Shown here: positions 1 to 64,000 of the stretch, one piece after another
Position numbering within the stretch: position 1 is the stretch's first letter
Layout of the letters: each line of letters begins with the position of its first letter
Origin: an uncultured Ignavibacteria bacterium
Lineage (GTDB): Bacteria; Zixibacteria; MSB-5A5; WJJR01
Direction of reading: 5' to 3'
Assembly: GCA_964371625.1 (NCBI GenBank)
Contig: CAYJMP010000002.1
Location: 197,034 to 261,033 of the forward strand
DNA: 64,000 nt
Program-made: the position numbers and the translations under genes
Notes under the pieces: model-generated
What the model was told of the DNA's origin: nothing
The model's input: only the letters and a program-made list of their open reading frames with translations
Databases searched by the model: none

Positions 1-2
1 TG

Positions 3-1544
3 CGCGATCTGGCCGAAGGTGGATCGATCATTGTCAATTCTGACAACTTCGCCGCCGCGAATCTGAAGAAAGCCGGATATGCCGTCAATCCCCTCACCGA
101 TGGGTCGCTCGCGGCGTACCGGGTGGTGCAGATTCCGATCAACGAGCTGAATCTGAAAGCGTTGGAGTCCTCGCCACTGCCGAAAAAAGAACGCGACAAG
201 TGCCGAAACTTCTATGCGCTCGGAGCGATCTTCTGGCTCTACGACCGCCCATTGGAACCTACGCTCGATTGGATTGCCGACAAGTTTGCGAAGAACCAAG
301 CCGTCGTCGAAGCGAACCAGACCGCCTTGCGCTCAGGATATTTCTACGCCGACACGACCGAGGTCTTCACGCAGAGCTTTACGGTCCGCAAGGCCGCGCT
401 CCCGCCCGGCGAATACCGCAACATTACCGGGACTGAGGCCATGGTGCTCGGACTGGTCGCCGGCGCGCATCAATCGCAAACTACACTCTTCTACGGCAGT
501 TACCCGATCACCCCGGCTTCAGACATGCTGCACGAGCTGGCACGTCACAAGAATTTTGGAGTGGTGACATTCCAAGCCGAAGACGAGATCGCCGCGGTCG
601 CGTCCGCGATCGGCGCCTCCTACGCTGGCAACATCGGCGTGACCGGTACCTCAGGACCGGGCGTCGCTCTGAAAGGCGAAGCCATCGGCCTGGCAGTAAT
701 GGCGGAATTGCCGCTCATCGTTATCAACGTCCAACGCGCCGGCCCGTCGACCGGCATGCCGACCAAAGCCGAACAGTCCGACCTCTTGCAGGCGGTCGTC
801 GGACGAAATTCCGAGTGCCCGCTGGCGGTTCTCGCTCCCGCCACTCCGGCCGACTGCTTTAACACCGCGATCGAGGCGATCCATATCGCCACAAAATACA
901 TGACGCCGGTTTTCATTCTCTCGGATGGCTTCTTGGCGAACTCCTCAGAGCCGTGGCTCTTGCCTGATGTTTCGAAGCTGACAAGAATCCCGATCAGTCA
1001 TGACGCCGATCCTGCCAACTTCCATCCGTACAGCCGCGACCCCAAATCGCTGGCGCGTCCCTGGGTCCTTCCCGGCACGCCCGGCTTTGAACATCGAGTC
1101 GGCGGACTGGAAAAGGAGGAAGTGACCGGCAATGTCAGCTATGACCCCATCAATCACGAAAAGATGACGCTCCTGCGCGCCGAAAAGGTACGCCGCATCA
1201 CCCAAGATATTCCGCCCACGCAAATCGTCGGCGAACCATCCGGGCAACTTCTTGTGGTGGGATGGGGATCAACCTATGGCGCCATCCTCTCGGCCGTCGA
1301 GAATGTGCGCGCCAAAGACAAGAAGGTCTCGTTCGTTCACCTGCGTCACCTCTGGCCGTTCCCGGGCGATCTCGGCGAGATCCTCAAACGGTTCGAAACA
1401 GTGCTTGTCCCCGAGATGAATCTCGGCCAATTGAAGCTACTGTTGCGCGGCGAATACGGTTTACCCGTGATCGGACTCTCGAAGGTGCAGGGACGTCCCT
1501 TCAAAATCACCGAAATCGAACGCAAGATTGAGGAGTTGATATAA
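3..1544 (+). CDS. korA: 2-oxoacid:ferredoxin oxidoreductase alpha subunit (KorA-like); 5' end lies outside the window
   Basis: Frame is open from window start (translation RDLAEGGSIIVNSDNF... continues into ORF 123..1544); alpha-subunit-like sequence; immediately followed by TPP-binding beta subunit. Confidence 0.8.
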   Translation, partial: RDLAEGGSIIVNSDNFAAANLKKAGYAVNPLTDGSLAAYRVVQIPINELNLKALESSPLPKKERDKCRNFYALGAIFWLYDRPLEPTLDWIADKFAKNQAVVEANQTALRSGYFYADTTEVFTQSFTVRKAALPPGEYRNITGTEAMVLGLVAGAHQSQTTLFYGSYPITPASDMLHELARHKNFGVVTFQAEDEIAAVASAIGASYAGNIGVTGTSGPGVALKGEAIGLAVMAELPLIVINVQRAGPSTGMPTKAEQSDLLQAVVGRNSECPLAVLAPATPADCFNTAIEAIHIATKYMTPVFILSDGFLANSSEPWLLPDVSKLTRIPISHDADPANFHPYSRDPKSLARPWVLPGTPGFEHRVGGLEKEEVTGNVSYDPINHEKMTLLRAEKVRRITQDIPPTQIVGEPSGQLLVVGWGSTYGAILSAVENVRAKDKKVSFVHLRHLWPFPGDLGEILKRFETVLVPEMNLGQLKLLLRGEYGLPVIGLSKVQGRPFKITEIERKIEELI

Positions 1545-1546
1545 TC

Positions 1547-2581
1547 ATGTCGACCATGACTGCACCGGAACCGCAGACTCCCAAACTTACCCGCAAGGAT
1601 TTTGAGTCTGATCAGGATGTGCGTTGGTGTCCCGGTTGCGGGGACTATAGCATCCTCGCGCAGATGCAGCGTGTCTGCGCCGAACTGGGAGTGCCGCGCG
1701 AGAAGATGGTCTTCGTCTCGGGCATTGGCTGCTCGTCGCGATTCCCTTACTACATGAACACCTACGGATTCCACACCATCCACGGACGCGCTCCCGCGAT
1801 CGCCACGGGCATCAAGTGCGCCAATCCCGATTTGCAGGTGTGGGTGATGACCGGCGATGGCGACGGCTTGTCCATCGGCGGCAATCATATGTTGCACACC
1901 TTGCGCCGCAATCTCGACCTCAAGATCGTGCTCTTCAATAACCGCATCTACGGTCTGACCAAAGGGCAGACGTCTCCGACTTCGGAGATGGGGAAGATTA
2001 CCAAGTCGACCCCGATTGGCTCGATCGAGCATCCGATCCAGCCGGTCGCCTTTGCGCTCGCCGCCGAAGCGACTTTTGTCGCCCGCACGATTGACGGCGA
2101 ACCGCAACACATGCAGCAGATCCTGAAACGCGCCGCCATGCACAAGGGTGTCGCTTTCGTCGAGGTCTTCCAGAACTGCAACATCTTCAATGATGGCGCC
2201 TGGGATTACCTGACCGCCAAGGGCATTCGCGATGACCGCGTGATCGAGCTTAAGCATGGCGCGCCGATGCGCTTCGGCAAGACGCTCGAAAAGGGCCTGC
2301 GTTTGAATGGCTTCCGGCTCGAGGTCGTGGAATTGGGTGGCGGAATTACCGAGAACGACCTGCTCGTCCACAATGAAAAGGATGAGGACTCGTCACTCGC
2401 TTTCCTGCTCTCTCGCGAAAACGAGCGACTCCCGATACCGATCGGCGTCTTTCGCAGTGTCGAACATCCAACCTACGACGGCCTGCTCAGGTCCCAGATC
2501 GACGACTACACCGCCAAACGCGGCAAAGGCGACCTGAAAAAGTTGATCTACTCCGGCCAGCGCTGGACCGTCGGCGCATAG
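1547..2581 (+). CDS. korB: 2-oxoacid:ferredoxin oxidoreductase beta subunit (TPP-binding, KorB-like)
   Basis: CPGCGDY Cys motif and GDGD TPP-binding region; starts 3 nt after korA stop. Confidence 0.85.
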   Translation: MSTMTAPEPQTPKLTRKDFESDQDVRWCPGCGDYSILAQMQRVCAELGVPREKMVFVSGIGCSSRFPYYMNTYGFHTIHGRAPAIATGIKCANPDLQVWVMTGDGDGLSIGGNHMLHTLRRNLDLKIVLFNNRIYGLTKGQTSPTSEMGKITKSTPIGSIEHPIQPVAFALAAEATFVARTIDGEPQHMQQILKRAAMHKGVAFVEVFQNCNIFNDGAWDYLTAKGIRDDRVIELKHGAPMRFGKTLEKGLRLNGFRLEVVELGGGITENDLLVHNEKDEDSSLAFLLSRENERLPIPIGVFRSVEHPTYDGLLRSQIDDYTAKRGKGDLKKLIYSGQRWTVGA

Positions 2582-2606
2582 GCTACCACACGATTCTCAA
2601 CTATGA

Positions 2607-2640
2607 ACGCCGGGCGCTTGCGCCCGGCGTTTCTACGTTT
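2607..2640 (+). terminator. Rho-independent terminator-like hairpin after korB
   Basis: 10-bp perfect stem acgccgggcg/cgcccggcgt with loop cttg, followed by T-rich ttctacgttt. Confidence 0.5.
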
Positions 2641-3292
2641 GTGCGGAAAGAGTCGTCCGGTGATGGTCGATCCAATACCCCCACAGCGGGAATATCCATG
2701 CTGCCATCGCAAACCAGGCGAGCGACTTCTCGTCCGGCGGAGGTGGGCCGACAATGTTCATGATGTAGAAGAAGACCAGAGCTGTGACAAGCGACCAAAA
2801 TGACCACAGCCCGATTCGGTCATTAGCTCGCGTCATACGATGATAGAGGAGGACACCCACGACGAATACCAGCGATTCGATCGCGATTGCCAGAGGGATG
2901 GAATTCCACAATCCCAAGCCGACCTTGGGGCCATCGGGATAGATCGGCAGATCAGGACGGTGGCTAATCCAATCAAGCACCCAGTGGCTGACGACAACAC
3001 TGCCGATCACAACGCTCGATCGCACTGAAGGTGTCACGAGGAAATATGCTCCCCCAAGCAACATCCCCCAAGCGAGCACCATGACAAGGCTGTGCGTGAA
3101 TGGGTAATCGGTAAATTGCAGCGGCGTGAAGGCCGTGTCACCGGGCACGATTTGGACGTGCTCAATCCCGAACAGTAGAAGCACCGGCCAAACCAGGTCA
3201 ATCCACGATGTCGCCAGGATCAGAGTCCCCAGCGACACCTTGGGCGCGGCCTGCTTGGCCGCCAATGCCACTCCGAAGTGTCCAATGAACAT
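2633..3292 (-). CDS. Integral membrane protein, possibly YdjM-type membrane-bound metal-dependent hydrolase
   Basis: Multiple hydrophobic helices, conserved His residues (MFIGHFG, SHWVLDWISH); family assignment from memory only. Confidence 0.45.
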   Translation of the reverse strand: MFIGHFGVALAAKQAAPKVSLGTLILATSWIDLVWPVLLLFGIEHVQIVPGDTAFTPLQFTDYPFTHSLVMVLAWGMLLGGAYFLVTPSVRSSVVIGSVVVSHWVLDWISHRPDLPIYPDGPKVGLGLWNSIPLAIAIESLVFVVGVLLYHRMTRANDRIGLWSFWSLVTALVFFYIMNIVGPPPPDEKSLAWFAMAAWIFPLWGYWIDHHRTTLSAQT

Positions 3293-3333
3293 GACTATGT
3301 CCTACTGGTCGTATCGGCCCCGTCAGCCCCGTT

Positions 3334-4131
3334 CTAGAACCCTTGTACCTTCCCGGCCCGCTTGTAGAGATGCCAGACAATGTGCCAACCCAACGCGGTG
3401 ACAACCATGAATGCGATCCACCAAGTGTTCTGATCCAGCCCGAGATTGCCGCCGGAGAAAGTGGGTGTGTGGACGGTGATCATCGCCCAGAGCAGCGGCA
3501 GTGACAGGTAGGTGTTGTGGCGAGAACGTCCGGCGGCCAGGGCCGGCAATGCGGGATCGGGCGCCTGCCCATCCTTGATCGCCTTGATTATCTTCTGCTG
3601 TGCGGGCCAGATACGGTACCAGACATTGAACGCCATGATCGTGCCAAGCATCATGCCGATGTGAATATTGGCCGCGCGATAGGCGAACTTACCCCACATG
3701 ACCATGAGAATCAGCATCAGCCCGATGAGCACAAACCCGACAACACCAAATGCGCGCCCACTCTTCCCCAGACCACTCTTGGCCAGGGCATCATAGATGA
3801 ACGGCGACCCTAAGGCGGCGATTAGAATCAGAAGAATCGGCGCCAGCCCCCACGTTCCGGCGCCCGCCTCGAACATCTGCTTGCCGTGATAGAAGACCAA
3901 AAGCAGCAGAATCCATCCAAACGTAAACGTCCACATCGCCCCCCAGCGAAACCAGAACAGCGCCCGCGGCATGAGCTCGGGGACAACTTTCCGTTTCGTG
4001 TCGCCGTCCAGCGTCGCTGCAAACGGACCGTTCACGAAGTTGAAGAAATACAGATGCCCGATCCAGATAATGCCGAACAGGACATGCAACCAGCGAAACA
4101 GTGCCTCGAGTATTGGGCTGACTGTCTGCAC
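3334..4131 (-). CDS. Integral membrane protein of unknown function
   Basis: Six or more hydrophobic segments; N-terminal WLHVLFGIIWIGHLYFF motif; no confident family. Confidence 0.45.
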   Translation of the reverse strand: MQTVSPILEALFRWLHVLFGIIWIGHLYFFNFVNGPFAATLDGDTKRKVVPELMPRALFWFRWGAMWTFTFGWILLLLVFYHGKQMFEAGAGTWGLAPILLILIAALGSPFIYDALAKSGLGKSGRAFGVVGFVLIGLMLILMVMWGKFAYRAANIHIGMMLGTIMAFNVWYRIWPAQQKIIKAIKDGQAPDPALPALAAGRSRHNTYLSLPLLWAMITVHTPTFSGGNLGLDQNTWWIAFMVVTALGWHIVWHLYKRAGKVQGF

Positions 4132-4391
4132 CTTACCTCCTTGGTGTGCGAGTAGATTCCCGCGGGTCCGAGTCGATCAATCGGCGGTGAGCGCTTAAGA
4201 TGCGCCCCGCGAATGAGTTGGCAATACCTAATTTCCGCTCCTCCATGATGGACCTGATTTTCTTCCGGAATGCCAAACTTTCGCTTTCCCCTGCGTATGC
4301 TTTTGGGCGATACATCCGCCCCACCCGGTGGCACGAACCTTCAGGTCCGTGAGTCTGCCGGTCGCCGAAAACTTATGAGAGGATTCTGAAC

Positions 4392-5468
4392 GTGGCCAAT
4401 GAAGCCCAAATTCTGCAAGCCCTGAAATCCGTGATCGACCCTGACCTTCACCGGGACATTGTGACTCTCGGCTTCGTGAAAGACATCGCGGTCTGCGAAG
4501 ATATGGTCAAGGTGACGATCGAGCTGACCACCCCCGCGTGCCCGGTCAAAGACGATCTCAAGGCGCAGGCCGAGCGAGCCATTCGCGCATTGCCCGGCGT
4601 GAACGTCGTGAACATAAAAATGGATGCCCAAGTTCGCCCGAATTTGAGCGAGATGGGCCAGGCCCTGATCCCCGGCGTACGAAATGTTATCCCTGTCGGC
4701 TCGGGCAAAGGCGGTGTGGGAAAATCGACCGTCTCAGCCAATATCGCCGTCGCCCTGGCACAGACTGGCGCGCGCGTCGGGCTGATGGATGCCGACGTCT
4801 ATGGACCCAGTATCCCGACGATCCTGGGCATCACCGATCAGCCAGTGCCCGGCGAGCGCGGCATCATCCCGGTCAATGCTTATGGCGTCAAGGTCATCTC
4901 GATGGGGTTCTTCCTCAAACCCGACCAAGCTGTGGTCTGGCGTGGCCCGATGCTGACCAAGATGATCGAGCAGTTTCTTGGCGGTGTGGAATGGGGCGAT
5001 ATCGACTATCTGATTGTCGATCTGCCCCCGGGCACCGGCGATATCCAACTTTCACTTTGTCAGCGCATCCCGCTCACCGGCGCGGCGATTGTCTCGACGC
5101 CTCAGGACGTTGCCTTGAAAGTTGCTGAGAAGGCCGTAATTATGTTCAACCAACTGAAGACGCCAATCCTCGGTCTGATCGAGAACATGAGCTACTTCAC
5201 TTGCTCTCACTGTGGCGAACGCGAGCACATCTTCGACACCGGGGGTGCGCGACGCGCTGCCGAACGCCTTGGCGTCCCCTTCCTCGGTGAGATTCCGTTG
5301 GCGACACGTCTGCGCGAGACCTCTGATGCGGGAATCCCGATCGTCATCGCCGAGCCGGATTCGGAATCCGCGATGGCATTCCAGCAGATCGCACGCAACC
5401 TCGCCGCCCAAGTTAGCATCCGCAACTCTAAATCCGCGGAATCCGAACCGGTGAAGATCACATTCTGA
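4392..5468 (+). CDS. apbC: Mrp/ApbC Fe-S cluster carrier ATPase
   Basis: N-terminal DUF59-like region, Walker A GKGGVGKST, CxxC (CSHCGE) near C-terminus. Confidence 0.9.
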   Translation: MANEAQILQALKSVIDPDLHRDIVTLGFVKDIAVCEDMVKVTIELTTPACPVKDDLKAQAERAIRALPGVNVVNIKMDAQVRPNLSEMGQALIPGVRNVIPVGSGKGGVGKSTVSANIAVALAQTGARVGLMDADVYGPSIPTILGITDQPVPGERGIIPVNAYGVKVISMGFFLKPDQAVVWRGPMLTKMIEQFLGGVEWGDIDYLIVDLPPGTGDIQLSLCQRIPLTGAAIVSTPQDVALKVAEKAVIMFNQLKTPILGLIENMSYFTCSHCGEREHIFDTGGARRAAERLGVPFLGEIPLATRLRETSDAGIPIVIAEPDSESAMAFQQIARNLAAQVSIRNSKSAESEPVKITF

Positions 5469-5602
5469 AAGCACGGGTTAAAGACTGCGCTACGAGACAT
5501 CTCCATGCTGGCGTTCTTAAGTAGCACAGACTTTAGCCTGTGCCTGGTTCGTACAAGCCTTCCTGCCAATGTTCTCGTATCTTGAGAGTCTCAATCTAGG
5601 TT

Positions 5603-6607
5603 TTGCGTTCCACCACCATGCCAATGCACAGTCCTGAGACCATATCCTACACCGCCTCCGAAGCCGACGACGGTATTCGCATCGACCGTATCTTGGCCGA
5701 GCACTTCCCCGACTACTCCCGGTCGCAGATCCAGCGGGCGATTGAAGCTGACGCACTCCGAGTCAATGGCGCACCCGCCAAATCAAACTACCGCGTCACG
5801 ACTGATGACATCATTACCCTCGCGCTAGTCCGTCCTGAGCCAGAAGCCCAAGCCCCGACCGGTGAGGATATCGCGCTCGATGTCATCTTCGAAGACGAGC
5901 ATCTGCTGGTCATCAACAAGCCCGCAGGCATGGTCGTACACCCTGCGGTCGGACATCGCACCGGCACGCTGGTGAACGCGCTCCTCGGACGGGGGACTTT
6001 CGATGACGACGATCCCGAGTCGGCGACCAACCGTCCGGGCATCGTTCATCGTCTCGACAAAGGCACGTCCGGCCTCATGGTTGTCGCGCGGACCGAAATC
6101 GCTCATCGTCACTTGGCCAAGCAGTTGAAGGATCGGTCACTGTCACGCATCTATTGGGCCATTGTCTGGGGACACCTGAAGAAATCGCCAACCATCGTCG
6201 ATGCCCCGATCGGACGTTCACTGCGCGATCGCAAACGCATGGCGGTGAATGATTCAGGACGCGAGGCGAAGACCACGTTTCGCTCGATCGAGCGTTACGC
6301 CCTTGCCGATTGGGTCGAGGCCACCCTGAGCACTGGACGAACCCATCAAATTCGGGTCCACCTGTCTCACGCAGGGCACTCGGTGGTCGGCGACGAGGAA
6401 TACGGTGGCGGCGCTCCACGCATTGCCGGCATTGATCCGCGCTTCCGAGTCCTGGGACGCCGCATGCTCGCCTTGGTCGACCGCCCGGCCCTCCACGCGC
6501 AAAGCATCAAGTTCATTCATCCCACATCCGGCCAGGAATTGCTCTTCGACTCGCCGCCGCCGAGAGACTTTCAGGCTATACTCGATCTCTGCCGCTCTGA
6601 GAATTAA
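5603..6607 (+). CDS. rluD: RluA-family pseudouridine synthase (RluD-like); start codon uncertain
   Basis: S4-like N-terminus (RIDRILAEHF), catalytic HRLDKGTSGLMV motif. Confidence 0.8.
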   Translation: MRSTTMPMHSPETISYTASEADDGIRIDRILAEHFPDYSRSQIQRAIEADALRVNGAPAKSNYRVTTDDIITLALVRPEPEAQAPTGEDIALDVIFEDEHLLVINKPAGMVVHPAVGHRTGTLVNALLGRGTFDDDDPESATNRPGIVHRLDKGTSGLMVVARTEIAHRHLAKQLKDRSLSRIYWAIVWGHLKKSPTIVDAPIGRSLRDRKRMAVNDSGREAKTTFRSIERYALADWVEATLSTGRTHQIRVHLSHAGHSVVGDEEYGGGAPRIAGIDPRFRVLGRRMLALVDRPALHAQSIKFIHPTSGQELLFDSPPPRDFQAILDLCRSEN

Positions 6608-7069
6608 GCGTCGCTTCAAAATCCCGGACACGAAAGAAGCCTGATCGGACGAGTCGACTCATCCTCCCCTCTTCCGGGGTATTTCATCGAAGATGAATGG
6701 AGCGGCACGAGCGAATCCACAACCCGGACGAAATCTCTCTTGACCATCCCTGGGGTTCACGCGAGATTCCGCCTCATCGTCGGACCGGAGTGAGTCATCA
6801 TTCGCTTCATCGACTCGAATCCTGTCTGCAGCTCCACACAATGGCGAATGCAAAACTGAAGAGCCGATGAACCCGGGGACCCGCATTTGTGCGCCCTTCC
6901 CGCTTTGGAGAGCATTTAGATCTTCTATATCGCTGCGACGATAAGAGAACGACAAGACGAGAGTACGGGTGGAGGAGGTGGTGTTGGTGAATGTGTCGTG
7001 ATTGATCTCGACTTTCAATCAACGAATGAGTTCTCCCTCACAATCAAGCGATCTATCGAGGATTGAAAC

Positions 7070-9919
7070 ATGAAGCAACGCATTCTTCTCGTTATAGCCT
7101 GCGCCATCATGGTGCTGGGTCTGGCCGCCACGAGTTTCTCCGATCAAGTCATCCGCAAAGAGTTCGTACCGGTCGATGAGACGCCGCGCTGGGTTGAGGA
7201 CGAGTTCATTGTTGTCCTGAAGCCGGCATTTGTCTCCAGTTTCAATGTCCAGAGCGACAAGCGCGCCAACAGGGTTCAAGTCAGCGTCGCCTCTATCCAA
7301 CAACTGGTCAATGGCCACCAAGTCACGAGGATGCAGCGTCAGTTTGCCGCCGCCGCATCGCCGGAACTCGAAGCCTTTTACACAGTCAAGCTCGCCCCGG
7401 GACAGAGCCTCGACCTTGCCGCCGCGGCGTTTGCGTCCGACCCGGCGGTCGACCATGTCGAGAAGATCGGCATCCATCCTCTCTCGGCCAACTGCGCGAC
7501 CGGCACACCCCGCCCGGCAAATGACACCTATTACAACAACCCCCCGCCGACTTTTAACTGGCCGCTGTGGGGTCTGTGGGATACCAAAGGAATCGATGCC
7601 GAGATGGCATGGACAGTACAAGACGGAGATGCCACCGTCGTCGTCGTTGCCATGGACTCGGGTGTCAAGTACACGCACGGCGACCTGGGCGGCACCAATC
7701 CTCCCGGCCCGGCAGATAACTCCACCAATGGAAACGTCTGGGTGAACCCCTTCGAAATCCCCGCTAATGGCATCGACGACGAAGGAAACGGATTTATCGA
7801 CGACGTGGTCGGCTACGACTTCGTCACGGGAGTAACGGGCTGTGCGTCAGGCGAAGACTGCTCCACGGTCGACAACAACCCGATGGATTTCAACGGCCAC
7901 GGTACCCACACCGCCGGCACGATGGCCGCGATCACGAACAACGCGAAAGCTGTAGCCGGTGTTGCCGGCGGATTTGGCGATGGGACCACCGGCTCGGCCG
8001 GCAATGGCTGCAAGATCATGTGCATGCGTATCGGATGGTCCGACGCGGCCGGGAATGGCTACGTCCGCATGGATTTCGCCGCCCAGGCCATCAACTACGT
8101 CGTCGGCATGAAACAGCGCGGCGTCAATGTCGCCGCCATCAACTGTTCATGGGGCACGTCTAACTCCGGGGGTGTCGCCGCCGCCCTCGATGCAGCCATG
8201 AATAATGATATTCTCGTCTGCCATGCAGCCGGGAACTCCAACTCAAGCGTGGCCGACTACTTCGGCGGTCGTACCGAGATTCTCAATGTCGCCGCCACCG
8301 ATGAAGCGGGCTTGCGCGCCAGCTTCTCCAACTACGGCTCATGGGTGGACATTGCCGCACCGGGCGTTGCGATTATTAGCACCTATCAAGTCGGCACCGA
8401 CCCCGTTCCGGATTATGTCGCGGTGCTCGACGGCACCTCCATGGCGTCGCCCCATTGCGCCGGTGTCGCGGGACTTCTGGAATCGCAGAATTCTGCGCTG
8501 ACCCGCGCCAACAAATTCACCATCATGACGACCAACACCTGTGCCGCAGGCAGTGCGAACATCGGCGGAATTCTCAATGCCAAAAAAGCGCTCGACGCCG
8601 CTGGCGGTGGTGGACCTCAGCCTCCGGTCGCGGCGTTTGTTGGTTCACCCACATCCGGCTGCGTGCCTCTGACAGTGGCCTTCACCGATCAGTCGACCAA
8701 TACGCCGACAAGTTGGGCTTGGACCTTCGGCGATGGGGGCACCTCGACCGCACAGAACCCGTCCCACCAGTACAATGCCGCCGGATCTTACACTGTCACT
8801 CTGACCGCGACAAATGCGGCCGGCTCCGATGGGGAAACCAAGACCAACTACATCACCGTCGGCGCGGGCGCGCCGGTGGCCAACTTCAGCGGTGCGCCGA
8901 CCTCTGGAGCAGCGCCGTTGGCAGTCAACTTCACTGACTTGTCGACAAATGGCCCATCGTCCTGGTCCTGGACTTTTGGCGACGGTGGAACCTCGACCGC
9001 CCAGAACCCCTCCCACACGTATGCCGCCGAGGGAACCTACAACGTCTCGCTGACCGCGACCAATTCGTGCGGCAGCGATGGCGAGACCAAAGTCGGATAC
9101 ATCACGGTGAGCGCCGGCAGCGGTTGGACGGTCATAACCTCCGACAATTTTGAAACCGGCTTCGGAAGTTACACGGATGGCGGTACCGATTGCAGCCGCT
9201 ACACATCGACCACCCATGCGCACCAAGGGGCGGCGGCAATCGATATTCAGGACAACACGACGACTTCGCTATTTTCTCACACGGCGACGTACAACGTGAC
9301 CGGATACAACACGCTCGAGGTCTCGTTCTGGTTTAAGGCCGTGAGCATGGAAACTGGCGAGGATTTCTGGGTGCAGTACTTCAATGGGTCAACATGGCAG
9401 ACGGTGGCCGACTACAACAGTGGCACCGACTTTGCAAACAACACATTCTACAACAAAACGGTCACCATCTCCCGGAGCACGTACACCTTCCCAACCAACG
9501 CGAGAATCCGGTTCCGTTGCGACGCCAGCGACAACAACGACGATGTCTACATCGACGAAGTCGTGTTCCGCGGCACAACGGCGCTGCTCGCAGTGCCGGG
9601 CGAGGTGCCGACCGAAATCACTTCCGCCAATCCAGTGCCGCGTTCGTTCGGACTCGATCAGAACTATCCGAACCCGTTCAACGCCGGAACCAACATCTCC
9701 TTCTCGTTGCAACAGAGCGGCGATGTCAGCCTGGTCGTCTATGACATTCTCGGACGCACCGTTCGTCATCTCGCCGCCGGCTTCCATGCCGAAGGACAGC
9801 ACACCGTCGCCTTTGATGGCCGCGACGAAGATGGAGCGCCGCTCAGTTCGGGCGTCTATTTGTATCGCTTGATCGCACCCGGAGTCTCGCAGACGCGTAA
9901 GATGGTCCTGATGAAATAG
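7070..9919 (+). CDS. Secreted subtilisin-like S8 serine peptidase with two PKD-like domains and a T9SS C-terminal sorting domain
   Basis: Catalytic triad motifs AMDSGV / HGTHTAGT / GTSMASPH; two WxWTFGDGGTSTAQNPSH repeats; C-terminal NYPNPFN...KMVLMK sorting domain; GAGGA RBS upstream of ATG. Confidence 0.85.
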   Translation: MKQRILLVIACAIMVLGLAATSFSDQVIRKEFVPVDETPRWVEDEFIVVLKPAFVSSFNVQSDKRANRVQVSVASIQQLVNGHQVTRMQRQFAAAASPELEAFYTVKLAPGQSLDLAAAAFASDPAVDHVEKIGIHPLSANCATGTPRPANDTYYNNPPPTFNWPLWGLWDTKGIDAEMAWTVQDGDATVVVVAMDSGVKYTHGDLGGTNPPGPADNSTNGNVWVNPFEIPANGIDDEGNGFIDDVVGYDFVTGVTGCASGEDCSTVDNNPMDFNGHGTHTAGTMAAITNNAKAVAGVAGGFGDGTTGSAGNGCKIMCMRIGWSDAAGNGYVRMDFAAQAINYVVGMKQRGVNVAAINCSWGTSNSGGVAAALDAAMNNDILVCHAAGNSNSSVADYFGGRTEILNVAATDEAGLRASFSNYGSWVDIAAPGVAIISTYQVGTDPVPDYVAVLDGTSMASPHCAGVAGLLESQNSALTRANKFTIMTTNTCAAGSANIGGILNAKKALDAAGGGGPQPPVAAFVGSPTSGCVPLTVAFTDQSTNTPTSWAWTFGDGGTSTAQNPSHQYNAAGSYTVTLTATNAAGSDGETKTNYITVGAGAPVANFSGAPTSGAAPLAVNFTDLSTNGPSSWSWTFGDGGTSTAQNPSHTYAAEGTYNVSLTATNSCGSDGETKVGYITVSAGSGWTVITSDNFETGFGSYTDGGTDCSRYTSTTHAHQGAAAIDIQDNTTTSLFSHTATYNVTGYNTLEVSFWFKAVSMETGEDFWVQYFNGSTWQTVADYNSGTDFANNTFYNKTVTISRSTYTFPTNARIRFRCDASDNNDDVYIDEVVFRGTTALLAVPGEVPTEITSANPVPRSFGLDQNYPNPFNAGTNISFSLQQSGDVSLVVYDILGRTVRHLAAGFHAEGQHTVAFDGRDEDGAPLSSGVYLYRLIAPGVSQTRKMVLMK

Positions 9920-9943
9920 CTCGTTCTCCCTGAACGCACATCA

Positions 9944-9981
9944 ACACGCCCCCGGCGCTTCGCTGGGGGCGTGTTGCTTTT
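9944..9981 (+). terminator. Rho-independent terminator after protease gene
   Basis: Stem acacgccccc/gggggcgtgt followed by tgcttttc. Confidence 0.5.
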
Positions 9982-10142
9982 CGCGCGACGCGTAGGGGCG
10001 CATGGACATGCGCCCTACAGACGCCATCGCCATTCGGATTGAAGTGTAAACCGTACCACTACCCGCTGGCTTGGCCGCTTGTAGAATCCTCTCGAATTCC
10101 GTACCTTCTCCCAACGCGGACGCTCTCTGGCGTCCGCGTTTA

Positions 10143-11948
10143 ATGTATATGGACCAGAAACGCATCCGAAATTTTTCCATTATCGCCCACATCGACCATG
10201 GCAAGTCGACATTGGCCGACCGTCTCCTGGAGATGACCCACACGATTGATGTCCGCAAAATGCGCGAGCAGGTCCTGGACAACATGGACCTCGAACGCGA
10301 ACGCGGCATCACAATCAAGTCGCATGCCATTCGCATGAACTACCGCTCCAACGCGGGCGAAGACTTTGTCCTGAACTTGATCGATACACCCGGCCACGTA
10401 GACTTCAATTATGAAGTCTCACGCGCCTTGTCGGCTTGTGAAGGCGCAATCCTTGTTGTCGATGCCGCGCAGGGTATCCAGGCACAGACAGTCGCCAACG
10501 CGTATCTCGCCATCGAGGCCGGCCTGACGATTGTGCCGGTGTTGAACAAGATCGACCTGCCTTCCGCCGATCCTGACCGCCACGCCGAAGAGGTCGGCAA
10601 ACTGCTCTCTTGTGACCCCGATGAAGTCTTGCGCGTCTCAGCCAAGTCGGGCTTGAATACCGATTTGCTGCTCGAAGAGATCATCAAACGCATCCCGCCG
10701 CCGTCTGGAGATCCGAATGCTCCAATGCGGGCCCTGGTGTTCGATGCGGCGCACGATCTCTATCATGGGGCCATTGTCTACGTGCGCGTTGTCGATGGAA
10801 CGTTGAAAGCCGGCGACCACATCCGGTTCTTCTCGCATCCCGATGTCCATCCGGTCGAAGAGACCGGAATCATGCAAATGCGTGCGATCCCGCGCGAAAC
10901 GCTTGGCGCCGGCGAAGTCGGGTACATCCTGGCCCACGTGAAAGACATCCATGAAGCCCGTGTCGGCGACACAGTCATAAACTCCGATAATGCCGGAGCC
11001 GAACCACTTCCCGGCTTTCGCGCGATCAAGCCGATGGTCTTTTCCGGTCTTTACCCAGCAGACTCCGACCAATATTCCGATCTGCGCGTGGCGCTGGATA
11101 AATTGCGACTCAACGATGCCTCGCTGTCATTCCAGCCGGAACGATCTCTGGCGCTCGGATTCGGGTTCCGCTGTGGTTTTCTCGGCCTGTTGCACTTGGA
11201 GATTGTGAAGGAACGGTTGGCGCGTGAATTCGATCAGCCGATTGTCGCCACTGTCCCGAACGTGGAGTATCGAATCCACATGACCAACGGTGAGGTCCGC
11301 ACGATCGACAATCCCGCCGACATTCCGCCGCGCGGGCAGTATGAGGCGATCGCCGAGCCGTACGTGCGCGCCCACATCGTCTGCCCCTCAGAGGCGGTCG
11401 GCACAGTCATGACTCTGGCAACTTCCAAACGCGGCAACTACATCAATACCGAATATATCGGCGACCGTGCCCGGCTGATCTTCGACTTCCCGTTGGCCGA
11501 AATCATCTTTGAATTTTATGACCGCCTCAAGTCCGTCACCCGCGGCTACGGCTCGCTCGACTACGATTTCCTCGAGTACCGCGAAAACGCCCTCGATAAA
11601 CTGGAAATCCGCCTGGCGGGCGAGACGGTCGATGCGCTCTCATCGGTGGTTCACCGGGATAATGCCTACCGGATCGGACGCAAGCTTTGCGAAACGCTTA
11701 AAGAGCTGATTCCCAGACAGCAATTCGAAGTCATCATCCAAGCCGCGATCGGCGGCGGCAAACCCATTGCGCGCGAGTCGGTCAAGCCCCTGCGCAAGGA
11801 TGTCATCGCCAAACTCTACGGCGGCGACGTGACCCGCAAACGCAAGCTCCTCGAGAAGCAAAAAGAGGGGAAAAAGCGGATGAAGCGTGTGGGAAAAGTC
11901 GACGTCCCGCCTGAAGCGTTCCTCGCCGTCCTCAAGATCAGTGATTGA
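10143..11948 (+). CDS. lepA: Translation elongation factor 4 (LepA)
   Basis: GTPase motifs AHIDHGKST, DTPGHVDF, NKID; LepA-like C-terminus; start placed at internal ATG (MYMDQKRIRNFSIIAH) rather than the ORF-track start at 10071. Confidence 0.9.
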   Translation: MYMDQKRIRNFSIIAHIDHGKSTLADRLLEMTHTIDVRKMREQVLDNMDLERERGITIKSHAIRMNYRSNAGEDFVLNLIDTPGHVDFNYEVSRALSACEGAILVVDAAQGIQAQTVANAYLAIEAGLTIVPVLNKIDLPSADPDRHAEEVGKLLSCDPDEVLRVSAKSGLNTDLLLEEIIKRIPPPSGDPNAPMRALVFDAAHDLYHGAIVYVRVVDGTLKAGDHIRFFSHPDVHPVEETGIMQMRAIPRETLGAGEVGYILAHVKDIHEARVGDTVINSDNAGAEPLPGFRAIKPMVFSGLYPADSDQYSDLRVALDKLRLNDASLSFQPERSLALGFGFRCGFLGLLHLEIVKERLAREFDQPIVATVPNVEYRIHMTNGEVRTIDNPADIPPRGQYEAIAEPYVRAHIVCPSEAVGTVMTLATSKRGNYINTEYIGDRARLIFDFPLAEIIFEFYDRLKSVTRGYGSLDYDFLEYRENALDKLEIRLAGETVDALSSVVHRDNAYRIGRKLCETLKELIPRQQFEVIIQAAIGGGKPIARESVKPLRKDVIAKLYGGDVTRKRKLLEKQKEGKKRMKRVGKVDVPPEAFLAVLKISD

Positions 11949-12101
11949 CAGAAACCGCTGTGTTGTGAATCAGGAGGATAGGCATTCCTGCCTGTCTATC
12001 GATTCGCGCGTGCCAATCGCTCACCGAAAGTCCCAAGCGGAGCCGAGGGATTGATTGGCCGCGCGAATCGAATGGGTGTGCGCCGACGTCCCTCGTCGCA
12101 A

Positions 12102-12144
12102 GTGCCCCACAGTTTTGTCCGCCGCAGGCGGACTTGCTGTGGGA
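12102..12144. repeat. 43-bp nested-hairpin repeat, copy 1
   Basis: gtgccccacagttttgtccgccgcaggcggacttgctgtggga; exact reverse complement present at 12297..12339. Confidence 0.8.
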
Positions 12145-12296
12145 CTCATCCAATGAGTAGATTTCCTTATGAATTGATTGCAACTGTTCGCCAATCCAGC
12201 GCAGTGCGTGTGCTCGAGTTTCAATGCGTATCACGGGATGGCGGACATCCCGCTGACGGTAGAGCCGATTCCACTTTGATTTCGCGAATGAGAGAT

Positions 12297-12339
12297 TCCC
12301 ACAGCAAGTCCGCCTGCGGCGGACAAAACTGTGGGGCAC
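12297..12339. repeat. 43-bp nested-hairpin repeat, copy 2 (inverted)
   Basis: Exact reverse complement of 12102..12144; 152-bp spacer between copies. Confidence 0.8.
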
Positions 12340-12465
12340 CCGGCGTTGGCGGACGGCTCTTGCGGGTTACAGCAGTCCCGCTCTTGGCCCACACGGGAAG
12401 TACACCAACGATGAAATGTCAGCAGCCTCGGATTATCAGCCGATAGCGAGGTAAAGGAGACAGTC

Positions 12466-13230
12466 TTGCACACTCAAGGGATTCGCTGCCGAAAGGTAGA
12501 GGAGATAGGGTATCCGAACGTGGCCGCCATCCTCGCCGTCGCACTAGCGGTCTGCCTTTCCTCTTCGTGTTCGGCCGGAGTCGCCAGTCGTCGAGATACG
12601 TTGGCCATGTGGCTCAGCAAGAATGAGACATTGGCTATACCAATTACTCAGGCTCACGTTCTAGCCGACTCGATGCCGGCCGGAATAGTAAACCATGAAG
12701 TCTTCTCACGCGATGAGACGCCCACCCACCTAGCTGGCAGGTGCATTAGTCTGGCGCCACAAGCGAGCGGAGCCGGGTCGTCGACAGGCACTCGCTTCTC
12801 GCTCTGTATATTCAGTGTGCCTGGAATCTTTTATGCCTCTGTATTTGACGAGTTATCTGGTGGGGGCACGATTATCTGGGATACCACGACCACGAATGAT
12901 GTCCTTCAACCTGCCTTCCAGGTCACTCAGTTCGGTGGAAATGGAGATACGTCGCTGACAGTGATCGTATCGAGTCTGGCCGCGGGGCTGGGCGGAATGC
13001 GGAGCTTTGGCCTAATCAATTGGGATGGAAGGATCGCGCGGCTGCTCGGGACGTTCTACGGTACGCAGCTCGATACGTTAGATATGGACAAGGACGGGAT
13101 TGTGGAACTTAAGGTCACCGACATTATAGACTATCAGACACGAATGACGATTGATCGATACTACAAACTCGACCCTATGAAACGTCAATATGAGGTGATG
13201 GAGGTTCATCCTGATTCGTTGCGCAAGTAA
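12466..13230 (+). CDS. Hypothetical secreted protein with N-terminal signal peptide, in an AT-richer segment
   Basis: Long ORF with hydrophobic signal-like N-terminus (VAAILAVALAVCLSSSCSAG); few overlapping spurious ORFs, consistent with lower GC than surroundings. Confidence 0.45.
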   Translation: MHTQGIRCRKVEEIGYPNVAAILAVALAVCLSSSCSAGVASRRDTLAMWLSKNETLAIPITQAHVLADSMPAGIVNHEVFSRDETPTHLAGRCISLAPQASGAGSSTGTRFSLCIFSVPGIFYASVFDELSGGGTIIWDTTTTNDVLQPAFQVTQFGGNGDTSLTVIVSSLAAGLGGMRSFGLINWDGRIARLLGTFYGTQLDTLDMDKDGIVELKVTDIIDYQTRMTIDRYYKLDPMKRQYEVMEVHPDSLRK

Positions 13231-13256
13231 TGGATCACTTCACGCGCGAAGCGCGA

Positions 13257-13280
13257 GTGCCCCACAGCCTTGTTCGCCGC
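13257..13280. repeat. Degenerate third copy of the 12102 repeat
   Basis: gtgccccacagccttgttcgccgc, about 20 of 24 positions identical to the start of copy 1; lies just downstream of ORF 12466..13230. Confidence 0.5.
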
Positions 13281-13402
13281 TTGCCATAAGCACCTTGCCC
13301 TCGCCGGAGTGCAGCCGATTCGGTGTCGACCCTGAACGGCACAGGCACCTGCAGTGGCAGATCATGAAAATGTGAATTAGATTGCGTCGATTGTGCGCGG
13401 GC

Positions 13403-14926
13403 TCACGTCTCCAATTCGGGGATCGGGATTCCCCCGCTCTCATTGGGCTCGTAGACGACGCCGAGATAGTCTTCGGGATTGATCCCTTCGGCGCGAGAAT
13501 CGAGGACTGTGTCGATGTGCAGAAGCGACCCGGGATCGGATTCCTTCTTCTTGACCCGAAGCTCCTTGGCTTTACGCATCGGCGCTCCTTCCGCATCGCG
13601 AATGACGAGCACCTCCGGGGCATAGAGGTCGGCCGAGTCGTTCTTCGTCACAATAGCGACCGAGCCGTCGGACAATTTCACCACCGTGCCAATCGGGAAC
13701 ACGCCGACCACGTGGACAAACGCTTTGAGAATTAGCGGGTCGTACCATTCGCGGCCCTTGTATAGCAACCGCCGGATCGCCTCGTCAGGGCTGATCGTCT
13801 CTTTCTGATAAACTCGTCCCGAGGTCATGGCGTCAAAAGCGTCGCAGACGCTGATAATACGTGAAAACAAATGCAGCGTCCGCGGCCGTGAGAGCTTGGG
13901 GTATCCGGTGAGGTCCATCTTGAGGTGATGTTCGAACGCACCCGCAATCGACAAGCCCGTCTCGGCGTCGAGCGGGCGCATGCTGGCAATCGTGAGCGCC
14001 CCCAACGCCGGATGACGCTTCATCTGCTCCCAGTCATCATCGTTGAAATCTTCGGGCTTGGCGATAAGATCGCGTGACAGCTTGACCTTGCCGATATCAT
14101 GGAACAGCGCGGCCAATCCGAGACTCGCCAACCGTACTCTGTCCATCCCCAATCGCATCCCAACCGCGATCGAATATATGGCCACGTTGACCGAGTGATA
14201 GTAAGTGTATTCGTCGAAGTCCTTAAGTGTCGCAAACTCCAGCAGAATCTCTTCGTCGTGCGCGACTTCATCGATCATCTGGTGCACGACGCGCTGCACA
14301 GCACCTGCATCAAAGGAATTTCGGTCGCGGACTCGTTCCCAAAACTCCTGCACCACGGCTTCCGAACGCTGGAAGAGCGCCTGGGCACGGCGGCGCTTGA
14401 TCGTCGTCGGATCGACGTTCGGATCCATCTTGCGGGCGTCGAGGAACTCGCCCGGGTCTTTGGTTGCCAGGGGCGTAATCGTCACGCGGCCGATCCCAAC
14501 CGCTTTGAATGTCTCTTCCAGTGTCGCGAACGGATCGGTACAGCGGCGGTCGGTGCCGGCCAATGCGAACAACACCTGGTCGATCTCGCTGGCGGGCGCG
14601 TCGCGCGAAATCGTCAATCCGCCCAGACGCAATTCGGCAAACCGCGCGGCAAGCGAACGGCCAAAAGAGAACTCACGGTCGTAGTTGAGCCGCTCCCCGT
14701 TAAAGAAGATGTAGTCGTTCTGATACGTGATCTTGCAGTCGGCGCCGCTCTCGAACAACACTTGCAGCGCTTGGGCAAACTCCTCGCGCCGCGACCGAAA
14801 CGCGTTGTTGTTCTCATCGTACACAGCCGCCGCTCGCCAGGCCGCGTAGAACGTTCGCAGCGCGGTTGTCGCCAAGGCATAGTTGGCCGAACGGGTCGAT
14901 GAGGTCGGAGAAGAAGATTGCGTCAT
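13403..14926 (-). CDS. HD-GYP domain phosphohydrolase (putative c-di-GMP phosphodiesterase)
   Basis: HD motif LFHDIGK and GYP motif HHLKMDLTGYPK; start overlaps upstream gene stop in ATGA. Confidence 0.8.
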   Translation of the reverse strand: MTQSSSPTSSTRSANYALATTALRTFYAAWRAAAVYDENNNAFRSRREEFAQALQVLFESGADCKITYQNDYIFFNGERLNYDREFSFGRSLAARFAELRLGGLTISRDAPASEIDQVLFALAGTDRRCTDPFATLEETFKAVGIGRVTITPLATKDPGEFLDARKMDPNVDPTTIKRRRAQALFQRSEAVVQEFWERVRDRNSFDAGAVQRVVHQMIDEVAHDEEILLEFATLKDFDEYTYYHSVNVAIYSIAVGMRLGMDRVRLASLGLAALFHDIGKVKLSRDLIAKPEDFNDDDWEQMKRHPALGALTIASMRPLDAETGLSIAGAFEHHLKMDLTGYPKLSRPRTLHLFSRIISVCDAFDAMTSGRVYQKETISPDEAIRRLLYKGREWYDPLILKAFVHVVGVFPIGTVVKLSDGSVAIVTKNDSADLYAPEVLVIRDAEGAPMRKAKELRVKKKESDPGSLLHIDTVLDSRAEGINPEDYLGVVYEPNESGGIPIPELET

Positions 14927-16767
14927 TCGTCATCCTCGCTCTCGGCCATATCGGGGGAACTGGCCATTTTGTGCCGCAATGCCAGAGCCGAACGTGCCGC
15001 TTCGGCTACATCGGTGGCGCGGTCTTTGCTCAAGACTTCGAGTTCTCCACGCGCTCCCTGATCGGATGATGCTCCCAGAGCGCGAATGGCCGCGAGACGG
15101 ACCGGCTGCCAACGTGTGCGTTTGAAGAAGGGCGCCCGCCGCGCCAGCCCGATCAAATCCTGCGCCGCCTGTTTGCCGCCCAGGCGCGCATATGTTAAGA
15201 GCAGTTCTTTCATCTCCGCCGGGTCGCGGTCGGGCAAGGTCTCGGGATCGATCTGTGCCTTCAAGTCGCCGACAACTGCCGTGCTCTTGCGCTGTCCGAG
15301 CGCCCGTAGCGCTCGTTTGCGGAGGTCGACATCTGGATCGTTGAGGAACCCCCGCAAGATTCGCTCGGCATCCTCGCCGAGAATGCGCTTGGCGGCGCGC
15401 AGCGTTTCCAAACGAACACGCGCATCAGTGTGTGCTGCGGATTTCTTCAGGAAGGTCACCCCGCGTTCGTTACCGATCTCGCCCAGGATCATCGCTACGT
15501 TGCGCGAGACAAACCACCGCTTGTCATAGATAAACCCGCCGATCAGATCGACCGTCTCACGGCCGTTGGCGATGAGAAAGTCGCAGATCATCATTCGCGC
15601 CGGACGATGCTCGACACTGCCGAGCATGCCGGTGATGGGGGTGATCGCGGCGGTTCCGAAGAGCGAGAGCAGGTCGCGGATCGGCTCGAGGTTGACTTGA
15701 GGGTTGGTATTCAGGTATTGGGACAGGTGTTCGAAATGGCGTTTGTCCGCCATTCTTGTGATTGACCCGTTAATTCGCTGCGCCGCACGCGGCGGGACAT
15801 CGGCCATCAAACCACGAACTTCGATGAGGATTTTGCGCGCCACGCTCCAACGATCCAGGTTCACCGACTGCTCAAACTGTTTCTCCAGCACCGTGACCGC
15901 GTCTTCCAGAGTACGTCCGCCATCCGATGCCCGAATGATCTCCATCAGGATGTCCAATCCCAACGATTCGGCGGCATCGTCAGACTCCGGTCGACAAAGC
16001 TGGGTTATTTCGGATTTCTCCGTGATCGTGAGGGCTGATATGTCGCCGAAAACCTTTAGGACGTGCAAATGCCGCTCGCGTTGTGCGCCGGAGTATGGGC
16101 TGGCTGGCGCGACCGGCGCCGCGACCGTCGCTTCGGTCGGTGCAGCCTCGGGCCCTTCGGGGAGGAGCGAACCTGTAAACTGTTCGTGCGCCGCTGCCAA
16201 CTCGTCGTCGCCAGCCGCATCGATGTACGCGCCTTCGATGACTCGATCAACTGTGTAGTGCTTGATGTGCGGAAACGACGCTTCCCATAACCGGTTGGCG
16301 ACGTCCACCTTCGATCCGATGGCTGCCAACGCCTCCGCCCCGATCTGCAGGAAACGGTCCGCCTCCATCCGGCTCACGCCGATCTCGAATCCGACCTCGC
16401 GGATGCCGTCCTTGAAGAACAGATAGGCGAGATTCTCTTCACTGGCCGCACCTTCGTAGACAGACTGTCCCGATGTCGTGAATGCCGTATCCGAAACCTG
16501 CAGGACAAACGTCCCGTGATCTTCCAGAAGAAGCGTCAACGCATCGAAGAACTTCCCGCGAAATTCATCAGGGAGAGGATTGGATGGTGGATAAAGGCAG
16601 ATGGTCTTGACCGCGCGAGACCACGTCGTGCAGAATTCCCGCACCGACCGCACGGTGCGATCATTGGTGGCCGTCGGTACCCCGCCCGAGATCACCGCCG
16701 GCTTGTCAAAGTCGATGAAATTGCTCTCCACCATGCTATTGTTCTTATCGGCATGAACCCGGGGCAC
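14923..16767 (-). CDS. HEAT/PBS-lyase-type repeat protein; start uncertain
   Basis: C-terminal half contains repeated helical units (...DARVRLETLRAAKRIL, ...DVDLRKRALRALGQ, ...VRLAAIRALGAS); coupled to HD-GYP gene. Confidence 0.55.
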   Translation of the reverse strand: MPRVHADKNNSMVESNFIDFDKPAVISGGVPTATNDRTVRSVREFCTTWSRAVKTICLYPPSNPLPDEFRGKFFDALTLLLEDHGTFVLQVSDTAFTTSGQSVYEGAASEENLAYLFFKDGIREVGFEIGVSRMEADRFLQIGAEALAAIGSKVDVANRLWEASFPHIKHYTVDRVIEGAYIDAAGDDELAAAHEQFTGSLLPEGPEAAPTEATVAAPVAPASPYSGAQRERHLHVLKVFGDISALTITEKSEITQLCRPESDDAAESLGLDILMEIIRASDGGRTLEDAVTVLEKQFEQSVNLDRWSVARKILIEVRGLMADVPPRAAQRINGSITRMADKRHFEHLSQYLNTNPQVNLEPIRDLLSLFGTAAITPITGMLGSVEHRPARMMICDFLIANGRETVDLIGGFIYDKRWFVSRNVAMILGEIGNERGVTFLKKSAAHTDARVRLETLRAAKRILGEDAERILRGFLNDPDVDLRKRALRALGQRKSTAVVGDLKAQIDPETLPDRDPAEMKELLLTYARLGGKQAAQDLIGLARRAPFFKRTRWQPVRLAAIRALGASSDQGARGELEVLSKDRATDVAEAARSALALRHKMASSPDMAESEDDE

Positions 16768-16863
16768 CGAAGATCCCCGGCCGTCTCCCTGACAAGTGCC
16801 AACGGCACCACTATGGGGAGATTCCCATACTGGCTACGGAATGCAATTGACCGCCCCTGCCGG

Positions 16864-18450
16864 ATGAGGCGATCATGCCATTCTATGAGCCGGTGCTTTG
16901 GGGTCACTCTCGCGCTGCTTCTGCTCTTGTCTCCGTCCCTGTCCATGTCGGCCGGGTCGAGAGTGGAGGACATCCCGGTCGATTCTTGGGTCTACGACGC
17001 TCTCTTCGAGCTGTCCGCCCACGGCGATGTACCCCAACTGCTGCTGCACACGCGCCCCCTCTCACGCGGCGAAGTGGCCGATGCGCTGCGGGAATATCGA
17101 ACCCGACATAACACGCTCCTGCTAGGGACAGACATCATCCTTCGCCGCCTGGAAGCGGAATTCCATGAAGAGCTTGCCCCTGATGAGTCGATGATCGGCG
17201 ATCATCGCGTACGTCTCGGCGGCGGACCGACGGCGCGTGTCGATCAATTCCGACATTCAGTCGCCCGCAATCGCATCGGCTTCGACGCCATCGGTTCATT
17301 CACTGTCCTCGACGCCGTCGCAACCCGCCTCCGGGTCCGTTTCGATTCCGATGGTCGGTACGACTCGCAGTTTCACGGCAAGTACTGGAAAGAGAACTTC
17401 ACCGCCTGGGTCGAGCAGGCGGTCACGGTCGCGCGTTGGAAACGCTTCACCGCCGCCTTTGGCCGGGAGTACTGGCGCTGGGGCCCGTCTCGAGATGATG
17501 CCATGCTCATCTCCGACCACTCGCCGCCCTTCAATGGCCTGCGGCTGGCATACCGGGCGCGGAAGTGGGCCTACTCATTCCACGCGACCGTCCTCGATCG
17601 TGTGTTTGTCGCCGCGCAGGACTATGCCGGCGGAATCGGCCAGGAAGGACTGACCAACCGTTATCTCGTCGCCCATCGTCTCGATTGGCGTCCGCGTCAC
17701 AATCTTGAGCTTGCTGCCTCCGAAGTCATGCTCTTCGGCGGCTTTGATAGATCCTGGGAATGGAATTATTTGAACCCCGTCCTCCCTTACTATTGGGAGC
17801 AGCTCAACGACAACACCAACGACAACCCCCTCTGGAACCTCGAACTTTCGTGGCGCATCAGGGATGGGCTGCGAGTCTACGGCGAATGGATGATTGATGA
17901 TTTCCAGATCGACTTTCATTCCGAGCCGCAGCAAATCGGCATCCTTCTCGGCGGCGCTTGGATTCCGGGCGTGTTTGACGGCCGCCTGATGCTCAACGGC
18001 GAGTATCAACGGATCAACACATTCGTCTACGGCCAAGACCGCCCGTGGAATCGCTACTTCCATCACCGCGATCTCGAAGGCGAATCGATCGGCATCGGCG
18101 CAAGCCTCGGGCCCGACGCCGATCGGATCACCTTGACACCTCAGTACAGACTCAGCAAGGATCTCGATCTTGTCGGGCGCGTCAACTATCGGCGCCGGGG
18201 CGAGTATCGCCTGAGCGATCCACAAGCATCTGGCGTTCCCCACGGCACGCCGTTTCCCTCCGGGATTGTCGAACGCGAACTACAACTGGGAGCCGGGGCG
18301 CACCTTCGCTGGCAAGGGCAGATTGTCGCGGATGCGATGCTCGGGTACTATCGAATCGAGAATGTCGCCCATGTCCTGGACACCGATCTCGATGGACTCT
18401 TCTGCCAATTCAAACTCAATGTCCTCTGGTGGAAAACGTTCGGTGTCTGA
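16864..18450 (+). CDS. Secreted/outer-membrane protein, possibly Wzi-like (tentative)
   Basis: Start moved to internal ATG preceding signal peptide (MSRCFGVTLALLLLLSPSLSMSAG) because the 5' ORF extension overlaps the divergent HEAT gene; aromatic-rich beta-strand-like sequence ending ...WWKTFGV. Confidence 0.45.
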   Translation: MRRSCHSMSRCFGVTLALLLLLSPSLSMSAGSRVEDIPVDSWVYDALFELSAHGDVPQLLLHTRPLSRGEVADALREYRTRHNTLLLGTDIILRRLEAEFHEELAPDESMIGDHRVRLGGGPTARVDQFRHSVARNRIGFDAIGSFTVLDAVATRLRVRFDSDGRYDSQFHGKYWKENFTAWVEQAVTVARWKRFTAAFGREYWRWGPSRDDAMLISDHSPPFNGLRLAYRARKWAYSFHATVLDRVFVAAQDYAGGIGQEGLTNRYLVAHRLDWRPRHNLELAASEVMLFGGFDRSWEWNYLNPVLPYYWEQLNDNTNDNPLWNLELSWRIRDGLRVYGEWMIDDFQIDFHSEPQQIGILLGGAWIPGVFDGRLMLNGEYQRINTFVYGQDRPWNRYFHHRDLEGESIGIGASLGPDADRITLTPQYRLSKDLDLVGRVNYRRRGEYRLSDPQASGVPHGTPFPSGIVERELQLGAGAHLRWQGQIVADAMLGYYRIENVAHVLDTDLDGLFCQFKLNVLWWKTFGV

Positions 18451-19351
18451 GCATCCAACCCGCGTCAGCATTCGCACACCTGCCAAGATCAATCTCGGCC
18501 TGCGCGTTCTCGGCAAGCGGCAAGACGGTTACCACGAAATCGAAACTCTCTTCATCGCCGTCTCTCTGTTCGACGAACTGACTTTCGCGCTGCGCGCGAA
18601 TGCCGGTGTCAAACTCACTTGTGAAAAGGGACGCGACGATTTTCTGGCCGGTGACCTGAGCACGGGAGAAGGCAATCTGATCATCCGGGCGGTGCGTGAG
18701 TTCGAACGCGCCACTGGACAGTCGGTCGACATCGATATCCAATTGCGGAAATCGATACCAGTCGCCGCTGGCCTGGGTGGAGGTTCATCCGATGCCGCCG
18801 CGACACTCGTTGCCCTGCGGCTCCTCTTTCCGTCTCTGGCTGAGAAAATCGATCCATCGAATCTGGCGGCGAATCTCGGTTCCGATGTCCCGTTTTTCCT
18901 CGGCAGTCCTGTCGCGATGGGGCGGGGACGCGGCGAGAGGCTGTCTCCCGCGACCATCAATCTAAGTTGGTATGCGATATTGATTTGCCCGCGAATCCCC
19001 AGCCCGACCCGCGATGTCTACGCCGCTTTGGACTTGACTTTGACCCCTAAAATGACCGATTTTCCGTCACGCCTCGAAGGGGATGGCTTTTTCGACGCCT
19101 TGGCGATCATACACAACGACTTGCAGGATGTTGTGGTCCGCCAGATCCCCCAAGTGTTGCATTGGCACAACCGGTTGTTAACACTCGGAGCGGAAGGAGC
19201 GTACGTATCCGGGAGCGGACCCTCGGTCTTCGGGGTCTTCAGGCACGAACCGAACTCGGCTTCACTGGAAGCGATCAAAGCTGAAGGTGCCGACGCGTTT
19301 CTGGTCCGCCCGCTCGATACGCGGATGACAATGGTGATTGGGACATCGTGA
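18419..19351 (+). CDS. ispE: 4-diphosphocytidyl-2-C-methyl-D-erythritol kinase
   Basis: GHMP kinase motif PVAAGLGGGSSDAAA; N-terminal PAKINLGLRV; start could instead be GTG at 18443. Confidence 0.8.
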   Translation: MSSGGKRSVSEHPTRVSIRTPAKINLGLRVLGKRQDGYHEIETLFIAVSLFDELTFALRANAGVKLTCEKGRDDFLAGDLSTGEGNLIIRAVREFERATGQSVDIDIQLRKSIPVAAGLGGGSSDAAATLVALRLLFPSLAEKIDPSNLAANLGSDVPFFLGSPVAMGRGRGERLSPATINLSWYAILICPRIPSPTRDVYAALDLTLTPKMTDFPSRLEGDGFFDALAIIHNDLQDVVVRQIPQVLHWHNRLLTLGAEGAYVSGSGPSVFGVFRHEPNSASLEAIKAEGADAFLVRPLDTRMTMVIGTS

Positions 19352-19384
19352 TGGTTTGTTGCCCGACTGGCCAAGGAGTCACCC

Positions 19385-19693
19385 GTGGTAATCACCGAGG
19401 TACGCGTCACACTCAGGGACGAGGAGAAACTGAAAGCCTTCGCCAATGTGACATTTGATGAAGAATTTGTCATTCGCGGATTGAAAATCATCAATGGCAA
19501 CAACGGGTATTTCGTTTCGATGCCCTCGCGCAAACGGGCCGACGGAACGCACCAGGATATCTGTCACCCAATCAACAACTTGATGCGCGAAAAAATCGAA
19601 AAGGCCGTCTTGGCGGCATACGAAGAGGAACTCAAGTCCGTGGCCGCCGGGAAACCGCGCAGTGCCGCGGAGAGCGACGAACATCGCACGTAA
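19385..19693 (+). CDS. spoVG: SpoVG family protein
   Basis: Characteristic LKAFANVTFDEEFVIRGLKIINGNNGYFVSMPSRK sequence. Confidence 0.9.
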   Translation: MVITEVRVTLRDEEKLKAFANVTFDEEFVIRGLKIINGNNGYFVSMPSRKRADGTHQDICHPINNLMREKIEKAVLAAYEEELKSVAAGKPRSAAESDEHRT

Positions 19694-19785
19694 GCAGAGG
19701 AGATTGGTCCGTCACTTTGGTGTTGCTGAACCCGGCAAAAAACCCCGACGCCGCGAAACAAAGTTCGTAATTTGCTGATCACGTC

Positions 19786-19860
19786 TGGGGCGTAGCCAAG
19801 CGGTAAGGCACGGGCCTTTGGAGCCTGCATTCCCAGGTTCGATTCCTGGCGCCCCAGCCA
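19786..19860 (+). tRNA. tRNA-Gln (anticodon TTG)
   Basis: 75-nt cloverleaf: acceptor tggggcg/cgcccca, anticodon stem cgggc/gcctg with loop cTTTGGa, T-arm ggttcgattcc, 3' CCA; close to the E. coli tRNA-Gln pattern as recalled. Confidence 0.85.
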
Positions 19861-19915
19861 CAAACCCGGCATCGTCCACTATCACCAGCGCCCGTCACCC
19901 GAAGAACTCCGAATC

Positions 19916-20959
19916 ATGGAACTCGAACTGAAAATCATCAGCGGCAACGCCAACCGGCCGCTGGCCCAACGCATCGCCGAACATCTCGATCGGTCGCTGA
20001 CCACCTGCACCGTGACGAAGTTCTCCGACGGCGAGGTCTTCGTCAAGATCGACGAGAACGTCCGCGGCTCCGACCTCTTCATCGTTCAATCGACCAACAC
20101 GCCCGCCGAAAACCTGATGGAATTGTTGATGCTGATCGACGCCGCGCGGCGTGCCTCGGCCAAACGCATCACCGCCGTCATCCCCTACTTCGGCTATGCG
20201 CGCGCCGATCGCAAAGATCAGCCCCGCGTCTCGATCACCGCCCGGCTCATCGCTGACATGATCACGCTGGCCGGCGCGGATCGCGTCTTGACGATGGATC
20301 TCCATGCCTCGCAGATTCAGGGCTTCTTCCAGATTCCTTCCGACCACTTGTATTCGGCCATCGTGTTTAACGATTTCTTCCTGAAACTCGGCGTGACCGA
20401 TCCAGTCGTCGTCTCGCCAGACGTTGGTTCGATCAAGATGGCGCGCGCCTTTGCCAAGACGCTCTCTTGCAGCTTGGCGATCGTCGACAAGCGCCGTCCC
20501 AATCCCAACCAGGCCGAAGTGCTTAACATCATCGGCTCGGTCGAAGGCCGGGCTGCGATTCTGCGCGACGACATGGTCGACACCGCAGGGACACTGACCG
20601 AAGCGGCCAAGGCCGTAGTCAAGGCCGGCGCCAAGAAAGTCTACGCCTGCTGCACGCACCCGGTGCTCTCGGGAAAGTCGCTCGAACGCATTGCGGAGTC
20701 GCCGATCGAACGCCTCTGCGTCGCCGATACGATAGACTTAAGCCACCGCACCCTGCCGGAAAAGATCGGCATCATCTCCACCGCGCACCTGTTCGCTGAG
20801 GCCATCGCGCGCATCGCCCATGAACAGTCGATCTCGGCGCTGTTTCCTCCCGAGCCGGATGGCTCCGAGGAACGACAGCAACAGCGCCTGGATCTCGATG
20901 CGACACCCGGTCAAACCGAACGCAAACCCATACGAACAAACGCGCCCCATGGGGCCTGA
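19916..20959 (+). CDS. prs: Ribose-phosphate pyrophosphokinase
   Basis: PRPP synthetase motifs (VSPDVGS, DDMVDTAGTL); canonical position next to rplY. Confidence 0.9.
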   Translation: MELELKIISGNANRPLAQRIAEHLDRSLTTCTVTKFSDGEVFVKIDENVRGSDLFIVQSTNTPAENLMELLMLIDAARRASAKRITAVIPYFGYARADRKDQPRVSITARLIADMITLAGADRVLTMDLHASQIQGFFQIPSDHLYSAIVFNDFFLKLGVTDPVVVSPDVGSIKMARAFAKTLSCSLAIVDKRRPNPNQAEVLNIIGSVEGRAAILRDDMVDTAGTLTEAAKAVVKAGAKKVYACCTHPVLSGKSLERIAESPIERLCVADTIDLSHRTLPEKIGIISTAHLFAEAIARIAHEQSISALFPPEPDGSEERQQQRLDLDATPGQTERKPIRTNAPHGA

Positions 20960-20993
20960 TCGTACGTCACTTGTGATTGAGGAGTAAGAAGCA

Positions 20994-21716
20994 ATGAAGA
21001 CCATGCCTTTGTCCGTCAAACCACGAATCGCCACCGGAAAAGGCGGAGCCCGTCAATTGCGCGCCGCCGGCTCGATTCCCGCCACCTTCTACGGCGGCGA
21101 AACTGAGCCCGCCACTCTGGCGGTTAACCGACATGAATTCTCCATCGTCTTGCACAAGTCATCTTCCGAAAACGTGATCGTTGACTTGAACGTTGAGGGG
21201 GCTGCGAAAGCCGAACTGGCGCTCGTTAAGGATGTGCAGCACGACCCCGTCTCGGGTGAAGTCATTCACGTCGACTTCCAGCACATTTCCGCCGACAAGC
21301 CCATCCGCGTCACGGTCCCGATTCGCGTCCTCGGTCTCGCCGATGGCGTGAAGAACTTCGGCGGTGTGCTCCAGCATTCGGCCCGTGAGGTTCAGGTCGA
21401 AGCGCTTCCCGCCGCCATTCCCGACCACATCGATCTCGATGTAACTAATCTCGGCATCCATCAGGCTATCCACGCCAGCGATATCGCGATTGAAGGCGTC
21501 ACCGTCGTGACCTCCGGCGATCAGACCATCGTCTCGGTCGTGCCGCCGACGGTTGTCAAGGAAGTCACTCCGGGCGCGACGGTCACAGAAGAAGCGGCTG
21601 CCGGCGAGCCCGAAGTCATCGGCGAGAAGGAACGCGAAGCCCGCGCCGCCGAAAAGGGCCCGGAAGAAGGAAAGGGAAAGGAGAAGGAGAAGGAGAAGGG
21701 CAAGGAAAAGAAATAA
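20994..21716 (+). CDS. rplY: 50S ribosomal protein L25 / general stress protein Ctc
   Basis: L25/Ctc-like N-terminus; long KE-rich C-terminal tail. Confidence 0.85.
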   Translation: MKTMPLSVKPRIATGKGGARQLRAAGSIPATFYGGETEPATLAVNRHEFSIVLHKSSSENVIVDLNVEGAAKAELALVKDVQHDPVSGEVIHVDFQHISADKPIRVTVPIRVLGLADGVKNFGGVLQHSAREVQVEALPAAIPDHIDLDVTNLGIHQAIHASDIAIEGVTVVTSGDQTIVSVVPPTVVKEVTPGATVTEEAAAGEPEVIGEKEREARAAEKGPEEGKGKEKEKEKGKEKK

Positions 21717-21726
21717 CCTATGCCCT

Positions 21727-21767
21727 CGTCATTGCGAGGCGGGCGTTCTTCGCCCGACGAAGCAATC
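21727..21767. repeat. Dispersed intergenic palindromic element, copy A
   Basis: cgtcattgcgagg + palindromic core cgggcgttcttcgcccg + acgaagcaatc; same termini recur at 23716, 40800 (inverted) and 40875. Confidence 0.7.
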
Positions 21768-21839
21768 CCCTTTGTTATCACTCAGCGCCCGATGTCTCCT
21801 TCAAGGAGACCTCGGGCGTTGTTCATTTGAGAGTATCGC

Positions 21840-23705
21840 TTGCTGACATTGTTTCTTAATCCGGCTGTTCTCTCGCTCGCGATCGACCTCATCCTGGGCC
21901 GCTTCGCGACATTCAATCTCGAGCAGAAATCATTCTACCTGCTCACACTGGCGGGGTCCACCGCCTGGTGGATGTTCCTCGCCTGGATTGTCCGCGCTCC
22001 CCTCACACGTCGCAATCAGATTCTCTCAACCGGCATCGCTCTTCTCTATGCGGTCACCTTCGTCCTCGTGTACGGATACCGCGCGACCACGGGCACGATG
22101 CCGAACTATTACACCTTCGAATACATCTTTGCGGAACCATTCAACAGCTGGACACTCTTGCGGGACACCTGGAGTTGGGTGTACACGCTGGCGATTCCCG
22201 TGGTAGCCCTGATCTTTTGGCTCGGGTTCACACGCTGGCGCGCTTACCTGGCCGCTCGCTGTCAGAAGCGACGGCACGCGGTCGTCGCCGGCGTGGCATT
22301 GTCTCTCGCCGTGATCATTCAGTTGGTGATTCACAACAACATCCGCTTCGTCGATCAGTGCTTCACTGCCGACATGACCGTGTCGACCAGCATCATGCGG
22401 AATTTCTATACGCGCTTCACTGACCCGAACGCCGGACGCAGCGGACTGGCGGCGCGGATGCCGATTGCCGTGCCGGAAATCCGTCCCGCAGAGGGCTCGC
22501 GTTCACCCAACCTGCTCGTCATTCTGACTGAATCGTTACGCGCCGATGCGCTGGGAATCTATGGGAGCTCCCGCCCCACAACACCGTTCCTCGATTCCCT
22601 CTGCAGAAATTATCCAGGGACGGTAGCACGATTCGACAACGCCTTCGCCTCGGCGACCATGACCTTTATCGCTGTGCCCACATTTGTGACCGGAGTATCG
22701 CCTTTGGCATCGGCGCTGACCTTGCACACACAGCCGACGTTTTGGGAGTACTGCAAGGCCGCTGGCTACGAGACTTTCTTCTTCACCTCGCAAAGCCAGG
22801 AATGGGAGAACATCAAAACATTCTTCACTATTCCCGCCATCGATCATCACTTCAATAAGGAGACCGTGGGCATCGGCGAGAAGAACGATCTCGGCATCGA
22901 CGATCACTATGTCGTTGACCACTTCATCTCGTGGCTCCAAAGTCGAAAGGAAAGCACGCCCTTCACCGGCATACTTCAACTCAATCAGACACATTATCCC
23001 TTTTGGACTCCCGACAGCCTGCGTCTCTTCGGCGAGACAGATCGCCGCGACCTTTACGACAACGCAGTCCGTTACACCGATGGCCAATTGCGGCGCGTCA
23101 TCACGGCCATCGCGATGCACGGAGAGTTGGACAACACCGTCATCGTCCTGACCTCCGACCACGGTGAGGCATTCAATGAGCATGGCATCTTCGGCCATCT
23201 GAACTGCCTCTACCGCGAAGGTATCCGCGTGCCCATGATTTTGTTTGTGCCGCCGATGGATGAGACCGATGGCCCGCGCTCTAAAGAGCTTGAGATTCTA
23301 ATCCGCAACACAGCAGCCGGCGTCAGCAATCTGGACGTTCTCCCCACACTGCTCGATTTCGCGGGAATCTGGAATGACTCACTGATCGCAGCAATTCGCA
23401 CGGGCATCGCTGGGTATTCCCTGCTTGAACCGCTGCCCACTGACCGGATCGTCGTCACCTCGAATCTGACCGAGATGACCCGCAATCACCTCGGCTTGTC
23501 GCTGGTGACCGGCAACTGGCACTACATCCTGAATCTGCAAGGCGAGAAAACTGGTGTTGAAGAACTGTATGACTGGGAACACGACCCGGCTGAAGCAAAC
23601 AACGTCATCACGAGTATTCCTCCGGATCTTCGACTACGCCTCGACCAATACCTGGCATCCTACCCTGTCTCCCAACGAATTAGGAAGTCACTTCCTCCGG
23701 GCTAA
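21840..23705 (+). CDS. Membrane-anchored sulfatase-fold (alkaline-phosphatase superfamily) protein, EptA/LtaS-like transferase
   Basis: N-terminal transmembrane helices followed by sulfatase-like domain (LVILTESLRADALGIYG, VLTSDHGEAFNEHG). Confidence 0.65.
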   Translation: MLTLFLNPAVLSLAIDLILGRFATFNLEQKSFYLLTLAGSTAWWMFLAWIVRAPLTRRNQILSTGIALLYAVTFVLVYGYRATTGTMPNYYTFEYIFAEPFNSWTLLRDTWSWVYTLAIPVVALIFWLGFTRWRAYLAARCQKRRHAVVAGVALSLAVIIQLVIHNNIRFVDQCFTADMTVSTSIMRNFYTRFTDPNAGRSGLAARMPIAVPEIRPAEGSRSPNLLVILTESLRADALGIYGSSRPTTPFLDSLCRNYPGTVARFDNAFASATMTFIAVPTFVTGVSPLASALTLHTQPTFWEYCKAAGYETFFFTSQSQEWENIKTFFTIPAIDHHFNKETVGIGEKNDLGIDDHYVVDHFISWLQSRKESTPFTGILQLNQTHYPFWTPDSLRLFGETDRRDLYDNAVRYTDGQLRRVITAIAMHGELDNTVIVLTSDHGEAFNEHGIFGHLNCLYREGIRVPMILFVPPMDETDGPRSKELEILIRNTAAGVSNLDVLPTLLDFAGIWNDSLIAAIRTGIAGYSLLEPLPTDRIVVTSNLTEMTRNHLGLSLVTGNWHYILNLQGEKTGVEELYDWEHDPAEANNVITSIPPDLRLRLDQYLASYPVSQRIRKSLPPG

Positions 23706-23715
23706 CGCGAAGAAT

Positions 23716-23782
23716 CGTTATTGCGAGGAGAGAGGCGTTTTTATCGCCGACCGACGCTTGTCCGCCGCGGCGGGAAGCAATC
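23716..23782. repeat. Dispersed intergenic palindromic element, copy E (longer core)
   Basis: cgttattgcgagg ... ggaagcaatc termini with GC-rich palindromic core (gtccgccgcggcgg). Confidence 0.6.
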
Positions 23783-23919
23783 TCTGTTCAGCGGACCGCC
23801 CCGCCCTCTTGCCCGGCGCCCTAACATTTCCTATTTTGCGTACGACTCACATCCAGTTTGGGTGGCCCTGATCCGCCGCGGCGGATTAGGGCAAGCGAAG
23901 CGAGCAGACCGACATTTCC

Positions 23920-24915
23920 ATGCAGACAATCTCCCTCAGACCTAAGCAGATCGCCCGTGGCCTCCGTACGGCCTTGGACCCGGCGCGTCCCATGCTGGCC
24001 CAGATCGTCGTCACGCGCAAATGCAACCTCGACTGCGGCTACTGCAACGAATTCGATAAGATCTCGCAACCGGTCCCGACCGAGACTCTCTATCAGTACA
24101 TCGATCACTTGGCCGACCTCGGCACCCAGGTCATCACCTTCACCGGCGGCGAACCGCTCCTGCATCCCGAACTCGACAAACTCGTCGCGCGCGTGAACTC
24201 GCACAGCATGGTGTGCACTTCGATCACAAACGGGTTTCTGCTGACCAAGGAGTGGGTCGAGAAACTCAATGATGCGGGCTTGTATCTCCTGCAGGTGTCG
24301 GTGGACAACCTCGAGCCGAGCGATCTATCCCAGAAGTCATTCAACCTGCTGAAGAAGAAACTGCCGTTGCTCACGCAATACGCCCGCTTCAATGTGAACA
24401 TCAACGCCGTCCTCGGCTCCTCCCCGGTCGCCGAGACCCGCGAACTCGCCCGTCAGATTCGCGAAATGGGCTTCTACATGACCGTCGGCCTTTTGCACTC
24501 CGGCGATGGCTCGCTTGATCGCGGCCTGCTCGAACACAAAGACCTCGAACCGCTCTACAAAGAAATGTCGGGGGACCGCCGCCGCAAACTCCTGCACCGT
24601 TTCGGCGAGGGCTGGGAATACGACATGATCCGCAACGGCGAGTCCGACTGGAAATGCCGCGCCGGCGCCCGTTATCTCTACATCGACGAGTTCGGCATCG
24701 TGAGCTATTGCTCCCAACGCCGCAACGACCCCGGCATTCATCTATTGGAATACTCGAAGGACCACCTGCGCCGCTTCTCGACCACGCGCAAAGGCTGCGA
24801 ACTCACCTGCACTGTGGCGTGCGTAAGACGCGCCTCGAGCGTGGATGTCTGGCGCAGTCAAGAAGCGGAACCGACGCCGACCCCGGACATCGAGGCCGCG
24901 CCGGCGATTTCCTAA
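23920..24915 (+). CDS. Radical SAM protein
   Basis: CNLDCGYC (Cx3Cx2C) cluster motif near N-terminus; additional C-terminal Cys cluster (GCELTCTVAC). Confidence 0.75.
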   Translation: MQTISLRPKQIARGLRTALDPARPMLAQIVVTRKCNLDCGYCNEFDKISQPVPTETLYQYIDHLADLGTQVITFTGGEPLLHPELDKLVARVNSHSMVCTSITNGFLLTKEWVEKLNDAGLYLLQVSVDNLEPSDLSQKSFNLLKKKLPLLTQYARFNVNINAVLGSSPVAETRELARQIREMGFYMTVGLLHSGDGSLDRGLLEHKDLEPLYKEMSGDRRRKLLHRFGEGWEYDMIRNGESDWKCRAGARYLYIDEFGIVSYCSQRRNDPGIHLLEYSKDHLRRFSTTRKGCELTCTVACVRRASSVDVWRSQEAEPTPTPDIEAAPAIS

Positions 24916-25035
24916 TTCACGGCCTTGACGATTCTTCGGAGCAGAGCACGCTCTCCGCTGCTGCGGATTGCACGCCTCAGAAAAAGAATCGAAAAAGTTC
25001 AGGCCGATCCCCTTGACCAACTGTATATGAGTCAG

Positions 25036-25172
25036 GTGGGCAGAACCCACCCTACAATCCTCTTAGTAATGTGAGAGGACGGCTTTGAAATTACTCCCGA
25101 TTGGGAGGAAGTCGACCAACCGCTTTGGCGATTGGAAGAGTGAAAAGCCGAAGTAGGGTGGGTCCTGCCCAC
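25036..25172. repeat. Inverted-repeat pair bracketing ~97 bp (possible structured RNA or miniature element)
   Basis: gtgggcagaacccaccctac (25036-25055) vs gtagggtgggtcctgcccac (25153-25172), 19 of 20 complementary; each arm also contains a local GTGGG-N5-CCCAC hairpin. Confidence 0.5.
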
Positions 25173-25459
25173 ATCGTTTTCTTGGGCCCGCCCTCCAACC
25201 ACTTACTTTGGATTCACATTATCCAACTTCTTCGCGAACCATTCCGCCTTTCGTGACTACAAGACTCTGAGACCTCGGATAGCCGCAGGGATCACATTCT
25301 TGAATCTGCATCTGGTATCCTCCGTTCGGCTCAGAAGTTGTTTCGAGCACTACCACGCGGGGGCCTCGCCCTCCAAAACGGAATTTGAGACCAAGTCGTG
25401 TGACCGATCGCGCGGGGAATTCTGTGTGCGCCAGGTCGGTTAACTGAAGGGAGAACACA

Positions 25460-26074
25460 ATGCACAAAGCCATCGTGGCCGTCAGCATGGCAACATTGAT
25501 CCTGGCCGCAGGATGCAATACCGAAGAGAAGCGTCTGGAAGGTGAATTGACGCTGGCCAATTCGCGGATCGCCGAATTGGAGCAGTCGATTCAGCAGACG
25601 GGGCAGCGCGCCGACTCGCTCTCCGGCACTCTCTCTGTCGTCGAGCAAAACGCCCAACGTATTCGCGACAGTCTGAACAATTCGCGTGAGGAGCTAAGCG
25701 ACGCCGTCGTCAAGGCCCAGCGTGTTGAAGCCCGCTTGCAGAATGAACGCAATATGCATCGCAAGTCCGTCGACAGCCTCAATCAGGTGCGTGTCACTCT
25801 CGAAGGCACCGTCGCGGAGCGAGAGGCAACAATCGGCGGGCTCGAGTCGCAGCTCACGCTGACCCAGGCAGAAGCCGATCGCCTGAAAGGCCAGAAAGAC
25901 AGCCTCCTGGCCTTTGTCGATGATCTCAAGCCGTGGTACGATTACTACAAGAAGGATTCAGGCCGTAACTGGGCCAAGAAGCTTTTCGGCGCCGGACGCG
26001 CCACCAAGCCAACGACCCCGGAACCGGTCTTCCAGCCGCGTGTCGAGCCAGATCTGGAGGCGCAAAAACCGTAG
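25460..26074 (+). CDS. Coiled-coil lipoprotein, function unknown
   Basis: Signal peptide with lipobox LAAGC; heptad-like Q/E/R-rich sequence; AAGGGAG RBS. Confidence 0.6.
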   Translation: MHKAIVAVSMATLILAAGCNTEEKRLEGELTLANSRIAELEQSIQQTGQRADSLSGTLSVVEQNAQRIRDSLNNSREELSDAVVKAQRVEARLQNERNMHRKSVDSLNQVRVTLEGTVAEREATIGGLESQLTLTQAEADRLKGQKDSLLAFVDDLKPWYDYYKKDSGRNWAKKLFGAGRATKPTTPEPVFQPRVEPDLEAQKP

Positions 26075-26215
26075 CGCGGCCACAATCGAATACCCCTCCC
26101 CTCCTATTCCGGTAACGGAATGGGTCGGCTCCTCCCGGAGGGAGAGCCCTGTAGTCCCTTCTCTCCCTCCCGGGGGGAGGTAGTACGATAGAGGAAATCG
26201 GATGTACGGAAATTC

Positions 26216-26247
26216 AAACGCCGCCCGCAAGAATGCGAGCGGCGTTT
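26216..26247. terminator. Bidirectional terminator between convergent genes
   Basis: aaacgccgc...gcggcgttt hairpin (9-bp outer stem plus inner cgc/gcg) with A-tract and T-tract on opposite sides. Confidence 0.5.
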
Positions 26248-26278
26248 GGCGTGGTTGGAAAGTCCCGGCGATCGACGT

Positions 26279-27370
26279 TTAATGCGCGCAGGGATAATCC
26301 ATGCAATCGATTTCGACATCATAAGCCGGTACGGTCGTGATCGACGGGTTCTTCGCCGGATCGACCGTCCATGACGTCATTCCATACTTCAGCGCCACAG
26401 CATCGTAGCCCAGAATATTAAGCGCCATGGTCGCGTAGCTGGCGGTGTGACCGGTGTAGCAGATCACCACGATCTGTTTGTCGGTCGGAAGCTTGGCAAG
26501 ATTCGCAGGGTCGGCCACGGTCTTCCAGGCAATATTCACCGCGCCGACGACATGAGTGGCGGCGTAGTCTGTAGAGCCACGGGCATCGAGAATGAACGGG
26601 TCATTGGCGGCGTTGCCGTCGTTGAGATTGTTGTACAGTGTCATCGACGAAATCGTCGGCGCTGCACCGGAGGAGAGGTAGGCATCGGCCGCCGCGCGGA
26701 CAATCTCCACATCATCGGACGACGTTGTGTTCTCGACCGTCGGAAGTGTGTGGGTCCCGGGTGTCACGGCTTCGGTGCTGATCGGATAATCGCCGCAGTC
26801 CACTTCGGAATCATAGACCGGGTTCGATGTAATCCATGGGAAATAAGTCGGGTCGACGGTCCATGAGGTCATACCGAATTTCATCGCCTTCGCCTTGATG
26901 TACCCTATCGATCCGAGGTACGCCGCGCTCTGGCATGCGGTGTGCCCTGTGTAGCAGACCACCACGATCTCTTTCTCCTTGTCAGTCGGCAATGAACTCT
27001 GATTGGAGGCCTTTGCGATTTCACGGAACGGGATGTTGACCGAACCGGGGACATGGCCGGCGGTGAAATCACTGGTGCCGCGAACATCAAGCACGAACGG
27101 GTCATTGGCCGCGTTGCCGTCGTTCAGGTTGTTGTAAAGTGCGGCGGCGGTCATTGTGGCTGTGGCGCCGGTGAAGTACGCTTCGACGGCATCGGAGATA
27201 ACGTCGAATTCCGACACGGTCGGGCCGGTCGTCTCGTCATCATCCGAGCATCCGACCGCGATCAGCATCGCCAAGGCTACCAGTCCGATTCCCACCATCC
27301 GCATCCATTTGCTTGTACTTTGGTGCATACGATCCTCCTTCGTAGGTTCGCTTGATTCGACTCCTGTCAT
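26279..27370 (-). CDS. Tandem-rhodanese-domain lipoprotein (sulfurtransferase, Sud-like)
   Basis: Two rhodanese modules each with active-site CYTGHT; lipobox AVGCS; start overlaps cytochrome stop in ATGA (27367-27370), though the real start may be an internal Met. Confidence 0.75.
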   Translation of the reverse strand: MTGVESSEPTKEDRMHQSTSKWMRMVGIGLVALAMLIAVGCSDDDETTGPTVSEFDVISDAVEAYFTGATATMTAAALYNNLNDGNAANDPFVLDVRGTSDFTAGHVPGSVNIPFREIAKASNQSSLPTDKEKEIVVVCYTGHTACQSAAYLGSIGYIKAKAMKFGMTSWTVDPTYFPWITSNPVYDSEVDCGDYPISTEAVTPGTHTLPTVENTTSSDDVEIVRAAADAYLSSGAAPTISSMTLYNNLNDGNAANDPFILDARGSTDYAATHVVGAVNIAWKTVADPANLAKLPTDKQIVVICYTGHTASYATMALNILGYDAVALKYGMTSWTVDPAKNPSITTVPAYDVEIDCMDYPCAH

Positions 27371-28695
27371 TCATCCCACGGCACCGGTCCATCGGGCACG
27401 ATGACCCCGGCGTTGGCTTCGATTTCATAGTCCCGCAAGTCGGCCGCTCGCAAAAAGAGGGTTTCGCTGTTGTGGCACACGGCCGAGCAGTTCCCCGTAC
27501 CGGCTGAGTCCGTCTGCGGTGTGTTGCGGCGAATGTTGTGCGGCGACGCGTATTTCCACGTTGGCAAAACATCGAAATCGTTCAGTGCGAGGCCCCAGTC
27601 AGCAAACGTGTTCGGGTCAACCGGCGCATGGCGCAGGGCCACGTAGCTGTAGCCACGCTTGGTCGGTAGAGGATTGCGCCCGATTTTGATTCCCAAGCTC
27701 GACGGCTCCTGCAGTCCCTCGCCGGCATGGCAACTGTAACAGTTCTTGTATTCCTGCGCGTGACAGGCTTGGCATTGCACATCCGTCCAATGTTGCGTAT
27801 GCCAAATGTTGGCCGAGGCATCGTCAGTGTGACAATTCTCGCAACGCGGCATCTCCACGACATCGTAACGCTTGTCGTAACCGCGCCCGTCGGCGTGCAT
27901 CTCAGAGCCCGTGTGGCAGGCGAGACACGACATCGCATTTGGATTCCAGTGGACATCGGCTTTGTATCCGGCGCGTGAACCCAGATACTCCTCGCCGACA
28001 CGGCTCCCATGGCAGGCGGTGCAGTTATTGAAGAGCGATGGTGTGCGCACCACGGCATGACCGGCAAGGAACCCGCCGCCCACGCTGGCGGGACGCGAGA
28101 TATGACATTGGCCGCAACTCGTGTGACACTTGGCGCATTGCGATTGGTACTTATCCTTGTAACTCGGCGAGTTCGGATCGAAGGCGCCGCCTGAACGCGC
28201 GCCGATCATGGACAAATACCCGCTCTGGTTGGAGTGCACTGATGTGGAGTCATTGCCGACGATACCGCCATGACACTCGCTGCAGATACCGGTCGCCGCA
28301 TCCGAAGGATGGGTGACGAGCCCTTCATGTGCCCCTTCTTTTGATTCAGCGTTCTTGTTTCCCGCATGGCACCCAGCGCATCCGACAGAGTTGTGGACGT
28401 TATCGATAAACTCCGCCTGGCTGACCATGACCCGTTCCCATACCTCCAACGGAGGTACCGATCCACCTCACCCTTCGCCCGGCTCATCGCCGCCACTTCC
28501 TGTGTCGGGTTCCGCGGTCGCAACCAGCTGATCCTTGCTGGTGTGACAGCCAACACAACTGCCCCCGCGCGCACTCGATAATCCCAGATCTCGTTCGGTG
28601 GCGCAGCCGGCCAACAACAGCACGAGAAGCGCCAACCCGGGCATCCATGTCATGAGAGGATTCCCGCGCGTGAAATCAGACAATTTGTGATTCAT
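27367..28695 (-). CDS. Lipoprotein multihaem cytochrome c (~10 CxxCH) interrupted by a single in-frame TGA at 28468-28470 (recoded, pseudogene or sequence error)
   Basis: Upstream ORF (GGAGGA RBS, signal peptide + LLAGC lipobox, CVGCH) and downstream ORF (nine CxxCH, no signal peptide) are in the same frame separated only by TGA; continuous reading ...DEPGEG-TGA-GGSVPPLEVWERV... Confidence 0.6.
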
Positions 28696-28760
28696 TTCAC
28701 ATATCCTCCGTGTATCTAATACGTAATGTCGGCTCGCGGACCAATGGATATGTACCATAT

Positions 28761-28780
28761 ATTGTCATAAATTGTCACAA
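28761..28780. promoter_or_regulatory. Tandem 10-bp direct repeat attgtcaNaa x2 in divergent promoter region
   Basis: attgtcataa attgtcacaa in the AT-rich region between the cytochrome operon (minus) and purU (plus). Confidence 0.25.
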
Positions 28781-28942
28781 GCAACATGGCAACTGAAGTG
28801 CCCGGCCAAAATAATGGTCGTCTCACCATGTCACAATCTGCGGGAGTTGGCACAAATCGCATTCAGGAGAACTTCGGCGGAGAGCCGCCCGGACGGCTGG
28901 CTTCAAAGTGTAACTTCAACGGCCACAGCCGACATATAGGAT

Positions 28943-29806
28943 GTGGCACGCGCCGTCATCATCCTCATCCAATGCCGCGATCAGAAGGGATTGGTCGCCA
29001 AGATCAGCACCTTCTGGTATGAACGCGGATTCAATGTCCTCGACTGCCAACAGCATGTCGATAACGGCGAGGGCAACTTCTTCATGCGACTCAAGCTCGA
29101 CTTGGAAGGGTGGAGCTGGCCGGATGAGTCCATCGTGGGTGAATTCCAAGCACTTGCGAGTGCGCTGCACTTGTCATGGACAGTACGGGACACGGGTCGA
29201 CCGGAGAACGTGGCGATCCTCGTCTCCAAAGCGCCGCACTGCCTCTACGATCTCCTGGTCCGTCAACGCGAGGGTGAGCTCCCCTGTCAGATTCCGCTCA
29301 TCGTCAGCAATCACGATGACCTCGCCCCGATCGCATCGCAGTTCGGTATCCCCTACTGCCATCTACCGGTGACACAGGAAAGCAAGTCGGAGCAGGAGAT
29401 ACAGATTCGCAGGAAGATGAAGGAGCACTCAATTGGTCTCATCGTGCTGGCACGTTACATGCGAATTCTCAGCCCGCAGTTCGCTCTCGACTTCGCCGGA
29501 CGCATCATCAACATCCATCACGGCTTCCTGCCCGCCTTTCAGGGCGGGCATGCGTACCAGCGCGCCTATGAGCGCGGCGTCAAGATGATCGGAGCGACCG
29601 CGCACTATGTCACCGCCGATCTCGACGAGGGCCCGATCATCGAGCAGGATGTCGAGCGCGTCACGCACGAGGATTCTCCAAGGGACCTCGCCCGCATCGG
29701 CCACGACATCGAGCGTCTCGTCCTCGCCCGCGCCGTCAAGGCACACCTCGAGCACCGCGTCATCATCTCCGGCCGCAAGACTGTTGTCTTCTCCTCCGGC
29801 GTGTAG
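28943..29806 (+). CDS. purU: Formyltetrahydrofolate deformylase
   Basis: ACT-like N-terminus plus formyltransferase core (INIHHGFLPAF, HYVTADLDEGPII); GTG start. Confidence 0.85.
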   Translation: MARAVIILIQCRDQKGLVAKISTFWYERGFNVLDCQQHVDNGEGNFFMRLKLDLEGWSWPDESIVGEFQALASALHLSWTVRDTGRPENVAILVSKAPHCLYDLLVRQREGELPCQIPLIVSNHDDLAPIASQFGIPYCHLPVTQESKSEQEIQIRRKMKEHSIGLIVLARYMRILSPQFALDFAGRIINIHHGFLPAFQGGHAYQRAYERGVKMIGATAHYVTADLDEGPIIEQDVERVTHEDSPRDLARIGHDIERLVLARAVKAHLEHRVIISGRKTVVFSSGV

Positions 29807-29978
29807 GATCTGCGAAAGTGATTGCCTGCCACGCCGCCAGCAGATTATCTGTTCCCAGTGAGCTCGCACTCTCCCCTGTTGTGGGAGATGTAAGAGTGTG
29901 GACGCGGCACCGTAGCGGCACGGCCCTGCCGTGCCCAATTGCGCGCCGCTGACGCCGGATCCAAATAGGAGCAGTACT

Positions 29979-30485
29979 ATGAAGACCCTGTCCGACCGCT
30001 TCCGTAACTGGTACGACCACGAACGCGACTGCAACGCCAAGATCCTGACCATGCTCAATTCCGTGCCCGAGTCTCGTCGCACCGAGCCCGAATTCCGCCG
30101 CGCCCTCGACCTCGCGGCTCATCTGATCATGGCCCGACGCATGTGGCTGCATCGGATCGGCGAGTGGAAGGACAATCCCGGCGGTTGGGAAAAGGACGTC
30201 AAACTCGCGGAGCTACCACAGTTGATCGCGGACACCGAGAAGGCCTGGGCCGCCTATCTCGGAAGGCTCGACGACACGGCAATTGCCAAAGAATTGGTTT
30301 GGAAAGGCTGGGATGACCAGTACCGACGCTGGCCGATTGAGCTAATCCTGACACAAGTCTCCGGCCATGCCTGGTATCATCGCGGCCAGATCGTGGAGCT
30401 GGTGAGAATCCTCGGCGGCCAGACCACGAGCACCGACTACATCTTCTGGAATCGCCCCGCAATTATCCCCGACCCGAATGCCTGA
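29979..30485 (+). CDS. DinB/YfiT-like (DUF664-type) protein
   Basis: His-containing helices (HLIMARRMWLHR, HAWYHRGQ); start placed at ATG 29979 with AGGAG RBS. Confidence 0.5.
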   Translation: MKTLSDRFRNWYDHERDCNAKILTMLNSVPESRRTEPEFRRALDLAAHLIMARRMWLHRIGEWKDNPGGWEKDVKLAELPQLIADTEKAWAAYLGRLDDTAIAKELVWKGWDDQYRRWPIELILTQVSGHAWYHRGQIVELVRILGGQTTSTDYIFWNRPAIIPDPNA

Positions 30486-30574
30486 GCGAATCGGCGGTTT
30501 CTGGGGAGGGCGAGGCTCCCGCCGAGCCTGCTCTTGAGGTGAGACGATTTCGTCACTCTCGCGAGAGCGGGAAT

Positions 30575-31993
30575 CTACGCTCTCAAAGCCCCTGACTCGG
30601 TTGCCAGCTTGTTCACTCCCGCCAGCGCCGCCACTTTGTAACATTCAGCGAGTGTAGGATAGTTGAAGACCGAATCGATCAGCACATCGATCGTGCCGTC
30701 GTGCGCCAGCACCATTTGCCCGATATGCACCAACTCCGTCGCGCCCTCGCCGATAATGTGGACGCCGAGAAGCTTCCGCGTCTTCTGATGAAAGAGCAGT
30801 TTCAGGAATCCATGCTCATCGCCGATGATCTGTCCGCGCGCGATCTCGCGATAATGGGCCACGCCAACTTCGTATGCGACTCCGTCGCGGGTCAGTTCTT
30901 CTTCCGTCTTCCCGACATATGAGATCTCAGGGATGGTGTAGATACCATAGGGGAACATGTTCGGCATCGAAGTGCAGCCGGCGCCCATCGCCGCGCAGGC
31001 CGCCAAACGTCCCTGCTCCATCGAAGTCGATGCCAGCGAGGGAAAGCCGATCACGTCACCCGCCGCGTAAATGTTCGGTACATCAGTCCGGTAATTCGCA
31101 TCGACTTTGATCCGTCCACGGTCATCGGCGCTGATCCTTGCCGCCTCGAGATTCAACGCATCGGTATTTCCGACACGTCCGGCCGCATAAAGGAGCGCGT
31201 CAGAGGTAATCGTTTTGTTGCTGGCCAGCTGCGCCACCACTTTGCCAGCGTCATCGTGCGTCACGCCCGCGACCTCTTCCCCGAAACGAAACACCGTATC
31301 CATCGCGCGCATGTGATAGCCCAGCGCTTCGACGATCTCCGTATCGACAAAGTCCAGGACGCGCGGGCGCTTTTCCACCAGTGTCACCCGGACGCCCAAT
31401 GCGGCCATCACGCAAGCGTATTCGATGCCGATCACGCCGCCTCCGACAACAGTGATGCTGCGCGGCAACTCGTCGCGTTTCAAACTCCACAACTGATCGG
31501 TGTCCATCACCGTGTCGCCATCAAACGGGATGAGAGGTGGACGTGCCGGGCGGGTGCCGACGGCGATGATAATCTTGTCGGCGCGGATTTCGTACGCCGT
31601 AGTGCCGCTGCTAATGCTGAGCACATAGGGATCGACAAACGACGCGGTGCCACTGAGCACTTCGACATTGTTGCGCAGGAAATGCAGGCGAAAGATATCG
31701 GTCTCCTGCGTCACCACGCGATCGACGCGCAGACGCAAATCCGGCATCGTGATCTTGTCTTTGACCCGATACGAAGCGCCGTAAAGGCCGCGCTGGCGAA
31801 AGCCGGTCAGATACAGAATGGCTTCCCGCAGCGTCTTGCTGGGAATCGTCCCTGCGTTGAGAGCGACACCTCCAAGCGTGCTACGTTTTTCGATAACGGC
31901 AACTGACTTCCCAAGCTTGGCGCCCTGGATGGCAGCATGATGTCCGGCTGGACCGGATCCAATGACAACGAGATCGAATCGACGTGATTCCAT
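30575..31993 (-). CDS. FAD-dependent pyridine nucleotide-disulfide oxidoreductase, soluble transhydrogenase (SthA)-like
   Basis: FAD motif VIGSGPAGHHAA, GGVALNAGTIPSK (no redox-active Cys pair), NAD motif VVGGGVIGIEYA; start at internal ATG 31993 with GGAGAG RBS. Confidence 0.75.
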   Translation of the reverse strand: MESRRFDLVVIGSGPAGHHAAIQGAKLGKSVAVIEKRSTLGGVALNAGTIPSKTLREAILYLTGFRQRGLYGASYRVKDKITMPDLRLRVDRVVTQETDIFRLHFLRNNVEVLSGTASFVDPYVLSISSGTTAYEIRADKIIIAVGTRPARPPLIPFDGDTVMDTDQLWSLKRDELPRSITVVGGGVIGIEYACVMAALGVRVTLVEKRPRVLDFVDTEIVEALGYHMRAMDTVFRFGEEVAGVTHDDAGKVVAQLASNKTITSDALLYAAGRVGNTDALNLEAARISADDRGRIKVDANYRTDVPNIYAAGDVIGFPSLASTSMEQGRLAACAAMGAGCTSMPNMFPYGIYTIPEISYVGKTEEELTRDGVAYEVGVAHYREIARGQIIGDEHGFLKLLFHQKTRKLLGVHIIGEGATELVHIGQMVLAHDGTIDVLIDSVFNYPTLAECYKVAALAGVNKLATESGALRA

Positions 31994-32141
31994 GGCTCTC
32001 CGTGATGTGTGAATCCCTGCCCCTGCACTGGTAGGATACTGGACATTTTCAGTCACGTCCACCGAAGACACAGGGCTCCCGCACGACCTCGGAACCCAAT
32101 TGTGTTACTATTGTTGGAGTGGAAAAAGAAGGAGCCCCCCC

Positions 32142-32621
32142 ATGAACACATCGATCGACCCGCGTGTCGACATCGGGCACGTTCACCTGAAAGTCGCCGA
32201 CCTCGATCGCGCGATTGCATTCTATTCCGGCGTCCTCGGGTTTGAGATTACCGGCCGTCTCGGGACACAGGCGGCCTTTCTCGCCGCTGGCGAATATCAC
32301 CATCATATTGGGCTGAACACCTGGGAGAGTGCCGGCGGTTCGCCGCCGCCCCGCAGCAACACTGGTCTGTATCATGTCGCAATCCGCTATCCCGATCGGA
32401 AGTCTCTCGCGGACGCCTTGCGGCGCCTCGCGGCGGCGGGAGTTCAACTCCAGGGGGCCGCAGATCATGGCGTGAGCGAGGCGCTCTACCTTCGCGATCC
32501 GGATCAAAACGGCGTCGAGCTGTACTGGGACCGTCCCCGCGAAGAATGGCCGCGTGACCTGAAAGGGAACTTGAAGATGGTGACCGATCCGCTCGATCTG
32601 GAGTCACTCCTGGAAGAGTAG
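32142..32621 (+). CDS. VOC/glyoxalase-family protein
   Basis: Glyoxalase-fold sequence (IGHVHLKVADLDRAIAFY); AAGGAG RBS before ATG 32142. Confidence 0.7.
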   Translation: MNTSIDPRVDIGHVHLKVADLDRAIAFYSGVLGFEITGRLGTQAAFLAAGEYHHHIGLNTWESAGGSPPPRSNTGLYHVAIRYPDRKSLADALRRLAAAGVQLQGAADHGVSEALYLRDPDQNGVELYWDRPREEWPRDLKGNLKMVTDPLDLESLLEE

Positions 32622-32789
32622 CGAGATGAAATCATCGTGAGACGGAGCACATTCCCCAGTGTCGCACCCGCGTTCTGCCAAAAATACTGCTCGGATAACG
32701 ACTGCCATTAGTCGTCCTTGCCATTGGTGGATTGGACAGGTCGTCCGATCCCGAATTGGCGCTCGGTGCTTTTTTGAGAGGAGCAAGGC

Positions 32790-33164
32790 ATGAAGATTTT
32801 CGTCGGAGGTTTGTCTTATGAAGTCACCGACGCCGCCCTGAAGGATCTGTTCACACCCTACGGAGCCGTGGAATCGGCCGCGGTTGTAACGGACCGTTAC
32901 AGCGGCCAACCGCGCGGCTTCGGATTTGTGGAAATGCCCACACGGAGCGAAGCGATTGCCGCCATCAGCGCGCTGTCCGGAACAGAACTGATGGGACGTA
33001 CCCTTGAAGTGAATGAAGCGCGCCCTCCCGTGGATCGTGGCGGACATCGTGGTGGCCCCCCTCGCGGTGGACGCGGTGGAGGCGACCGCGACCGGCGTGG
33101 CGGCGGTGGCGGTAAGCGCTCTGGCGGCGGTGGTGGTGGCCGCGACCGCGACCGACGCTACTAA
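32790..33164 (+). CDS. RRM-type RNA-binding protein with Gly/Arg-rich tail
   Basis: RNP motifs KIFVGGLSY and RGFGFVEM; RGG/GGGG-rich C-terminus; GAGGAG RBS. Confidence 0.8.
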   Translation: MKIFVGGLSYEVTDAALKDLFTPYGAVESAAVVTDRYSGQPRGFGFVEMPTRSEAIAAISALSGTELMGRTLEVNEARPPVDRGGHRGGPPRGGRGGGDRDRRGGGGGKRSGGGGGGRDRDRRY

Positions 33165-33187
33165 TTTCACTCGATGATCTCGCGAAA

Positions 33188-33236
33188 CGTCATTCCTCAT
33201 TCCGTCGCTCTTTGACGGAATGAGGAATCTTTTTTC
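33188..33236 (+). terminator. Strong rho-independent terminator after RRM gene
   Basis: 15-bp perfect stem attcctcattccgtc/gacggaatgaggaat, loop gctcttt, followed by cttttttcc. Confidence 0.65.
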
Positions 33237-33350
33237 CGCCTCCCTAGCATTCAAACGGCTATCAGAGGGAACACGATCTTGTGGAGGGCGAGCGTCCTCG
33301 CGAGCCTGCTCTTTCCGCGTCGGAATCGATGGCACTAAGCCACCCCCCCC

Positions 33351-33384
33351 AAAAACAACCCCCGGCAGGCAAGCCTACCGGGGG
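33351..33384 (-). terminator. Terminator-like hairpin after cold-shock gene
   Basis: cccccggcagg / cctaccggggg stem (1 mismatch); on minus strand followed by U-rich uuguuuuug. Confidence 0.45.
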
Positions 33385-33410
33385 TCTCTTGTGTCGCAGA
33401 TTCTTAGAAG

Positions 33411-33611
33411 TTAGACCTTGCGCACATTCGCCGCTTGCGGACCCTTCGGGCCCTGCACAACGTCGAACTGCACCTGGTCGCCTTCGGCCAAGCTACGGAA
33501 TCCTTCCGCCTGGATGGCTTCGTGATGTACGAATACATCCTTGCCGCCCTCCTGCGAAATGAAACCATATCCCTTGGCATCGTTGAACCACTTGACGGTT
33601 CCTTGCGCCAT
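33411..33611 (-). CDS. Cold-shock protein (CspA family)
   Basis: [15 protein letters not shown] and VFVHH RNA-binding motifs; start at internal ATG ([10 protein letters not shown]). Confidence 0.85.
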
Positions 33612-34105
33612 GACACGTTCCTTTTGCTTCTGTGAACAAATCGGTGTCCACGGTCCGTTGGCCCCGACGGCCTGTGAAACCATTCGATCTTTTCTGCGAG
33701 TGCCGTCGGAGATGAACCGTGCGGTCAGTCTTTGGAAAAGTCAGTGGCTTCGTGCTACTGATCCTACAATACGGCAAATCCGGCAGAATATTAAGCGGTA
33801 TTTCCGATTATGCGCTCAAGCTCTTTCACTACAGCGTGTTACCAAACCGTTCCGTGATGCCCTCCAGGCAGCTCCGCTACGATTCGGACATGACGGGGAC
33901 CCTTTTCCGCTGGCCTTGGTTTAAATGGAAAGGTATCATGGTTCGAACATTCGTGGCATCCAACTAACAATCCAGCTTGCCACTTGGTCATTCCCGCGGG
34001 GGATGACTCCCGCGGGCTTGCTGTAAGACACAGACTCACACTCCACCCACCGATGTCGATTGTGGCAACGCTGGTCAGGGAGAGGAGCAATTATGGTCGT
34101 TACGC

Positions 34106-35734
34106 GTGCGTAAACTACGAATCGGCATCCTCGATCTGGTCGCCAAGAACTCGAATCCCGGCCTCTGGGCCCGGGTCATGAACGCCAACTTCGCCAGCAT
34201 CATGCCGCAAGCCGTGGCCTGCTGGTGCGAAGAAGAAGGACACGAAGTCACGCTCATCTGCTACACGGGCTTCGAAGACCTACGGACTGAACTTTCCCAC
34301 GATCTCGACATTCTCTTCATCACTGCCTTTACGCAATCCGCACAGTTGTCTTACGCGCTCTCGCGCATGTTCCAGGCCAAAGGCACTGTCACGGTCCTCG
34401 GCGGCCCGCACGCGCGTTGTTATCCCGAAGACGGCCTCAAGTATTTCGACTACGTCACCGGCTTCACCGACAAGACTGTCATCCGCGACATATTGCAGGA
34501 CTGCTCGCAACATCGCCCGATCGGCCAGCATGTCTCCGCTGAGCGTCAGCCCAATGCGTTGCCGGGAGTACGCGAGCGATGGAAGTTCATCGACGCCACA
34601 TTGAAGAAGGCCCCGTTCATCAAGATCGTTCCGATGATCTCCAGTGTCGGCTGTCCTTACACCTGCAGCTTTTGCATCGATGCCGCTGTGCCCTTCCAGC
34701 AGTTGGCGTTCAGCCAACTGAAGGAGGACTTGAGCTTCCTCCTCACCAAATTCAAACGGCCGCGTGTCGGCTGGCATGATCCCAACTTCGGCGTGCGTTT
34801 CGATGATTGCATGGATGCGATCGAAGAAGTCGTGCCCGAGAATACGATCGACTTCATCGCCGAGAGCAGTCTCTCGATCCTCTCGGAAGAGCATGTCCTG
34901 CGGATGAAGCGCAATGGCTTCAAGGCGCTACTGCCCGGCATCGAAACCTGGTATGAACTGGGCGGCAAGTCGAAGACCGGCGCCAACAAAGGGATGGAAA
35001 AGGTCAACCGTGTCGCCGATCAGGTGAACATGATCATGCGCCACATTCCCTATGTGCAGACGAATTTTGTCTTCGGTCTCGATTCCGACGAGGGCCCCGA
35101 TCCTTTCGAACTGACCAAGCGGTTTCTCGACAAGGCTCCCGGCGCTTTTCCGGCCTTCTCGCTTTTGACCTCATTCGGCAAGGCCGCGCAACTCAATCTC
35201 GAATACCAGCGCGCCGGACGCGTCCTGCCGTTCCCGCACCATTTCCTTAATAACAACCATGCGATGAACGTACGCGTGAAAAACTATGAGTGGAAGACCT
35301 TTTACGATCATGTCATCGATCTGACATCGTATGCGTGTTCGAATTCGATGAAGATGAAACGTCTGCGCGCCAACGGCCTCTCGATTCCGGGGATGTTGAA
35401 CCTGGTGCGCGCGATGTCGACCGAGGGCGCCGGACGCATCAAGTATTACAGCAAGGTCCGCGCGAATCTGGATGGCGATATGGGATTCCGCGCCTACTTC
35501 GAGCAAGAGTCAAACAACCTGCCGAATTTCTACCTGCATCACATGAAACGCGACCTCGCCTCGTTCTGGGAGTGGCTCCCCGAAGAAGCGGTCCATCATG
35601 ATCCGTACGCCTATCTCAACGGCGAAAACGGCAACGGGAATGGCAACGGTCATCTGCAATTAGTCCCCGTCGCCGGGAAAGCCCCTGCGCAGACACAAGC
35701 GCAAGAGCTTGGGATTCCTGCCACGCCGCGGTAG
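34106..35734 (+). CDS. B12-binding-domain radical SAM protein
   Basis: N-terminal B12-binding-like region, CPYTCSFC (Cx3Cx2C) motif; C-terminal NGENGNGNGNG repeat; GTG start. Confidence 0.7.
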   Translation: MRKLRIGILDLVAKNSNPGLWARVMNANFASIMPQAVACWCEEEGHEVTLICYTGFEDLRTELSHDLDILFITAFTQSAQLSYALSRMFQAKGTVTVLGGPHARCYPEDGLKYFDYVTGFTDKTVIRDILQDCSQHRPIGQHVSAERQPNALPGVRERWKFIDATLKKAPFIKIVPMISSVGCPYTCSFCIDAAVPFQQLAFSQLKEDLSFLLTKFKRPRVGWHDPNFGVRFDDCMDAIEEVVPENTIDFIAESSLSILSEEHVLRMKRNGFKALLPGIETWYELGGKSKTGANKGMEKVNRVADQVNMIMRHIPYVQTNFVFGLDSDEGPDPFELTKRFLDKAPGAFPAFSLLTSFGKAAQLNLEYQRAGRVLPFPHHFLNNNHAMNVRVKNYEWKTFYDHVIDLTSYACSNSMKMKRLRANGLSIPGMLNLVRAMSTEGAGRIKYYSKVRANLDGDMGFRAYFEQESNNLPNFYLHHMKRDLASFWEWLPEEAVHHDPYAYLNGENGNGNGNGHLQLVPVAGKAPAQTQAQELGIPATPR

Positions 35735-35980
35735 CATGTCGCATGACCGAGGTGTGACCCTGACGGCCTCGCAGGACTTCCGTAGGCAGCTCGAAGATCA
35801 CATAGAAGCCAAGACCCCGAACGGTACTTGGCGAAAAAGGGTCCGTATGCCTACATTCGCGAGGCATGGATGCGCGGGCGAGGGTCGCTCGGCGTTCGAG
35901 CCGTGCGAGTATAGACTCCGACGAGCCTTGATATCGATTTCCGCGCTCTTCGAACCTGGTGACCACCAAGGTACACAGCC

Positions 35981-38449
35981 ATGATCGAGCTACACGCCAA
36001 GATTAAGGAAGTCGCGGGGAAACCCGAGGGCCAGGTCCTTGTAAACATCAATTACGATATCATCAAACAGATGTCAGCGCAGCTTTACACGAATCCACGA
36101 AAGGCGATCGAGGAGCTGGTCTGCAATGGGTACGATGCTGGTGCAACCGAGTGTCATGTAAAACTGCCGCTGAATGAGTCCGATTCACTTGTCGTACTGG
36201 ACGACGGGGTCTCGATGGATCTCAATGGTCTCAGAGACCTTTGGATGGTAGCAAAGAGCCCAAAGTTGCCCGATCAGAATGGTCGAAGAGTTGGCAATAA
36301 CCGACTGCAAATAGGGAAGTTTGGTGTCGGCAAACTTGCCGCGTATGCTTTGGGCAGCCGATTGACTCATGTCGCTACCGTGGCAGGTGTGACAAGAGTC
36401 GTATCGGTTGGCGAAGATGAGATCAAAGAGCAACAAGGAGGTCGTGCTCCCAAATTCGAGGTCTACAAGATGCCAGAGTCGCAAGCGCGACAATACCTGG
36501 AACCTTACCTCGGTACCCTCCCCCGCCCATGGGATCGCGGATGGGACAGCTGGACCATCGCGGTGGTTGAGGGTGTAGAAAGCGGCAATATCGCTCGGGC
36601 TCTGAAGATCGGGATTCTCCGCAGGATGATCACGGCTGCGCTTCCGATTTCAAAGTCGTTCAAAGTCGTCCTCGAGGGAGAGACCGTCCCAATCCGAAAG
36701 ATCGAGCAAGCGGACATTGAACTCACGATTGACATTGGTGACGCAGAATTCCGCAAAAAACTTGAGTCAAATCTACGCGACTATTGGCAGAAACAGTTGT
36801 CGGCGACAACGCCGGAAGACGTGCCGGCCTCCTACTACAAACTCTCGAAGCAGAGAACGCCAGATCCTCTGGATGTAAGCAAAGAACTCAATGCAATCAA
36901 CGTGCCTCACTTGGGCCCAGTGGTAGGCAACGCCATACTTGCCAAGCACACCCTCACTACCGAGAAACTCGATGAGCGCGGGTATGTTAGCCACGGCTTC
37001 GCGGTTAAGGCGAATGGGAAATTAGTCAACCCGGAGGATGAACTGTTCGGGATATCTCCCCGGAGCCATGCGTATTGGAGACGATTCTTGGCGCGAGTCG
37101 AAATGCCGGGACTCGATGACGTTCTCTTGGTTCAACGAAATGCTGTCTCAGAAAAGAATCAGATGGCGCAAGTGGCACGTGAGGTATTGCGAACTCTTTT
37201 CGAGTACACTCGAACTCAATCCGAAGCAGCACTTGAGGCAGATGAGGTTCCACTAGAACCTTTCGGGTCAAAAGTTTCCAAAATTGCTCCGATGCTGGCT
37301 CCGTTGGCGCTTGAAGCGCTCAGCGGAGGAACTTTGCCTACAGACGGCCCAGCATCGGTGAAGATAGATTTCGTGACCCTCAAAGAAAGCAACTCTGCAG
37401 CTCAGTACGACGCGACTGATCATACAATTCAAGTAAACGTAGAGCATCCCATCATTGCTGCTCTCAATGACCTCCAGCGAGAGAATCAAAAACAATGGCG
37501 GAGAGTAATTGGCGAGATCGTGGCGGGCGGCAAGCTCGTGGAGGGACTTCTCATTGCGAGAGCGGTCAGGTCAGAAGTTATAAGTGAAGTTGAAGAGCTT
37601 CTGGATACAACACTACGCAGCGCTGCGAGCTTTATCCGTGACCCCGTAGAGGAGCATATCAGGGAGATCGATGAAGCTTCCTATGAGGGGGGAACCCGAT
37701 TCGAGAATGCAGTGGTAAATGCTCTGAGGAGTATGCGTCTAGTTGCATGGCACATTGGCGGTGCCGATAACCCAGATGGCATAGTTGAAATTCCAAGAGC
37801 TGGAGCGAAAAACCTCAGGATTTCTATCGAGGCTAAGGGGACGAAGGGAGTAATAACACACACAGAACTCAGCCAGGCTACTGTGGCTCGCCACGAAATG
37901 GAATCTGGCTGCACTTCCTCAGTGGCAATAGCACGAGAGTACCAAACCGAAGGTATTGGCGGCCAAGATAGTGGCTTAGTGCGGGAAACACAGGGAAAGC
38001 TCCCTCTACTGACGGTGTCCGCGATATCTAAGATGCTAAAGCTTCAACAGAAGCGACGGTTCACATATGACATGGTGGCCAAAATACTCACAATCTGGAC
38101 CGACCCGGAGGAGCTCGACGGCTTCGTGGAAGAGACATGGAGACAGCTGCCTGAGACTGGGCTAATGAGGCTGATTCTTGAGGTTGCGCATGACAAGATA
38201 GCAAACCACGAAGAAAACCTTCCCGATCCTGGTATGTTGGTTGATGATCCCCGTCTTGCTAAGCTAAAGATCAAGAAGGAGGCAGTCATTCATGTCCTGC
38301 AAGCAGTGGCCTTCACTACTAGAATGATAACCATACAGAATACGAGCAACTACGAATTCACGTTGAATGCGCCTGTGGAAACCATCCTCGACGCGATGAC
38401 CAAGGCCTCACAGGAGCAAATCGAGACGACGTCTAAATCTAAGTGTTGA
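35981..38449 (+). CDS. GHKL (MORC/HATPase_c_3-like) ATPase fused to a C-terminal PD-(D/E)xK-like nuclease motif
   Basis: Bergerat-fold motifs: N-box ELVCNGYDAGA, G1-like VLDDGVSMD, G2 GKFGVGKLAAYALG; C-terminal DNPDGIVEIP...LRISIEAKG resembles D...ExK; gene sits in a visibly AT-richer segment. Confidence 0.7.
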   Translation: MIELHAKIKEVAGKPEGQVLVNINYDIIKQMSAQLYTNPRKAIEELVCNGYDAGATECHVKLPLNESDSLVVLDDGVSMDLNGLRDLWMVAKSPKLPDQNGRRVGNNRLQIGKFGVGKLAAYALGSRLTHVATVAGVTRVVSVGEDEIKEQQGGRAPKFEVYKMPESQARQYLEPYLGTLPRPWDRGWDSWTIAVVEGVESGNIARALKIGILRRMITAALPISKSFKVVLEGETVPIRKIEQADIELTIDIGDAEFRKKLESNLRDYWQKQLSATTPEDVPASYYKLSKQRTPDPLDVSKELNAINVPHLGPVVGNAILAKHTLTTEKLDERGYVSHGFAVKANGKLVNPEDELFGISPRSHAYWRRFLARVEMPGLDDVLLVQRNAVSEKNQMAQVAREVLRTLFEYTRTQSEAALEADEVPLEPFGSKVSKIAPMLAPLALEALSGGTLPTDGPASVKIDFVTLKESNSAAQYDATDHTIQVNVEHPIIAALNDLQRENQKQWRRVIGEIVAGGKLVEGLLIARAVRSEVISEVEELLDTTLRSAASFIRDPVEEHIREIDEASYEGGTRFENAVVNALRSMRLVAWHIGGADNPDGIVEIPRAGAKNLRISIEAKGTKGVITHTELSQATVARHEMESGCTSSVAIAREYQTEGIGGQDSGLVRETQGKLPLLTVSAISKMLKLQQKRRFTYDMVAKILTIWTDPEELDGFVEETWRQLPETGLMRLILEVAHDKIANHEENLPDPGMLVDDPRLAKLKIKKEAVIHVLQAVAFTTRMITIQNTSNYEFTLNAPVETILDAMTKASQEQIETTSKSKC

Positions 38450-38460
38450 GAATTGGGTCA

Positions 38461-39828
38461 ATGGCCGCAAGATGTAGCAGTTCCCAATCAATCATGATAG
38501 ACGATCAGACAATTCAAGACGCGGACATGTTGCGATGGAATCAGTCTCACGGATTTCGCTTCACACACGACCTCTTCAAGTTTCCTGGGAAATTCCACCC
38601 TCCGTTAGTAGAGCACATCTTGCGTTCGATGAACCCTGCGGGTGTCATTGACCCCATGGCCGGTGTCGGAACGGTTGCTGTGGAGGCGAAGGCGGCCGGC
38701 GTCCCATCGCTCTCGCTGGATATCGATCCGGTGAGTACGTTTTTTGCACGGGTTAAGACTACTCCTATTGCACGGCGAACGCTGGACTGTGCTTGGAAGG
38801 ATCTCTCAAAGTCCTTACGCCGCTTTCGCAGAACGGACAACGAGATCGAGATTCGCAAATTTCGCGACTTGAGAGTCGATCGAATGCGCGGGCAGCTATC
38901 CACAGTGAATGCAAGTGATCTCGAAAGTCTGAGTTACTGGTTTCGCCGGTATGTCCTAGTCGACTATGCGAGGATCGACCATTCCATTTCCAATGGGGGG
39001 CTCCCCGGGAGATCGGAGATTGTGCGTCGATTCTTCCTAGCGTGCCTGATCAGTTCGATCCGCCGCATTAGCCTAGCGGATCCAAGTCCTGTGAGCGGCC
39101 TTGAAATTACGAAACACATGAGGGCTCGCATTGAGTGCGGGTACTTAGTCGATGTGTTTCGAGAGTTTGAGCGCCGCGTTGAGATTGCAATCCGGAGAAT
39201 GGATGAGTACGAATCGTACCTTAAGCAGTGCGGAACATATGACACTCCATCGCTGATTGAACAGACAGACTGCAGTAACTTGCTTGAATCAGCCGGTGCA
39301 CGGAAGATTGGTGCAGACCTGATTCTCTTCTCGCCACCGTATTGCAACGCAATCGAATACTGGCGACGACACAGATTAGAATATCTACTCGGGCGATTCC
39401 TTGACGAGAGAGAAATCTGCGAGCTTCACGCAAGCTTCATTGGTCGTACCAAAGTCGGGTCGACCAATGAATTTCCCCAAATGCTCGGTTATGTACCCGT
39501 TGACCGATTACTCTCCAGTCTAATCAAGGACGGAAGGCGGAAGAAGGCTCGAGTATTATCGCAATACTTTATCGACATGAGGGACCGACTACAGGTGTTT
39601 CGCGATTTTCTGCCCGTCGGTGGGTTCTGCGTTCTGGTTGTTGGGGACAGCGTAACCGGTGCGAAGAGAATACCGACCGCAAAGACTCTTGCGTGGATAG
39701 GTGCTGACTTGGGTTTTGATCATCTCAAGACAACGCGCTATAAAATCAAGAATAGAGTCATGCAATTTCCAATCAAATCGAATGCAAAGATCGAAAGTGA
39801 ATCGATCCTTGTTCTACAAAAAGTCTGA
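38461..39828 (+). CDS. SAM-dependent DNA methyltransferase (N6-adenine or N4-cytosine type)
   Basis: Motif I DPMAGVGTVAVEA and motif IV LILFSPPY; ORF overlaps or abuts the upstream GHKL gene stop (earliest GTG at 38443, ATG at 38461). Confidence 0.75.
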   Translation: MAARCSSSQSIMIDDQTIQDADMLRWNQSHGFRFTHDLFKFPGKFHPPLVEHILRSMNPAGVIDPMAGVGTVAVEAKAAGVPSLSLDIDPVSTFFARVKTTPIARRTLDCAWKDLSKSLRRFRRTDNEIEIRKFRDLRVDRMRGQLSTVNASDLESLSYWFRRYVLVDYARIDHSISNGGLPGRSEIVRRFFLACLISSIRRISLADPSPVSGLEITKHMRARIECGYLVDVFREFERRVEIAIRRMDEYESYLKQCGTYDTPSLIEQTDCSNLLESAGARKIGADLILFSPPYCNAIEYWRRHRLEYLLGRFLDEREICELHASFIGRTKVGSTNEFPQMLGYVPVDRLLSSLIKDGRRKKARVLSQYFIDMRDRLQVFRDFLPVGGFCVLVVGDSVTGAKRIPTAKTLAWIGADLGFDHLKTTRYKIKNRVMQFPIKSNAKIESESILVLQKV

Positions 39829-40020
39829 AACTGGGTGCGCGTGCGCTCCGCGCTCCACCAAGTTCGCCAGATTTGCCTACAAAGACCTGATCGAAAACGT
39901 ACCTTGCTGTGGCCTCAAGTTTGAGGTGCCAAAATGATACCTCAAGTCGTGACGGGGCGCGTCCTGATGGACACCCGCTAACCCCTTGCCCCCGCCCCCA
40001 TTCCTCCCAATCTTGTCCCT

Positions 40021-40770
40021 GTGGAACCGACACAGACCGCCCCCGATCTGCGTTTGCATACCAGCGGCCTGGTGAAATCCTACCGCCGCCGCCGCGTGGT
40101 TAATGGCGTCACCGTCGAGATCAGTCCCGGCGAAGTTGTCGGCCTGCTCGGCCCCAATGGCGCCGGCAAGACCACGACCTTCTACCTCACCATCGGCTTC
40201 ATCAAGCCCGATGACGGCGAAGTTTTCCTCGGCGACCGCCGGATCACGAAGCTGGCGATGTACCGACGCGCCCGTCTGGGTATCGGCTACCTGCCCCAGG
40301 AACCCTCAATCTTTCGCAAGATGTCCGTCGAGGGCAACATCCTCGCGATTCTCGAAACCCAGGGCATCCCGCGCCCCGCGCGCAAGATTCGCCTCGATGA
40401 ATTGCTTACCGAATTGAACATCGCGCACGTGGCGAAATCGAAGGGGTACCAGCTCTCCGGCGGCGAACGGCGACGTGTCGAGATCGCCCGCGCTCTGGCC
40501 ACACGCCCCAAATTCATGCTCCTGGATGAACCCTTCGCCGGAATCGACCCGATCGCCGTGGAAGATATTCAGGGAATTGTCGCGGGACTGCGAACCAAGG
40601 GGCTCGGGGTGCTTATAACCGATCACAATGTGCGTGAGACGCTGGCCATCACCGACCGAGCCTATATCATGTGCGACGGCGAAATCTTGAAGGAAGGCAC
40701 ATCAGAATACCTCGCAAATGACCCGGAAGCGCGTAAGATATATTTGGGAGAGAGATTCCGACTGAACTAA
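40021..40770 (+). CDS. lptB: LPS export ABC transporter ATP-binding protein
   Basis: Walker [11 protein letters not shown], signature LSGGERRRV, Walker B FMLLDEPF; LptB-like length. Confidence 0.85.
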
Positions 40771-40799
40771 GGTTAGCCCATGGAATTTGTAGAGAAAAA

Positions 40800-40849
40800 G
40801 ATTGCTTCGTCGGTCCGGCATAAAGCCGCCGACCATTCTCGCAATGACG
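40800..40849. repeat. Dispersed intergenic palindromic element, copy B' (inverted orientation)
   Basis: gattgcttcgtc ... attctcgcaatgacg, i.e. the reverse complement of the cgtcattgcgag...gacgaagcaatc termini. Confidence 0.65.
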
Positions 40850-40874
40850 ATGGCAGGGAAAGCCCTGGGAAAAC

Positions 40875-40917
40875 CGTCATTGCGAGGAGGAGCGCTCTCC
40901 GCGACGACGAAGCAATC
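40875..40917. repeat. Dispersed intergenic palindromic element, copy B
   Basis: cgtcattgcgagg aggagcgctctccgcg acgacgaagcaatc; 25 bp from the inverted copy B'. Confidence 0.7.
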
Positions 40918-40950
40918 TTTGTCACCGCGCCAACGAGATAATTCCTGACC

Positions 40951-41892
40951 ATGCGACTCTTCAGCAACATGACGCTCAAACTGCTCGCCATCATCTTTGC
41001 GATGTTGTTGTGGTTCCATGTTGCGACCAATCAGGAATACGACCAGGAAATCCTCTATACAATCAGCTACGTGAACATCCCCAGCTCGCTGGTCATGGCG
41101 AGCGCCTCGGACAACGAAGTTGCTGTGCACATGCGCGGTTCGGGAAAAGGACTGATGCGGCTCATGTGGGGCGAACGCCGCTGGCCCATCGATCTGTCCC
41201 GTGCAAAAGTCGGAACCCAACAGATTCACATTCTTGCCGACAACATACCGCTCTATGGCATCAAAGACCTGTCTGTCCTCGGACTTGTCGATTCCGACAC
41301 CCTGACCGTCATTCTCGACAGCATCGGCCAGAAGACCGTCCCGGTCCGCAGTTCCGTCGAAATCGCTCCAACCGCCGGCTTCGTCTGTTCCACTGATCCG
41401 ATCCTGACTCCCGACTCTGTCGTCCTCACCGGCCCACGCACCAACCTCGAGCGTGTCGAGGAAGTCTGGACCCAGCCCGATCTGATCAAAGATGTCCGCG
41501 ATCCCGTCGAACGGCTCTTGTCACTCCTGCCGGCCAAATCCTATGGCGTGACAATGAACGTTGACCACATAAGTCTCTATCAGAAAGTCGAGCCATACCT
41601 CACCCGTGCCTTTTCTGCCGTGCCGGTCCAGGTCACCGGGCGTCACGAATCCGAAGGACTCGATATCAGCCCTTCCTACGTGATCGTCGAGGTCGCCGGA
41701 CCGCAGTCAGCCGTGGTTCAGCTTATTGCCGACTCGATTAATGTGAGCTGCGAGCCGCTCCTGTTGGACGAGAATAAGCTCTCGGTCCGCACCAAAGCAT
41801 CAGTGCCTTCGCCTTTGAGGGTCTTGAAGCTGTCGCCGGATTCTGTTACCGTGGAACGTCATGAGCGTACGCGGGCCGATTCTGGGGATTGA
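40951..41892 (+). CDS. Membrane-anchored hypothetical protein (YbbR-like repeats, tentative)
   Basis: N-terminal TM helix (LKLLAIIFAMLLWFHVA) then repeated beta-rich modules; family assignment uncertain. Confidence 0.4.
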   Translation: MRLFSNMTLKLLAIIFAMLLWFHVATNQEYDQEILYTISYVNIPSSLVMASASDNEVAVHMRGSGKGLMRLMWGERRWPIDLSRAKVGTQQIHILADNIPLYGIKDLSVLGLVDSDTLTVILDSIGQKTVPVRSSVEIAPTAGFVCSTDPILTPDSVVLTGPRTNLERVEEVWTQPDLIKDVRDPVERLLSLLPAKSYGVTMNVDHISLYQKVEPYLTRAFSAVPVQVTGRHESEGLDISPSYVIVEVAGPQSAVVQLIADSINVSCEPLLLDENKLSVRTKASVPSPLRVLKLSPDSVTVERHERTRADSGD

Positions 41893-42892
41893 AACATCGT
41901 GTGACGAGACCGCTGCCGCCTTGGTCTCGCCCGACGGCCGCATTCTTTCCAACATCATCTACTCCCAAACAGTTCATACTGCCTACGGGGGCGTCGTGCC
42001 GGAGCTGGCCTCACGTGAACATGCCGGGCGGTTACCCGCTATCGTCGAACAGGCGCTGGCAGAAGCCTCTCTGACGTGGAGTGACCTGGCGGGAATCGCC
42101 GTGACCGCCGGACCGGGTCTTGTCGGCTGCCTGTTGGTCGGCGTTGCCTATGCCCGTTCGGCAGCCCGTGCTCGGGACATCCCTCTGTATGTCGTTAATC
42201 ACCTCGAGGGCCACGCGCACACTCCGGCCATGGAAGCTCCTGACATTCGCTATCCCTATCTCGTTCTTATCGCCTCGGGAGGACATTCATCCTTGGTGAT
42301 CGTCGATGCGCCGGGGAAATTTCGTGAGATTGGCCGTACCCGCGATGACGCGGCCGGCGAGGCTCTCGACAAGGTCGGCAAACTCATCGGTCTCGAATAT
42401 CCTGCCGGTCCCCAATTGGACCGCCTGGGGTTCTCGGGCCGTCCGGACACGGTCAATTTCCCACGCGCCCGATTTGACGGGCAAGGGTATGACTTCTCAT
42501 TCTCTGGAGTCAAGACAGCCGCGGCTCAGGATTGGAACGATCGCCGTACGGGGCGTAAACCCGAAGTCAATCTATCGGATTGGGCCGCTTCCTTTGAATC
42601 GGCAGTGATGGACGCGCTCGTCGACAATCTCTTTCGTGCGGCAACGGACTTGAGGATAAACACGATCGCCGTTGCCGGGGGCGTTGCGCGCAATCGCCGC
42701 CTGCGCAACCTTGTAAGTGTGTGGGCCAAGCGTGAGAATCGCCGGGCCGTCGTCCCGCGTGGTGAGTGGTGTGCCGATAATGCCGCGATGATTGCCGCGG
42801 TCGCGCTCTATCAGACTCCATGCGACAACTCGGCGGCGCTGGATGCGATGCCCAGTTGGGCACTGGGGCATCCGCTTCCGCTGAGGACTTAG
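41861..42892 (+). CDS. tsaD: tRNA N6-adenosine threonylcarbamoyltransferase
   Basis: ILGIETSCDETAAAL N-terminus, HLEGH metal site, Kae1/TsaD-like throughout. Confidence 0.9.
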   Translation: MSVRGPILGIETSCDETAAALVSPDGRILSNIIYSQTVHTAYGGVVPELASREHAGRLPAIVEQALAEASLTWSDLAGIAVTAGPGLVGCLLVGVAYARSAARARDIPLYVVNHLEGHAHTPAMEAPDIRYPYLVLIASGGHSSLVIVDAPGKFREIGRTRDDAAGEALDKVGKLIGLEYPAGPQLDRLGFSGRPDTVNFPRARFDGQGYDFSFSGVKTAAAQDWNDRRTGRKPEVNLSDWAASFESAVMDALVDNLFRAATDLRINTIAVAGGVARNRRLRNLVSVWAKRENRRAVVPRGEWCADNAAMIAAVALYQTPCDNSAALDAMPSWALGHPLPLRT

Positions 42893-42895
42893 ACG

Positions 42896-43822
42896 ATGAA
42901 GAGTCCGACTAAACCGGTCTTCCCGGTTTCCCAATCCTCGTATCGACGCGCGCTCGAGCGCGCTGTACGTGAAGCTCTCGCGGAGGACCTCGGATCAGGG
43001 GACATCACAAATGCCGCTCTCAAGCTGAGAGGAAAACGCGGCCGGGCGATCCTGCTGGCGAAAGATAACGGCGTGTTGGCGGGCGCCGATGTCTTCACCG
43101 AATGCTTTCGTCATTTGGAGCGCAGAGTGGTGCTGAAATGGAAATCACAGGATGGGGCTCGAATTCGTGCAGGGAGCACGGTCGCAACGATTTCGGGTGA
43201 CGCCGGAGCCATTCTCTCGGCCGAGCGCTGCGCACTGAATTTTGTCTCTCACCTTTCTGGTATTGCCTCGCTGACGGCAGATATGGTGGCCCTCATTTCC
43301 CGAACCCCGGTTCGACTGCTCGATACGCGCAAGACCACGCCGGGGCTGCGTCTTCTCGAGAAGCGCGCGACCGTCCTCGGAGGGGCGTTGAACCACCGCC
43401 TTGGGCTCTATGATGCACTCATGATTAAAGACAACCATATTGCGGCGATGGGGAGTATCGAAGTCTCACTCCCATTGGCGGCGAAAGCAAAGGGGCGGAG
43501 GCAACTCATCTGCGAAATCGCCGAGCCATATCAAGTGCGCATTGCCCTCGATCTGGGCGCTACATGGCTGCTGCTCGACAACTTCAGTCGGCGCGACTTG
43601 CGCATGTCGGTACAGCGGATCAGGCAATGGGGGCGCAAACACAATCGCAAGATCGTGATCGAGGCATCGGGCGGCATCACCCCCCGCAACATTGCCGCTT
43701 TGGCGCGCACCGGAGTCGACTACATTTCATCCGGCCACATCACTCATTCGGCCACGGCGATCGATTTCTCGCTGGAGTGGGACGGCCCCCCCGCCGCAAA
43801 GCCCTCGCGTCGGTCGACCTGA
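42896..43822 (+). CDS. nadC: Nicotinate-nucleotide pyrophosphorylase (carboxylating)
   Basis: Quinolinate phosphoribosyltransferase-like sequence (LDTRKTTPGLR, MIKDNHI, SGGIT). Confidence 0.85.
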   Translation: MKSPTKPVFPVSQSSYRRALERAVREALAEDLGSGDITNAALKLRGKRGRAILLAKDNGVLAGADVFTECFRHLERRVVLKWKSQDGARIRAGSTVATISGDAGAILSAERCALNFVSHLSGIASLTADMVALISRTPVRLLDTRKTTPGLRLLEKRATVLGGALNHRLGLYDALMIKDNHIAAMGSIEVSLPLAAKAKGRRQLICEIAEPYQVRIALDLGATWLLLDNFSRRDLRMSVQRIRQWGRKHNRKIVIEASGGITPRNIAALARTGVDYISSGHITHSATAIDFSLEWDGPPAAKPSRRST

Positions 43823-43832
43823 GAGGCATCCC

Positions 43833-44816
43833 GTGGAATTGCTCATCAACGAAATCGCGGTGCTCCTGCGGACCCGACGCCCTGCGTCGGGGTGGACAAT
43901 CGCCGAACTGCAACACGCGCTGGGAGCATCGCACGCGCGCGTGCAAAAGGCGATCGATCAGATGCGCGATCTCGGCTATGAGCTGTCGGCCTCCAACGGC
44001 GGCGCATTTCATATCGCCAAAGGCCCCGATCGCATGATTGACACCGAAATCCTTGCCGGATTGAAAACTCGCATCTTCGCCAAACAACTTCACTGCTACA
44101 ACCGCCTCGGTTCCACCAACACCCGTGCGATCGAATTGGCCGAATCGAATGCGCCTGAAGGCACCATCGTCGTCGCGGAGGAGCAGACCAGCGGACGCGG
44201 GCGCTTGGGGCGCACCTGGCATTCCCTGGCGGGTCTCGGAATCTGGTCCTCAGTCGTCTTGCGTCCACAGATTCCACTCCCAAAAGCCTCCGGACTGTCA
44301 CTGCTCGCCGCGTTGGCCTTTGCTCACACGGCCGACCGTGAATTGGGCCTCCAAGTCGACCTCAAGTGGCCGAATGATGGCCTCATCGATGGAAGGAAAG
44401 TTCTGGGTATCCTGACCGAGGTTTCGGCCGAGACCGATCGGGTCTATTACGCTGTCTGTGGCACGGGCGTCAATGTCTCCCATACCGCGTCAGATTTCCC
44501 GGAGTCGTTAAGGCACCATGCCATCTCATTGGCGATGGCCTGCGGGCACCCGGTCGACCGTCTCAACTTCTACAGGTCGTTCCTGCTCGAATTCGAGTCA
44601 TTGTATCGTGGGTTCCGCCGTGATGGCATCGCGGCATACCTGGGAGACTACCGCAAACGCTCAATGCTCCTCGGTCATGAAGTAACTGTGCGGCAAGGAC
44701 ATACGGCGATCACCGGACGGGCGGTCGCCATCGACGACAACGGCGCATTGGTCATACGCGAGGGCCGCAAGGACACCGTCGTCTTTGCCGGCGAGGCAAC
44801 ACTTAGGGAACAATAA
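43833..44816 (+). CDS. birA: Biotin-[acetyl-CoA-carboxylase] ligase with N-terminal HTH
   Basis: GRGRLGRTW and KWPND motifs; start placed at in-frame GTG just after nadC stop. Confidence 0.8.
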   Translation: MELLINEIAVLLRTRRPASGWTIAELQHALGASHARVQKAIDQMRDLGYELSASNGGAFHIAKGPDRMIDTEILAGLKTRIFAKQLHCYNRLGSTNTRAIELAESNAPEGTIVVAEEQTSGRGRLGRTWHSLAGLGIWSSVVLRPQIPLPKASGLSLLAALAFAHTADRELGLQVDLKWPNDGLIDGRKVLGILTEVSAETDRVYYAVCGTGVNVSHTASDFPESLRHHAISLAMACGHPVDRLNFYRSFLLEFESLYRGFRRDGIAAYLGDYRKRSMLLGHEVTVRQGHTAITGRAVAIDDNGALVIREGRKDTVVFAGEATLREQ

Positions 44817-44871
44817 CACTCGAAAATCGCGTAATAAGGTTGGGAATATCACGACCGATCACCGGTAATGA

Positions 44872-46140
44872 ATGTGGCGATTCTCCATGTTTCTGGGTCA
44901 ACGTCTCATCGCAGTCTTGCTGATCGTCCTGGCCGCCGGCTTGGGTGCCGGATGCTCTTGTGAGCTTACCGGCGATTGTGCGGACAGACTCTATCCTCCT
45001 TCCGGTCCCAGCCCCGTCGATGGCGCCGTCGAACAACCGATCACAATCACATTGTCATGGAACGGCAGCGAAGCCGCCAACGGTAAACACATCCGCCATG
45101 ACGTCTACCTGAGTGCGACCAATCCTCCGGTCCTCTATCGTCCGAGCGTTACCGGGCGAATGCTCACGCTCGATACACTGGCCAAGGCGCGCACATACTA
45201 CTGGCAGGTGGTGCTCATTGAGGAGGATGGCAACACGATCAAAGGACCGATCTGGACGTTTACCACAGAATTCCCGCCGAAATTTCTGTCCGTCGCCTAT
45301 CCCAACTGGGCTACAACGTGGCCGCGAGGCGAAGAGCGTACGGTGTCCTGGCGGTCTTCCTATGCGGGCAGCGCTGTTCGCATCGAGCTCTATAAGGCCG
45401 GTGCCAGTCTCTGCACGCTGGCAGATCAAACTTTAAACGACGGCTTCTTCACCTGGGAGATGAGCCTGTGCGCGCAGGACACCGACCCCGACTATCGTAT
45501 TAAGGTGACTTCGCTCCTCGATCAGACGTTGTATGACTACAGCGACTTCTTCACGATCACGACCGGTTGCCCGATTGAGATCACCGCGCCGCACGAAAAC
45601 GCGAAGTGGATCGCCGGCGAGTCACGCCCCGTGACTTGGCGCCCGTTGGGACTGGCGCCCAATCTCAAAGTCACACTGCACCTGTATCAAGCCTCGGATT
45701 TTCGCGGAGTGATAGCTCCTGTCACCTTGGATGACGGGCAGTTTGACTGGACAGTGACCGATTTCGATGCCAGCAGCGCGGAGGATTTTCGCGTCCGGAT
45801 CACCGCGATCAGCGGGTACAGCTGTTCGGAATTCAGCGACTTCTTCACCATACAGGCGTGCTCGGTTCGTGTCATGACACCCGCTGTCGGCGTGATCTGG
45901 CCTATCGGTACCCAACATATGATCACGTGGGATACGGCCTACATGCCGGACATCATCAGCATGGAACTCTACCATCGCGGCGAGTTCGTCTGCGTGCTCG
46001 ATGACCAGGTCCCCAACACGGGCTCCTACTTGTGGGCAGTCACCCGCTGTAGTTCCCCGTACGGAGAGAATTTCCAGGTGAAGTTGTACGACGGCACGAC
46101 GGGCCCCTGCGGCTTCAGCGCGAAATTCGACCTGCATTAA
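44872..46140 (+). CDS. Lipoprotein with four internal ~90-aa repeats, function unknown
   Basis: Lipobox LGAGCS; four modules each ending ...YSDFFTI / SEFSDFFTIQ / GFSAKFDL. Confidence 0.55.
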   Translation: MWRFSMFLGQRLIAVLLIVLAAGLGAGCSCELTGDCADRLYPPSGPSPVDGAVEQPITITLSWNGSEAANGKHIRHDVYLSATNPPVLYRPSVTGRMLTLDTLAKARTYYWQVVLIEEDGNTIKGPIWTFTTEFPPKFLSVAYPNWATTWPRGEERTVSWRSSYAGSAVRIELYKAGASLCTLADQTLNDGFFTWEMSLCAQDTDPDYRIKVTSLLDQTLYDYSDFFTITTGCPIEITAPHENAKWIAGESRPVTWRPLGLAPNLKVTLHLYQASDFRGVIAPVTLDDGQFDWTVTDFDASSAEDFRVRITAISGYSCSEFSDFFTIQACSVRVMTPAVGVIWPIGTQHMITWDTAYMPDIISMELYHRGEFVCVLDDQVPNTGSYLWAVTRCSSPYGENFQVKLYDGTTGPCGFSAKFDLH

Positions 46141-46159
46141 CCCACAAAATCTGACGATT

Positions 46160-47551
46160 CTAATCTTTTGGATGCGGGACCGGGGAACTGGCGCGAGCGC
46201 CGGAATGCGGGATGCGACCGATCCGCTCTTGCGCGTCCTCGTCCGAGCGGTCGCCTTTCCCGCCAAACTTGATCCCGGCACTCCGCAGCATCTCGAACGG
46301 TGGCAACCCGCCGATGAGAACGAAGATGTAATCATTGGGAATGGTGAATTCTCCATCCCGGGAGCGGATTTCAACGTCGGCGGCGCTGATTCTCCGGACT
46401 TCTGAATCGAAGACGGCTTTGACCTTGCCGCGATCGATCAACTCACGAATCTTGTCCTCATTCTTCTTTTTCACGCGTGCAAATGTGCTTTTGCGATAGG
46501 ATATCCAGACGGTGTTCCCCGGCTGGCGGGCCAGACCGATCGCCGCCTCGACAGCACTGTCCCCGCCCCCGACCACGAGGAGATTCTGACCATTATACGA
46601 TCGGGCGTCGACCAACTGGTACATCACCTTCGAATGATCTTCCCCTTCGACACCGAGTTTGCGGGGAGTTCCGCGACGCCCCAGACCGAGAACGACTCTT
46701 CGTGATCGATAGATACCGGCACTGGTGATCACACGGAAGATCGGCCCCTCTTTCGAAACGTCGTCGACACGCTCTCTGGCACGGATCTGAATCCCGAATT
46801 TCTCGACGATCCCATTCCAGATTTCCAACAGTTCTTCCTTGGAATATTCTGACCTTTTCAGCCAACCGTAGAGCGGAATCTCCACGGGTTGAGTCATAAC
46901 CAGTTTGCGGTGTGGATAATGAAGTATCGTCCCACCGACCTGGGTTTGGTCGATCACGAGGTAATTCAACTTGTTCTCTATGGCCGTCAGAGCGGCCGAA
47001 AGCCCCGCAGGGCCGGAGCCGATGATGATGACATCGTACGCATCCTGCGACGCTTCGTTCGCAAGTTGTCCGGCGATGGCGTTCATCGCCTTGCGCCCTT
47101 GTGAGATCGCATTCCGAATGAGTGACAGGCCGCCGAGCTCTCCGACGATGTACAGACCCGGAACACTCGTTTCGTAGTCACGCGAGAGAATCGGTATGTC
47201 TTCCCGGTCACGCGTATCCCCGAGTCCGACAACGAGCGCGCCGACCGGACAGGCGCGTTCGCAATTGCCATGACCGACGCAACGTATTCCGTTAATGACC
47301 ATCGCCGTTCCATAGACGACGTCGAGCACATCGCCCTCCGGACACGCCGTCACGCAGCCGCCGCAGCCGATGCACAGACCCGGATCAATGAATGGGTACT
47401 GTCCTCGCGGTTTCTCGATTCCCGCCTGTAGCGCTTCGTGCTTGCGTCGCCATGCTACCCGTTGCTGCCGATGGAACTTGAAGGCGTATGGCAATACCAC
47501 CAATACGCCCAAACCGATGGCAACAGACCATATGAGCAGCGATTCAGACAT
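46160..47551 (-). CDS. Membrane-anchored ferredoxin-domain / FAD-dependent pyridine nucleotide oxidoreductase
   Basis: N-terminal TM helix; two 4Fe-4S motifs CIGCGGCVTACP and CVGHGNCERACP; FAD/NAD(P) folds IIGSGPAGLSAA and VVGGGDSAVE. Confidence 0.7.
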   Translation of the reverse strand: MSESLLIWSVAIGLGVLVVLPYAFKFHRQQRVAWRRKHEALQAGIEKPRGQYPFIDPGLCIGCGGCVTACPEGDVLDVVYGTAMVINGIRCVGHGNCERACPVGALVVGLGDTRDREDIPILSRDYETSVPGLYIVGELGGLSLIRNAISQGRKAMNAIAGQLANEASQDAYDVIIIGSGPAGLSAALTAIENKLNYLVIDQTQVGGTILHYPHRKLVMTQPVEIPLYGWLKRSEYSKEELLEIWNGIVEKFGIQIRARERVDDVSKEGPIFRVITSAGIYRSRRVVLGLGRRGTPRKLGVEGEDHSKVMYQLVDARSYNGQNLLVVGGGDSAVEAAIGLARQPGNTVWISYRKSTFARVKKKNEDKIRELIDRGKVKAVFDSEVRRISAADVEIRSRDGEFTIPNDYIFVLIGGLPPFEMLRSAGIKFGGKGDRSDEDAQERIGRIPHSGARASSPVPHPKD

Positions 47552-47566
47552 CGATGATCGTCACTT

Positions 47567-49198
47567 TTAGAATTGCAGGCTCATTCCCGCTTCCAACCTG
47601 TGCCCGCGCGTGTCGTCCCCGCCACTCAACTGACCGAGAGCATTGAGCGCGAGTGCCTGGGTAATTCCAACCCGGACTGTCAGATCCGCGCGTCGATTCA
47701 GACGGGCGTCGGAATTGCCTGCGAGAGTGTAACTGTACAGTCCCGCGCCAAGGCTGATCCAGTCGCGTTGACCAACACCCTGTCCCAAGGATGCGTTGAG
47801 ATTGTAACCGGAGGTGGCATCGCTCACGAAACGGACCCCCTGCACGCTGAAACTGCTCTTGGGGTTGAAAAGACCCTGCTTGCGCACGGCGCCATTGTAT
47901 GAGGTTGTCCGGTCCTGCTCTCCTTCCACTGAACGCACACCCGCACCGGCGGACAGATAGATCCCTTCCGGCAAGGCAAGATCGAATTGCGTCCGGACAC
48001 CCTGACGCACACGATCATCAAAGATGCTGTCGGCGATATCACGCGTCTCGTAGGTCCGGTAGCTCTTACGTGTGTCGTAGGACACCGACGCGGTGAGACT
48101 GCGCGTGAGATTCACCCGCCCCTGTGCGTAGATCGTCGAGAGACTGATTGACTGACTGTTTTCACTCTTGCGCCAGCCGCGATTGACATCAAGCTCGAGG
48201 CTGTGACTGAGGTTCCAACGGCCATTGCGTGCCATGCGGCCTTGGGCGAACAGCGCCTCGCGGCTCGCCGTCCCGCCATGGTACTGCCCGACGACGGAAA
48301 ACGTCTGATCCAGCAGGAAGTCGCGCGCCGACCCGCGCCGGTAACCAGCATACGCGCCGTAAGTCTGAAGATTCGGGCGATTCTCTGCGTACTGCCATTG
48401 CGAATTGGCTCCACCGAAAATCCCGATGCGCGCGAATTGCGAAACACGATACTCAATGGAACCGCCATCCAGCCGGCCGATGGCGCCCACGCGTGCTGGA
48501 TTGATTCGACCCATCGACATCCCTGCCCGCGAACCTTCGGGTTTGTACTCCAAAACGAAAGTCGCAATGCGACTCTCCCAAGAGTTCTCACGACCATCAT
48601 CACTGGGAACAACACGGCGATCCCGTCTCCCCGACGTTCGAAGGGCGAATGACAGCCCCGGCGTCCAGAGTGGCTCGACGCGGAGATCGATATCGACCCG
48701 CCCCTGGCCGAAATCCAGCCCGGCATCGCTGTGATCGTCCCAGTTGCTGTACATCATCGCAATTGAGCCAGATGCCTCCGGATGGATCGCCGGACCATCA
48801 TTGACGCGGGATTCGACGGGATCTACTCGTTGAATCTGGGAGAGCGCTTCTGCGGTTGACTGGGGAGCTGGTTCGGAGGTATCTGGCACGGCACGAAGCT
48901 CAACGTTGAGCTTGACGACATCACCTACCGATAGACTCACAACGGGTTCAGGCATCCGGCACGCCGAAGAGTGTTCTGCCAGATGGAGCACCTCGAGTTC
49001 GGCGATTTTCTGATCGTCACGGAATACCACGGGTCTCGCCCCGACAAACAGTCCTTCCGCCCTGCCCCCATTCAGATACACCAGGTCCGCGGAAACAAAT
49101 GTCACCTTGAGCACACGCTCGATGGTTTCCGCGCAGACCACAGACGCAGACAACAGGAGTATCGCGACGCAAATCGAGACGGCGACAAGAGATCTCAC
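47567..49198 (-). CDS. Outer-membrane beta-barrel protein (putative porin partner of the cytochromes)
   Basis: Signal peptide; alternating aromatic/hydrophilic beta-strand pattern; C-terminal ...GMSLQF with terminal Phe; GTG start overlaps cytochrome stop (GTGA). Confidence 0.6.
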   Translation of the reverse strand: MRSLVAVSICVAILLLSASVVCAETIERVLKVTFVSADLVYLNGGRAEGLFVGARPVVFRDDQKIAELEVLHLAEHSSACRMPEPVVSLSVGDVVKLNVELRAVPDTSEPAPQSTAEALSQIQRVDPVESRVNDGPAIHPEASGSIAMMYSNWDDHSDAGLDFGQGRVDIDLRVEPLWTPGLSFALRTSGRRDRRVVPSDDGRENSWESRIATFVLEYKPEGSRAGMSMGRINPARVGAIGRLDGGSIEYRVSQFARIGIFGGANSQWQYAENRPNLQTYGAYAGYRRGSARDFLLDQTFSVVGQYHGGTASREALFAQGRMARNGRWNLSHSLELDVNRGWRKSENSQSISLSTIYAQGRVNLTRSLTASVSYDTRKSYRTYETRDIADSIFDDRVRQGVRTQFDLALPEGIYLSAGAGVRSVEGEQDRTTSYNGAVRKQGLFNPKSSFSVQGVRFVSDATSGYNLNASLGQGVGQRDWISLGAGLYSYTLAGNSDARLNRRADLTVRVGITQALALNALGQLSGGDDTRGHRLEAGMSLQF

Positions 49199-52100
49199 TC
49201 GTCCCCCCGCGGGTGGCAGCTATAACACGCTGCGCTGAGGTACTGATACCCGTTTACTTCGTTGTGGTCGTCGTCCGTGTCAGTCCTGTTGTGCTCGTGG
49301 CAGAGGATGCACTCGAAGGTGGCGAAACTGGCCGAGTTGACGTGGCAGTCGGCGCAGTCATTCCACTTGTCTTTGTGTTTACCTGAGTAGATCGGGAAGT
49401 ATTGCGAATCGTGATTCCAATTGGCCGGAGTCCAGGCGGTCGTCGTATGGCATGTCTGGCACGTTGTCGGAAATCCTGCCGCCGCGTGATCGGGCGTCGC
49501 CGTGCTGTAATCGCTGCTGTGGCAGGCGAAGCACTCCGAGGACGTCCCGCTGTACCCTGATGCGTGGCAACTGTTGCACGTCACGGTCCGATGCGCACCG
49601 GTCAGCGGGAACCCCGTCTGATTGTGATCATAGGTCGCGGGTGTCCATGCGGTCGTCGTATGACACACTGTGCACTGAGTCGAGAAACCCGCGGTCACGT
49701 GATTGGGATCGGTGACACCGGTGTAATCGCTTTCATGACACGCCAGACATGCGGTCGGAGTGCCTGAGTACCCGATCGAGTGGCAGCTGTTGCATGTCAC
49801 CGTGATATGCGCGCCGGTCAATGGGAACGCGGACTGATTGTGATCGAATGACGCCGGTGTCCAGCCGCTCGTTGTGTGACACTGTTCGCAGAGTGTCGGG
49901 AAACCCGAGCTGACGTGATTCGGATCACTCGCTCCGGTGAAATCATCATGATGACAAGCATCGCATGCCGATGGCGTCCCGGTGTATCCCGCTGCGTGAC
50001 AGCTCGCGCAGGTCGTCGATGTGTGCGCTCCCGTCAACGGAAATCCGCTCAGGTTGTGATCGAAGGACGATGGTGTCCAAGCCGTCGTCGTGTGACACTG
50101 CTCACAGAGAGTTGGAAATCCCCCGGTGACGTGATTGGGGTCGGTGACTCCCGAATAATCACTCGAGTGGCAGGCGTAACACGCAGATGATGTTCCCGCG
50201 AATCCGGTTGAATGACAGCTGTTGCAGGTCACGCTCTGATGCGCTCCGGTCAGCGTGAATCCGGTCTGCGTGTGTGACCACGTCGATGGGTCCCAACTCG
50301 ACGTGTTGTGGCATTGCGTGCAGGTGGTCGAGAACCCCGCCGCCGTGTGATTGGGATCGGTGACGCCAGTGAAGTCGGCATGATGGCAGGCATCGCACTC
50401 GGTTGGTGTTCCCGTATATCCACTCGCGTGGCAACTGACGCATGTGACCGAGCGATGTGCTCCGGTCAACGCGAATCCACTGAGATTGTGATCGAAGGAT
50501 GATGGTGTCCACGCCGTCGTCGTGTGGCATTGCTCACAGAGTGTGGGGAATCCTCCGGAGACGTGGTTGGGGTCGGTGACCCCGGTGTAGTCGCTTGCGT
50601 GACAGGCGTAGCACGCCGCGGCAGTCCCCGCGAAGCCGGTGGAATGACAACTGTTACACGTGACACTTTGATGTGCTCCGGTCAGTGTGAACCCGGTTTG
50701 CGTATGCGACCAACTCGACGGGTCCCAATTCGACGTGCTATGGCACTGCACGCAGTTCGTGGAGAATGCCGCCAATGAGTGATTGGGATCGGACGCGCCG
50801 GTGAAATCACTGTGGTGACAGGCATCGCACTGCGTCGGTGTCCCGGTGTACCCACTCGCGTGACACTTGACGCATGTGATCGTCCGGTGTGCACCGGTCA
50901 GGGCGAATCCGGTTAAGTTATGATCCAATGTCGCAGGCGTCCAGCCGGCGGAAGTATGGCATTGGGCACAGGCTGTTGAGAATCCTGCGCTGATGTGATT
51001 CGGGTCGATCACGGCCAGGTAATCGGCGTGATGGCAGGCATCGCATTGCGTTGGTGTGCCCGCATACCCGGATGTATGACAGCTCGCACAGGAAACCGCG
51101 GTGTGTAGTCCTGTCAGTGCAAAACCTGTGGTGCTGTGGTTGAAAGTCGCCGGCTCCCAGGCAGACGTTCCATGGCATTGCGCGCAGTCGGTCGGAAAAC
51201 CCGAATGAGAGGGATCGTCCGCTTGCGTGAAATCGGTCTCATGGCAGGCGATGCACGCCGAGGCTGTCCCCGTGTACCCGGTCGTGTGGCATTGATTGCA
51301 CGCCACCGCCAAGTGCGCGCCGGTCAATGGGAATCCGGTCAGGTTATGATCGAGAGTCGCCGGCTCCCATGCCGCGGTTGTGTGGCATTGTGTGCATTCG
51401 GTCGGAAACCCGTTCGCTGCGTGACCCGGGTCGTCCGTGTTGGTGTAATCGGATTCATGGCAAGCGAAGCAGGCCGACGGTGTCCCGGTATACCCTGAGG
51501 CATGGCAATTATTACAGCTGACAGAGACGTGAGCGCCCGTGAGCGGGAATCCTGTCAGATTGTGATCGAGAGTGGCAGGAGTCCACGCCGTCGTGGTGTG
51601 GCACTGAGTGCACTCGGTTCCAAAACCGGCCGCCACGTGGTCCGGATCATCGACACCTGTGTAATCCGGCTCATGACAGGCGAGGCAGGCTGACGGTGTA
51701 CCCGTGAATCCCGAGGTATGGCAATTGTTGCATGAGACAGCGATATGGGCGCCAGTCAACGGGAAGTCGGATAGATTGTGATCCCAATCGGCCGTCTCCC
51801 ACGCCGACGTCGCGTGACATGTCGCACAGTCTGTAGAGAAATGCGAACCGTCATGATCGGGGTCGGCGGCGCCTGTGTAGTCAGTGGCATGGCAGGCATA
51901 GCATAGAGTCGAAGTTCCGGTGAAACCTGATTGGTGACAATCGTTACAGGCCGCAGCCACATGCGCACCCGTCAACGGGAAATCCGTCAGGTCGTGATCA
52001 ATGTCGGCCGGCTCCCATGCGGATGTCGTGTGACACTCCGCGCACTCGGTGGAGAAATCCGAAGCGACGTGATTGGGATCGACCGCCCCAGTGAAATCAC

Positions 52101-54321
52101 TCTGGTGGCACGCCAGGCATTCCGATGATGTACCGGTGTAGCCCGATGTGTGACAATTCTCGCACGTCACTGAGACATGCGCGCCCGTTAACGGGAAGGC
52201 CGTCAGATCGTGATCGAGATTGGCCGGTTTCCAAGCCGATGTCGTGTGACAGAGGGCGCACTCCGTCGGGAACCCCGCCGCCGCATGATCCGGATCCGGA
52301 GCCGCAGCATAATCGCTGCTGTGGCACGCATTGCATGTCAATTCTGTCCCCGTATATCCACTCGTGTGGCAATTCTCGCAAGTGACGCTCACATGCGCAC
52401 CCGTGAGCGGGAATCCGGTCAGGTTGTGATCGAGATTGGCCGGATCCCACGCCGAAGTGGTATGGCACTGCGCGCATTTTGTCGGGAAGCCGGCGGTGAC
52501 GTGATTGGGATCGGCCGCCAGCATGTAGTCGCTTTCATGGCATGCCACGCACTCGGATTGAGTTCCAGTGTATCCCGAAGCGTGGCAGTTCACACAGGAC
52601 ACTGCCGCGTGCGCGCCCGTCAGTGAGAACCCCGTGAGATCGTGATCAAGATTCGCCGGTGTCCAGGCCTCGGTCGTGTGACATTCCGAGCATTCAGTCG
52701 AGAATCCGGCAGCCGCATGATCCGGGTCGGGTGCGTTGGCATAGTCGTCACCGTGGCATGCGAGGCACGTGGACTGCGCTCCTGTGTACCCGCTGGCGTG
52801 GCAATTCTCGCACGTCACGCTCGCGTGGGCGCCGGTGAGCGGAAATCCCGTGAGATCATGATCGAGATTGGCCGGCCGCCAGCCTGCTGTTGTGTGGCAT
52901 TGCGTGCATTCAGTTGAGAATCCCGCCGTGACGTGGTTGGGATCTGCTGCTGTTGTGTAGTCCCCTTCATGGCAGGCAACACACGCAGTTGCCGTCCCCG
53001 TGAAACCCTCCGAATGGCAATTGTTGCAGGTCACCTCGACATGCACCCCGGTCAGCGGGAACCCAGTCATGTCGTGATCGAGATTCGCCGGAGTCCAACC
53101 GGATGTCGAATGGCACCCGGCGCACTCAGTTGAAAACCCTGCCGCGAGATGGTTCGGATCTGGCGTCGTACTATAATCGTTTTCATGGCAAGCGTAGCAG
53201 TCCGACGACGTGCCAGTATATCCTGATGTATGGCAGTTTTCGCAAGTGACGGCGACGTGTGCCCCGGTGAGCGGGAAATGTGTCAGGTCGTGATCGAGAT
53301 TCGCCGGCGCCCAGTCCTCCGTGCTATGGCAGAGCACACACTCCGTAGGGAATCCGGCCGTCTGGTGATTCGGATCTTCGGCGGTCGCGTAGTCGCTCTC
53401 ATGACAACCCGCACAGGTCGAAGCCGTGCCGGAGAATCCTTCAGTATGGCAACTGTTGCATGTCACCTCGACATGCGCACCCGTGAGCGGAAACGTCGTC
53501 AGATTATGATCGAGTTCGGCCGGAATCCAGGCAACCGTGGTGTGGCACTGGACACACTGTGTCGCAAATCCCGCTGTCACATGGTCCGGGTCGGGTGTCT
53601 CGCGGAACTCAGTTTCATGACAGGCAAAGCAGTCGGTCGAGGTGCCAGCAAATGCGGTCGCATGGCAACTATTGCATGACAAGGCCGCGTGTGCGTTTGT
53701 GAGTGGAAATGTCGCTGGGTGATCGTATACCGCGCTCGCCCAAGTGAGCGCTCCCGCTCCATGACACGACTCGCATTCCTGTGAGAATCCCGCCAAAGCA
53801 TGCTCGGGATTCGTGGCAGCCTGATAGTCGCCACTGTGGCATGAGGCGCATGCCGTCGAAGTCCCCGCGTATTCGCGCGGCATCTGATTCACATGGCAAG
53901 CGCCGCAATCGGCGATGGCGTGCGCGCCGGTAAGCGCGAAGCCCTTCTGCGCATGTTGTTCGAAGACTTCGCGATTGTTCTTCCAGTTTTCCGGGGTGTG
54001 GCAGGTTTGGCACTCGGTCCCTAGCTGGCCGCGATGGACATCGGCGTGGCAATCGGCGCAGGCCGATGCGGTCTCCACAAATTTGAGATCCTGGTGGCAG
54101 GTCGCGCACCGCGTCTTGGCGTGGACTCCAACCAGCGGAAAGCCCGTCTCCCCATGCGCAAATCCCGATGGCTGACGCATGTCCGTCCATGACTTCATCG
54201 TGTGGCACTGCTGACAATCCCAACGAATCTCCCCGTGCGGATTCAGGATCATCGTCTGTGCCGCCACGCTGACACAGAGGAGAGCAACCAGGACAGCTGC
54301 GAGGGCAAGAGTGCGCTTCAT
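49195..54321 (-). CDS. Giant multihaem cytochrome c (~70 CxxCH motifs by manual count)
   Basis: Signal peptide MKRTLALAAVLVALLCVSVAAQ; about 20 tandem ~56-aa modules each carrying three CxxCH; start ATG overlaps upstream cytochrome stop (ATGA at 54318-54321). Confidence 0.85.
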   Translation of the reverse strand: MKRTLALAAVLVALLCVSVAAQTMILNPHGEIRWDCQQCHTMKSWTDMRQPSGFAHGETGFPLVGVHAKTRCATCHQDLKFVETASACADCHADVHRGQLGTECQTCHTPENWKNNREVFEQHAQKGFALTGAHAIADCGACHVNQMPREYAGTSTACASCHSGDYQAATNPEHALAGFSQECESCHGAGALTWASAVYDHPATFPLTNAHAALSCNSCHATAFAGTSTDCFACHETEFRETPDPDHVTAGFATQCVQCHTTVAWIPAELDHNLTTFPLTGAHVEVTCNSCHTEGFSGTASTCAGCHESDYATAEDPNHQTAGFPTECVLCHSTEDWAPANLDHDLTHFPLTGAHVAVTCENCHTSGYTGTSSDCYACHENDYSTTPDPNHLAAGFSTECAGCHSTSGWTPANLDHDMTGFPLTGVHVEVTCNNCHSEGFTGTATACVACHEGDYTTAADPNHVTAGFSTECTQCHTTAGWRPANLDHDLTGFPLTGAHASVTCENCHASGYTGAQSTCLACHGDDYANAPDPDHAAAGFSTECSECHTTEAWTPANLDHDLTGFSLTGAHAAVSCVNCHASGYTGTQSECVACHESDYMLAADPNHVTAGFPTKCAQCHTTSAWDPANLDHNLTGFPLTGAHVSVTCENCHTSGYTGTELTCNACHSSDYAAAPDPDHAAAGFPTECALCHTTSAWKPANLDHDLTAFPLTGAHVSVTCENCHTSGYTGTSSECLACHQSDFTGAVDPNHVASDFSTECAECHTTSAWEPADIDHDLTDFPLTGAHVAAACNDCHQSGFTGTSTLCYACHATDYTGAADPDHDGSHFSTDCATCHATSAWETADWDHNLSDFPLTGAHIAVSCNNCHTSGFTGTPSACLACHEPDYTGVDDPDHVAAGFGTECTQCHTTTAWTPATLDHNLTGFPLTGAHVSVSCNNCHASGYTGTPSACFACHESDYTNTDDPGHAANGFPTECTQCHTTAAWEPATLDHNLTGFPLTGAHLAVACNQCHTTGYTGTASACIACHETDFTQADDPSHSGFPTDCAQCHGTSAWEPATFNHSTTGFALTGLHTAVSCASCHTSGYAGTPTQCDACHHADYLAVIDPNHISAGFSTACAQCHTSAGWTPATLDHNLTGFALTGAHRTITCVKCHASGYTGTPTQCDACHHSDFTGASDPNHSLAAFSTNCVQCHSTSNWDPSSWSHTQTGFTLTGAHQSVTCNSCHSTGFAGTAAACYACHASDYTGVTDPNHVSGGFPTLCEQCHTTTAWTPSSFDHNLSGFALTGAHRSVTCVSCHASGYTGTPTECDACHHADFTGVTDPNHTAAGFSTTCTQCHNTSSWDPSTWSHTQTGFTLTGAHQSVTCNSCHSTGFAGTSSACYACHSSDYSGVTDPNHVTGGFPTLCEQCHTTTAWTPSSFDHNLSGFPLTGAHTSTTCASCHAAGYTGTPSACDACHHDDFTGASDPNHVSSGFPTLCEQCHTTSGWTPASFDHNQSAFPLTGAHITVTCNSCHSIGYSGTPTACLACHESDYTGVTDPNHVTAGFSTQCTVCHTTTAWTPATYDHNQTGFPLTGAHRTVTCNSCHASGYSGTSSECFACHSSDYSTATPDHAAAGFPTTCQTCHTTTAWTPANWNHDSQYFPIYSGKHKDKWNDCADCHVNSASFATFECILCHEHNRTDTDDDHNEVNGYQYLSAACYSCHPRGDE

Positions 54322-56003
54322 GGCGTCGCCCCCTTGGCTGTCACACTGTCTGTCCCGTGGCAGGCGCGACAACTCCTGTCATCAATATGATAGTCCACAA
54401 ACGCGAAAGCGGCGTCCTGGGTGGGCTTATGACAGCCAGCGCAAGGCACCTTGGCGTGCGCGCCGTCGAGCGGGTATTCAGTTAGCTTGTTGTGATCAAA
54501 GAGCGTGGCCTGCCAATTTGAAGGCGTGTGGCAGCGGTCGCATCGGATTTGTGGCACCGTATCGGCAACCGCAAACTGACCACGGTGCACATCGCGGTGG
54601 CACATCTCGCAATCACGACGCAACGGTGCGAACGCAAGCCGGGCAATGTCCACGGCATTCGAATCGCCGCGGTGGCATGATGCGCAATTGACAGACGCAT
54701 GCTTTCCCGTCAAGGCGAAACCAGTGCTGTCGTGCGCAAACACAACCGCGGACCAGCTTGCTTCCGAATGACATTCTTGGCACCCGGAGCGCTCGACGAT
54801 CCGTGCTAACTGACCCTTGTGGACATCCTTGTGACAATCCTGACAGCGCATTGACGACCACGTGTAATGCCCCTCACGCGCCACCATGTTTCCTTTAGCA
54901 TCGCCATGGCACTGAACACACGGCAAGGCCAAGTGCGCCTGGCGTAACGTGAATCGCGTGGCCTTATGTTGTTCGATGGTGAATTGTGCAGGCATATACC
55001 CGGCGACAGTGTGGCACTCTTCACACGCGCCGCCCTGCGCCCGGTCGGCGAACTCGCCTTTGTGATGGTCCTGATGACAATCACGACAGGCTTGGAATTT
55101 CAGGCCGCTCTTGGGTTTGCCAGCCGCATGGCATTTGTCGCAGGCAACTATCCTGTGACGTCCTTCCAGCGGATAACGGGTTTTGCTGTGATCGAATCCC
55201 GCTTGCTCCGCGACCTGCCACCCTGTCGTCGTATGGCATCCCTCGCACCGCGATCCGAGACGCCCCGCGTGGGAATCCTTATGGCAGTTGCTGCAATTCT
55301 CGTGTCGCACATTGGCAAAACGCGAGTACTCGTGATCGGTCGTCGAACTCGGATCTTCGACTTTCTGATGACATTTGGCGCAGGCCGTCGTCTCGTGGCG
55401 GCCGGTCAGAACGAACTTCGTCCGGTCATGATCGAACCCAGGCGCCGGTGACCATCCCTCAAATGTGTGACAGCGATTACAGTCCGAAGCCAGCTGGCCA
55501 CGGTGCTCGTCGAAATGACAGGACGCACAACTCGTATCCAAACCGAGGTAAGTCTTGGAGAGGTCTTTCTGTCGGAGTCGGAGCTGCTCGCTATCCCGAT
55601 TGAAGTCGGTCTTGTGGCAGGCACGGCACGTCGTCTTCGCATGCTTTCCTTGAAGCGGGTAGCCTGCAAGTTGGTGATCGAAACCCTTTTCACCGGCCTT
55701 CCAGTAGATCAAGTCGAAATCACGCCCATGGTGTTCCACGTGGCAGTTCTCACATTCCCGATACTCGGCCTGCGCGTGCAACCCGCGTCCGCGATCGATG
55801 CGCGCCTGCATCTCGGTGTGACAGCTGAGACACTTGCCGTGCATCTGATCCGAATCCCGATCATGGCACTTGTTGCAGTTCTCGACACCGTCCAAAAAGG
55901 CGTGGGAACGATGCAGATCGCCCGGCGACAGTTGCGCGTTCGCTCTTTGGCAGAGTGTGGCCATCATGATAAATCCGACGATCTGTGCCAGCCCGCGAGG
56001 CAT
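54318..56003 (-). CDS. Multihaem cytochrome c (~20 CxxCH motifs)
   Basis: Internal ATG with signal peptide MPRGLAQIVGFIMMATLCQRANA; about 20 CxxCH counted. Confidence 0.85.
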   Translation of the reverse strand: MPRGLAQIVGFIMMATLCQRANAQLSPGDLHRSHAFLDGVENCNKCHDRDSDQMHGKCLSCHTEMQARIDRGRGLHAQAEYRECENCHVEHHGRDFDLIYWKAGEKGFDHQLAGYPLQGKHAKTTCRACHKTDFNRDSEQLRLRQKDLSKTYLGLDTSCASCHFDEHRGQLASDCNRCHTFEGWSPAPGFDHDRTKFVLTGRHETTACAKCHQKVEDPSSTTDHEYSRFANVRHENCSNCHKDSHAGRLGSRCEGCHTTTGWQVAEQAGFDHSKTRYPLEGRHRIVACDKCHAAGKPKSGLKFQACRDCHQDHHKGEFADRAQGGACEECHTVAGYMPAQFTIEQHKATRFTLRQAHLALPCVQCHGDAKGNMVAREGHYTWSSMRCQDCHKDVHKGQLARIVERSGCQECHSEASWSAVVFAHDSTGFALTGKHASVNCASCHRGDSNAVDIARLAFAPLRRDCEMCHRDVHRGQFAVADTVPQIRCDRCHTPSNWQATLFDHNKLTEYPLDGAHAKVPCAGCHKPTQDAAFAFVDYHIDDRSCRACHGTDSVTAKGATP

Positions 56004-56011
56004 GATGAAGA

Positions 56012-57034
56012 TCAGGACATCCAGCCATAGCCGGTCCAAACGGCCACGACAATGTGTATTCCCATCACGAGGTACATGACGATCGCGAAGGGTTTGTGGA
56101 ACACGTGCCAGTAATGGAACAACCGCTGCATCTGATGCCACACTTGAATGCGGCGATCCAGGAGCGTGATCTGCGCGACGACGTCATTCAACTGCGAGAT
56201 CTGGTTGTGACTACGTCCCCCGGAATTCGCGGATTCGATGGCTCGGCGACGCCGCAAGAGCTGCTTCAAGTCATCAACGACGATCCACGCGAGCGAACGC
56301 CACGCGCCTTCGCTGGCTTCCACCTCGCGCGATTGCTCCAAGTGCGCTACGGCCGACTCCGAAAGTCCGAATTCCGACTTCAAGACACCGCGCAGGCGAT
56401 TCCGTGATTGATGGACCTCTTCCAACGTCATCTGGTCGCCGCGCAGATTGCGCGGAATCTGAGAATACAGATACCGTCCCAGGACTCCGCTGACGGCAAC
56501 GCAGACCATGGACCAGAAGGCGACGGCCACCAATCCCTGAACTTTGAACGAAGTGTGCAGTACGATCAAAAGCGGCCCGACAACTCCGAAGTAGATGTGG
56601 ACGTCAAGCCAGTATGGAAGTGCGCCCCAGCGCGACAGTCCCTGGAAGCGCTTCCGCACCGTGTACCCGAGCATCAGCACCATCATTGATGCGCCGACGA
56701 TACCAAAGAGCAACCCGCGTGATCCGGCGGGACGCAGCTCGCGATAATCGGCGTGATGCGGACGCTCCGCATACGGAGTGGAATAATACGAGTACCCGTC
56801 GAGGAAGAGCGCCAGCCAGATCGCAATCGAGACCGTGTACGCGATAGTCTTCCAGCGAAGCCGCCGACGCGCATTGTGGACAGAAGTTGTCTCGCCCTTT
56901 TCCGCCAGTGGAGCCGACGGAAATGTGGTCACTTCTTGTACAACTTCCGAGTTCAACCCCTGCACAGGCAGTCCCCTGAATGGCTGTGGACAATCGGAGT
57001 CACCGTCGACGGTGACAACACCCGGACACCACAT
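56012..57034 (-). CDS. Integral membrane protein, possible dihaem cytochrome b-type subunit; start uncertain
   Basis: Four or more TM helices with paired His (LDVHIYFGVVGPLLIVLHTSF; HYWHVFHKPFAIVMYLVMGIHIV); 8 bp upstream of the 20-haem cytochrome. Confidence 0.45.
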   Translation of the reverse strand: MWCPGVVTVDGDSDCPQPFRGLPVQGLNSEVVQEVTTFPSAPLAEKGETTSVHNARRRLRWKTIAYTVSIAIWLALFLDGYSYYSTPYAERPHHADYRELRPAGSRGLLFGIVGASMMVLMLGYTVRKRFQGLSRWGALPYWLDVHIYFGVVGPLLIVLHTSFKVQGLVAVAFWSMVCVAVSGVLGRYLYSQIPRNLRGDQMTLEEVHQSRNRLRGVLKSEFGLSESAVAHLEQSREVEASEGAWRSLAWIVVDDLKQLLRRRRAIESANSGGRSHNQISQLNDVVAQITLLDRRIQVWHQMQRLFHYWHVFHKPFAIVMYLVMGIHIVVAVWTGYGWMS

Positions 57035-57390
57035 CTCTCACTGCTCTTAAGACGACGCGCCCGCCCCTGATAAGAGTACATCGGCCCTATCAATACTAAA
57101 ATTGAGCCGTTTCGCGTGCGAACAGGCAAAGGCATTCGAGCTTGCGCGCAGAGTTCCTTGCGGCAAACCCTACCTTTGTTTCTTCTATGAGTAAATCCGT
57201 CCGATTTCGAGCCGTCCCAGATGCCGAGATTTTGTGAGAGTGACGGCGACCGGCTCGATTCAGCGTGACTCCAAGGTATTGCCCCCCGAGGAATCAAACC
57301 CACGCGTGTTACACCAATCTGTCAGACCCGGTTCCAGACAGCAAGGCCGATTCCGCGAAAAACCAGACTTAAAGCGAATGCGATCGCCGC

Positions 57391-57430
57391 GTTGAAATGG
57401 AAAGGGCCCGCGAGAAATCCCCGCGGGCCC
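57391..57430 (-). terminator. Terminator hairpin after giant adhesin gene
   Basis: gggcccgcg / cgcgggccc 9-bp stem; U-rich tract follows on minus strand. Confidence 0.5.
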
Positions 57431-57454
57431 TTTTAACTACCGGTGAAAACTATG

Positions 57455-60400
57455 TTATCTGATCAGCGTCATCTTACGCGTGGCGTTCCACTTGGGAGTC
57501 ATCACGCGATAGAAGTAGACACCGCTGGCGACCTCGGAGCCGTCGCGGTCGCGGCCGTCCCAACTCACCCGGACATTGCTCGCATCCGCCGATCCCTCAA
57601 AGGTCCGGACAACCTGACCTAGAACGTTGTATATCGACACGTTCCAGTCCGTCGCCTCCTTCAGATCAAATCCAATCACCGTTCCGGCATTAAAGGGATT
57701 GGGATAATTCTGAAGCAATGCATACTCCGTGGGGACGATCGCTTTCGCCGCCGTCGTCGACAAGAGCGCCCCATGGGCATCGGACAATTGCACCTCCACC
57801 AACTCGATGGTGCCTTCACCATTTGTCGGGATGGACAACACGTCCTGATGACCGGCGCCGATAGTCGCCCACTCGCCTTCCCATGACGGATGAATGAGGA
57901 CGCGCAATTCCCCGGCATTGGCCAGATAACGGACAGTCATACCGGCTCCGCCAGCCATCAACGCCGGCTCTCCGACGGCCAGGCCCTCGTAGCGGAAGAC
58001 AAGCAAAGCGCCGCCCAAATCAACTGGCGCCGATGTCGCCACTGTCAGGTGTTTGTCCTCGACCCGGACCACAGCGGTCCCTGAATTCGCGTACGGCGAG
58101 AGCTTCGGCGAGCCGGTTCCCGTTCCGGGCGGGAACGGCTGCTCGTCGCCGGTGATGACGCGGATCAGGTAGATCAGGTCCGCCACCGTGAGGACGATGC
58201 CGTCATCGTTCACGTCGCTCGCCAGGATCTGGACCTCTTGCCAGGTCGGATCCCACACCCACGAACCATAGATGAAGTAGTTCGTGAACAGAACCGCGTC
58301 ACCGACCTCATTGGCGATGCCGTTGAGGTTGATATCGCCGCGGTCATCCGGTGGCTCCATGATGCACACATATCCGGTCGAGAAGCAGATTCCCGGAATC
58401 GGGTTGACCTTGGCGTTCGACTGGCAAGTATCAACAATCATCAGATGATCGACCCAGGTCGTATCGCCCGAGCGGCTCGATATCGTATTGTCGCCGCAAT
58501 CGAGCCAACAGAAGTTGATCGGCACACACTGGCCAATCAGGTTCCGGTCTGGAGAGACTTGGAAGGTCAATTCGGCGATTGAACCGATCGGATTGTACAC
58601 CGACTCCGGCGGCGTGATGCCATTGTTCATGTTCGCGATGCCGATCAGTCGCACGTACCCCGACGGGCAGGCGCCCACGCAGTTCCCGTTGGGTCCATAC
58701 CGGTACGTGAAGTACTCCCAATCCTCAATCGCCTCCGCGCTGTTGGCATACAAGAAGGTCAAGACCGATTGATCGTAGCAGATCAGGAAGTCAAACCCGC
58801 CGATGGGTCCCGCCACGCTGTCGATATTGACCGGCACAGTCACCTGCTGTCCGTTCAGGATCTGCAGCGTGCCGTCACCATCGCCGATCGACACGATCAG
58901 CAAGCAGTTACAGAGATCTTCATCGATGTCAAGGTAGACACAGAAGCTCTGCTGACACGATTCGCCGCAGGCGTCGGTGCAGCGGATCGTCACACACACC
59001 TGGCCGTTCCCAAACGGCGTGTAAACCCAGTTGCCGTTGATGAGACTGCCGGGGCCGTTGATGATCTGGCAACTGACGAGATTGCCGTCCGGATCAATGG
59101 CACCCACCGGAATCGAGACCTGCTGAGGAACGCAATTCTGATGGATCGTCAGATCTCCGGGAATCTGGCATTGCGGCGGGTCATTCAGATCAAATGTGAC
59201 CGTGAAATCGCCGTCCGCGTACGCGCCGCAGGAATCCGTCACGCGGAAAACGATCGTCACCACCTGATCGCTGTTGGAGTTGTAGCACCACTGACCGTTT
59301 GCGATCGTTCCCGGACCGCTGATTTTGGTAATCGTAACCGGTTTGCCCTCGGGATCGGTTCCGCAGACCGGCACACAGATCTGCGCGTTGTCACATTGCG
59401 AAACAGTCGTGTCGCTAACCTGACAGGCCACCGGCGGCTGATTGCGCGTTACGGTCACGTTGACCGTGTCGTAATCAGTCGCACCGCAAGTGTCCTGCAC
59501 GCGGGCCACGATCGTATAAACGCCACCGGCAGGAGGCGTGAAACAAACACGATTCAGCACCTGATCCAGCACCGCTCCGCCCGGACCGGCAATCAACGAC
59601 TCAGTGAGGGCGTTGCCGTTCGGATCGGTCGCAGTATAGTCGACGCAAATCGGCTCGGCGTTGCATTGGAACACGGCCTTGTCGGCGCCGAAGCTGATGG
59701 AAGGTGGATCGTTCGTGGTAACCGTTACAACCACCGTGTCACAATCGGTGAGCCCGCAACTGTCGGTCAGACACACAATGATCGGGAAGCTGCCCTCGCC
59801 GGCAGGAGTGAAACACACCTGGTTTGCGCCGGCATTCAACACCGCGCCGGCCGGACCTGAGGCGAGCACCTCACTCGAACCATTCAGGCCATTCGGGTCG
59901 CTTGTCGTGTAATTCACACAGATCTGCGCCGGCGTACATTGGAACACGTTTTGATCCGGACCGAATGCAATCACCGGCGGATCGTTAACCTGGACGCTGA
60001 CGTTGAAGCTGCTTTCACAGAAGTTATTGCAATCGTCGCTGCAACGGATCGTCACCGAGAAGGACGCGTCGCCGACCGGCGTGTAAGTCCAGTTGCCACT
60101 GACCACATTGCCCGGTCCAACCGTAACGACGCACGTCGGCGTCGCGTCACAGTTGTCTGTTGCCGACACCGGAATCGTGATCTGCGTCGGCGCGCATTGG
60201 AAGTAGTTGAACGGTCCCGCCGGAATGTTGCAGACCGGCGCCTGCGTATCCTGAACGGTGATGATCTGCGTGCAGGTTGCCTGATTGCCGCAATCATCGA
60301 CCGCGGTCCAGACTCGCGTGATTGTGCCCGAATAGCCGCCGCACCCTGTGAGATTCGGAGTCTCGACCAGAGTCGGAGCCACGCTCGGATCACAGTTGTC

Positions 60401-63400
60401 GGAGGCTGTCACTGTCGCAGCCGGCGGCACCGGGTCATTGCACGGAATCGTCGTGTTCGCCGGACAGCCCGAGAGCGTCGGCGCAACGTTGTCGATCACC
60501 GTGATGGTGCGCGAGCACTGCGCCTGGGCGCCGCATGAATCTGTCGCCGTATACGTGTCTGTGTAGACCAACGGGCTGGCAGTACAACCGGAGCCACCGT
60601 TGTCCGTGCGGTTGCAGATTACATTAACCGTCCCAGCGCCGCCGACTACCGTCACGTCGGCCGGATTGCACGCTGGAACTAGAGTCGCACACGTGAAGTT
60701 CAGATTACCCGGACAGGTGATCTGCGGCAGATTGCCCACATTGAACGTGACATCAAAGACTTTCTGGCAGAAGGCGTCACAGGCATCTGTGCACTTGATG
60801 GTGACCGTCACCGTGCCGCTGCTGACAGGCGTGTAACACCAGTTTCCACCGCTCAGGACACCCGGCCCACCGTCAATTAGACATTCAACGAGATTTCCGT
60901 CGCCATCCGTCGCCGAAACCGGGAGACAGACTTGCATCGGAGCGCACTGGAAGATCGTGGTGTCATTCGGCACCGAACACTCCGGAGCCTCATTCATCAC
61001 AAAGGTGACCGTGAATGTCTGTTCGCAGGTGAAATCGCAGGAATCCACGCAGCGGATCGATACGACGACGGTCTCGTCACCGCTCGGTGTGTAGCACCAG
61101 TTCCCGTTGAGCGTCCCCGGACCACTGATAATGGAACAAGACTTGAGGTTGCCATCAATGTCAGTGGCCGACACCGGCAGACAGACCGGCGTCGGGGCAC
61201 ACTGGAAGATGGTCGTGTCTGCCGGAACGGAGCATTCCGGTGGATCGTTTACCACAAAGGTCACGGTAAATGTGGCTTCACAATACAACCCGCATGAATC
61301 CGTGCAGCGGATTGTCACGGGGACATCAAAGCTCTTGTCGCCACCACCGGTCGGAGTGTAACACCACTCACCGTCAAAGATGCCGCCGTCGCCGCTGACA
61401 ACCTCGCAATTGTCGAGATTGCCATTCGGATCAATCGCGGAAACCGGAAGACAAACCTCCGTCGGCGTGCATTGGTAAATCGTCGTGTCATTCGGCACTT
61501 GGCAGACAGGCGCATCGTTGATGTCGATGGTCACATCAAACTGATCGGGACAGAAGCCCCCCAGTGTGTCATAACACCGTATGGTCACCGTAAATGACGT
61601 GTCCCCGGTCGGGGTGTAACACCACATACTGTCCGCGCCCAAAACGCCAGGACCATCGTAGACCACACAAGTCGTCGGCCCGTACATGCTCGTGGCGAAG
61701 ATCTTTCCAAGACAAATCTCCGTCGGCGTGCATTGCACCACCGCCGTGTCCTCGGGGATATGGCAGACAGGATTCTCGTGCGGCGAAATGAGTATGAAGA
61801 CGGTGTCGTAATCGACCGCGCCGCACGGGTCGGTCACACTGACAACAAGGAAGAAATTGTCCGCCACATCCGGAACGAAGCAATAGAGATTGGCCGATGT
61901 GTCGAGATAATAAGTACCGAGATTGCTGTACTCCAACTGCTCGACAAGGCCACCGAGTCCTTGTGGATCGCTGACTGCGTAGGATAAGCAGACCGTATCC
62001 CCATCGAGATTCTGGACAACATACGGGTCCGCGCCCAAGTCGATGTCCGGCGGATCGTTGAGCCCAAAGTCGACACTAAACGTCGCCTCGCAATAGGCGC
62101 CGCAGGCGTCGGTGCAACGGATCGTCACATTCGCGATTTCATCGCCCGTCGGTGTGTAGCACCAGTTCCCGCCCGACACCGTGCCCGGCCCCGCCACCAC
62201 CGCGCAACTGTTGAAGTTGCCGTCGGCATCGCTCGCCGAAACCGGCAGGCAGATCTCGGCGCCCGCGCATTGGAAGATCGCCGTGTCATTCGGAACACTG
62301 CACACCGGCGCTTCATTGATCTGGAACGTGACGCTGAACGTCTCTTCACAGTAGCTGCCGCAGGCGTCCGTACAACGAATGGTCACGTTTACCGTCTGAT
62401 CGCCTGACGGCGTGTAACACCAATTCCCTCCGGACAGTGACCCCGGCCCGTTCACAATCGCGCAACCGCTCAAGTTGCCGTTCACGTCCGAACCCGATAC
62501 TGGCAGGCAAACCTGCGCCGGAGCACATTGGAAGATCGTCGTATCGTTCGGGACAATACAGACCGGCGCGTCGTTGACATTGAACGTGACGCTGAAGGAC
62601 TCGTCACAAAATGCCCCGCAGGCATCGGTGCAACGGATCGTCACGTTGACCGTCTCGTCGCCCGATGGCGTGTAACACCAATTCCCGCCCGAGACTGTTC
62701 CCGGACCGACGACGACCGCGCAGCCCGAGAGGTTCCCATTCGGGTCGACAGAGGAGACGGCGCGGCAGACCTGGGTCGGCGCACATTGGAAATAGGTCGT
62801 GTCGCTGATCGGCGTGCAAACCGGGGCGTCGTTGATCTGGAACGTCACGCTAAAACTCTCGTCACAGTATGCGCCGCAGGCATCACTGCAACGAATCGTC
62901 ACATTGACCGTCTCGTCGCCTGACGGCGTGTAACACCAGTTGCCGCCCGAGACCGTACCCGGCCCAGTCAGCACTGCACAGCTGGCGAAGTTGCCGTTCA
63001 GATCGGTGGCGGATACGGGGCGACAAACCTCTGCCGGAGCACACTGGAAGTATGTCGTGTCACTGACCGAGACACACGCCGGCGCATCATTCATGCTGAA
63101 CGTGACGCTGAACGACTCCTCGCAATAGGCGCCGCAAGCATCGGTGCAACGAATCGTCACATTGACCGTCTCGTCGCCCGATGGCGTGTAGCACCAGTTC
63201 CCGGACGACAGCGTCCCGGGACCGTTGACAATGGCGCAGTTGCTCAGATTGCCGTCGGCATCGGTCGATAACACCGGCAGACACACCTGTGCAGGCGCGC
63301 ATTGGAAGAACGATGTATCCGGAATCGGCGTGCAGACCGGAGCCTCGTTAATGGCAAATGTCGCGCTGAAGGACTCATCGCAGAATGCGCCGCAGGCGTC

Positions 63401-64000
63401 GGTGCAACGGATCGTCACGTTGACCGTCTCGTCACCCGCCGGTGTGTAGCACCAGTTGCCGCCCGAGACCGTACCCGGTCCGGTCAAAACCGCGCAACTG
63501 CTGAAGTTGCCGTCCGCGTCCGTCGCCGAAACCGGACGGCAGACCTGCGTCGGTACGCATTGGAAGTATGAAGTATCCGCGAGAGCGACGCACGCGGGCG
63601 CCTCGTTGATATTAAAGGTGACGCTAAATGTCTCGTCGCAATAGGCGCCGCAGACATCGCTGCAACGGATGGTCACGTTCACTGTCTCATCGCCGGCGGG
63701 CGTGTAGCACCAGTTGCCGCCCGACACCGTTCCCGGCCCGCTCAGCACAGCACAACTGCTGAAATTGCCGTCGGCGTCGGTCGCCGAAACCGGACGACAG
63801 ACCTCTGCGGGGACACACTGGAAGTAGGTTGTGTCGGTTACCGCAGCACAGACGGGCGCCTCATTCATCTGGAACGTGACCTGGAATGTCTCGTCGCAGT
63901 AGGCGCCGCAGGCGTCGGTGCAGCGGATCGTCACGCTGACGACCTGGTCTCCCGACGGCGTGTAGCACCAATTCCCGCCAGACACCGTCCCCGGACCATT
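57455..64000 (-). CDS. Giant T9SS-secreted adhesin-like protein with tandem Cys-containing repeats, cohesin-like and dockerin-like modules; 5' end outside window
   Basis: More than 15 tandem ~100-aa repeats (NWCYTPxGDxxVxVTIRCxDxCGAxC); cohesin-like VTVPVNIDSVAGPIGGFDF; dockerin-like DINLNGIANEVGD...DVNDDGIVL; C-terminal sorting domain NYPNPFNAGT...KMTLIR; frame open to window end. Confidence 0.8.
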   Translation of the reverse strand, partial: NGPGTVSGGNWCYTPSGDQVVSVTIRCTDACGAYCDETFQVTFQMNEAPVCAAVTDTTYFQCVPAEVCRPVSATDADGNFSSCAVLSGPGTVSGGNWCYTPAGDETVNVTIRCSDVCGAYCDETFSVTFNINEAPACVALADTSYFQCVPTQVCRPVSATDADGNFSSCAVLTGPGTVSGGNWCYTPAGDETVNVTIRCTDACGAFCDESFSATFAINEAPVCTPIPDTSFFQCAPAQVCLPVLSTDADGNLSNCAIVNGPGTLSSGNWCYTPSGDETVNVTIRCTDACGAYCEESFSVTFSMNDAPACVSVSDTTYFQCAPAEVCRPVSATDLNGNFASCAVLTGPGTVSGGNWCYTPSGDETVNVTIRCSDACGAYCDESFSVTFQINDAPVCTPISDTTYFQCAPTQVCRAVSSVDPNGNLSGCAVVVGPGTVSGGNWCYTPSGDETVNVTIRCTDACGAFCDESFSVTFNVNDAPVCIVPNDTTIFQCAPAQVCLPVSGSDVNGNLSGCAIVNGPGSLSGGNWCYTPSGDQTVNVTIRCTDACGSYCEETFSVTFQINEAPVCSVPNDTAIFQCAGAEICLPVSASDADGNFNSCAVVAGPGTVSGGNWCYTPTGDEIANVTIRCTDACGAYCEATFSVDFGLNDPPDIDLGADPYVVQNLDGDTVCLSYAVSDPQGLGGLVEQLEYSNLGTYYLDTSANLYCFVPDVADNFFLVVSVTDPCGAVDYDTVFILISPHENPVCHIPEDTAVVQCTPTEICLGKIFATSMYGPTTCVVYDGPGVLGADSMWCYTPTGDTSFTVTIRCYDTLGGFCPDQFDVTIDINDAPVCQVPNDTTIYQCTPTEVCLPVSAIDPNGNLDNCEVVSGDGGIFDGEWCYTPTGGGDKSFDVPVTIRCTDSCGLYCEATFTVTFVVNDPPECSVPADTTIFQCAPTPVCLPVSATDIDGNLKSCSIISGPGTLNGNWCYTPSGDETVVVSIRCVDSCDFTCEQTFTVTFVMNEAPECSVPNDTTIFQCAPMQVCLPVSATDGDGNLVECLIDGGPGVLSGGNWCYTPVSSGTVTVTIKCTDACDAFCQKVFDVTFNVGNLPQITCPGNLNFTCATLVPACNPADVTVVGGAGTVNVICNRTDNGGSGCTASPLVYTDTYTATDSCGAQAQCSRTITVIDNVAPTLSGCPANTTIPCNDPVPPAATVTASDNCDPSVAPTLVETPNLTGCGGYSGTITRVWTAVDDCGNQATCTQIITVQDTQAPVCNIPAGPFNYFQCAPTQITIPVSATDNCDATPTCVVTVGPGNVVSGNWTYTPVGDASFSVTIRCSDDCNNFCESSFNVSVQVNDPPVIAFGPDQNVFQCTPAQICVNYTTSDPNGLNGSSEVLASGPAGAVLNAGANQVCFTPAGEGSFPIIVCLTDSCGLTDCDTVVVTVTTNDPPSISFGADKAVFQCNAEPICVDYTATDPNGNALTESLIAGPGGAVLDQVLNRVCFTPPAGGVYTIVARVQDTCGATDYDTVNVTVTRNQPPVACQVSDTTVSQCDNAQICVPVCGTDPEGKPVTITKISGPGTIANGQWCYNSNSDQVVTIVFRVTDSCGAYADGDFTVTFDLNDPPQCQIPGDLTIHQNCVPQQVSIPVGAIDPDGNLVSCQIINGPGSLINGNWVYTPFGNGQVCVTIRCTDACGESCQQSFCVYLDIDEDLCNCLLIVSIGDGDGTLQILNGQQVTVPVNIDSVAGPIGGFDFLICYDQSVLTFLYANSAEAIEDWEYFTYRYGPNGNCVGACPSGYVRLIGIANMNNGITPPESVYNPIGSIAELTFQVSPDRNLIGQCVPINFCWLDCGDNTISSRSGDTTWVDHLMIVDTCQSNAKVNPIPGICFSTGYVCIMEPPDDRGDINLNGIANEVGDAVLFTNYFIYGSWVWDPTWQEVQILASDVNDDGIVLTVADLIYLIRVITGDEQPFPPGTGTGSPKLSPYANSGTAVVRVEDKHLTVATSAPVDLGGALLVFRYEGLAVGEPALMAGGAGMTVRYLANAGELRVLIHPSWEGEWATIGAGHQDVLSIPTNGEGTIELVEVQLSDAHGALLSTTAAKAIVPTEYALLQNYPNPFNAGTVIGFDLKEATDWNVSIYNVLGQVVRTFEGSADASNVRVSWDGRDRDGSEVASGVYFYRVMTPKWNATRKMTLIR

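Follow-up and report, generated by a model that had tools for sequence, protein, structure and literature searches.

The two inverted 43-mers downstream of lepA are probably a local variant of a REP/REPIN-like family of extragenic palindromes, present here as one doublet together with one decayed singlet, and they probably do not form the boundary of a gene cassette. The head sequence, the covarying stems, the inverted doublets and the extragenic sites together point to a repetitive extragenic palindrome family and not to a locus-specific site. As bacterial repeats go it is an ordinary one, with no new kind of system behind it. A phylum that is known from metagenomes only gains a repeat family marked by a clear structural signature and by covariation. 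In the following, the window denotes the whole 64-kb stretch of DNA that was analysed.

Repeat units in the window

The features of the locus are listed below with their positions in the window.

10143..11948, plus strand: lepA (elongation factor 4), the upstream flank; Pfam GTP_EFTU 2.8e-55 and LepA_C 4.3e-47; a gene call in contig L020
11949..13402, no strand: lineage-specific stretch of 1,454 nt that separates lepA from the HD-GYP gene convergent with it
11999..12071, no strand: separate palindrome of 73 nt with a 12 + 7 bp stem, 51 nt past the lepA stop and outside the repeat family
12097..12149, plus strand: repeat unit 1, with GTGC head, outer stem, inner stem and tail ACTC; 43-mer core at 12102-12144; 82.2 bits with covariance model R2
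12145..12296, no strand: spacer between the units, 152 nt, 49% GC (AT-richer), not self-complementary
12292..12344, minus strand: repeat unit 2, an inverted copy, the heads of the two units pointing outward; 43-mer core at 12297-12339; 81.9 bits with R2
12466..13230, plus strand: accessory gene of 254 aa, with TTG start, AAGGAG 7 nt upstream and a signal-like N-terminal hydrophobic helix
13252..13280, plus strand: truncated, diverged repeat unit that keeps the head, the outer-stem 5' arm and the inner-stem 5' arm
13403..14926, minus strand: HD-GYP-type gene, the downstream flank, convergent with lepA; Pfam HD_5 3.8e-17; HD and GYP motifs

The 43-mer GTGCCCCACAGTTTTGTCCGCCGCAGGCGGACTTGCTGTGGGA has exactly two copies in the window, at 12102-12144 on the plus strand and at 12297-12339 on the minus strand. 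They are reverse complements with 0 mismatches, as the first-pass annotation had reported, and none of 100 shuffles of the window contained any match. The inverted repeat reaches 46 nt at 98% identity with one mismatch (12102-12147 / 12294-12339), and the doublet element, with its 46-nt arms, measures 238 nt overall.

It was also found that the nested palindrome noticed earlier in each 43-mer is a genuine two-tier hairpin, with CCCACAG/CTGTGGG as the outer stem, GTCCGCC/GGCGGAC as the inner stem and GCA as the apical loop. The two internal loops, TTTT and TTG, are unequal. Folded as DNA, each 43-mer has a dG of about -15.3 kcal/mol, about 8 below the shuffles (z -3.8 and -3.6). When the doublet is evaluated as one fold it gives a 46-bp stem with a z of -12.9, and the 152-nt spacer taken by itself is unstructured (z -0.44). 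The region 11949-12101, just upstream, folds with a z of -4.2.

A diverged third copy had been proposed immediately after the secreted-protein gene. The similarity is real, with 25 of 29 positions identical between 13252-13280 and 12097-12125 (BLAST E 4e-4 to 2e-3) and with GTGCCCCACAG exact in both, and by arithmetic the chance expectation for a 24-mer with at most 3 mismatches in 128 kb is about 3e-5. This third copy is the 5' half only and does not fold: it starts 22 nt 3' of the stop of the gene, its similarity ends at the palindrome apex, the 3' arm is missing, and it has neither a hairpin of its own (z -1.2) nor a pairing partner downstream. A longer flank alignment of copies 1 and 3 past the 29-nt core was rejected as unconvincing, being rich in gaps and equalled by 11 of 500 shuffles.

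In its 64 kb the window therefore holds 2.5 copies, which share a single locus. The two full units are identical to each other and the half copy is 86% identical to them, suggesting that the doublet is recent and the half copy a remnant from earlier; we read the latter as an older, decaying singlet. Conserved doublets beside decaying singlets are the published picture for REP elements (PMC3337134), and the diverged half copy beside a perfect doublet matches it.

The repeat family in other Zixibacteria

We built covariance model R2 from the window unit and ran it with filters off. In the window it returned the two known copies at 82 bits and no other convincing match. In the related locus L031 it returned three matches at two loci within 21.8 kb, all of them intergenic; the E-values for the relatives lie between 0.002 and 0.03, with a rough calibration. 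No copy was detected in the 21.8 kb of either L026, the closest relative, or L029. The units outside the window, one of which lies in L030, are as follows.

L031, 18409-18475, plus strand: long-form unit a, reading GTGC, CCCACCC, AAGAGA, GTCCTGACCG, TCAAA, CGGTCAGGAC, GAGCGCA, GGGTGGG, A
L031, 18483-18543, minus strand: long-form unit b, reading GTGC, CCCACCC, GGAATTC, GTCCCGC, TGAG, GCGGGAC, GGATGAA, GGGTGGG, A
L031, 16621-16652 (16626): short-form unit, GGTGCCCCACCC-GAA-GGGTGGG
L030, 8959-8990 (8964): short-form unit, GGTGCCCCACCC-GAA-GGGTGGG

Units a and b of L031 form an inverted doublet with the heads outward and the outer stems 18 nt apart, and the two long forms fold with z values of -4.9 and -4.6. 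The short forms of L031 and L030 share the identical 22-mer GGTGCCCCACCCGAAGGGTGGG, and yet their sites are non-homologous with different neighbouring genes. An identical 22-mer at unrelated loci of two genomes indicates copying and not local evolution.

In total the family comprises 7 copies from 3 genomes, of which L030 and L031 are near relatives of one another (lepA 91%). In the alignment, GTGCCCCAC is invariant in 7/7 copies and the tail GTGGGA-TC is nearly invariant across the 7. Conservation extends to the GTGC head and the A-TC tail, two sequences that are not complementary to each other. The outer stem covaries at its last two pairs, being CCCACAG/CTGTGGG in the window and CCCACCC/GGGTGGG in L030 and L031. 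The three inner stems differ in sequence and in length, and all of them pair perfectly, starting with GTCC and ending with GGAC. Selection acts on pairing in the repeat units. Every copy (7/7) is intergenic, about 20-155 nt past a stop codon, and both orientations relative to transcription occur.

In these copies the unit consists of an invariant, non-palindromic head (G/A)GTGC, a 7-bp outer stem CCCACNN/NNGTGGG and a tail A-TC, and the long form adds an inner hairpin that always has GTCC at its start and GGAC at its end. The pair in the window is made of two identical long-form units, heads outward and 152 nt apart, comparable to a REPIN or BIME doublet.

Other searches for the repeat were also performed. 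A Hamming scan for copies of the 43-mer over about 155 kb from relatives found none, and the spacer with its flanks had no second copy in the window, in the same approximately 155 kb, or among plasmids or phages. Scans of viral contigs for the repeat gave nothing. The exact pattern GTGCCCCACAGNNNNGTNCGCCGC gave single chance matches in unrelated GC-rich genomes when it was run against the GTDB species genomes and the JGI metagenomes; this pattern is too narrow, as it required the CAG of the window variant and the inner stem. Rfam gave no match at the locus or at the L031 copies, and over the whole window it gave one tRNA only. No paper joining Zixibacteria with repetitive extragenic palindromes was found in the literature.

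When compared with the REP, REPIN and BIME elements of Pseudomonas and the enterobacteria, the family follows the same plan in several respects (PMC3337134). In both, the unit is a short, imperfectly palindromic sequence whose asymmetric flank is conserved; both are extragenic and lie mostly 3' of genes, and both occur as inverted pairs with complementary ends, without target duplication and with lineage-specific variants. A REP family typically has tens to hundreds of dispersed copies per genome and a RAYT gene that its units usually flank. The two differ in size and in spacing. The window unit is a two-tier hairpin of at least 43 nt, whereas the REP palindrome is 20-25 nt long, and its head is GTGC in place of the GTAG of REP. 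Against the REPIN reading, the 152-nt window spacer far exceeds that of the L031 doublet, and it is unfolded, unlike the published REPIN spacers of 34-110 nt, which form hairpins. The host also differs, belonging to an uncultivated phylum of the FCB group.

The elements known as MITEs (Correia/NEMIS, ERIC) are the other natural comparison, and the locus had been called MITE-like. This is correct as far as it describes a miniature palindromic repeat family at non-homologous intergenic sites; the 238-nt element with its 46-nt terminal inverted repeats is intergenic, folds strongly and lies within the 50-500 nt range. It does not hold for the rest of the description. No target-site duplication was found at the repeat boundaries, where no candidate boundary is flanked by a direct repeat longer than 2 nt, and the interior has no second copy in the window or in the approximately 155 kb from relatives: the piece that recurs elsewhere is the single hairpin unit and not the 238-nt element. 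The absence of a target-site duplication fits an HUH-type insertion.

We account for the spread of the units by a mechanism that draws on analogy with REP elements. A single-stranded unit would fold into its hairpin, and a trans-acting, hairpin-specific enzyme would read the hairpin together with the asymmetric GTGC head and copy the unit. By analogy the most likely candidate would be an enzyme of the RAYT / IS200 kind, a Y1 HUH transposase whose insertions would leave no target duplication. As a side effect, the hairpins that the units form in transcripts would probably act as barriers at 3' ends and so insulate lepA against the acquired gene. Neither a Y1 HUH transposase (PF01797) nor any other recombinase was detected in the gene tables of the related loci or in those window genes that were tested; about 2% of the window's genome was covered.

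The lineage-specific stretch and its secreted-protein gene

The lepA and HD-GYP neighbours were as annotated earlier, both having Pfam matches and the latter its HD and GYP motifs. Among the lepA homologues that bear names, the best belong to Candidatus Zixiibacteriota. In L026, L027 and L028, which represent the closest relative available (lepA 92-93% identical in amino acids, DNA about 80%), the stops of lepA and HD-GYP are only 9 nt apart, and the gene order past HD-GYP is the same as in the window (HEAT, Wzi, GHMP kinase, SpoVG, Prs, L25, sulfatase). In L030 (lepA 82%) the gap between the two genes is 115 nt and holds hairpins of its own, and the downstream synteny is unchanged. The C-terminus of the HD-GYP protein is intact against the relatives.

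Since lepA and HD-GYP are only 9 and 115 nt apart in two related lineages, 11949-13402 is specific to the lineage of the window. The doublet, the ORF and the half copy in this stretch appear, from the comparison of these loci, to have been gained in that lineage; two separate losses would be less likely. Thus the 43-mer is not conserved in the relatives together with the ORF: the 12.1-13.3 kb segment, for which the first-pass annotation had proposed a check of syntenic loci, is missing there as a whole. With a DNA identity of about 80% the intergenic DNA is unalignable, and the insertion boundaries cannot be placed to the base. A BLAST comparison of all 1,454 nt with plasmids and phages gave no match. 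The locus shows the core pair lepA | HD-GYP gaining a secreted-protein gene.

The window had 0 differences from the 1.09-Mb ENA contig L020 over 20.8 kb; the window's strain was found on 31 contigs of up to 3.33 Mb. A search for strain variants led to L033 and L034, which belong to the same strain and in which the locus is identical.

The ORF at 12466-13230 is a real accessory gene. A word-indexed search returned nothing but the ORF itself, and an exhaustive phmmer search returned 12 distant homologues of 240-276 aa with 24-39% identity (E 1.5e-48 to 4e-4), which have in common a signal-like N-terminus and the motifs WDTT and DxDxDG. A 207-aa 'variant' of the ORF was dismissed, being a different start call and not strain variation. 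No family of Pfam, NCBIfam, PHROG or PADLOC fits the protein. In its AlphaFold2 model (pLDDT 79, pTM 0.72) a beta-rich domain comes after an N-terminal helix, and the only fold matches, to propeller blades of DDB1 and integrin alpha, are weak at a TM of about 0.3. The gene is unrelated to DNA functions.

The ORF had been described as AT-richer than its neighbours, and it is modestly so, with a GC of 53.6% and a GC3 of 59.2% compared with means of 58.3% and 69.3% for the window genes (z -2.2 and -2.0). It was probably acquired horizontally. Homologues of the ORF lie in three unrelated contexts, L023, L024 and L025, from which the repeats are absent.

Alternative explanations

An alternative is that the doublet is a dedicated cis-regulatory or structural element, such as a terminator or insulator, an RNase III site, an mRNA stabiliser or an operator, and does not belong to a spreading repeat. 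REP-type elements are known to have effects of this kind. The location, 154 nt past the lepA stop and ahead of a co-directional acquired gene, would suit such a role, as would the very stable fold of the 46-bp stem and the selection on pairing that the covariation expresses. We nevertheless consider it unlikely. The ordinary terminators of this genome consist of A-tract, hairpin and T-tract, each unique in sequence, whereas the 43-mer hairpins are not followed by a T-run on their 3' side; the copies may point either with or against transcription, Rfam has no matching family, and the identical 22-mer speaks for copying.

The doublet could also be an inverton, in which the 46-nt repeats would be recombinase sites and the 152-nt spacer would be flipped by a site-specific recombinase and so turn on and off the secreted-protein gene, which lies 127 nt further downstream. 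Bacterial genomes commonly contain invertons (PMC11602134), and those of Bacteroides and other bacteria likewise have inverted repeats on either side of about 150 nt that precede a secreted- or surface-protein gene. The unstructured, AT-richer segment between the window repeats lies just 5' of such a gene, and each repeat is pseudo-palindromic in the manner of dimer-binding recombination sites. However, no sigma-70-like promoter was found in 12145-12296 on either strand, although the host may use another promoter type, and the window genes tested include no recombinase or transposase. Recombinases acting from a distance are known. The two independent assemblies, L020 and L034, agree on the orientation of the spacer, and the half copy is left unexplained. 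In the nearly spacerless L031 doublet, a promoter could not fit into the 18 nt between the outer stems, and inverted doublets are therefore a feature of the family and not of a switch. For these reasons an inverton is very unlikely.

The same low standing applies to a cassette bounded by recombination sites (a mobile insertion cassette, a dif-module or an attC-like unit), in which the ORF would have arrived with the palindromes as its ends, and the half copy at 13252-13280 would be the junction left by a crossover at the palindrome centre. The first-pass annotation had described the repeats as bracketing the ORF and had named a cassette flanked by recombination sites as one option. Unit 2 and the half unit do stand on either side of the ORF, mutually inverted (36 nt, 78%), the half-copy similarity does end at the palindrome apex, the relatives are without the whole segment, and the composition of the ORF looks foreign. 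Against this, the ORF and the repeats occur independently of each other, since the three other contexts of the ORF homologues are without repeats and the units of L030 and L031 occur without a gene of the ORF family; the right 'bracket' is a truncated half copy.

No integrase was found, and there is no target duplication. An integron attC site is likewise an imperfect palindrome with unpaired bases, here beside one accessory gene that looks promoter-less, but the RYYYAAC/GTTRRRY boxes are absent from 12080-12360 and 13231-13402, the unit (43 nt) and the doublet (238 nt) both fall outside the 57-141 nt of attC, the complete window site lies 5' of the ORF and not 3', and there is no array. The locus is not a CRISPR either, as had already been stated along with the exclusion of attC: the two full copies are inverted, the spacings are 195 and 1155 nt, and no direct-repeat array exists.

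The repeats are shared with other Zixibacteria and have a host-like GC, and the ORF has neither property, which argues that the repeats colonised new DNA rather than delivering it. In the REP/REPIN-like reading, the repeats, already resident in the genome and settling on the 3' side of genes, would have occupied the new intergenic space of the 1.45-kb stretch, and the secreted-protein gene would have been acquired separately and not carried in by the repeats.

It is similarly improbable, in our judgement, that the GTGCCCCAC-headed hairpins are the substrate of a hairpin-specific enzyme system as yet undescribed in Zixibacteria, a candidate phylum of the FCB group, and that the long-spacer doublet has been co-opted as an invertible or insulating switch for the newly acquired secreted protein. 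If the switch reading were true, a repeat family would have been recruited for gene control. A telomere-resolvase site, a dif/Xer site and Tn7- or Tn3-type ends were dropped from consideration, as the palindrome is imperfect and not AT-rich and no matching termini or genes are nearby.

The repeats have a consequence for gene calling as well. The mirror-image ORFs that had been called spurious, 12051-12446 on the plus strand and 11938-12339 on the minus strand, both contain the peptide VPHSFVRRRRTCCG; no homologue was found for either, and the six-frame translation of the 238-nt element had no match among 5.8 billion proteins. The signature GTGCCCCAC ... GTGGGA provides a handle for counting the elements in Zixibacteria and for seeking the enzyme that moves them, and it also flags spurious ORFs and assembly breaks.

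Hairpins downstream of lepA

Hairpins outside the 43-mer repeat family lie in the space after lepA both in the window and in L030, a relative whose LepA is 82% identical, and a further small hairpin was found between the two inverted units of the 43-mer repeat family:

Window 11999-12071: separate 73-nt palindrome, TCGATTCGCGCG ... CGCGCGAATCGA plus a 7-bp inner extension, 51 nt 3' of the lepA stop codon
Window 12234-12252: CGGGATGGCGGACATCCCG, which forms a small hairpin in the 152-nt spacer between the two units of the 43-mer doublet
L030 11806-11922: two near-identical, mutually inverted hairpins, GGTGGGTGC-N3-GCACCCACC, within the 115-nt gap between lepA and the HD-GYP gene

The 73-nt palindrome is unrelated to the 43-mer family and may be the lepA terminator. 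At L030, each of the two stop codons bordering the gap is abutted by one of the near-identical hairpins, and two more hairpins lie between this pair. The loop of the spacer hairpin holds GGCGGAC (GTCCGCC on the other strand), which is the heptamer of the 43-mer inner-stem arm; the hairpin may be a decayed unit of the family, or the match may be due to chance.

The same strain was also assembled at low coverage (ENA ERZ13692954), and a contig of that assembly begins at window position 12375, that is, 36 nt past the second repeat unit. This break could have been induced by the repeat, or it could simply result from the 2.3x coverage.

Secreted-protein genes around lepA

On the other side of lepA, between it and a pseudouridine synthase gene, lies another secreted-protein gene:

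Window 7070-9919: S8 peptidase, 949 aa, carrying PKD domains as well as a C-terminal sorting domain for type IX secretion

This gene is missing from the closest available relative, L026, where 108 nt separate lepA from the pseudouridine synthase gene, and therefore lineage-specific secreted-protein genes flank lepA on both sides. As for the accessory ORF at 12466-13230, its homologue P0003 in L024 is part of a segment of roughly 3.9 kb that is duplicated in tandem (2726-3112 and 6649-7036; 85-87% identity), and a truncated paralogue fragment is located upstream.

Other genes of the window

An adjacent gene pair of low GC (about 51%; GC3 about 55%) is probably a foreign restriction-modification island:

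Window 35981-39828, one gene: HATPase_c_3 protein, 822 aa, weak type II restriction-enzyme match
Window 35981-39828, other gene: type II methyltransferase, 461 aa, PADLOC 2.9e-35

Large ORFs with internal repeats were also recorded, together with a cytochrome gene:

Window 49195-56141: repeat-built ORF, 1,725 aa, repeat period 216 nt
Window 49195-56141, adjoining the 1,725-aa ORF: multihaem cytochrome, 607 aa, Cytochrome_C7 and c3 domains
Window 57455-63985, minus strand: ORF, 2,176 aa, at least 9 repeat copies, period 255-258 nt

The 1,725-aa ORF and its 607-aa neighbour are probably giant multihaem cytochromes.

Follow-up and report, generated by a model that had tools for sequence, protein, structure and literature searches.

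A small hairpin repeat, probably of the CGTC-tagged REP kind, next to a sulfatase-like gene in a 64-kb stretch of bacterial DNA

Results

Genes and repeat copies at the locus

The window, i.e., the whole 64-kb stretch of DNA that was analysed, includes the rplY/ctc gene followed by a gene that codes for a membrane-anchored sulfatase-fold protein, and each of them is trailed by a short palindromic element (Table 1). The sulfatase-like protein has a PF00884 domain at residues 223–510 and 4–5 hydrophobic segments at the N-terminus, in agreement with the first-pass annotation, which had described a sulfatase-fold membrane gene. That annotation had also placed the two elements, A and E, 11 bp after the stops of rplY and the sulfatase gene, and its coordinates were borne out. 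In both cases, 10 nt separate the stop codon of the preceding gene from the element, which begins at the 11th base (the stops are at 21716 and 23705) and is oriented in the same way as that gene. The element had been considered dispersed, and two further copies, C and D, were indeed found in the window. The genes around the four copies are prs, rplY, the sulfatase-like gene, and genes for a radical SAM protein, an ABC ATPase, a YbbR protein, and TsaD; neither an integrase nor a transposase was seen among the genes flanking them. The nearest named homologue of this lineage was from Zixibacteria (48% identity).

Table 1. Positions of the genes, repeat copies, and other palindromes in the window.
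Feature	Position	Strand	Description
rplY/ctc (ribosomal protein L25), 240 aa	20994..21716	+	PF01386, PF14693
Element A	21727..21767	+	CGTC tag, ATTGC-GA-G clamp, core hairpin CGGGCG-TTCTT-CGCCCG, C-GAA-GCAAT clamp, C
Hairpin then TTGTTCATTT	21783..21821	+	Kept in relatives; outside the repeat family
Membrane-anchored sulfatase-fold protein, 621 aa	21840..23705	+	Phosphoethanolamine/phosphoglycerol transferase-like
Element E	23716..23782	+	CGTT tag, clamp as in A, 45-nt core with two hairpins
TCCGCCGCGGCGG palindrome	23761..23773	.	Nested within the core of E; second palindrome family
Element C	40800..40849	-	Left half of inverted pair; 29 nt past the stop of the ABC ATPase gene
Element D	40875..40917	+	Right half of inverted pair; 33 nt ahead of the start of the YbbR-like gene

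Element A has the nucleotide sequence CGTCATTGCGAGG-CGGGCGTTCTTCGCCCG-ACGAAGCAATC, and its predicted DNA fold (-12.3 kcal/mol) has the outer stem formed. Element E consists of CGTTATTGCGAGG, the core, and GGAAGCAATC, and the two hairpins within its core are GGCG-TTTTTAT-CGCC and CCGCCGCGGCGG. Conserved termini and differing GC-rich cores had been noticed in the first reading of the DNA. The cores are in fact unrelated in sequence and in length, each with a GC-rich hairpin of its own. The conservation of the termini held overall, but the tag of E is CGTT and not CGTC, and its 3′ end is without the C of CGAAGCAAT. A possible 4-nt target duplication, CCCT, around element A is absent at C, D, and E and was taken as chance.

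All four copies share the clamp [C/T]GTC-ATTGC-GA-G...C-GAA-GCAAT-C, which surrounds unrelated GC-rich hairpin cores of about 17 to 45 nt for a total element length of 41–67 nt. The tag is CGTC in A, C, and D, and the 3′ tails of the four copies are CCC, CTC, CTT, and CTT. Elements C and D form an inverted pair located between the ABC ATPase gene and the YbbR-like gene. Their CGTC tags point inward across a spacer of 25 nt, and the pair folds into one long hairpin (z = -8.75).

It could be argued that ordinary unrelated terminator hairpins resemble one another at their ends by chance. Either terminus by itself was within chance in the window, and the significance comes from the combination only. 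The pattern ATTGCGAG-N5-35-AGCAAT matched three times against 0.01 expected, and when the two parts were searched for with looser settings (at most 2 and 1 mismatches, respectively, and a gap of no more than 62), the four copies A, E, C, and D were recovered and nothing else, compared with 0.33 on average in 30 Markov controls. With four copies of the combined pattern and about 0.01–0.3 expected by chance, the likeness of the termini, whose departure from chance the first-pass annotation had singled out as a check, is not accidental in the window. The same 20 specified bases also recurred in two collections described below, with at least 120 matching stretches of DNA per collection. The probability that we would grant to a chance likeness is close to nil.

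Spread of the repeat

The pattern GTCATTGCGAG-N5-35-CGAAGCAATC was used to scan 185,579 species genomes and, separately, a collection of viral contigs. Each scan returned at least 120 stretches of DNA, and the hosts of the genome matches were taken from the organism names in the record titles. Among the matches listed, the clamp was present in at least 11 bacterial phyla as well as in phage contigs. These matches included Alpha- and Gammaproteobacteria (many of them Bradyrhizobium, Sphingomonas, and Novosphingobium), Desulfobacterota, Chloroflexota, Cyanobacteria, Melainabacteria, Bacteroidota, Ignavibacteria, Patescibacteria, Zixibacteria, Planctomycetota, Latescibacterota, Helicobacter rodentium, and Sporomusa. 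One of the viral contigs, L142, which has portal, capsid, and connector genes, is a genuine structural module of a phage, and six copies lie between its genes, all of them antisense to these. BLAST comparisons located the element in Helicobacter canis prophages, in at least 40 places of a Novosphingobium megaplasmid, and in Methylobacterium, Methylosinus, Legionella, and cyanobacterial plasmids. Chromosomes, plasmids, and phages all carry the elements. Nearly all of the full-length BLAST matches had no annotated feature under them, and the records examined leave these elements unannotated. Gene callers sometimes translate such elements into spurious small ORFs.

Anatomy of the repeat

About 400 copies were used to draw the anatomy of the repeat. 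The base ahead of GTC, which was outside the search pattern, was C in 66% and T in 29% of 201 cross-phylum copies, and therefore the tag is CGTC or TGTC. The cross-phylum tail is C[C/T][A/C]G, in which the first C is followed by C (62%) or T (34%), then A (53%) or C (37%), and then G (51%). The commonest form of the repeat has 22 nt, ATTGCGA-GCGNAGC-GAAGCAAT, and GCGNAGC was found in 82 of the 196 genome copies. This heptanucleotide is an extraordinarily stable mini-hairpin DNA that melts at about 76 °C (PMC13037366). The core seen most often in the family, GCGAAGC, GCGCAGC, GCGTAGC, or GCGGAGC, is the same d(GCGNAGC); however, the mini-hairpin is a physico-chemical motif rather than a repeat family, and the copies in the window carry longer GC-rich cores.

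The alignment of 31 distinct 28-nt copies showed an invariant clamp. In contrast to the clamp, the core varied in a concerted manner, and compensatory changes on both sides were observed in four of the five core pairs. These changes filled 18 cells, a number that was reached in none of 500 shuffles, and the slid controls remained far lower. The structure is under selection, with the clamp fixed and the core pairs covarying. Core positions that were not Watson-Crick pairs were G.A or A.G in 36 of 66 cases and G.T in only 2. A reading of the GA/GAA loop as a kink-turn or sarcin-ricin motif, considered by inspection only, was given up, as the lengths of the strands are not compatible with it.

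Approximately half of the copies occur in inverted pairs with about 25–34 nt between the cores. At the loci from species genomes, 55 pairs were inverted and 3 were direct; of the inverted ones, 50 had the tags outward and 5 had them inward, the latter being the rarer arrangement to which the C/D pair of the window belongs.

Presence and absence of the copies in relatives

If A and E were recombination sites or cassette boundaries, in the manner of attC sites or direct repeats, the sulfatase-like gene between them would be a mobile unit. The arrangement by itself invites this reading, which the first-pass annotation had raised, since the gene is flanked by two copies in the same orientation and each copy lies directly after an ORF, as attC does. 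Integron attC sites also resemble the repeat in being imperfect palindromes whose ends are conserved and whose centre varies, and they act as folded single strands. Their core sites are RYYYAAC/GTTRRRY. The termini of the repeat do not fit these core sites, and, as mentioned above, the genes that flank the window copies do not include an integrase. A comparison of related genomes, which had been proposed as a check for presence or absence of the gene between the copies, contradicted the cassette reading. The sulfatase-like protein has relatives with 64–70% identity, and the gene order ispE-spoVG-prs-rplY-sulfatase-radical SAM is kept in four of them, L002, L004, L006, and L007. The gene was found in the same context in all four relatives, a pattern of vertical conservation. 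Element A was missing from the rplY-sulfatase spacer in all four, and two of them also lack any such element at the E site. The gene order is constant whether or not the elements are present, and the cassette reading of the sulfatase-like gene is refuted. The apparent bracketing results from one copy after each of two consecutive co-directional genes, and we consider a mobile sulfatase cassette to be very unlikely.

The spacers themselves were informative. The distance between rplY and the sulfatase-like gene is 40–82 nt in the four relatives versus 123 nt in the window; subtraction of the 41-nt element A leaves 27 nt ahead of a conserved hairpin, equal to L006. This hairpin, located 3′ of A at 21783–21821 and with a T-rich tail, is common to L004, L006, L007, and the window. 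The hairpin and its tail are conserved in relatives, and it is a likelier rplY terminator than element A. A metagenome scan aimed at this terminator-like hairpin, in search of more relatives, returned unrelated terminators only.

At the E site, L004 has GTCATTGCGAGG-ACCGTAGGGAC-AAAGCAATC-TTTGT and L007 has GTCATTGCGAGG-(28 nt)-GAAGCAGTC-TTTGT. These elements begin 6 and 8 nt, respectively, past the orthologous stop, and they have the clamp of E with unrelated cores. In L002 and L006, no such element was found at this site and other hairpins are there instead. The E site is then occupied in three of five lineages, each with a different core, and either it is old and its core has drifted or it has been hit repeatedly. 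At the spacer orthologous to that of C and D, the elements were missing in L253, L254, and L255; this spacer is 17 nt in L255, holds a different hairpin in L254, and has other palindromes in L253. The absence of A, C, and D from the orthologous spacers of relatives identifies these three copies as lineage-specific insertions. The copies have been inserted between genes, close behind a gene 3′ end, and related lineages differ in which copies they carry but not in gene order. The locus is 100% identical over 3.9 kb in five other assemblies of the same strain, hence there is no sign of ongoing movement.

Position at gene 3′ ends and a possible role in RNA

The location of A and E suggests another explanation, in which the elements work mainly as hairpins at the 3′ end of RNA, where they would end transcription, keep out 3′ exonucleases, or hold up the terminating ribosome, and mobility would be secondary. 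Across the loci analysed, many copies were within 20 nt of a stop codon. Among the copies within 20 nt of stops, 32 were co-oriented versus 4. This statistic was downgraded once singletons were split from pairs, since it is mostly a by-product of dimer geometry (paired copies near long-ORF stops at the genome loci were 27 co-oriented versus 3). Singletons within 30 nt of a long-ORF stop at the genome loci retained a bias, 9 versus 1 (p = 0.02), but singletons of the viral loci had none (14 versus 17–22), and the six copies of L142 are all in the antisense orientation.

The RNA-level explanation is favoured by the 10-nt spacing and the direction of A and E, by the bias of the genome-locus singletons, and by the sequence TTTGT that follows the element at non-orthologous sites (A, D, and the E-site copies of L004 and L007). 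Liang, Rudd and Deutscher are reported to have found in 2015 that ribosomes stall when the hairpin is within about 15 nt of the stop. REPs near 3′ ends are regarded as transcribed in the published view (PMC3733652), and many E. coli REPs can make ribosomes stall immediately ahead of the termination codon (PMC12306157).

On the other hand, the first-pass suggestion of a terminator was not supported in its canonical form. A consensus terminator scan called none of the four copies, whose tails are CCCCTTTG, CTCTGTTC, CTTTTTCT, and CTTTGTCA; none of these has a canonical T-run, and the T-rich tail downstream of A belongs to another, separate hairpin. The repeat resembles intrinsic terminators in that a GC-rich hairpin is found shortly after a stop and, in this clade, is followed by the weak T-rich sequence TTTGT, but it differs from them in the lack of a T-run directly after the stem and in the conservation of its termini across phyla. 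In addition, G.U wobble is almost absent, C-GNA-G loops and G.A mismatches are typical of DNA hairpins, and relatives exist without the element at the same sites. A primary function in RNA is therefore an explanation that we hold to be possible but somewhat doubtful. For A and E in particular, the 10-nt spacing is weakly suggestive of a possible role in 3′-end protection or ribosome stalling.

Discussion

The four elements of the window are, with good probability, copies of a small non-coding hairpin repeat that is in, or next to, the CGTC-tagged REP superfamily. Each copy is composed of four parts: an unpaired CGTC/TGTC tag; an invariant basal clamp made of the 5-bp stem ATTGC/GCAAT, a GA/GAA internal loop, and a G-C pair; an apical hairpin, free to vary as long as it keeps pairing; and a short tail.

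CGTC-tagged REPs were described by Di Nocera, De Gregorio and Rocco in 2013 as families CGTC-1 to CGTC-4, and they include dRS3 of Neisseria and RPE-4 and RPE-6 of Rickettsia (PMC3733652). According to that article, these repeats have a terminal CGTC, often TGTC (variant CCTC), stems that start with A-T pairs, and a CCA tail. Dimers with spacers of 20–100 bp predominate, the location is intergenic and close to the 3′ end of the upstream ORF, and as of 2013 there was neither a dedicated transposase nor a known mobilising enzyme. The family found here is alike in most respects. It has an unpaired CGTC/TGTC tag at one end; the stem of all four window copies starts with A-T pairs (ATTGC...GCAAT); it occurs mostly as inverted dimers, and the 25-nt spacer of C/D is within the published range. 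With respect to gene ends, a check that had been proposed along with the first-pass annotation, A and E lie 10 nt and C lies 29 nt after stop codons. Both kinds of repeat are found in many phyla with no associated transposase; five phyla are reported for CGTC repeats, and those seen here go beyond them. The tail, compared with the one given there, is CCA-like in most cross-phylum copies, and the window copies have CCC, CTC, or CTT(TGT). The original proposal of a REP/BIME-like family has thus stood up well, in view of the tag, the stem base, the dimer habit, the gene-3′-end position, and the very large size of this dispersed family.

The geometry is different. CGTC-1 to CGTC-4 are reported to have a stem of 8–9 bp and a loop of 4–5 nt (PMC3733652). 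The family described here, in contrast, has a 5-bp stem followed by the GA/GAA internal loop and a G-C pair, without 8–9 uninterrupted pairs, and its apex varies, being a hairpin that ranges from 5 to over 45 nt where those families have a 4–5-nt loop. CGTC-1, CGTC-2, and CGTC-3 have other stems in the peptide read-outs of the supplement, and neither the consensus ATTGCGAG/GCAAT nor its translated peptides appear in the text and supplements of that article. Its authors remarked that classes with bulges may have escaped detection. A literature search with the motif as a DNA string produced primer noise only. In Rfam, only a tRNA of the window reached the gathering score, and permissive scans of three spacers gave noise. 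Because of the mismatch in stem and loop geometry, the repeat was filed as a further member of the CGTC REP kind and not as one of the four families. By the text and the peptide read-outs, it may be distinct from CGTC-1 to CGTC-4.

Other known repeats share fewer traits. GTAG REPs and REPINs, as well as the REP/BIME of E. coli, are also short extragenic hairpins with an unpaired 4-nt tag. They form inverted doublets foldable as one long hairpin, are found at gene 3′ ends, and vary in their presence among lineages, as do the copies studied here. However, GTAG REPs and REPINs are mobilised by RAYT, which are IS200/IS605-like Y1 transposases, and the tag is GTAG rather than CGTC. Furthermore, REP/RAYT pairs are usually lineage-specific, while the termini of the present family are near-identical across phyla. 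A crude regular expression detected no RAYT-like ORF or ORF with an HUH/Y1 motif in the window and 127 loci, which is weak negative evidence.

By analogy with GTAG REPs and RAYT, the clamp and the tag may be recognised as a folded single DNA strand by a trans-acting enzyme. The C-GNA-G loops, the tandem G.A mismatches, and the near absence of wobble pairs are what suggest recognition in the form of folded single-stranded DNA, and the lack of an orientation rule in phage contigs points in the same direction. The four unrelated cores in one genome are awkward for a recent copy-and-paste from a single master copy. The persistence of the repeat at gene 3′ ends would be accounted for if insertions were tolerated there and the stable hairpin could protect the 3′ end of the mRNA; with 10 nt between the stop codon and the hairpin, the ribosome could also be hindered during termination.

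What was found is genuine but for the most part unremarkable: the element is of a known kind and had not been described before in this lineage. For the window, it removes a false lead, the mobile sulfatase cassette, and it explains four intergenic oddities as REP-type repeats. More generally, the invariant 20-nt clamp, the covarying core, the DNA mini-hairpin signature, and the phage copies offer a sharp handle for finding the mobilising enzyme.

A bolder version of this proposal is that the clamp is the recognition site of one very widespread trans-acting factor that acts on folded single-stranded DNA, that phages help to spread the repeat, and that the apex is a free cargo position. Candidates for this factor would be an orphan transposase, an orphan nuclease, or a conserved host protein of replication or repair. 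We regard this version as speculative and unlikely; if it were true, the repeat would represent an "orphan" pan-bacterial family of mobile elements distinct from REP/RAYT. Other small palindromes could nest in the cargo position, as one does in the core of E. This palindrome, TCCGCCGCGGCGG, belongs to a second palindrome family, whose pattern had three matches versus 0.04 expected and which is also seen at 23872–23885, 12118–12132, and 12309–12323.

Gene Order and Signals around the Sulfatase-Like Gene

The order prs-rplY(ctc)-pth is usual in bacteria. At 19916-23705 in the window, a sulfatase-fold membrane gene follows rplY at the place expected for pth, and the same was found in all relatives examined. 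The rplY-sulfatase spacer includes a hairpin followed by TTGTTCATTT, kept with few changes in three relatives' contigs (L004, L006 and L007), which is likely an intrinsic terminator or attenuator 5' of the sulfatase-like gene. Before the radical-SAM gene, TTGCCC and TATTTT separated by 18 nt are conserved in all five lineages compared and resemble a promoter. This promoter-like sequence suggests that the sulfatase-like and radical-SAM genes are separate transcription units.

Coordinates of the features in the window
Feature	Position	Location or detail
Inverted repeat arms, 46 nt each	12102-12147 and 12294-12339	98% complementary, 146 nt between
Partial copy of the 46-nt repeat	13245-13280	
Hairpin and TTGTTCATTT	21783-21829	rplY/sulfatase-like gene spacer
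TTGCCC, 18 nt, TATTTT	23809-23838	5' of radical-SAM gene
Palindrome GCCCTGATCCGCCGCGGCGGATTAGGGC	23863-23893 (core 23872-23885)	radical-SAM gene leader
Giant ORF, 1725 aa	49195-54372	(-) strand
Giant ORF, 2176 aa	57455-63985	(-) strand

Palindromic Repeats in the Window and in Relatives

The palindrome in the radical-SAM leader was missing in the relatives compared. Its 13-nt core, TCCGCCGCGGCGG, recurs at 23761-23773, nested within the hairpin repeat located after the sulfatase-like gene (element E), and is similar to the core of the inverted repeats near 12.1 kb. Each arm of the latter is palindromic by itself (CCCACAG..GTCCGCC-GCAG-GGCGGAC..CTGTGGG), and the pair resembles a doublet of the MITE or REPIN kind from a second repeat family. 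The equivalent intergenic spacers in relatives are occupied by different small palindromes (L253, 2775-3000; L254, 2761-3000; L007, 7855-8086), such as GCTGTCAGCCC-AAG-GGCTGACAGC and GGGTCAGCCC-TT-GGGCTGACCC, and a TGTC-ATCGCGGC...GCCGCGGT unit in these spacers is similar to other CGTC-type REPs. These spacers are apparent hot spots for repeats of the hairpin type.

In viral contig L142 (IMG/VR), phage structural genes for portal, capsid and connector form a module (3339-12744) whose intergenic spacers hold the ATTGCGAG..GAAGCAAT element six times, each time antisense to the genes.

Giant Repeat ORFs

The two giant ORFs are composed of tandem repeats of 216 nt and 258 nt. The repeats of the 216-nt-repeat ORF encode Cys-rich motifs, several copies carrying, on the coding strand, sequences such as TGCTTCGCCTGCCAC (C-x-x-C-H); these motifs suggest that its product may be a very large multihaem cytochrome.

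Follow-up and report, generated by a model that had tools for sequence, protein, structure and literature searches.

Gene organization of the locus

The minus strand of the 64-kb stretch of DNA analyzed here (the window) carries two adjacent genes, one for a multihaem cytochrome c and one for a tandem-rhodanese lipoprotein. The cytochrome gene (27367..28695) begins at ATG 28695, 9 nt downstream of a Shine-Dalgarno-like GGAGG (28705..28709, minus strand) read from the sequence, and its translation ends at a TGA stop at 27369-27367. Between these two points the frame is interrupted only once, by a TGA at 28470-28468 that lies between a lipoprotein leader of 75 codons, which includes the first CxxCH, and a multihaem body of 366 codons; the joined minus-strand frame reads MNHK...LLLAGC...CVGCH...GDEPGEG-TGA-GGSVPPLEVWERV.... 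An earlier, sequence-only reading of this DNA had described ORFs 28468..28758 and 27367..28449 as one frame split by a single TGA, and the ORF list and translation bear this out. Read through this one UGA with selenocysteine (Sec) at residue 76, the complete gene would encode a 442-residue pre-lipoprotein multihaem cytochrome c.

The ribosome-binding site, signal peptide, lipobox, and first CxxCH that had been assigned to the upstream part are all present in the translated frame. The signal peptide (28603..28695, minus strand) ends in the lipobox L-A-G-C (Cys31); the LLLAGC of the window protein conforms to the lipoprotein pattern [LVI][ASTG][GA]C, with the motif recognized by eye rather than by a dedicated predictor, and of 77 full-length relatives, 72 keep Cys31. 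Upstream of the UGA lies haem motif 1 (CVGCH, residues 47–51; 28543..28557, minus strand), which is kept in 74 to 75 of the same 77 relatives. The downstream part has no signal peptide in translation, as first read, and attachment of c-type haem requires export. The haem-binding core (27472..28380, minus strand) contains nine CxxCH motifs (residues 106–323) followed by a conserved CxxxCH (C403-C407-H408, residues 403–408). The original tally of ten haem motifs stands in its nine downstream CxxCH and falls short by this CxxxCH, which had gone uncounted and brings the total to eleven.

The neighboring gene (26279..27328, minus strand; ATG 27328, ribosome-binding site AGGAGG) encodes a 349-residue lipoprotein and is predicted to be the co-transcribed partner of the cytochrome. 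It matches Pfam Rhodanese (PF00581) with two domains (E = 5e-31), both of which harbor the active-site loop CYTGHT, at Cys139 and Cys304. In 67 of 80 related loci, a rhodanese gene adjoins the cytochrome gene in the same orientation, and the two are fused into one protein in P0159 and P0216. No Sec form of the neighboring rhodanese was found among the loci; a split rhodanese in one of them (L062) was considered as a candidate and ruled out as a frameshift.

Elsewhere in the window, other pairs of ORFs split by a TGA are numerous and occur at chance level, in keeping with the high GC content of the DNA. The most suggestive of them, upstream of an HD-GYP-like gene at 14932, proved to be Arg/Gly-rich noncoding sequence and was rejected. 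None of selA, selB, selC, or selD was detected in the 64-kb window (38 ORFs searched with NCBIfam, plus a tRNA scan), a sample too small to be informative, and the only tRNA in the window is a tRNA-Gln; a tblastn search with a SelD query likewise gave no selD match in the window or in 81 loci.

Conservation of the UGA codon among relatives

Alignment of orthologues at the UGA, as the sequence-only reading had suggested, places TGA at codon 76 in 74 of the 80 closest genomic relatives, a Cys codon (TGT or TGC) in four (L004, L038, L066, and L078), and neither Cys nor Sec in two close relatives (L002 and L017); TAA or TAG occurs at the aligned codon in none of the 80 loci. The TGA-type loci span Anaerolineae, Dehalococcoidia, Calditrichota, KSB1, Eisenbacteria, Krumholzibacteriota, Phycisphaerae, and Acidimicrobiia, among others, and in all of them the lipobox and a CxxCH are encoded by the upstream frame. 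The motif that surrounds the codon in these relatives is G-E-G-U-G-G-x-V-P-P-L-E-x-W-E-K-V.

Publicly called homologues end or begin at this same split, and the three that are full length (P0011, P0084, and P0095) have Cys at the site, as do the more distant homologues P0153, P0181, P0199, and P0260. Two signatures of a bacterial selenoprotein are found here: a UGA conserved in 74 of 80 loci, and Cys homologues that align to the UGA as a Sec/Cys pair. On the strength of the TGA in related loci and the aligned Cys, we read the UGA at 28468..28470 (minus strand) as a candidate Sec codon for residue 76 in the motif G-E-G-U-G-G. In subfamilies at a greater distance, this position is occupied by His, Tyr, Trp, or Pro, or the motif is absent; since these subfamilies, L002, and L017 do without Cys or Sec, the Sec residue is not indispensable for the fold.

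A hairpin downstream of the UGA

The palindrome noted previously at 28441-28457 is present in the sequence, and a G·U closing pair extends its seven base pairs to an 8-bp stem (28458-28451 with 28447-28440). The resulting putative bacterial SECIS (bSECIS) hairpin (28440..28458, minus strand) begins at the tenth nucleotide after the UGA and consists of a 5' arm GUACCUCC (28458-28451), a GUU loop (28450-28448), and a 3' arm GGAGGUAU (28447-28440). The bSECIS consensus comprises a loop of 3 to 9 nt with G in one of its first two positions, a stem of 4 to 16 bp, a distance of 16 to 37 nt from the UGA, and a minimum free energy of −7.5 kcal/mol or lower (PMC13188914). With its 8-bp stem, 3-nt loop, spacing of 17 nt from the UGA, and centroid energy of −10.9 kcal/mol, the window hairpin falls within every one of these limits, as do the hairpins of 65 of 69 orthologues. 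The sequence-only reading had regarded the hairpin as too small for a bacterial SECIS element, an objection that does not survive comparison with the published consensus (PMC13188914).

By itself, the hairpin lies within the range of chance: the fold of a 76-nt segment gives z = −0.73, which is not significant for a single sequence, and by our estimate some four perfect 7-bp hairpins are expected on each strand of 64 kb of DNA. The significance of the window hairpin derives from comparative data rather than from the single-sequence fold. RNAalifold returned an empty result, with no consensus structure, on a 67-sequence alignment, and covariation was therefore evaluated from explicit pair counts. 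In the alignment, 86% of the cells at stem positions are paired versus 40 to 51% in slid controls, and the covariation score is 0.219 versus 0.076 for shuffles, with 0 of 500 shuffles reaching the observed value. Pair 15-29 occurs as GC (37), CG (8), AU (7), and UA (2), and pair 16-28 as CG (42) and GC (14). Stem pairing forces correlated changes in the encoded protein, which reads VPPLEVW, VAPLEPW, VPPLEGW, or VPPLEAW, and it is accompanied by skewed synonymous choice: the stem Pro codon is CCT in 43 cases and CCC in four, whereas in the remainder of these genes CCT accounts for 10.8% of Pro codons, and at the Pro codon whose third base forms the loop G, CCG is used in 52 of 52 cases versus a background of 45%. 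On these counts, the hairpin is evidently maintained by compensatory change and skewed synonymous codons, not by protein coding alone.

In eight orthologues, a hairpin with a GGA loop takes its place 3 nt farther downstream. Among the Cys forms, the hairpin is missing from the divergent L038, L066, and L078 and is retained by L004, which looks like a recent Cys form. An Rfam scan of the site gave no SECIS match and only a spurious match to a lncRNA.

The haem core and the position of the proposed Sec76

The window protein has a three-dimensional core like that of OTR, the octahaem tetrathionate reductase of Shewanella oneidensis (PDB 1SP3). In the alignment of relatives, the eleven haem-binding motifs of the full protein are matched by ten conserved additional His, and Sec/Cys76 is the one further residue of cysteine type that is conserved, with no second conserved free Cys. 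Sec76 sits in a loop rich in glycine (G-E-G-U-G-G) that follows haem motif 1 and precedes haem motif 2, a region modeled with low confidence in the AlphaFold model of the Cys homologue P0011 (pLDDT <50 over residues 43–89, which include haem motif 1 and the Cys). Eleven haem motifs, ten spare His, and a single further chalcogen residue together point to Sec76 as part of the catalytic centre, probably that of the one haem without a conserved distal His. Here Sec76 would act either as a nucleophile beside an open haem or as the sixth ligand itself, and the count of eleven motifs versus ten spare His fits both variants. We consider it unlikely that Sec76 is the direct distal axial ligand of one haem; to our knowledge, His/selenocysteinate ligation of haem is so far known only from engineered proteins. 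Alternatively, Sec76 may sit at an open haem as the only chalcogen with a catalytic role.

Alternative explanations for the in-frame UGA

A reading of the UGA as an ordinary stop finds some support in the window alone, where TGA is the commonest stop and ends 22 of 50 ORFs, those of well-identified genes included, and gene callers do split the gene here. The locus would then be a pseudogene created by a recent nonsense mutation, from which only a 75-residue monohaem lipopeptide is made. Against this, the codon is TGA in 74 of 80 orthologues spread over many phyla, the coding sequence is conserved to either side of it, and a covarying hairpin follows; since independent nonsense mutations at one codon in so many lineages are not credible, we regard this reading as extremely improbable. 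Even less probable is an error of sequencing or assembly. A single base change does turn TGA into TGC, TGT, or TGG, so that the true codon might be one of these or another sense codon, but an independent ENA assembly with 105x coverage has the identical TGA. The truncated 353-aa product occurs on 31 contigs (NCBI, ENA, and Logan), including ENA ERZ13693049 NODE_4, with a 75-aa N-terminal product called beside it on the ENA contig examined, and TGA is the orthologous state in 74 other genomes. Both of these options had been left standing by the sequence-only reading and are set aside by the 74 of 80 TGA codons, the aligned Cys, and the independent assemblies. The same 22 of 50 ORFs speak against a source organism in which UGA is reassigned as a sense codon for Gly or Trp, as that reading had already judged from TGA serving as a genuine stop elsewhere; nothing beyond the in-frame TGA itself favors reassignment, the same in-frame TGA occurs in phyla with the standard code, and we consider its probability negligible.

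The two remaining alternatives both appear very improbable, the first slightly more so than the second. Translation might stop at the UGA and restart at TTG 28449, 18 nt after it, or at ATG 28431, yielding a monohaem lipoprotein and a nine-haem protein, which is how gene callers model the locus. Such a downstream product would have no signal peptide even though haem attachment needs export, the GGSVPPLE between the UGA and the restart is the most conserved stretch in that region of the protein, and the full-length Cys homologues are single chains. Read-through without selenium, in which a near-cognate tRNA (Trp, Cys, or Arg) decodes the UGA and the hairpin acts only as a stimulator, accords with Sec machinery having gone undetected in the 64-kb window and with the Arg, Trp, or Cys found at the site in some relatives. 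The residue that replaces Sec in close homologues, however, is overwhelmingly Cys, the Sec/Cys-pair signature, and the hairpin fits the bSECIS consensus down to the loop G[G/U] and the spacing. We know of no hairpin-dependent UGA read-through system in bacteria that inserts a residue other than Sec.

Selenocysteine, one of the options offered by the sequence-only reading, is in turn strongly supported by the conservation of the TGA, the Sec/Cys pairs, and the covarying hairpin. We conclude from these comparative data that the UGA at 28470-28468 is very probably a Sec codon and the cytochrome gene intact.

Proposed mechanism and implications

In the mechanism we propose, the 19-nt hairpin located 10 nt downstream of the UGA would act as a bacterial SECIS element, recruiting SelB bound to Sec-tRNA(Sec), and the ribosome would insert Sec76 and continue. 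The outcome would be a single cytochrome c, exported and anchored by lipid, in which all eleven haem-binding motifs are present. The adjacent tandem rhodanese would bind sulfane sulfur (or selenium) or deliver it to the cytochrome, where a chalcogen substrate would be reduced outside the cytoplasm by electrons supplied through the chain of haems. The substrate could be polysulfide, tetrathionate, or thiosulfate, and possibly selenite. As a whole, Sec recoding directed by a SECIS hairpin together with the proposed enzyme is, as judged from the sequences compared, a highly likely account of the locus. A role in the reduction of sulfur or selenium compounds outside the cytoplasm is put forward tentatively, by analogy with the selenocytochrome MccSep discussed below, and is somewhat less probable than not.

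The family itself is likely to be uncatalogued. No published description of it was found in the literature searched, and neither the May 2026 selenoprotein catalogue (PMC13188914) nor NCBIfam release 20 includes it; as a set of selenium-containing multihaem cytochromes with a sulfur-transfer protein as partner, it appears to be missing from current selenoprotein catalogues. Because gene callers break the protein at the UGA in nearly all public genomes, databases hold incomplete entries, comprising hundreds of “hypothetical” cytochromes of ≈360 residues that lack the signal peptide, the first haem, and the putative catalytic residue, some of them mislabeled as sulfurtransferases. Recognition of the Sec codon would restore a complete exported enzyme and add one family to the selenoproteome. 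If our reading is correct, the enzyme and its dedicated tandem rhodanese would constitute an unrecognized respiratory sulfur- or selenium-reducing module with a wide distribution among uncultured Chloroflexota, Calditrichota, KSB1, Eisenbacteria, and their relatives, which bears on how metabolic potential (sulfur cycling and selenium demand) is inferred from metagenome-assembled genomes.

Comparison with known systems

Like the SECIS element of E. coli fdhF, the window hairpin lies inside the coding region and directly 3' of the UGA; the fdhF-type element is ≈40 nt long and has a bulged U, whereas the window hairpin is much shorter and has none. A close parallel is MccSep (ExtKL), encoded by GSU2937-2936 of Geobacter sulfurreducens (NCBIfam NF040886; PDB 9WT8-9WTC), which reduces polysulfide and selenite via a Sec residue beside a special haem (Mihara et al., Sci Adv 2026, PMC13510729). 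MccSep and the window protein are both extracytoplasmic multihaem cytochromes c whose genes are annotated as two UGA-split ORFs, both genes have a small SECIS-like hairpin within ≈30 nt of the Sec UGA, both families have Sec and Cys forms, and both gene clusters include a rhodanese, ExtH with MccSep and the tandem rhodanese with the window cytochrome. The two proteins differ in architecture. MccSep has five haems, one of them His/Cys-ligated, and an Ig-like C-terminal domain with Sec325 in a D-G-U-P motif, whereas the window protein has eleven haem motifs, a lipobox, and an N-terminal Sec76 in G-E-G-U-G-G. They differ also in distribution, with MccSep found mainly in Desulfobacterota and Nitrospirota and the window family in Chloroflexota, Calditrichota, KSB1, Eisenbacteria, and others. 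The window-family profile matched neither 9WT8 nor 9WT9 at E ≤ 1, both being in the searched library, and NF040886 did not match family members at E ≤ 10; at the level of profile searches, there is no detectable sequence relationship between the window family and MccSep.

Some members of the OTR family (TIGR04315) are annotated by GenBank as selenoproteins (PMC13188914). TIGR04315 gave no match to four members of the window family at E ≤ 10, with an OTR fragment as positive control scoring 333 bits, and OTR has eight haems, among them a Lys-ligated catalytic haem with a Cys nearby, as opposed to the eleven motifs of the window protein. Lys56 and Cys64 were reportedly assigned as active-site residues of OTR by Mowat and colleagues in 2004. 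In the HMM alignment, both fall in insertions relative to the window-family profile, and the loop that contains them is placed between haems 3 and 4 of the window protein; positional equivalence of Sec76 with Cys64 was dropped for this reason. The N-terminal segment of the window protein, with haem 1 and Sec, has no counterpart in OTR. A third family, the GSU2204-family CXXCH selenoproteins (NF041027), likewise gave no match at E ≤ 10.

Further parallels, drawn in part from the discussion in PMC13510729, are found in other systems of sulfur metabolism. The Sud-Psr system of Wolinella succinogenes combines a periplasmic rhodanese-type sulfur carrier with a terminal reductase in polysulfide respiration, and TsdA and SoxAX are sulfur enzymes with a His/Cys-ligated haem. 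The window system resembles the former in its pairing of a rhodanese-type carrier with a reductase and the latter in its proposed chalcogen chemistry at or beside a haem. Psr, however, is a molybdoenzyme and not a cytochrome, TsdA and SoxAX use Cys rather than Sec, and none of the three is homologous to the window protein. The window family may be a fourth, independently evolved family of Sec-containing multihaem cytochromes. Alongside MccSep (August 2026) and the Sec-type OTRs, the window family would suggest that selenium has been recruited repeatedly to chalcogen reductases that are based on haem and located beside rhodaneses, and a general Sec-plus-haem mechanism for sulfur and selenium respiration would become testable in abundant uncultured phyla of sediments and the subsurface.

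Conservation of the in-frame UGA

The UGA at 28470-28468 (minus strand) of the cytochrome gene (27367-28695) is very probably recoded as selenocysteine (Sec), the lead interpretation of the sequence-only reading, which gains support from the conservation of this codon among relatives, from Sec/Cys pairs and from a covarying SECIS hairpin. From the same three lines of evidence, we infer that insertion would be SelB-dependent and would yield one exported lipoprotein. By sequence reading, the frame is preceded by a GGAGG 9 nt upstream of ATG 28695 and runs MNHK...LLLAGC(31)...CVGCH(47-51)...GDEPGEG-TGA-GGSVPPLEVWERV... to a stop at 27369-27367. A mechanical ORF list reproduces the two same-frame ORFs described earlier, and our own reading agrees that the downstream part harbors nine CxxCH motifs and lacks a signal peptide.

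A protein search retrieved 655 relatives, nearly all of 350 to 375 residues and matching the joined protein over just its C-terminal 80%. The three full-length homologues place a Cys opposite the UGA in the protein alignment (P0011, ...EPSGES-C-GGEVSPLEAWEKV; P0084, ...GGGGG-C-GGETPHIEVYDRV; P0095, ...DPGEG-C-GGTVPEMEAWEKA), a pattern that we read as the classical Sec/Cys signature. Scanning one genome per species gave at least 593 related stretches. The best 80 of these were retained as loci and read upstream in frame; this region invariably encodes a CxxCH and a signal peptide, in most cases with a lipobox. This provided the orthologue alignment that had been called for: the aligned codon is TGA in 74 of the 80 loci, TGT or TGC (Cys) in four (L004, L038, L066, and L078), and never TAA or TAG. 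The remaining two encode neither Sec nor Cys, with Arg (CGG) at L002:5111 and A-R-G-G-D-G at about position 6200 of L017. The site conforms to the motif G-E-G-U-G-G-[SE]-[VL]-P-[PQ]-[LV]-E-x-W-[EQK]-K-V. Hosts among the loci include metagenome-assembled genomes of Anaerolineae, Dehalococcoidia, Calditrichota, KSB1, Eisenbacteria, Krumholzibacteriota, Phycisphaerae, and Acidimicrobiia, and Cys forms occur in Bacteroidota and Ignavibacteria. As judged from these alignments, TGA at codon 76 is the ancestral, conserved state.

The alternatives to selenocysteine can therefore be set aside. A nonsense mutation is excluded by this distribution of TGA and by the Cys-type homologues, and an assembly error by the identical TGA in an ENA assembly of the window's own organism at 105x coverage, the split product being found on 31 contigs, the longest of 3.33 Mb. 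A reassigned genetic code is excluded since TGA, as noted earlier from the sequence, is a genuine stop elsewhere in the window, where it terminates 22 of 50 ORFs.

A covarying SECIS hairpin

The inverted repeat is real and starts, as originally placed, at the tenth base past the UGA, forming an 8-bp stem that includes a closing G.U pair (28458-28451 with 28447-28440, minus strand) around a GUU loop. Considered alone it is unremarkable, with z = -0.73 for the single-sequence 76-nt fold and, by our own arithmetic, a few perfect 7-bp hairpins expected on each strand of a 64-kb sequence; the case thus rests on comparison with relatives. The bacterial SECIS (bSECIS) consensus specifies an apical loop of 3 to 9 nt with a G within its first two positions (usually G[G/U]), a stem of 4 to 16 bp, a UGA-to-loop spacing of 16 to 37 nt, and a minimum free energy (MFE) of ≤-7.5 kcal/mol (PMC13188914). 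With its GUU loop, 8-bp stem, 17-nt spacing, and -10.9 kcal/mol, the window element agrees with all four bSECIS criteria, as do 65 of 69 Sec-type orthologues (median MFE -11.5 kcal/mol for 28 nt).

In a gapless alignment of 67 sequences, 86% of helix cells are paired versus 40 to 51% in controls with the partner slid by 1 to 3 columns, and covariation is 0.219 versus 0.076 upon shuffling, with none of 500 shuffles reaching the observed value. Pair 15-29 is found as GC (37), CG (8), AU (7), and UA (2), and pair 16-28 as CG (42) and GC (14). Residue replacements at the stem are correlated (V-P-P-L-E-V-W, V-A-P-L-E-P-W, V-P-P-L-E-G-W, and V-P-P-L-E-A-W) because RNA pairing forces them. The stem Pro codon is CCT in 43 cases and CCC in four, with CCT making up just 10.8% of Pro codons in the remainder of these genes, and the Pro codon whose third base forms the loop G reads CCG in 52 of 52 cases versus a 45% background; these synonymous sites point firmly to selection at the RNA level.

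Eight loci (L003, L010, L018, L026, L035, L056, L057, and L064) adopt an alternative register (TGA +16 to +34) in which the hairpin lies 3 nt farther downstream with a GGA loop rather than GUU or GGU (e.g., CCCGAGCU-GGA-AGCUUGGG), the protein sequence being altered accordingly to P-E-L-E-A-W. This minority register probably accounts for the RNAalifold result on the 67-sequence alignment, for which no base pairs and no consensus structure were predicted; such an empty fold is not to be trusted alone, given that the named hairpin pairs and covaries nonetheless. An Rfam scan of the site gave no match. The hairpin is absent from the divergent Cys forms, and L004, which retains it, is apparently a recent Cys form. 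On this comparative evidence, we assign the hairpin after the UGA as a SECIS element.

Architecture of the cytochrome family

Among 77 full-length read-through sequences, the conserved cysteines are those of the lipobox (Cys31), ten CxxCH motifs, a C403-x3-C407-H408 motif, and position 76, and ten further His are conserved (101, 123, 154, 213, 249, 267, 299, 302, 356, and 386). Eleven haem motifs set against ten spare His leave one haem without a conserved His at its sixth position. Either this haem is open, in the manner of catalytic multihaem enzymes, or Sec/Cys76 is its ligand. Direct Sec-haem ligation would be the most novel outcome and seems unlikely. AlphaFold models the core of P0011, a Cys homologue, well (pLDDT about 90), with residues 43 to 89 below 50.

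Among 1.84 billion representatives at 50% identity, 125 clusters belong to the family at E ≤ 1e-30, rising to 571 at E ≤ 1e-3. More distant subfamilies have Cys, Cys-Cys (P0182 and P0183), His (P0169), Tyr (P0216 and P0186), or Trp (P0180) at the site, or lack the motif; Pro is found in P0215. The His variant would fit a role of this position as haem ligand, whereas the Arg, Tyr, Trp, and Pro variants would not. This variety argues that the Sec/Cys loop is a specialisation of one subfamily and not a structural necessity.

Rhodanese partner and genomic context

A tandem-rhodanese lipoprotein gene (26279-27328) lies 38 nt after the cytochrome gene, and the genes flanking this pair are divergent and unrelated (purU upstream, a coiled-coil lipoprotein downstream). 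Both rhodanese domains carry CYTGHT active-site loops. Additional Cys occur in a motif repeated after each domain, E-V-D-C-G-D-Y-P after domain 1 and E-I-D-C-M-D-Y-P-C-A-H at the C terminus. In 67 of the 80 loci, the rhodanese gene is a same-strand neighbour of the cytochrome (41 downstream, 26 upstream), and the cytochrome is fused to two rhodanese domains in P0159 (652 aa) and P0216 (715 aa), which probably accounts for the JGI label "thiosulfate/3-mercaptopyruvate sulfurtransferase" on stand-alone cytochromes. Subsets of loci further contain a multihaem/cytochrome b fusion, a 4Fe-4S dicluster protein, further multihaem cytochromes, CcmE/F, and sigma-54 or LysR regulators. Adjacency, fusion, and electron-transfer neighbours together argue that the conserved unit is the Sec-cytochrome plus tandem rhodanese, within respiratory electron-transfer neighbourhoods.

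Elsewhere in the window, a 507-aa ORF (13403-14926, minus strand), HD-GYP-type from sequence reading, is preceded by an in-frame TGA and an open stretch of 164 codons. Rich in Arg, Gly, and Ala, this stretch looks non-coding; a second selenoprotein at 13403-15427 is therefore rejected. A low-GC stretch at 36000-40000 (0.51-0.52 versus about 0.58 elsewhere) could be a defence island gained by horizontal transfer; an 822-aa protein (35981-38449) has an N-terminal match to BbrUII/HgiDII-type restriction enzymes, and a 461-aa ORF (38443-39828) belongs to no family. Four very large ORFs at 49195-54372 (1725 aa), 54318-56141 (607 aa), 57455-63985 (2176 aa), and 7070-9919 (949 aa) have no strong NCBIfam match at 1e-40. 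A domain of roughly 100 residues is common to the 949- and 2176-aa proteins and to ORFs that lie near the relatives' cytochrome cassettes, 2 to 3 kb downstream in L001, L002, and L009 and on the opposite strand in L066.

Comparison with known Sec-cytochromes and proposed function

The recoding itself follows the standard mechanism, and multihaem cytochromes containing Sec are already a known kind. Cytochrome-type families in the May 2026 prokaryotic selenoprotein catalogue are ExtKL (NF040886), GSU2204 (NF041027), and octahaem tetrathionate reductase (OTR; TIGR04315) (PMC13188914). Four members of the present family match none of these three models even at E ≤ 10, and an OTR fragment, as positive control, scores 333 bits on TIGR04315. 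At E ≤ 1, the family profile does not match the chains of MccSep (ExtKL), the Geobacter sulfurreducens Sec-cytochrome, though these are present in the PDB sequence library; the top PDB sequence match is OTR (1sp3, E = 1.7e-6). No NCBIfam model reaches its cut-off, Pfam detects generic cytochrome c7/c3 motifs only, and literature searches turned up no account of the family. It appears to be an uncatalogued Sec-cytochrome family of distinct architecture, with a core resembling OTR, eleven haem motifs, a G-E-G-U-G-G loop near the N terminus, lipid anchoring, and an obligatory tandem-rhodanese partner.

A sulfur/selenium-reductase role together with the rhodanese is possible, by analogy, and we propose it tentatively. 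More speculatively, Sec76 would sit in a catalytic centre at the single haem that lacks a conserved distal His, the rhodanese might take up or hand over sulfane sulfur (or selenium), and reduction of an adduct (Se-S or Se-Se) by electrons from the haem chain could set free sulfide or selenide. Two precedents favour this mechanism. OTR, the fold relative, is a tetrathionate reductase. MccSep reduces polysulfide and selenite via a Sec beside a special haem and is clustered with the rhodanese ExtH (PMC13510729).

Follow-up and report, generated by a model that had tools for sequence, protein, structure and literature searches.

A putative selenocysteine-containing multihaem cytochrome encoded beside a tandem-rhodanese lipoprotein: comparison with known sulfur-reducing systems

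Relation to described multihaem and rhodanese systems

MccSep of Geobacter sulfurreducens (ExtKL, GSU2937-2936) is a proven polysulfide and selenite reductase (PMC13510729, PMC5877670). This multihaem c-type cytochrome of the periplasm contains a single UGA-encoded selenocysteine (Sec) and has a SECIS hairpin; it was historically annotated as two ORFs, and in the ExtHIJKL cluster it is encoded together with a rhodanese lipoprotein, ExtH. The gene pair described here lies in a 64-kb stretch of DNA that was analysed as a whole (the window), and it is similar in each of these respects: a cytochrome that appears to be of the same general kind, likewise split in annotation, is encoded with a rhodanese-family lipoprotein. 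As a further likeness to ExtHIJKL, some relatives of the window pair are found beside a putative porin and additional cytochromes. The two systems nevertheless differ in several ways. MccSep has five haems, with a His/Cys-ligated haem beside the Sec as the site of polysulfide reduction, whereas 11 haem motifs are present here; its Sec (DGUP) is near the C-terminus in an Ig-like domain (PMC13510729), whereas the Sec predicted here is residue 76 of 442 in a glycine-rich N-terminal arm; and it is a soluble tetramer rather than a lipoprotein. MccSep is mainly distributed in Desulfobacterota and Nitrospirota, in contrast to the cytochrome family described here, which is found in Chloroflexota, Calditrichota, KSB1, Eisenbacteria, Firmicutes and other phyla. 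The MccSep family model NF040886 was matched neither by the window protein nor by 18 full-length members, even at E<=1, and PDB searches returned no MccSep-like chain among the matches to the cytochrome. The ExtH model NF040901 gave the rhodanese protein 21.3 bits against a cutoff of 200, over N-terminal residues 19-113 only. Assignment to MccSep/ExtKL, to ExtH or to octahaem tetrathionate reductase (OTR; TIGR04315) was therefore rejected, the family models being unmatched, and our best reading is that the system is analogous, not homologous, to ExtH/MccSep of Geobacter. A sequence-only reading of this DNA had regarded the arrangement as undescribed; it is not wholly without precedent, as ExtH with ExtKL/MccSep is an analogous pairing (PMC13510729, PMC5877670), but that pairing is non-homologous.

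The only relative of the cytochrome in the PDB is the OTR of Shewanella oneidensis (1SP3), a multihaem enzyme of the periplasm that acts on S-S bonds, and the haem core is best read as related to this enzyme, as profile similarity suggests. Since the profile of full-length members matches only the central haems of 1sp3, the Sec position is not equatable with OTR active-site residues. The active haem of OTR, an eight-haem protein, was reportedly described by Mowat et al. in 2004 as lysine-ligated; no invariant lysine that could play the part of this haem-2 ligand is seen in the cytochrome alignments. None of the 18 cytochrome members matches TIGR04315 at E<=1, and compared with the eight haems of OTR, the 11-motif cytochrome adds an N-terminal module with a haem and the predicted Sec, a lipoprotein anchor and an obligate rhodanese partner. 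Some OTR-family members are annotated as selenoproteins in GenBank (PMC13188914).

Other sulfur-metabolizing systems share parts of the design. In Sud/PsrABC of Wolinella succinogenes, the logic is the same, with a periplasmic rhodanese-type protein carrying sulfane sulfur to a membrane-linked reductase. Psr, however, belongs to the molybdopterin enzymes and has an NrfD-type anchor, whereas its counterpart here would be a haem/Sec protein, and Sud is soluble with a single domain, in contrast to the two-domain rhodanese lipoprotein in which both Cys are present. A PDB sequence search with the rhodanese protein (E<=1e-3) returned thiosulfate sulfurtransferases, PspE and Uba4-type domains, and no Sud chain. 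The Salmonella thiosulfate reductase PhsABC and the E. coli formate dehydrogenase-N (FdnHI) use a quinol-coupling module like the one beside the pair in Desulfitibacter and Dehalococcoidia; in these lineages the Sec multihaem cytochrome and the rhodanese would replace the molybdopterin catalytic subunit, while the window pair is without such a module. Finally, MccA/SirA (octahaem sulfite reductase) and the His/Cys-haem enzymes TsdA and SoxAX are multihaem sulfur enzymes in which a chalcogen residue lies at the active haem or close to it, and PDB searches with the cytochrome gave no significant match to MccA, TsdA or SoxAX chains.

Gene structure and the in-frame UGA codon

The ORF listing and the translation of the window place the cytochrome and rhodanese genes next to each other on the minus strand (Table 1), in agreement with the sequence-only reading, which had reported a multihaem cytochrome neighbouring a rhodanese lipoprotein. 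That reading had overlooked an in-frame TGA that interrupts the cytochrome ORF, and a SECIS-like hairpin. The mechanical ORF list divides the cytochrome frame into 96-aa and 360-aa pieces, and public gene calls divide it into 75-aa and 353-aa pieces; the alignment with full-length Cys homologues (P0011, P0095 and P0084) spans the whole cytochrome, and a Shine-Dalgarno sequence, GGAGGA, precedes its ATG at 28695. The two genes had also been described as translationally coupled, with the cytochrome stop overlapping the rhodanese start. The overlap is present as sequence (ATGA, in which the stop at 27369..27367 shares bases with an ATG at 27370..27368), but this upstream ATG is probably not where the rhodanese begins. 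The ATG at 27328 has a Shine-Dalgarno sequence, AAGGAGGA, 5 nt upstream, reads straight into the rhodanese signal peptide, and yields a 349-aa product with an exact match in public gene calls on 23 or more contigs. With the start at 27328 the intergenic gap is 38 nt, and translational coupling through the overlap is therefore doubtful, while co-transcription of the two genes is almost certain. An Rfam scan of positions 26000-29000 gave no relevant match, and a promoter and terminator scan of the minus strand gave nothing useful.

Table 1. Features of the cytochrome-rhodanese locus, in positions of the window
Feature	Position	Strand	Remarks
Cytochrome gene, TGA read through	27367..28695	-	442 aa: lipoprotein signal, haem 1, predicted Sec76, haems 2-11; stop TGA 27369..27367
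Cytochrome lipobox Cys31, LLLAGC	28603..28605	-	Cys invariant in 18 full-length relatives
Haem motif 1, CVGCH, residues 47-51	28543..28557	-	Upstream of the putative Sec codon; C47, C50 and H51 invariant in the full-length alignment
In-frame TGA, read as Sec	28468..28470	-	Residue 76, motif GEG-U-GGSVP
SECIS-like hairpin, GUACCUCC-GUU-GGAGGUAU	28440..28458	-	From fold and covariation; starts 12 nt after the U of UGA
Haem motifs 2-11	27472..28380	-	Nine CxxCH and a final CSAVCH; putative tetrathionate-reductase-like core and C-terminal strand-rich region
Tandem-rhodanese lipoprotein gene	26279..27328	-	349 aa from the ATG at 27328; two Pfam Rhodanese domains
Rhodanese lipobox Cys, IAVGC	27248..27250	-	Kept in 49/56 orthologues
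Rhodanese domain 1, catalytic Cys	26954..26956	-	Loop CYTGHT
Rhodanese domain 2, catalytic Cys	26459..26461	-	Loop CYTGHT

The in-frame TGA is the key feature of the cytochrome gene. Of the nearest 80 species genomes, 75 have TGA at this position, three have a Cys codon (TGT in L004, TGC in L038 and L072) and two have neither, and Cys also occupies the aligned position in P0011, P0095, P0084, P0142, P0176, P0178 and P0192. In 75 of the 80 species loci both flanks of the TGA are conserved, with the lipoprotein signal and haem 1 upstream and GGxVPP downstream, and the Gly-Gly codons directly 3' of the TGA are kept while their third positions vary. Coding-type conservation crosses the TGA without a break, ahead of any start codon, and most database homologues (about 355-370 aa) are truncated exactly at the TGA. 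The 11 haem motifs of the cytochrome comprise ten CxxCH and one CxxxCH, and the first is kept upstream of the TGA in related loci. The portion after the TGA has ten haem motifs and no signal peptide; since c-type haem attachment requires export, this portion could not be exported or matured alone. The use of TGA as a general sense codon was ruled out, because the same cytochrome gene terminates at TGA.

The SECIS-like hairpin consists of an 8-bp stem and an apical loop G[U/G/C]U. Its pairing is found in 85.8% of cells across 67 sequences, compared with 40-51% in slid registers. The covariation score, 0.218, exceeds the 0.085 of the shuffles (0 of 500 reach it), and two of the pairs show compensatory GC/CG/AU/UA changes. 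Both the G and the U of the loop are invariant, and the G falls on the third position of a Pro codon. Firmicutes members have hairpins of this type, and the Cys-type locus L072 has none. On our best reading, the UGA at residue 76 would be recoded to Sec by this hairpin just downstream. A gene and tRNA search of the 64-kb window found no selA, selB, selD or tRNA-Sec (the sole tRNA is a tRNA-Gln), and no other TGA-split genes beyond noise were seen in the window. The Sec would sit between haem 1 and the haem core in a glycine-rich arm, GEG-U-GG, which is probably flexible; in an AlphaFold model of the full-length Cys homologue P0011 the Sec/Cys loop has a pLDDT below 50, a value from which no Sec-to-haem geometry is derivable. 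More distant relatives have W, R, H, Y or nothing alignable at this position, so Sec or Cys is not essential across the wider family. The cytochrome matched no NCBIfam family model, and the table of selenoprotein families in a 2026 review returned, by keyword, no entry that fits it. The protein is apparently a so far unrecognised Sec-containing 11-haem lipoprotein.

The rhodanese partner and conservation of the pair

Pfam recognises two Rhodanese domains (PF00581) in the partner protein, in two stretches (E 5e-31, 107.5 bits against a cutoff of 22.2). As the sequence-only reading had proposed, it is a lipoprotein, with the signal IAVGC, and both domains have the active-site loop CYTGHT; the lipoprotein signals of both proteins of the pair were judged by inspection. 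The loss of catalytic Cys in orthologues would have spoken against a sulfur-transfer role, and each of the two Cys was found to be kept in 54 of 56 orthologues, in which the loop consensus is CYTG[HQ][TS]. Both domains are best read as catalytically competent, as their loops would predict.

The gene pair is genuine, and hundreds of bacterial species have it. In a search of related genomes for co-occurrence, 72 of 80 loci, from many phyla, have the rhodanese gene on the strand of the cytochrome, directly downstream of it in 48 and directly upstream in 21, and cytochrome-rhodanese fusion proteins occur as well (L076, P0148 and P0208). The pairing is above chance, and the conservation anticipated for it has been found. 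The cytochrome family as a whole is present in at least 595 species, from sediments, aquifers, soda lakes and bioreactors.

Respiratory context and proposed function

The neighbours of the pair vary with lineage. In Dehalococcoidia and in the cultured Desulfitibacter alkalitolerans, the pair is followed by an FeS protein of the four-cluster Fer4_11 type, which has a TAT-like signal and a helix at its C-terminus, and by a cytochrome b of the Ni_hydr_CYTB family. Electron flow through such FeS and cytochrome b modules is possible in either direction. The locus L083 has a sigma-54 activator and, besides a fusion of multihaem cytochrome with cytochrome b, further multihaem cytochromes, and some loci have MtrC/MtrF-like and Geobacter-type multihaem cytochromes together with a candidate outer-membrane barrel or porin. 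In monoderm Firmicutes the pair stands alone or with the quinol module only. Within the 64-kb window no quinol dehydrogenase adjoins the pair, and giant multihaem cytochromes are found 20 kb from it. No sox, dsr or sqr genes were linked in the loci examined.

Dethiobacter alkaliphilus provides a connection to physiology. This organism reduces thiosulfate and sulfur and is without psr and dsr; its protein DealDRAFT_1917, which has 10 CxxCH motifs and no signal peptide and whose gene adjoins the rhodanese DealDRAFT_1918, is increased on thiosulfate, and an orthologue of 98% identity and about 39 kDa, OMD50_RS07060, is present in strain Z-1002 (PMC10376724, PMC5609068). The Dethiobacter member has been reported as a weak SirA homologue, with 22% identity (PMC10376724). 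In a Dethiobacter sp. MAG a Sec-type member lying beside a rhodanese gene has been verified, and by this member and the published description DealDRAFT_1917 is probably an orthologue of the cytochrome.

Sulfur-compound reduction in anaerobic respiration is the most likely role of the cytochrome and the rhodanese. From the gene structure, the Sec signature, the conserved partnership and the conserved catalytic residues, all of which were observed, we infer which substrate is used, which way the electrons flow and what Sec does, as follows. The operon may well encode a membrane-anchored, periplasm-facing module in which the Sec 11-haem cytochrome and the tandem rhodanese act as a molybdenum-independent Se/haem reductase for sulfane sulfur or thiosulfate, a reading that we hold with moderate confidence. 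The rhodanese Cys would accept sulfane sulfur from thiosulfate or polysulfide, forming a persulfide; the selenolate could attack the rhodanese-bound sulfur or free substrate to give a Se-S adduct; and electrons from the haem chain would reductively cleave this adduct, releasing sulfide and regenerating both proteins. The electrons might come from the quinol pool via other carriers, encoded next door in other lineages and not adjacent in the window. The rhodanese-to-cytochrome relay on thiosulfate or polysulfide proposed earlier is favoured by the conserved pairing and catalytic Cys, but it left out the Sec. The Sec codon and the SECIS-like hairpin change the identity of the cytochrome from that of a simple electron carrier to that of a candidate catalytic selenoenzyme.

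The same pair could instead be oxidative or reversible, like TsdA or a reversed tetrathionate reductase, oxidising thiosulfate, sulfide or sulfane sulfur and passing the electrons to the quinone pool or, via multihaem cytochromes, to extracellular acceptors. Tetrathionate reductase, the putative fold relative, catalyses the thiosulfate/tetrathionate couple, FdnHI-type FeS and cytochrome b modules also serve dehydrogenases, and both the giant cytochromes of the window and the MtrC/MtrF-like cytochromes and candidate barrel of some loci could carry electrons outward. We consider this unlikely, however, in view of the increase of the Dethiobacter protein during thiosulfate reduction, of the characterised Sec multihaem enzyme, MccSep, being a reductase, and of the absence of linked sox, dsr and sqr genes from the loci examined. 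A selenite or tellurite reductase, or a selenium-handling module in which the rhodanese would bind Se and selenite would be reduced by the Sec cytochrome, either to detoxify it or to respire it, is quite unlikely. MccSep does act on selenite too, and a role in taking up and reducing selenite has been proposed for ExtI/ExtH (PMC13510729, PMC5877670); in addition, the sole NCBIfam matches, all far below cutoff, are to ExtN, ExtO, ExtM and ExtH of the Geobacter selenite/tellurite reduction operon. These matches, at 15-25 bits against cutoffs of 200-800, amount to generic multihaem similarity, MccSep prefers polysulfide sevenfold, and the family is widespread in sediments and aquifers, where selenite is scarce.

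The cytochrome could also be a non-catalytic component of extracellular electron-transfer conduits, in which Sec would have an accessory function, as a redox residue or a ligand, and the role of the rhodanese would be unrelated or chaperone-like. The multihaem cytochromes and putative porin adjoining it in some lineages, the relatives without Sec or Cys, and the first description of the ExtHIJKL cluster as an outer-membrane conduit (PMC6148476) are all consistent with this. We regard it as very unlikely, since the retention of a costly Sec codon and SECIS in 75 of 80 species argues for catalysis, sulfur chemistry is indicated by how strictly the rhodanese accompanies the cytochrome, by the fusion proteins and by the two catalytic Cys, and in monoderm Firmicutes the pair has at most a quinol module beside it. 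Finally, it is hardly credible that translation really ends at the TGA, so that a small monohaem lipoprotein and a 10-haem protein are made separately, or that the locus is a pseudogene or an assembly error: gene callers and RefSeq do give two ORFs or a truncated protein and the Sec machinery is absent from the window, but the TGA recurs at the same codon in 75 independent species with Cys in others, conservation continues over it, the downstream ORF is without the signal peptide it would need, the hairpin covaries, and the identical sequence is assembled on 23 or more contigs.

We therefore favour a reductive sulfur-respiring role for the pair. A bolder version, offered tentatively as a possibility, is that the cytochrome represents an unrecognised, multi-phylum selenoprotein family of tetrathionate-reductase-like fold, whose flexible G-U-G-G Sec arm would take sulfane sulfur from the two-site rhodanese, and that it is the missing molybdenum-independent thiosulfate/sulfur reductase of Dethiobacter-type anaerobes that have no Psr, Phs or Dsr, having evolved independently of MccSep. 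The cultured carriers Desulfitibacter alkalitolerans and, probably, Dethiobacter alkaliphilus make the idea directly testable. If it is true, a class of respiratory enzyme has been mis-annotated in at least 595 species genomes as a tiny ORF followed by a signal-less "hypothetical" protein or "thiosulfate sulfurtransferase", and the prokaryotic selenoproteome would gain one family. The use of haem and selenium together in sulfur reduction would have a second, non-homologous example, soon after the characterisation of MccSep. Surveys of sulfur cycling in metagenomes that are limited to psr, phs, dsr and sox would then overlook the capacity represented by the Sec cytochrome, which is a concrete candidate for the thiosulfate and sulfur respiration of Dethiobacter-type organisms without molybdoenzymes or Dsr.

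The probable selenocysteine codon of the cytochrome gene

The cytochrome and the tandem-rhodanese lipoprotein are indeed encoded by two minus-strand genes arranged head to tail in the window, with CYTGHT in both rhodanese domains, as the sequence-only reading had described; the span it assigned covers the whole read-through cytochrome gene, but the TGA within that gene had gone unmentioned. In translation, the TGA is preceded by the signal, one haem motif (CVGCH) and a segment rich in glycine and acidic residues, and is followed in frame by 366 further codons up to the stop, with nine CxxCH motifs and a last motif, CSAVCH. Read through, the protein has 442 aa and 11 haem motifs; the mechanical ORF list splits the gene into pieces of 96 and 360 aa.

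This TGA is very probably a selenocysteine (Sec) codon. In a search of 5.8 billion proteins, 655 of the scored candidates were relatives; nearly all are 350-370 aa long, cover about 80% of the query and begin just past the TGA position. Three full-length relatives (database proteins P0011, P0095 and P0084) carry Cys exactly there, in the contexts SGES-C-GGEV, PGEG-C-GGTV and GGGG-C-GGET, respectively. A scan of GTDB r232, with one genome per species, confirmed at least 595 loci, and DNA was read for the best 80. Among these 80, the codon is TGA in 75 (72 U-GG, 3 U-AG), TGT or TGC in three and neither TGA nor Cys in two; every one has haem 1 and the lipoprotein signal encoded upstream, in frame with the Sec position. 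The two Gly codons after the TGA never vary in their first two positions, whereas the third is free; given this coding-type conservation right after the TGA, before any possible restart codon, translation runs across it. Nor could the post-TGA part stand alone, since it has no signal peptide, whereas c-type haem attachment needs export. That the TGA is not recoded at all is thus very unlikely. Its use as a general sense codon in the host is ruled out, since the cytochrome gene itself stops at TGA. No tRNA-Sec or sel genes were seen within the 64-kb window.

The codon is followed by a SECIS-like hairpin, for whose region Rfam holds no matching family. Over 67 sequences, Watson-Crick or GU pairs fill 85.8% of its pair cells, a share that falls to 40-51% once the register is slid. 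Covariation scores 0.218, a value that none of 500 shuffles reached (0.085 +/- 0.011), and two pairs alternate among GC, CG, AU and UA. The loop has an invariant G, in the third position of a Pro codon, and an invariant U; counted from the U of UGA as 1, they lie at positions 21 and 23, close to G23/U24 in the SECIS of E. coli fdhF. At the Cys-type locus L072 the hairpin is absent, and throughout the Cys-type clade (L038, L072, P0084, P0142) the hairpin-forming VPPLEAW codons are replaced by [TA]PHIE[PV]YDR.

In more distant full-length members the position holds W, R, H, Y or nothing alignable, so Sec/Cys is the mark of the main clade and not of every relative. Trp is found in P0150 and P0155, His in P0162, and Arg in P0174 and at locus L002; L017 is a further locus of this set. 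TGG (Trp) and CGA (Arg) are one mutation from TGA, and the Trp residues could alternatively come from gene calls using a code in which TGA is Trp.

Features of the cytochrome-rhodanese pair and of its surroundings in the window
Feature	Position	Strand	Details
Tandem 10-nt repeat	28761..28780	-	TTGTGACAAT TTATGACAAT; ~65-85 nt upstream of cytochrome ATG
Cytochrome start	ATG 28695	-	GGAGGA 8 nt upstream
Cytochrome lipoprotein signal	N-terminus of gene from 28695	-	MNHK...LLLAGC
In-frame TGA	28470..28468	-	GEG-TGA-GGSVPP
SECIS-like hairpin	28458..28440	-	GUACCUCC-GUU-GGAGGUAU; begins 12 nt past U of UGA
Cytochrome stop TGA	27369..27367	-	from translation
Rhodanese lipoprotein	downstream gene	-	IAVGC lipobox; two Pfam Rhodanese domains, CYTGHT loop in each
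Coiled-coil lipoprotein, 204 aa	25460..26074	+	no Pfam match; between radical SAM ORF and rhodanese gene
Sulfatase-family (PF00884) membrane protein, 621 aa, then radical SAM protein, 331 aa	21840..24915	+	
Multihaem cytochrome ORF, 607 aa	54318..56141	-	~20 CxxCH/CxxxCH motifs
Multihaem cytochrome ORF, 1725 aa	49195..54372	-	~70 CxxCH/CxxxCH motifs
543-aa ORF	47567..49198		downstream of giant cytochrome ORFs
463-aa ORF	46160..47551		4Fe-4S motif; downstream of 543-aa ORF

The rhodanese partner and the genomic neighbourhood

Translational coupling had been proposed from an ATG sharing bases with the stop codon of the cytochrome (ATGA). This ATG exists, upstream of the rhodanese signal peptide, but ATG 27328 is the better start, because a Shine-Dalgarno sequence, AAGGAGGA, sits 5 nt upstream, the signal peptide begins directly there, and the product is the exact 349-aa protein of public gene calls on at least 23 contigs. 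The genes therefore lie 38 nt apart; sharing one orientation, they are almost certainly on one transcript, and their translation is probably not overlap-coupled. The tandem repeat upstream of the cytochrome may bind a regulator or belong to the promoter; a consensus promoter scan gave nothing on that strand.

The pairing is conserved in relatives, the test set for it beforehand. In 72 of the best 80 loci a homologue of the window rhodanese lies on the cytochrome strand, immediately downstream of the cytochrome in 48, immediately upstream of it in 21 and one gene off in 3. Of the eight without a match, two offer no space for a rhodanese gene, and in L076 the two genes are fused, the cytochrome carrying two C-terminal rhodanese domains as in P0148 and P0208. 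The fused domains (L076:556-2475, P0148, P0208) are of the SseA/TST type, and P0208 has Tyr at the Sec position, neither Sec nor Cys. Conservation extends to the active sites: both catalytic Cys are kept in 54 of 56 two-domain orthologues, with loops CYTG[HQ][TS], and the lipobox Cys in 49 of the 56. Tandem rhodaneses do not usually keep the catalytic Cys in both domains. Some Desulfobacterota have one domain, and some Anaerolineales three or four. Among solved structures, the nearest to the window rhodanese are those of ordinary thiosulfate sulfurtransferases; Sud is not one of them.

The pair is the one universal element of the loci; other genes recur without being constant, and these recurrent neighbours point to respiration. 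An Fer4_11 FeS protein and then an Ni_hydr_CYTB cytochrome b, a quinol module of the kind known from FdnHI or PhsBC, accompany it in Dehalococcoidia (rhodanese, Sec cytochrome, FeS, cytochrome b) and in the cultured Desulfitibacter alkalitolerans (GCA_000620305.1; Sec cytochrome, rhodanese, FeS, cytochrome b). In one extended operon (L083:3932-12850) the pair, its Sec cytochrome split, is joined by an 871-aa fusion of a multihaem cytochrome to cytochrome b, by three further multihaem cytochromes and by a 413-aa protein that matches no Pfam family; a sigma-54 activator bearing LMWPc and PAS domains is encoded upstream. Calditrichia loci add MtrC/MtrF-like cytochromes and a 395-414-aa protein without Pfam match, possibly an outer-membrane barrel. 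Firmicutes loci carry on the opposite strand a ~255-aa regulator with repeated HTH_3/XRE-type domains, divergent upstream in L087 (D. alkalitolerans KK211102.1) and downstream of the rhodanese in L085/L086 (Dethiobacter sp.); their cytochromes are annotated in RefSeq/GenBank as truncated hypothetical proteins (WP_028308718.1, MBS4021406.1).

In the window the pair stands by itself, with housekeeping genes to either side. One flank carries purU, DinB and a pyridine-nucleotide-disulfide oxidoreductase; on the other are the coiled-coil lipoprotein, the radical SAM protein, whose ORF ends ~1.4 kb beyond the rhodanese gene, and the sulfatase-family protein (Pfam labels of the last two from the identical public contig L081). 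Two very large multihaem cytochrome ORFs adjoin each other ~20 kb away (49195..56141); they may act as electron donors or acceptors for the pair.

Known sulfur reductases and the Dethiobacter cytochrome

The cytochrome is apparently an undescribed selenoprotein family. Neither it nor 18 full-length members reached any NCBIfam model, and they gave no match at all to NF040886 (ExtKL), NF041027 (GSU2204-family) or TIGR04315 (OTR-family), the three cytochrome selenoprotein families named in the 2026 selenoproteome review (PMC13188914). The only curated-model matches are weak generic multihaem similarity; a tetrathionate-reductase-like enzyme is the candidate ancestor. Of the clusters in a 50%-identity library, 125 match the family at E<=1e-30. 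One haem may be open or otherwise ligated, since 11 motifs face 10 conserved non-motif histidines. A candidate for its ligand is Sec76, whose loop has pLDDT < 50 in the structure predicted for the Cys homologue P0011.

The sequence-only reading had not recognised the arrangement as a described system, and no curated model or publication was found for it; however, ExtH with MccSep is alike in kind, pairing a Sec multihaem sulfur reductase (proven there, candidate here) with a lipoprotein of the rhodanese type. Recent work demonstrated that MccSep (ExtKL) reduces polysulfide in a Sec-dependent manner (PMC13510729). MccSep has five haems, is a soluble tetramer and carries Sec in a C-terminal Ig-like domain (DGUP), whereas the window protein has its 11 motifs, is a predicted lipoprotein and carries Sec at residue 76 (GEG-U-GG). 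The two share no detectable sequence relationship, the window rhodanese falls below the threshold of the ExtH model, and the taxonomic range of the present pair is different and very broad.

Thiosulfate and sulfur/polysulfide serve Dethiobacter alkaliphilus AHT1 as respiratory electron acceptors although psr and dsr are absent (PMC5609068, PMC10376724). Its DealDRAFT_1917, with 10 CxxCH motifs and neither signal peptide nor transmembrane segment, adjoins the rhodanese DealDRAFT_1918, is 98% identical to its orthologue OMD50_RS07060 of strain Z-1002 (~39 kDa) and, alone among the SirA/Otr-like cytochromes, was reliably upregulated on thiosulfate versus ferrihydrite (PMC10376724). Compared by published description, it matches the truncated form of the Sec cytochrome family exactly; we found no mention of selenocysteine in the literature on that protein. 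The Dethiobacter sp. MAG protein MBS4021406.1 is a verified member, its locus having a 68-71-aa ORF upstream, an in-frame TGA (GGGG-U-GVAGPQL) with a hairpin following, 10 CxxCH motifs past the TGA and an adjoining rhodanese. It bears the same JGI label as many of these cytochromes, named "thiosulfate/3-mercaptopyruvate sulfurtransferase" in JGI/IMG without having a rhodanese domain. The label, which probably derives from the fused forms, misled a published genome description, where DealDRAFT_1917 was misnamed thiosulfate sulfurtransferase (PMC5609068; corrected in PMC10376724).

Proposed function of the pair

The analysis establishes a Sec-type gene structure, an obligate rhodanese partner with two active sites and, in some lineages, neighbouring quinol modules. 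From these we infer, with about even confidence, a Sec/haem reductase acting on rhodanese-captured sulfane sulfur. The rhodanese would take sulfane sulfur as a persulfide from thiosulfate, with release of sulfite, or from polysulfide; the selenolate, on a flexible Gly-rich arm, would attack the rhodanese-bound sulfur or free substrate, and the haem chain would reduce the resulting Se-S adduct to sulfide. Such a mechanism would parallel the MccSep model. Thioredoxin reductase has a swinging GCUG arm, to which the likeness is one of analogy only. Rival explanations are that the pair works on thiosulfate/tetrathionate oxidatively or reversibly, that it reduces selenite/tellurite, and that the cytochrome is purely an electron carrier.

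The rhodanese-to-cytochrome relay suggested earlier remains tenable, since the pairing and the catalytic Cys, the two tests set for it, are both conserved; the selenocysteine is the more important finding. The Sec cytochrome/rhodanese pair has cultured carriers, which make its function directly testable.
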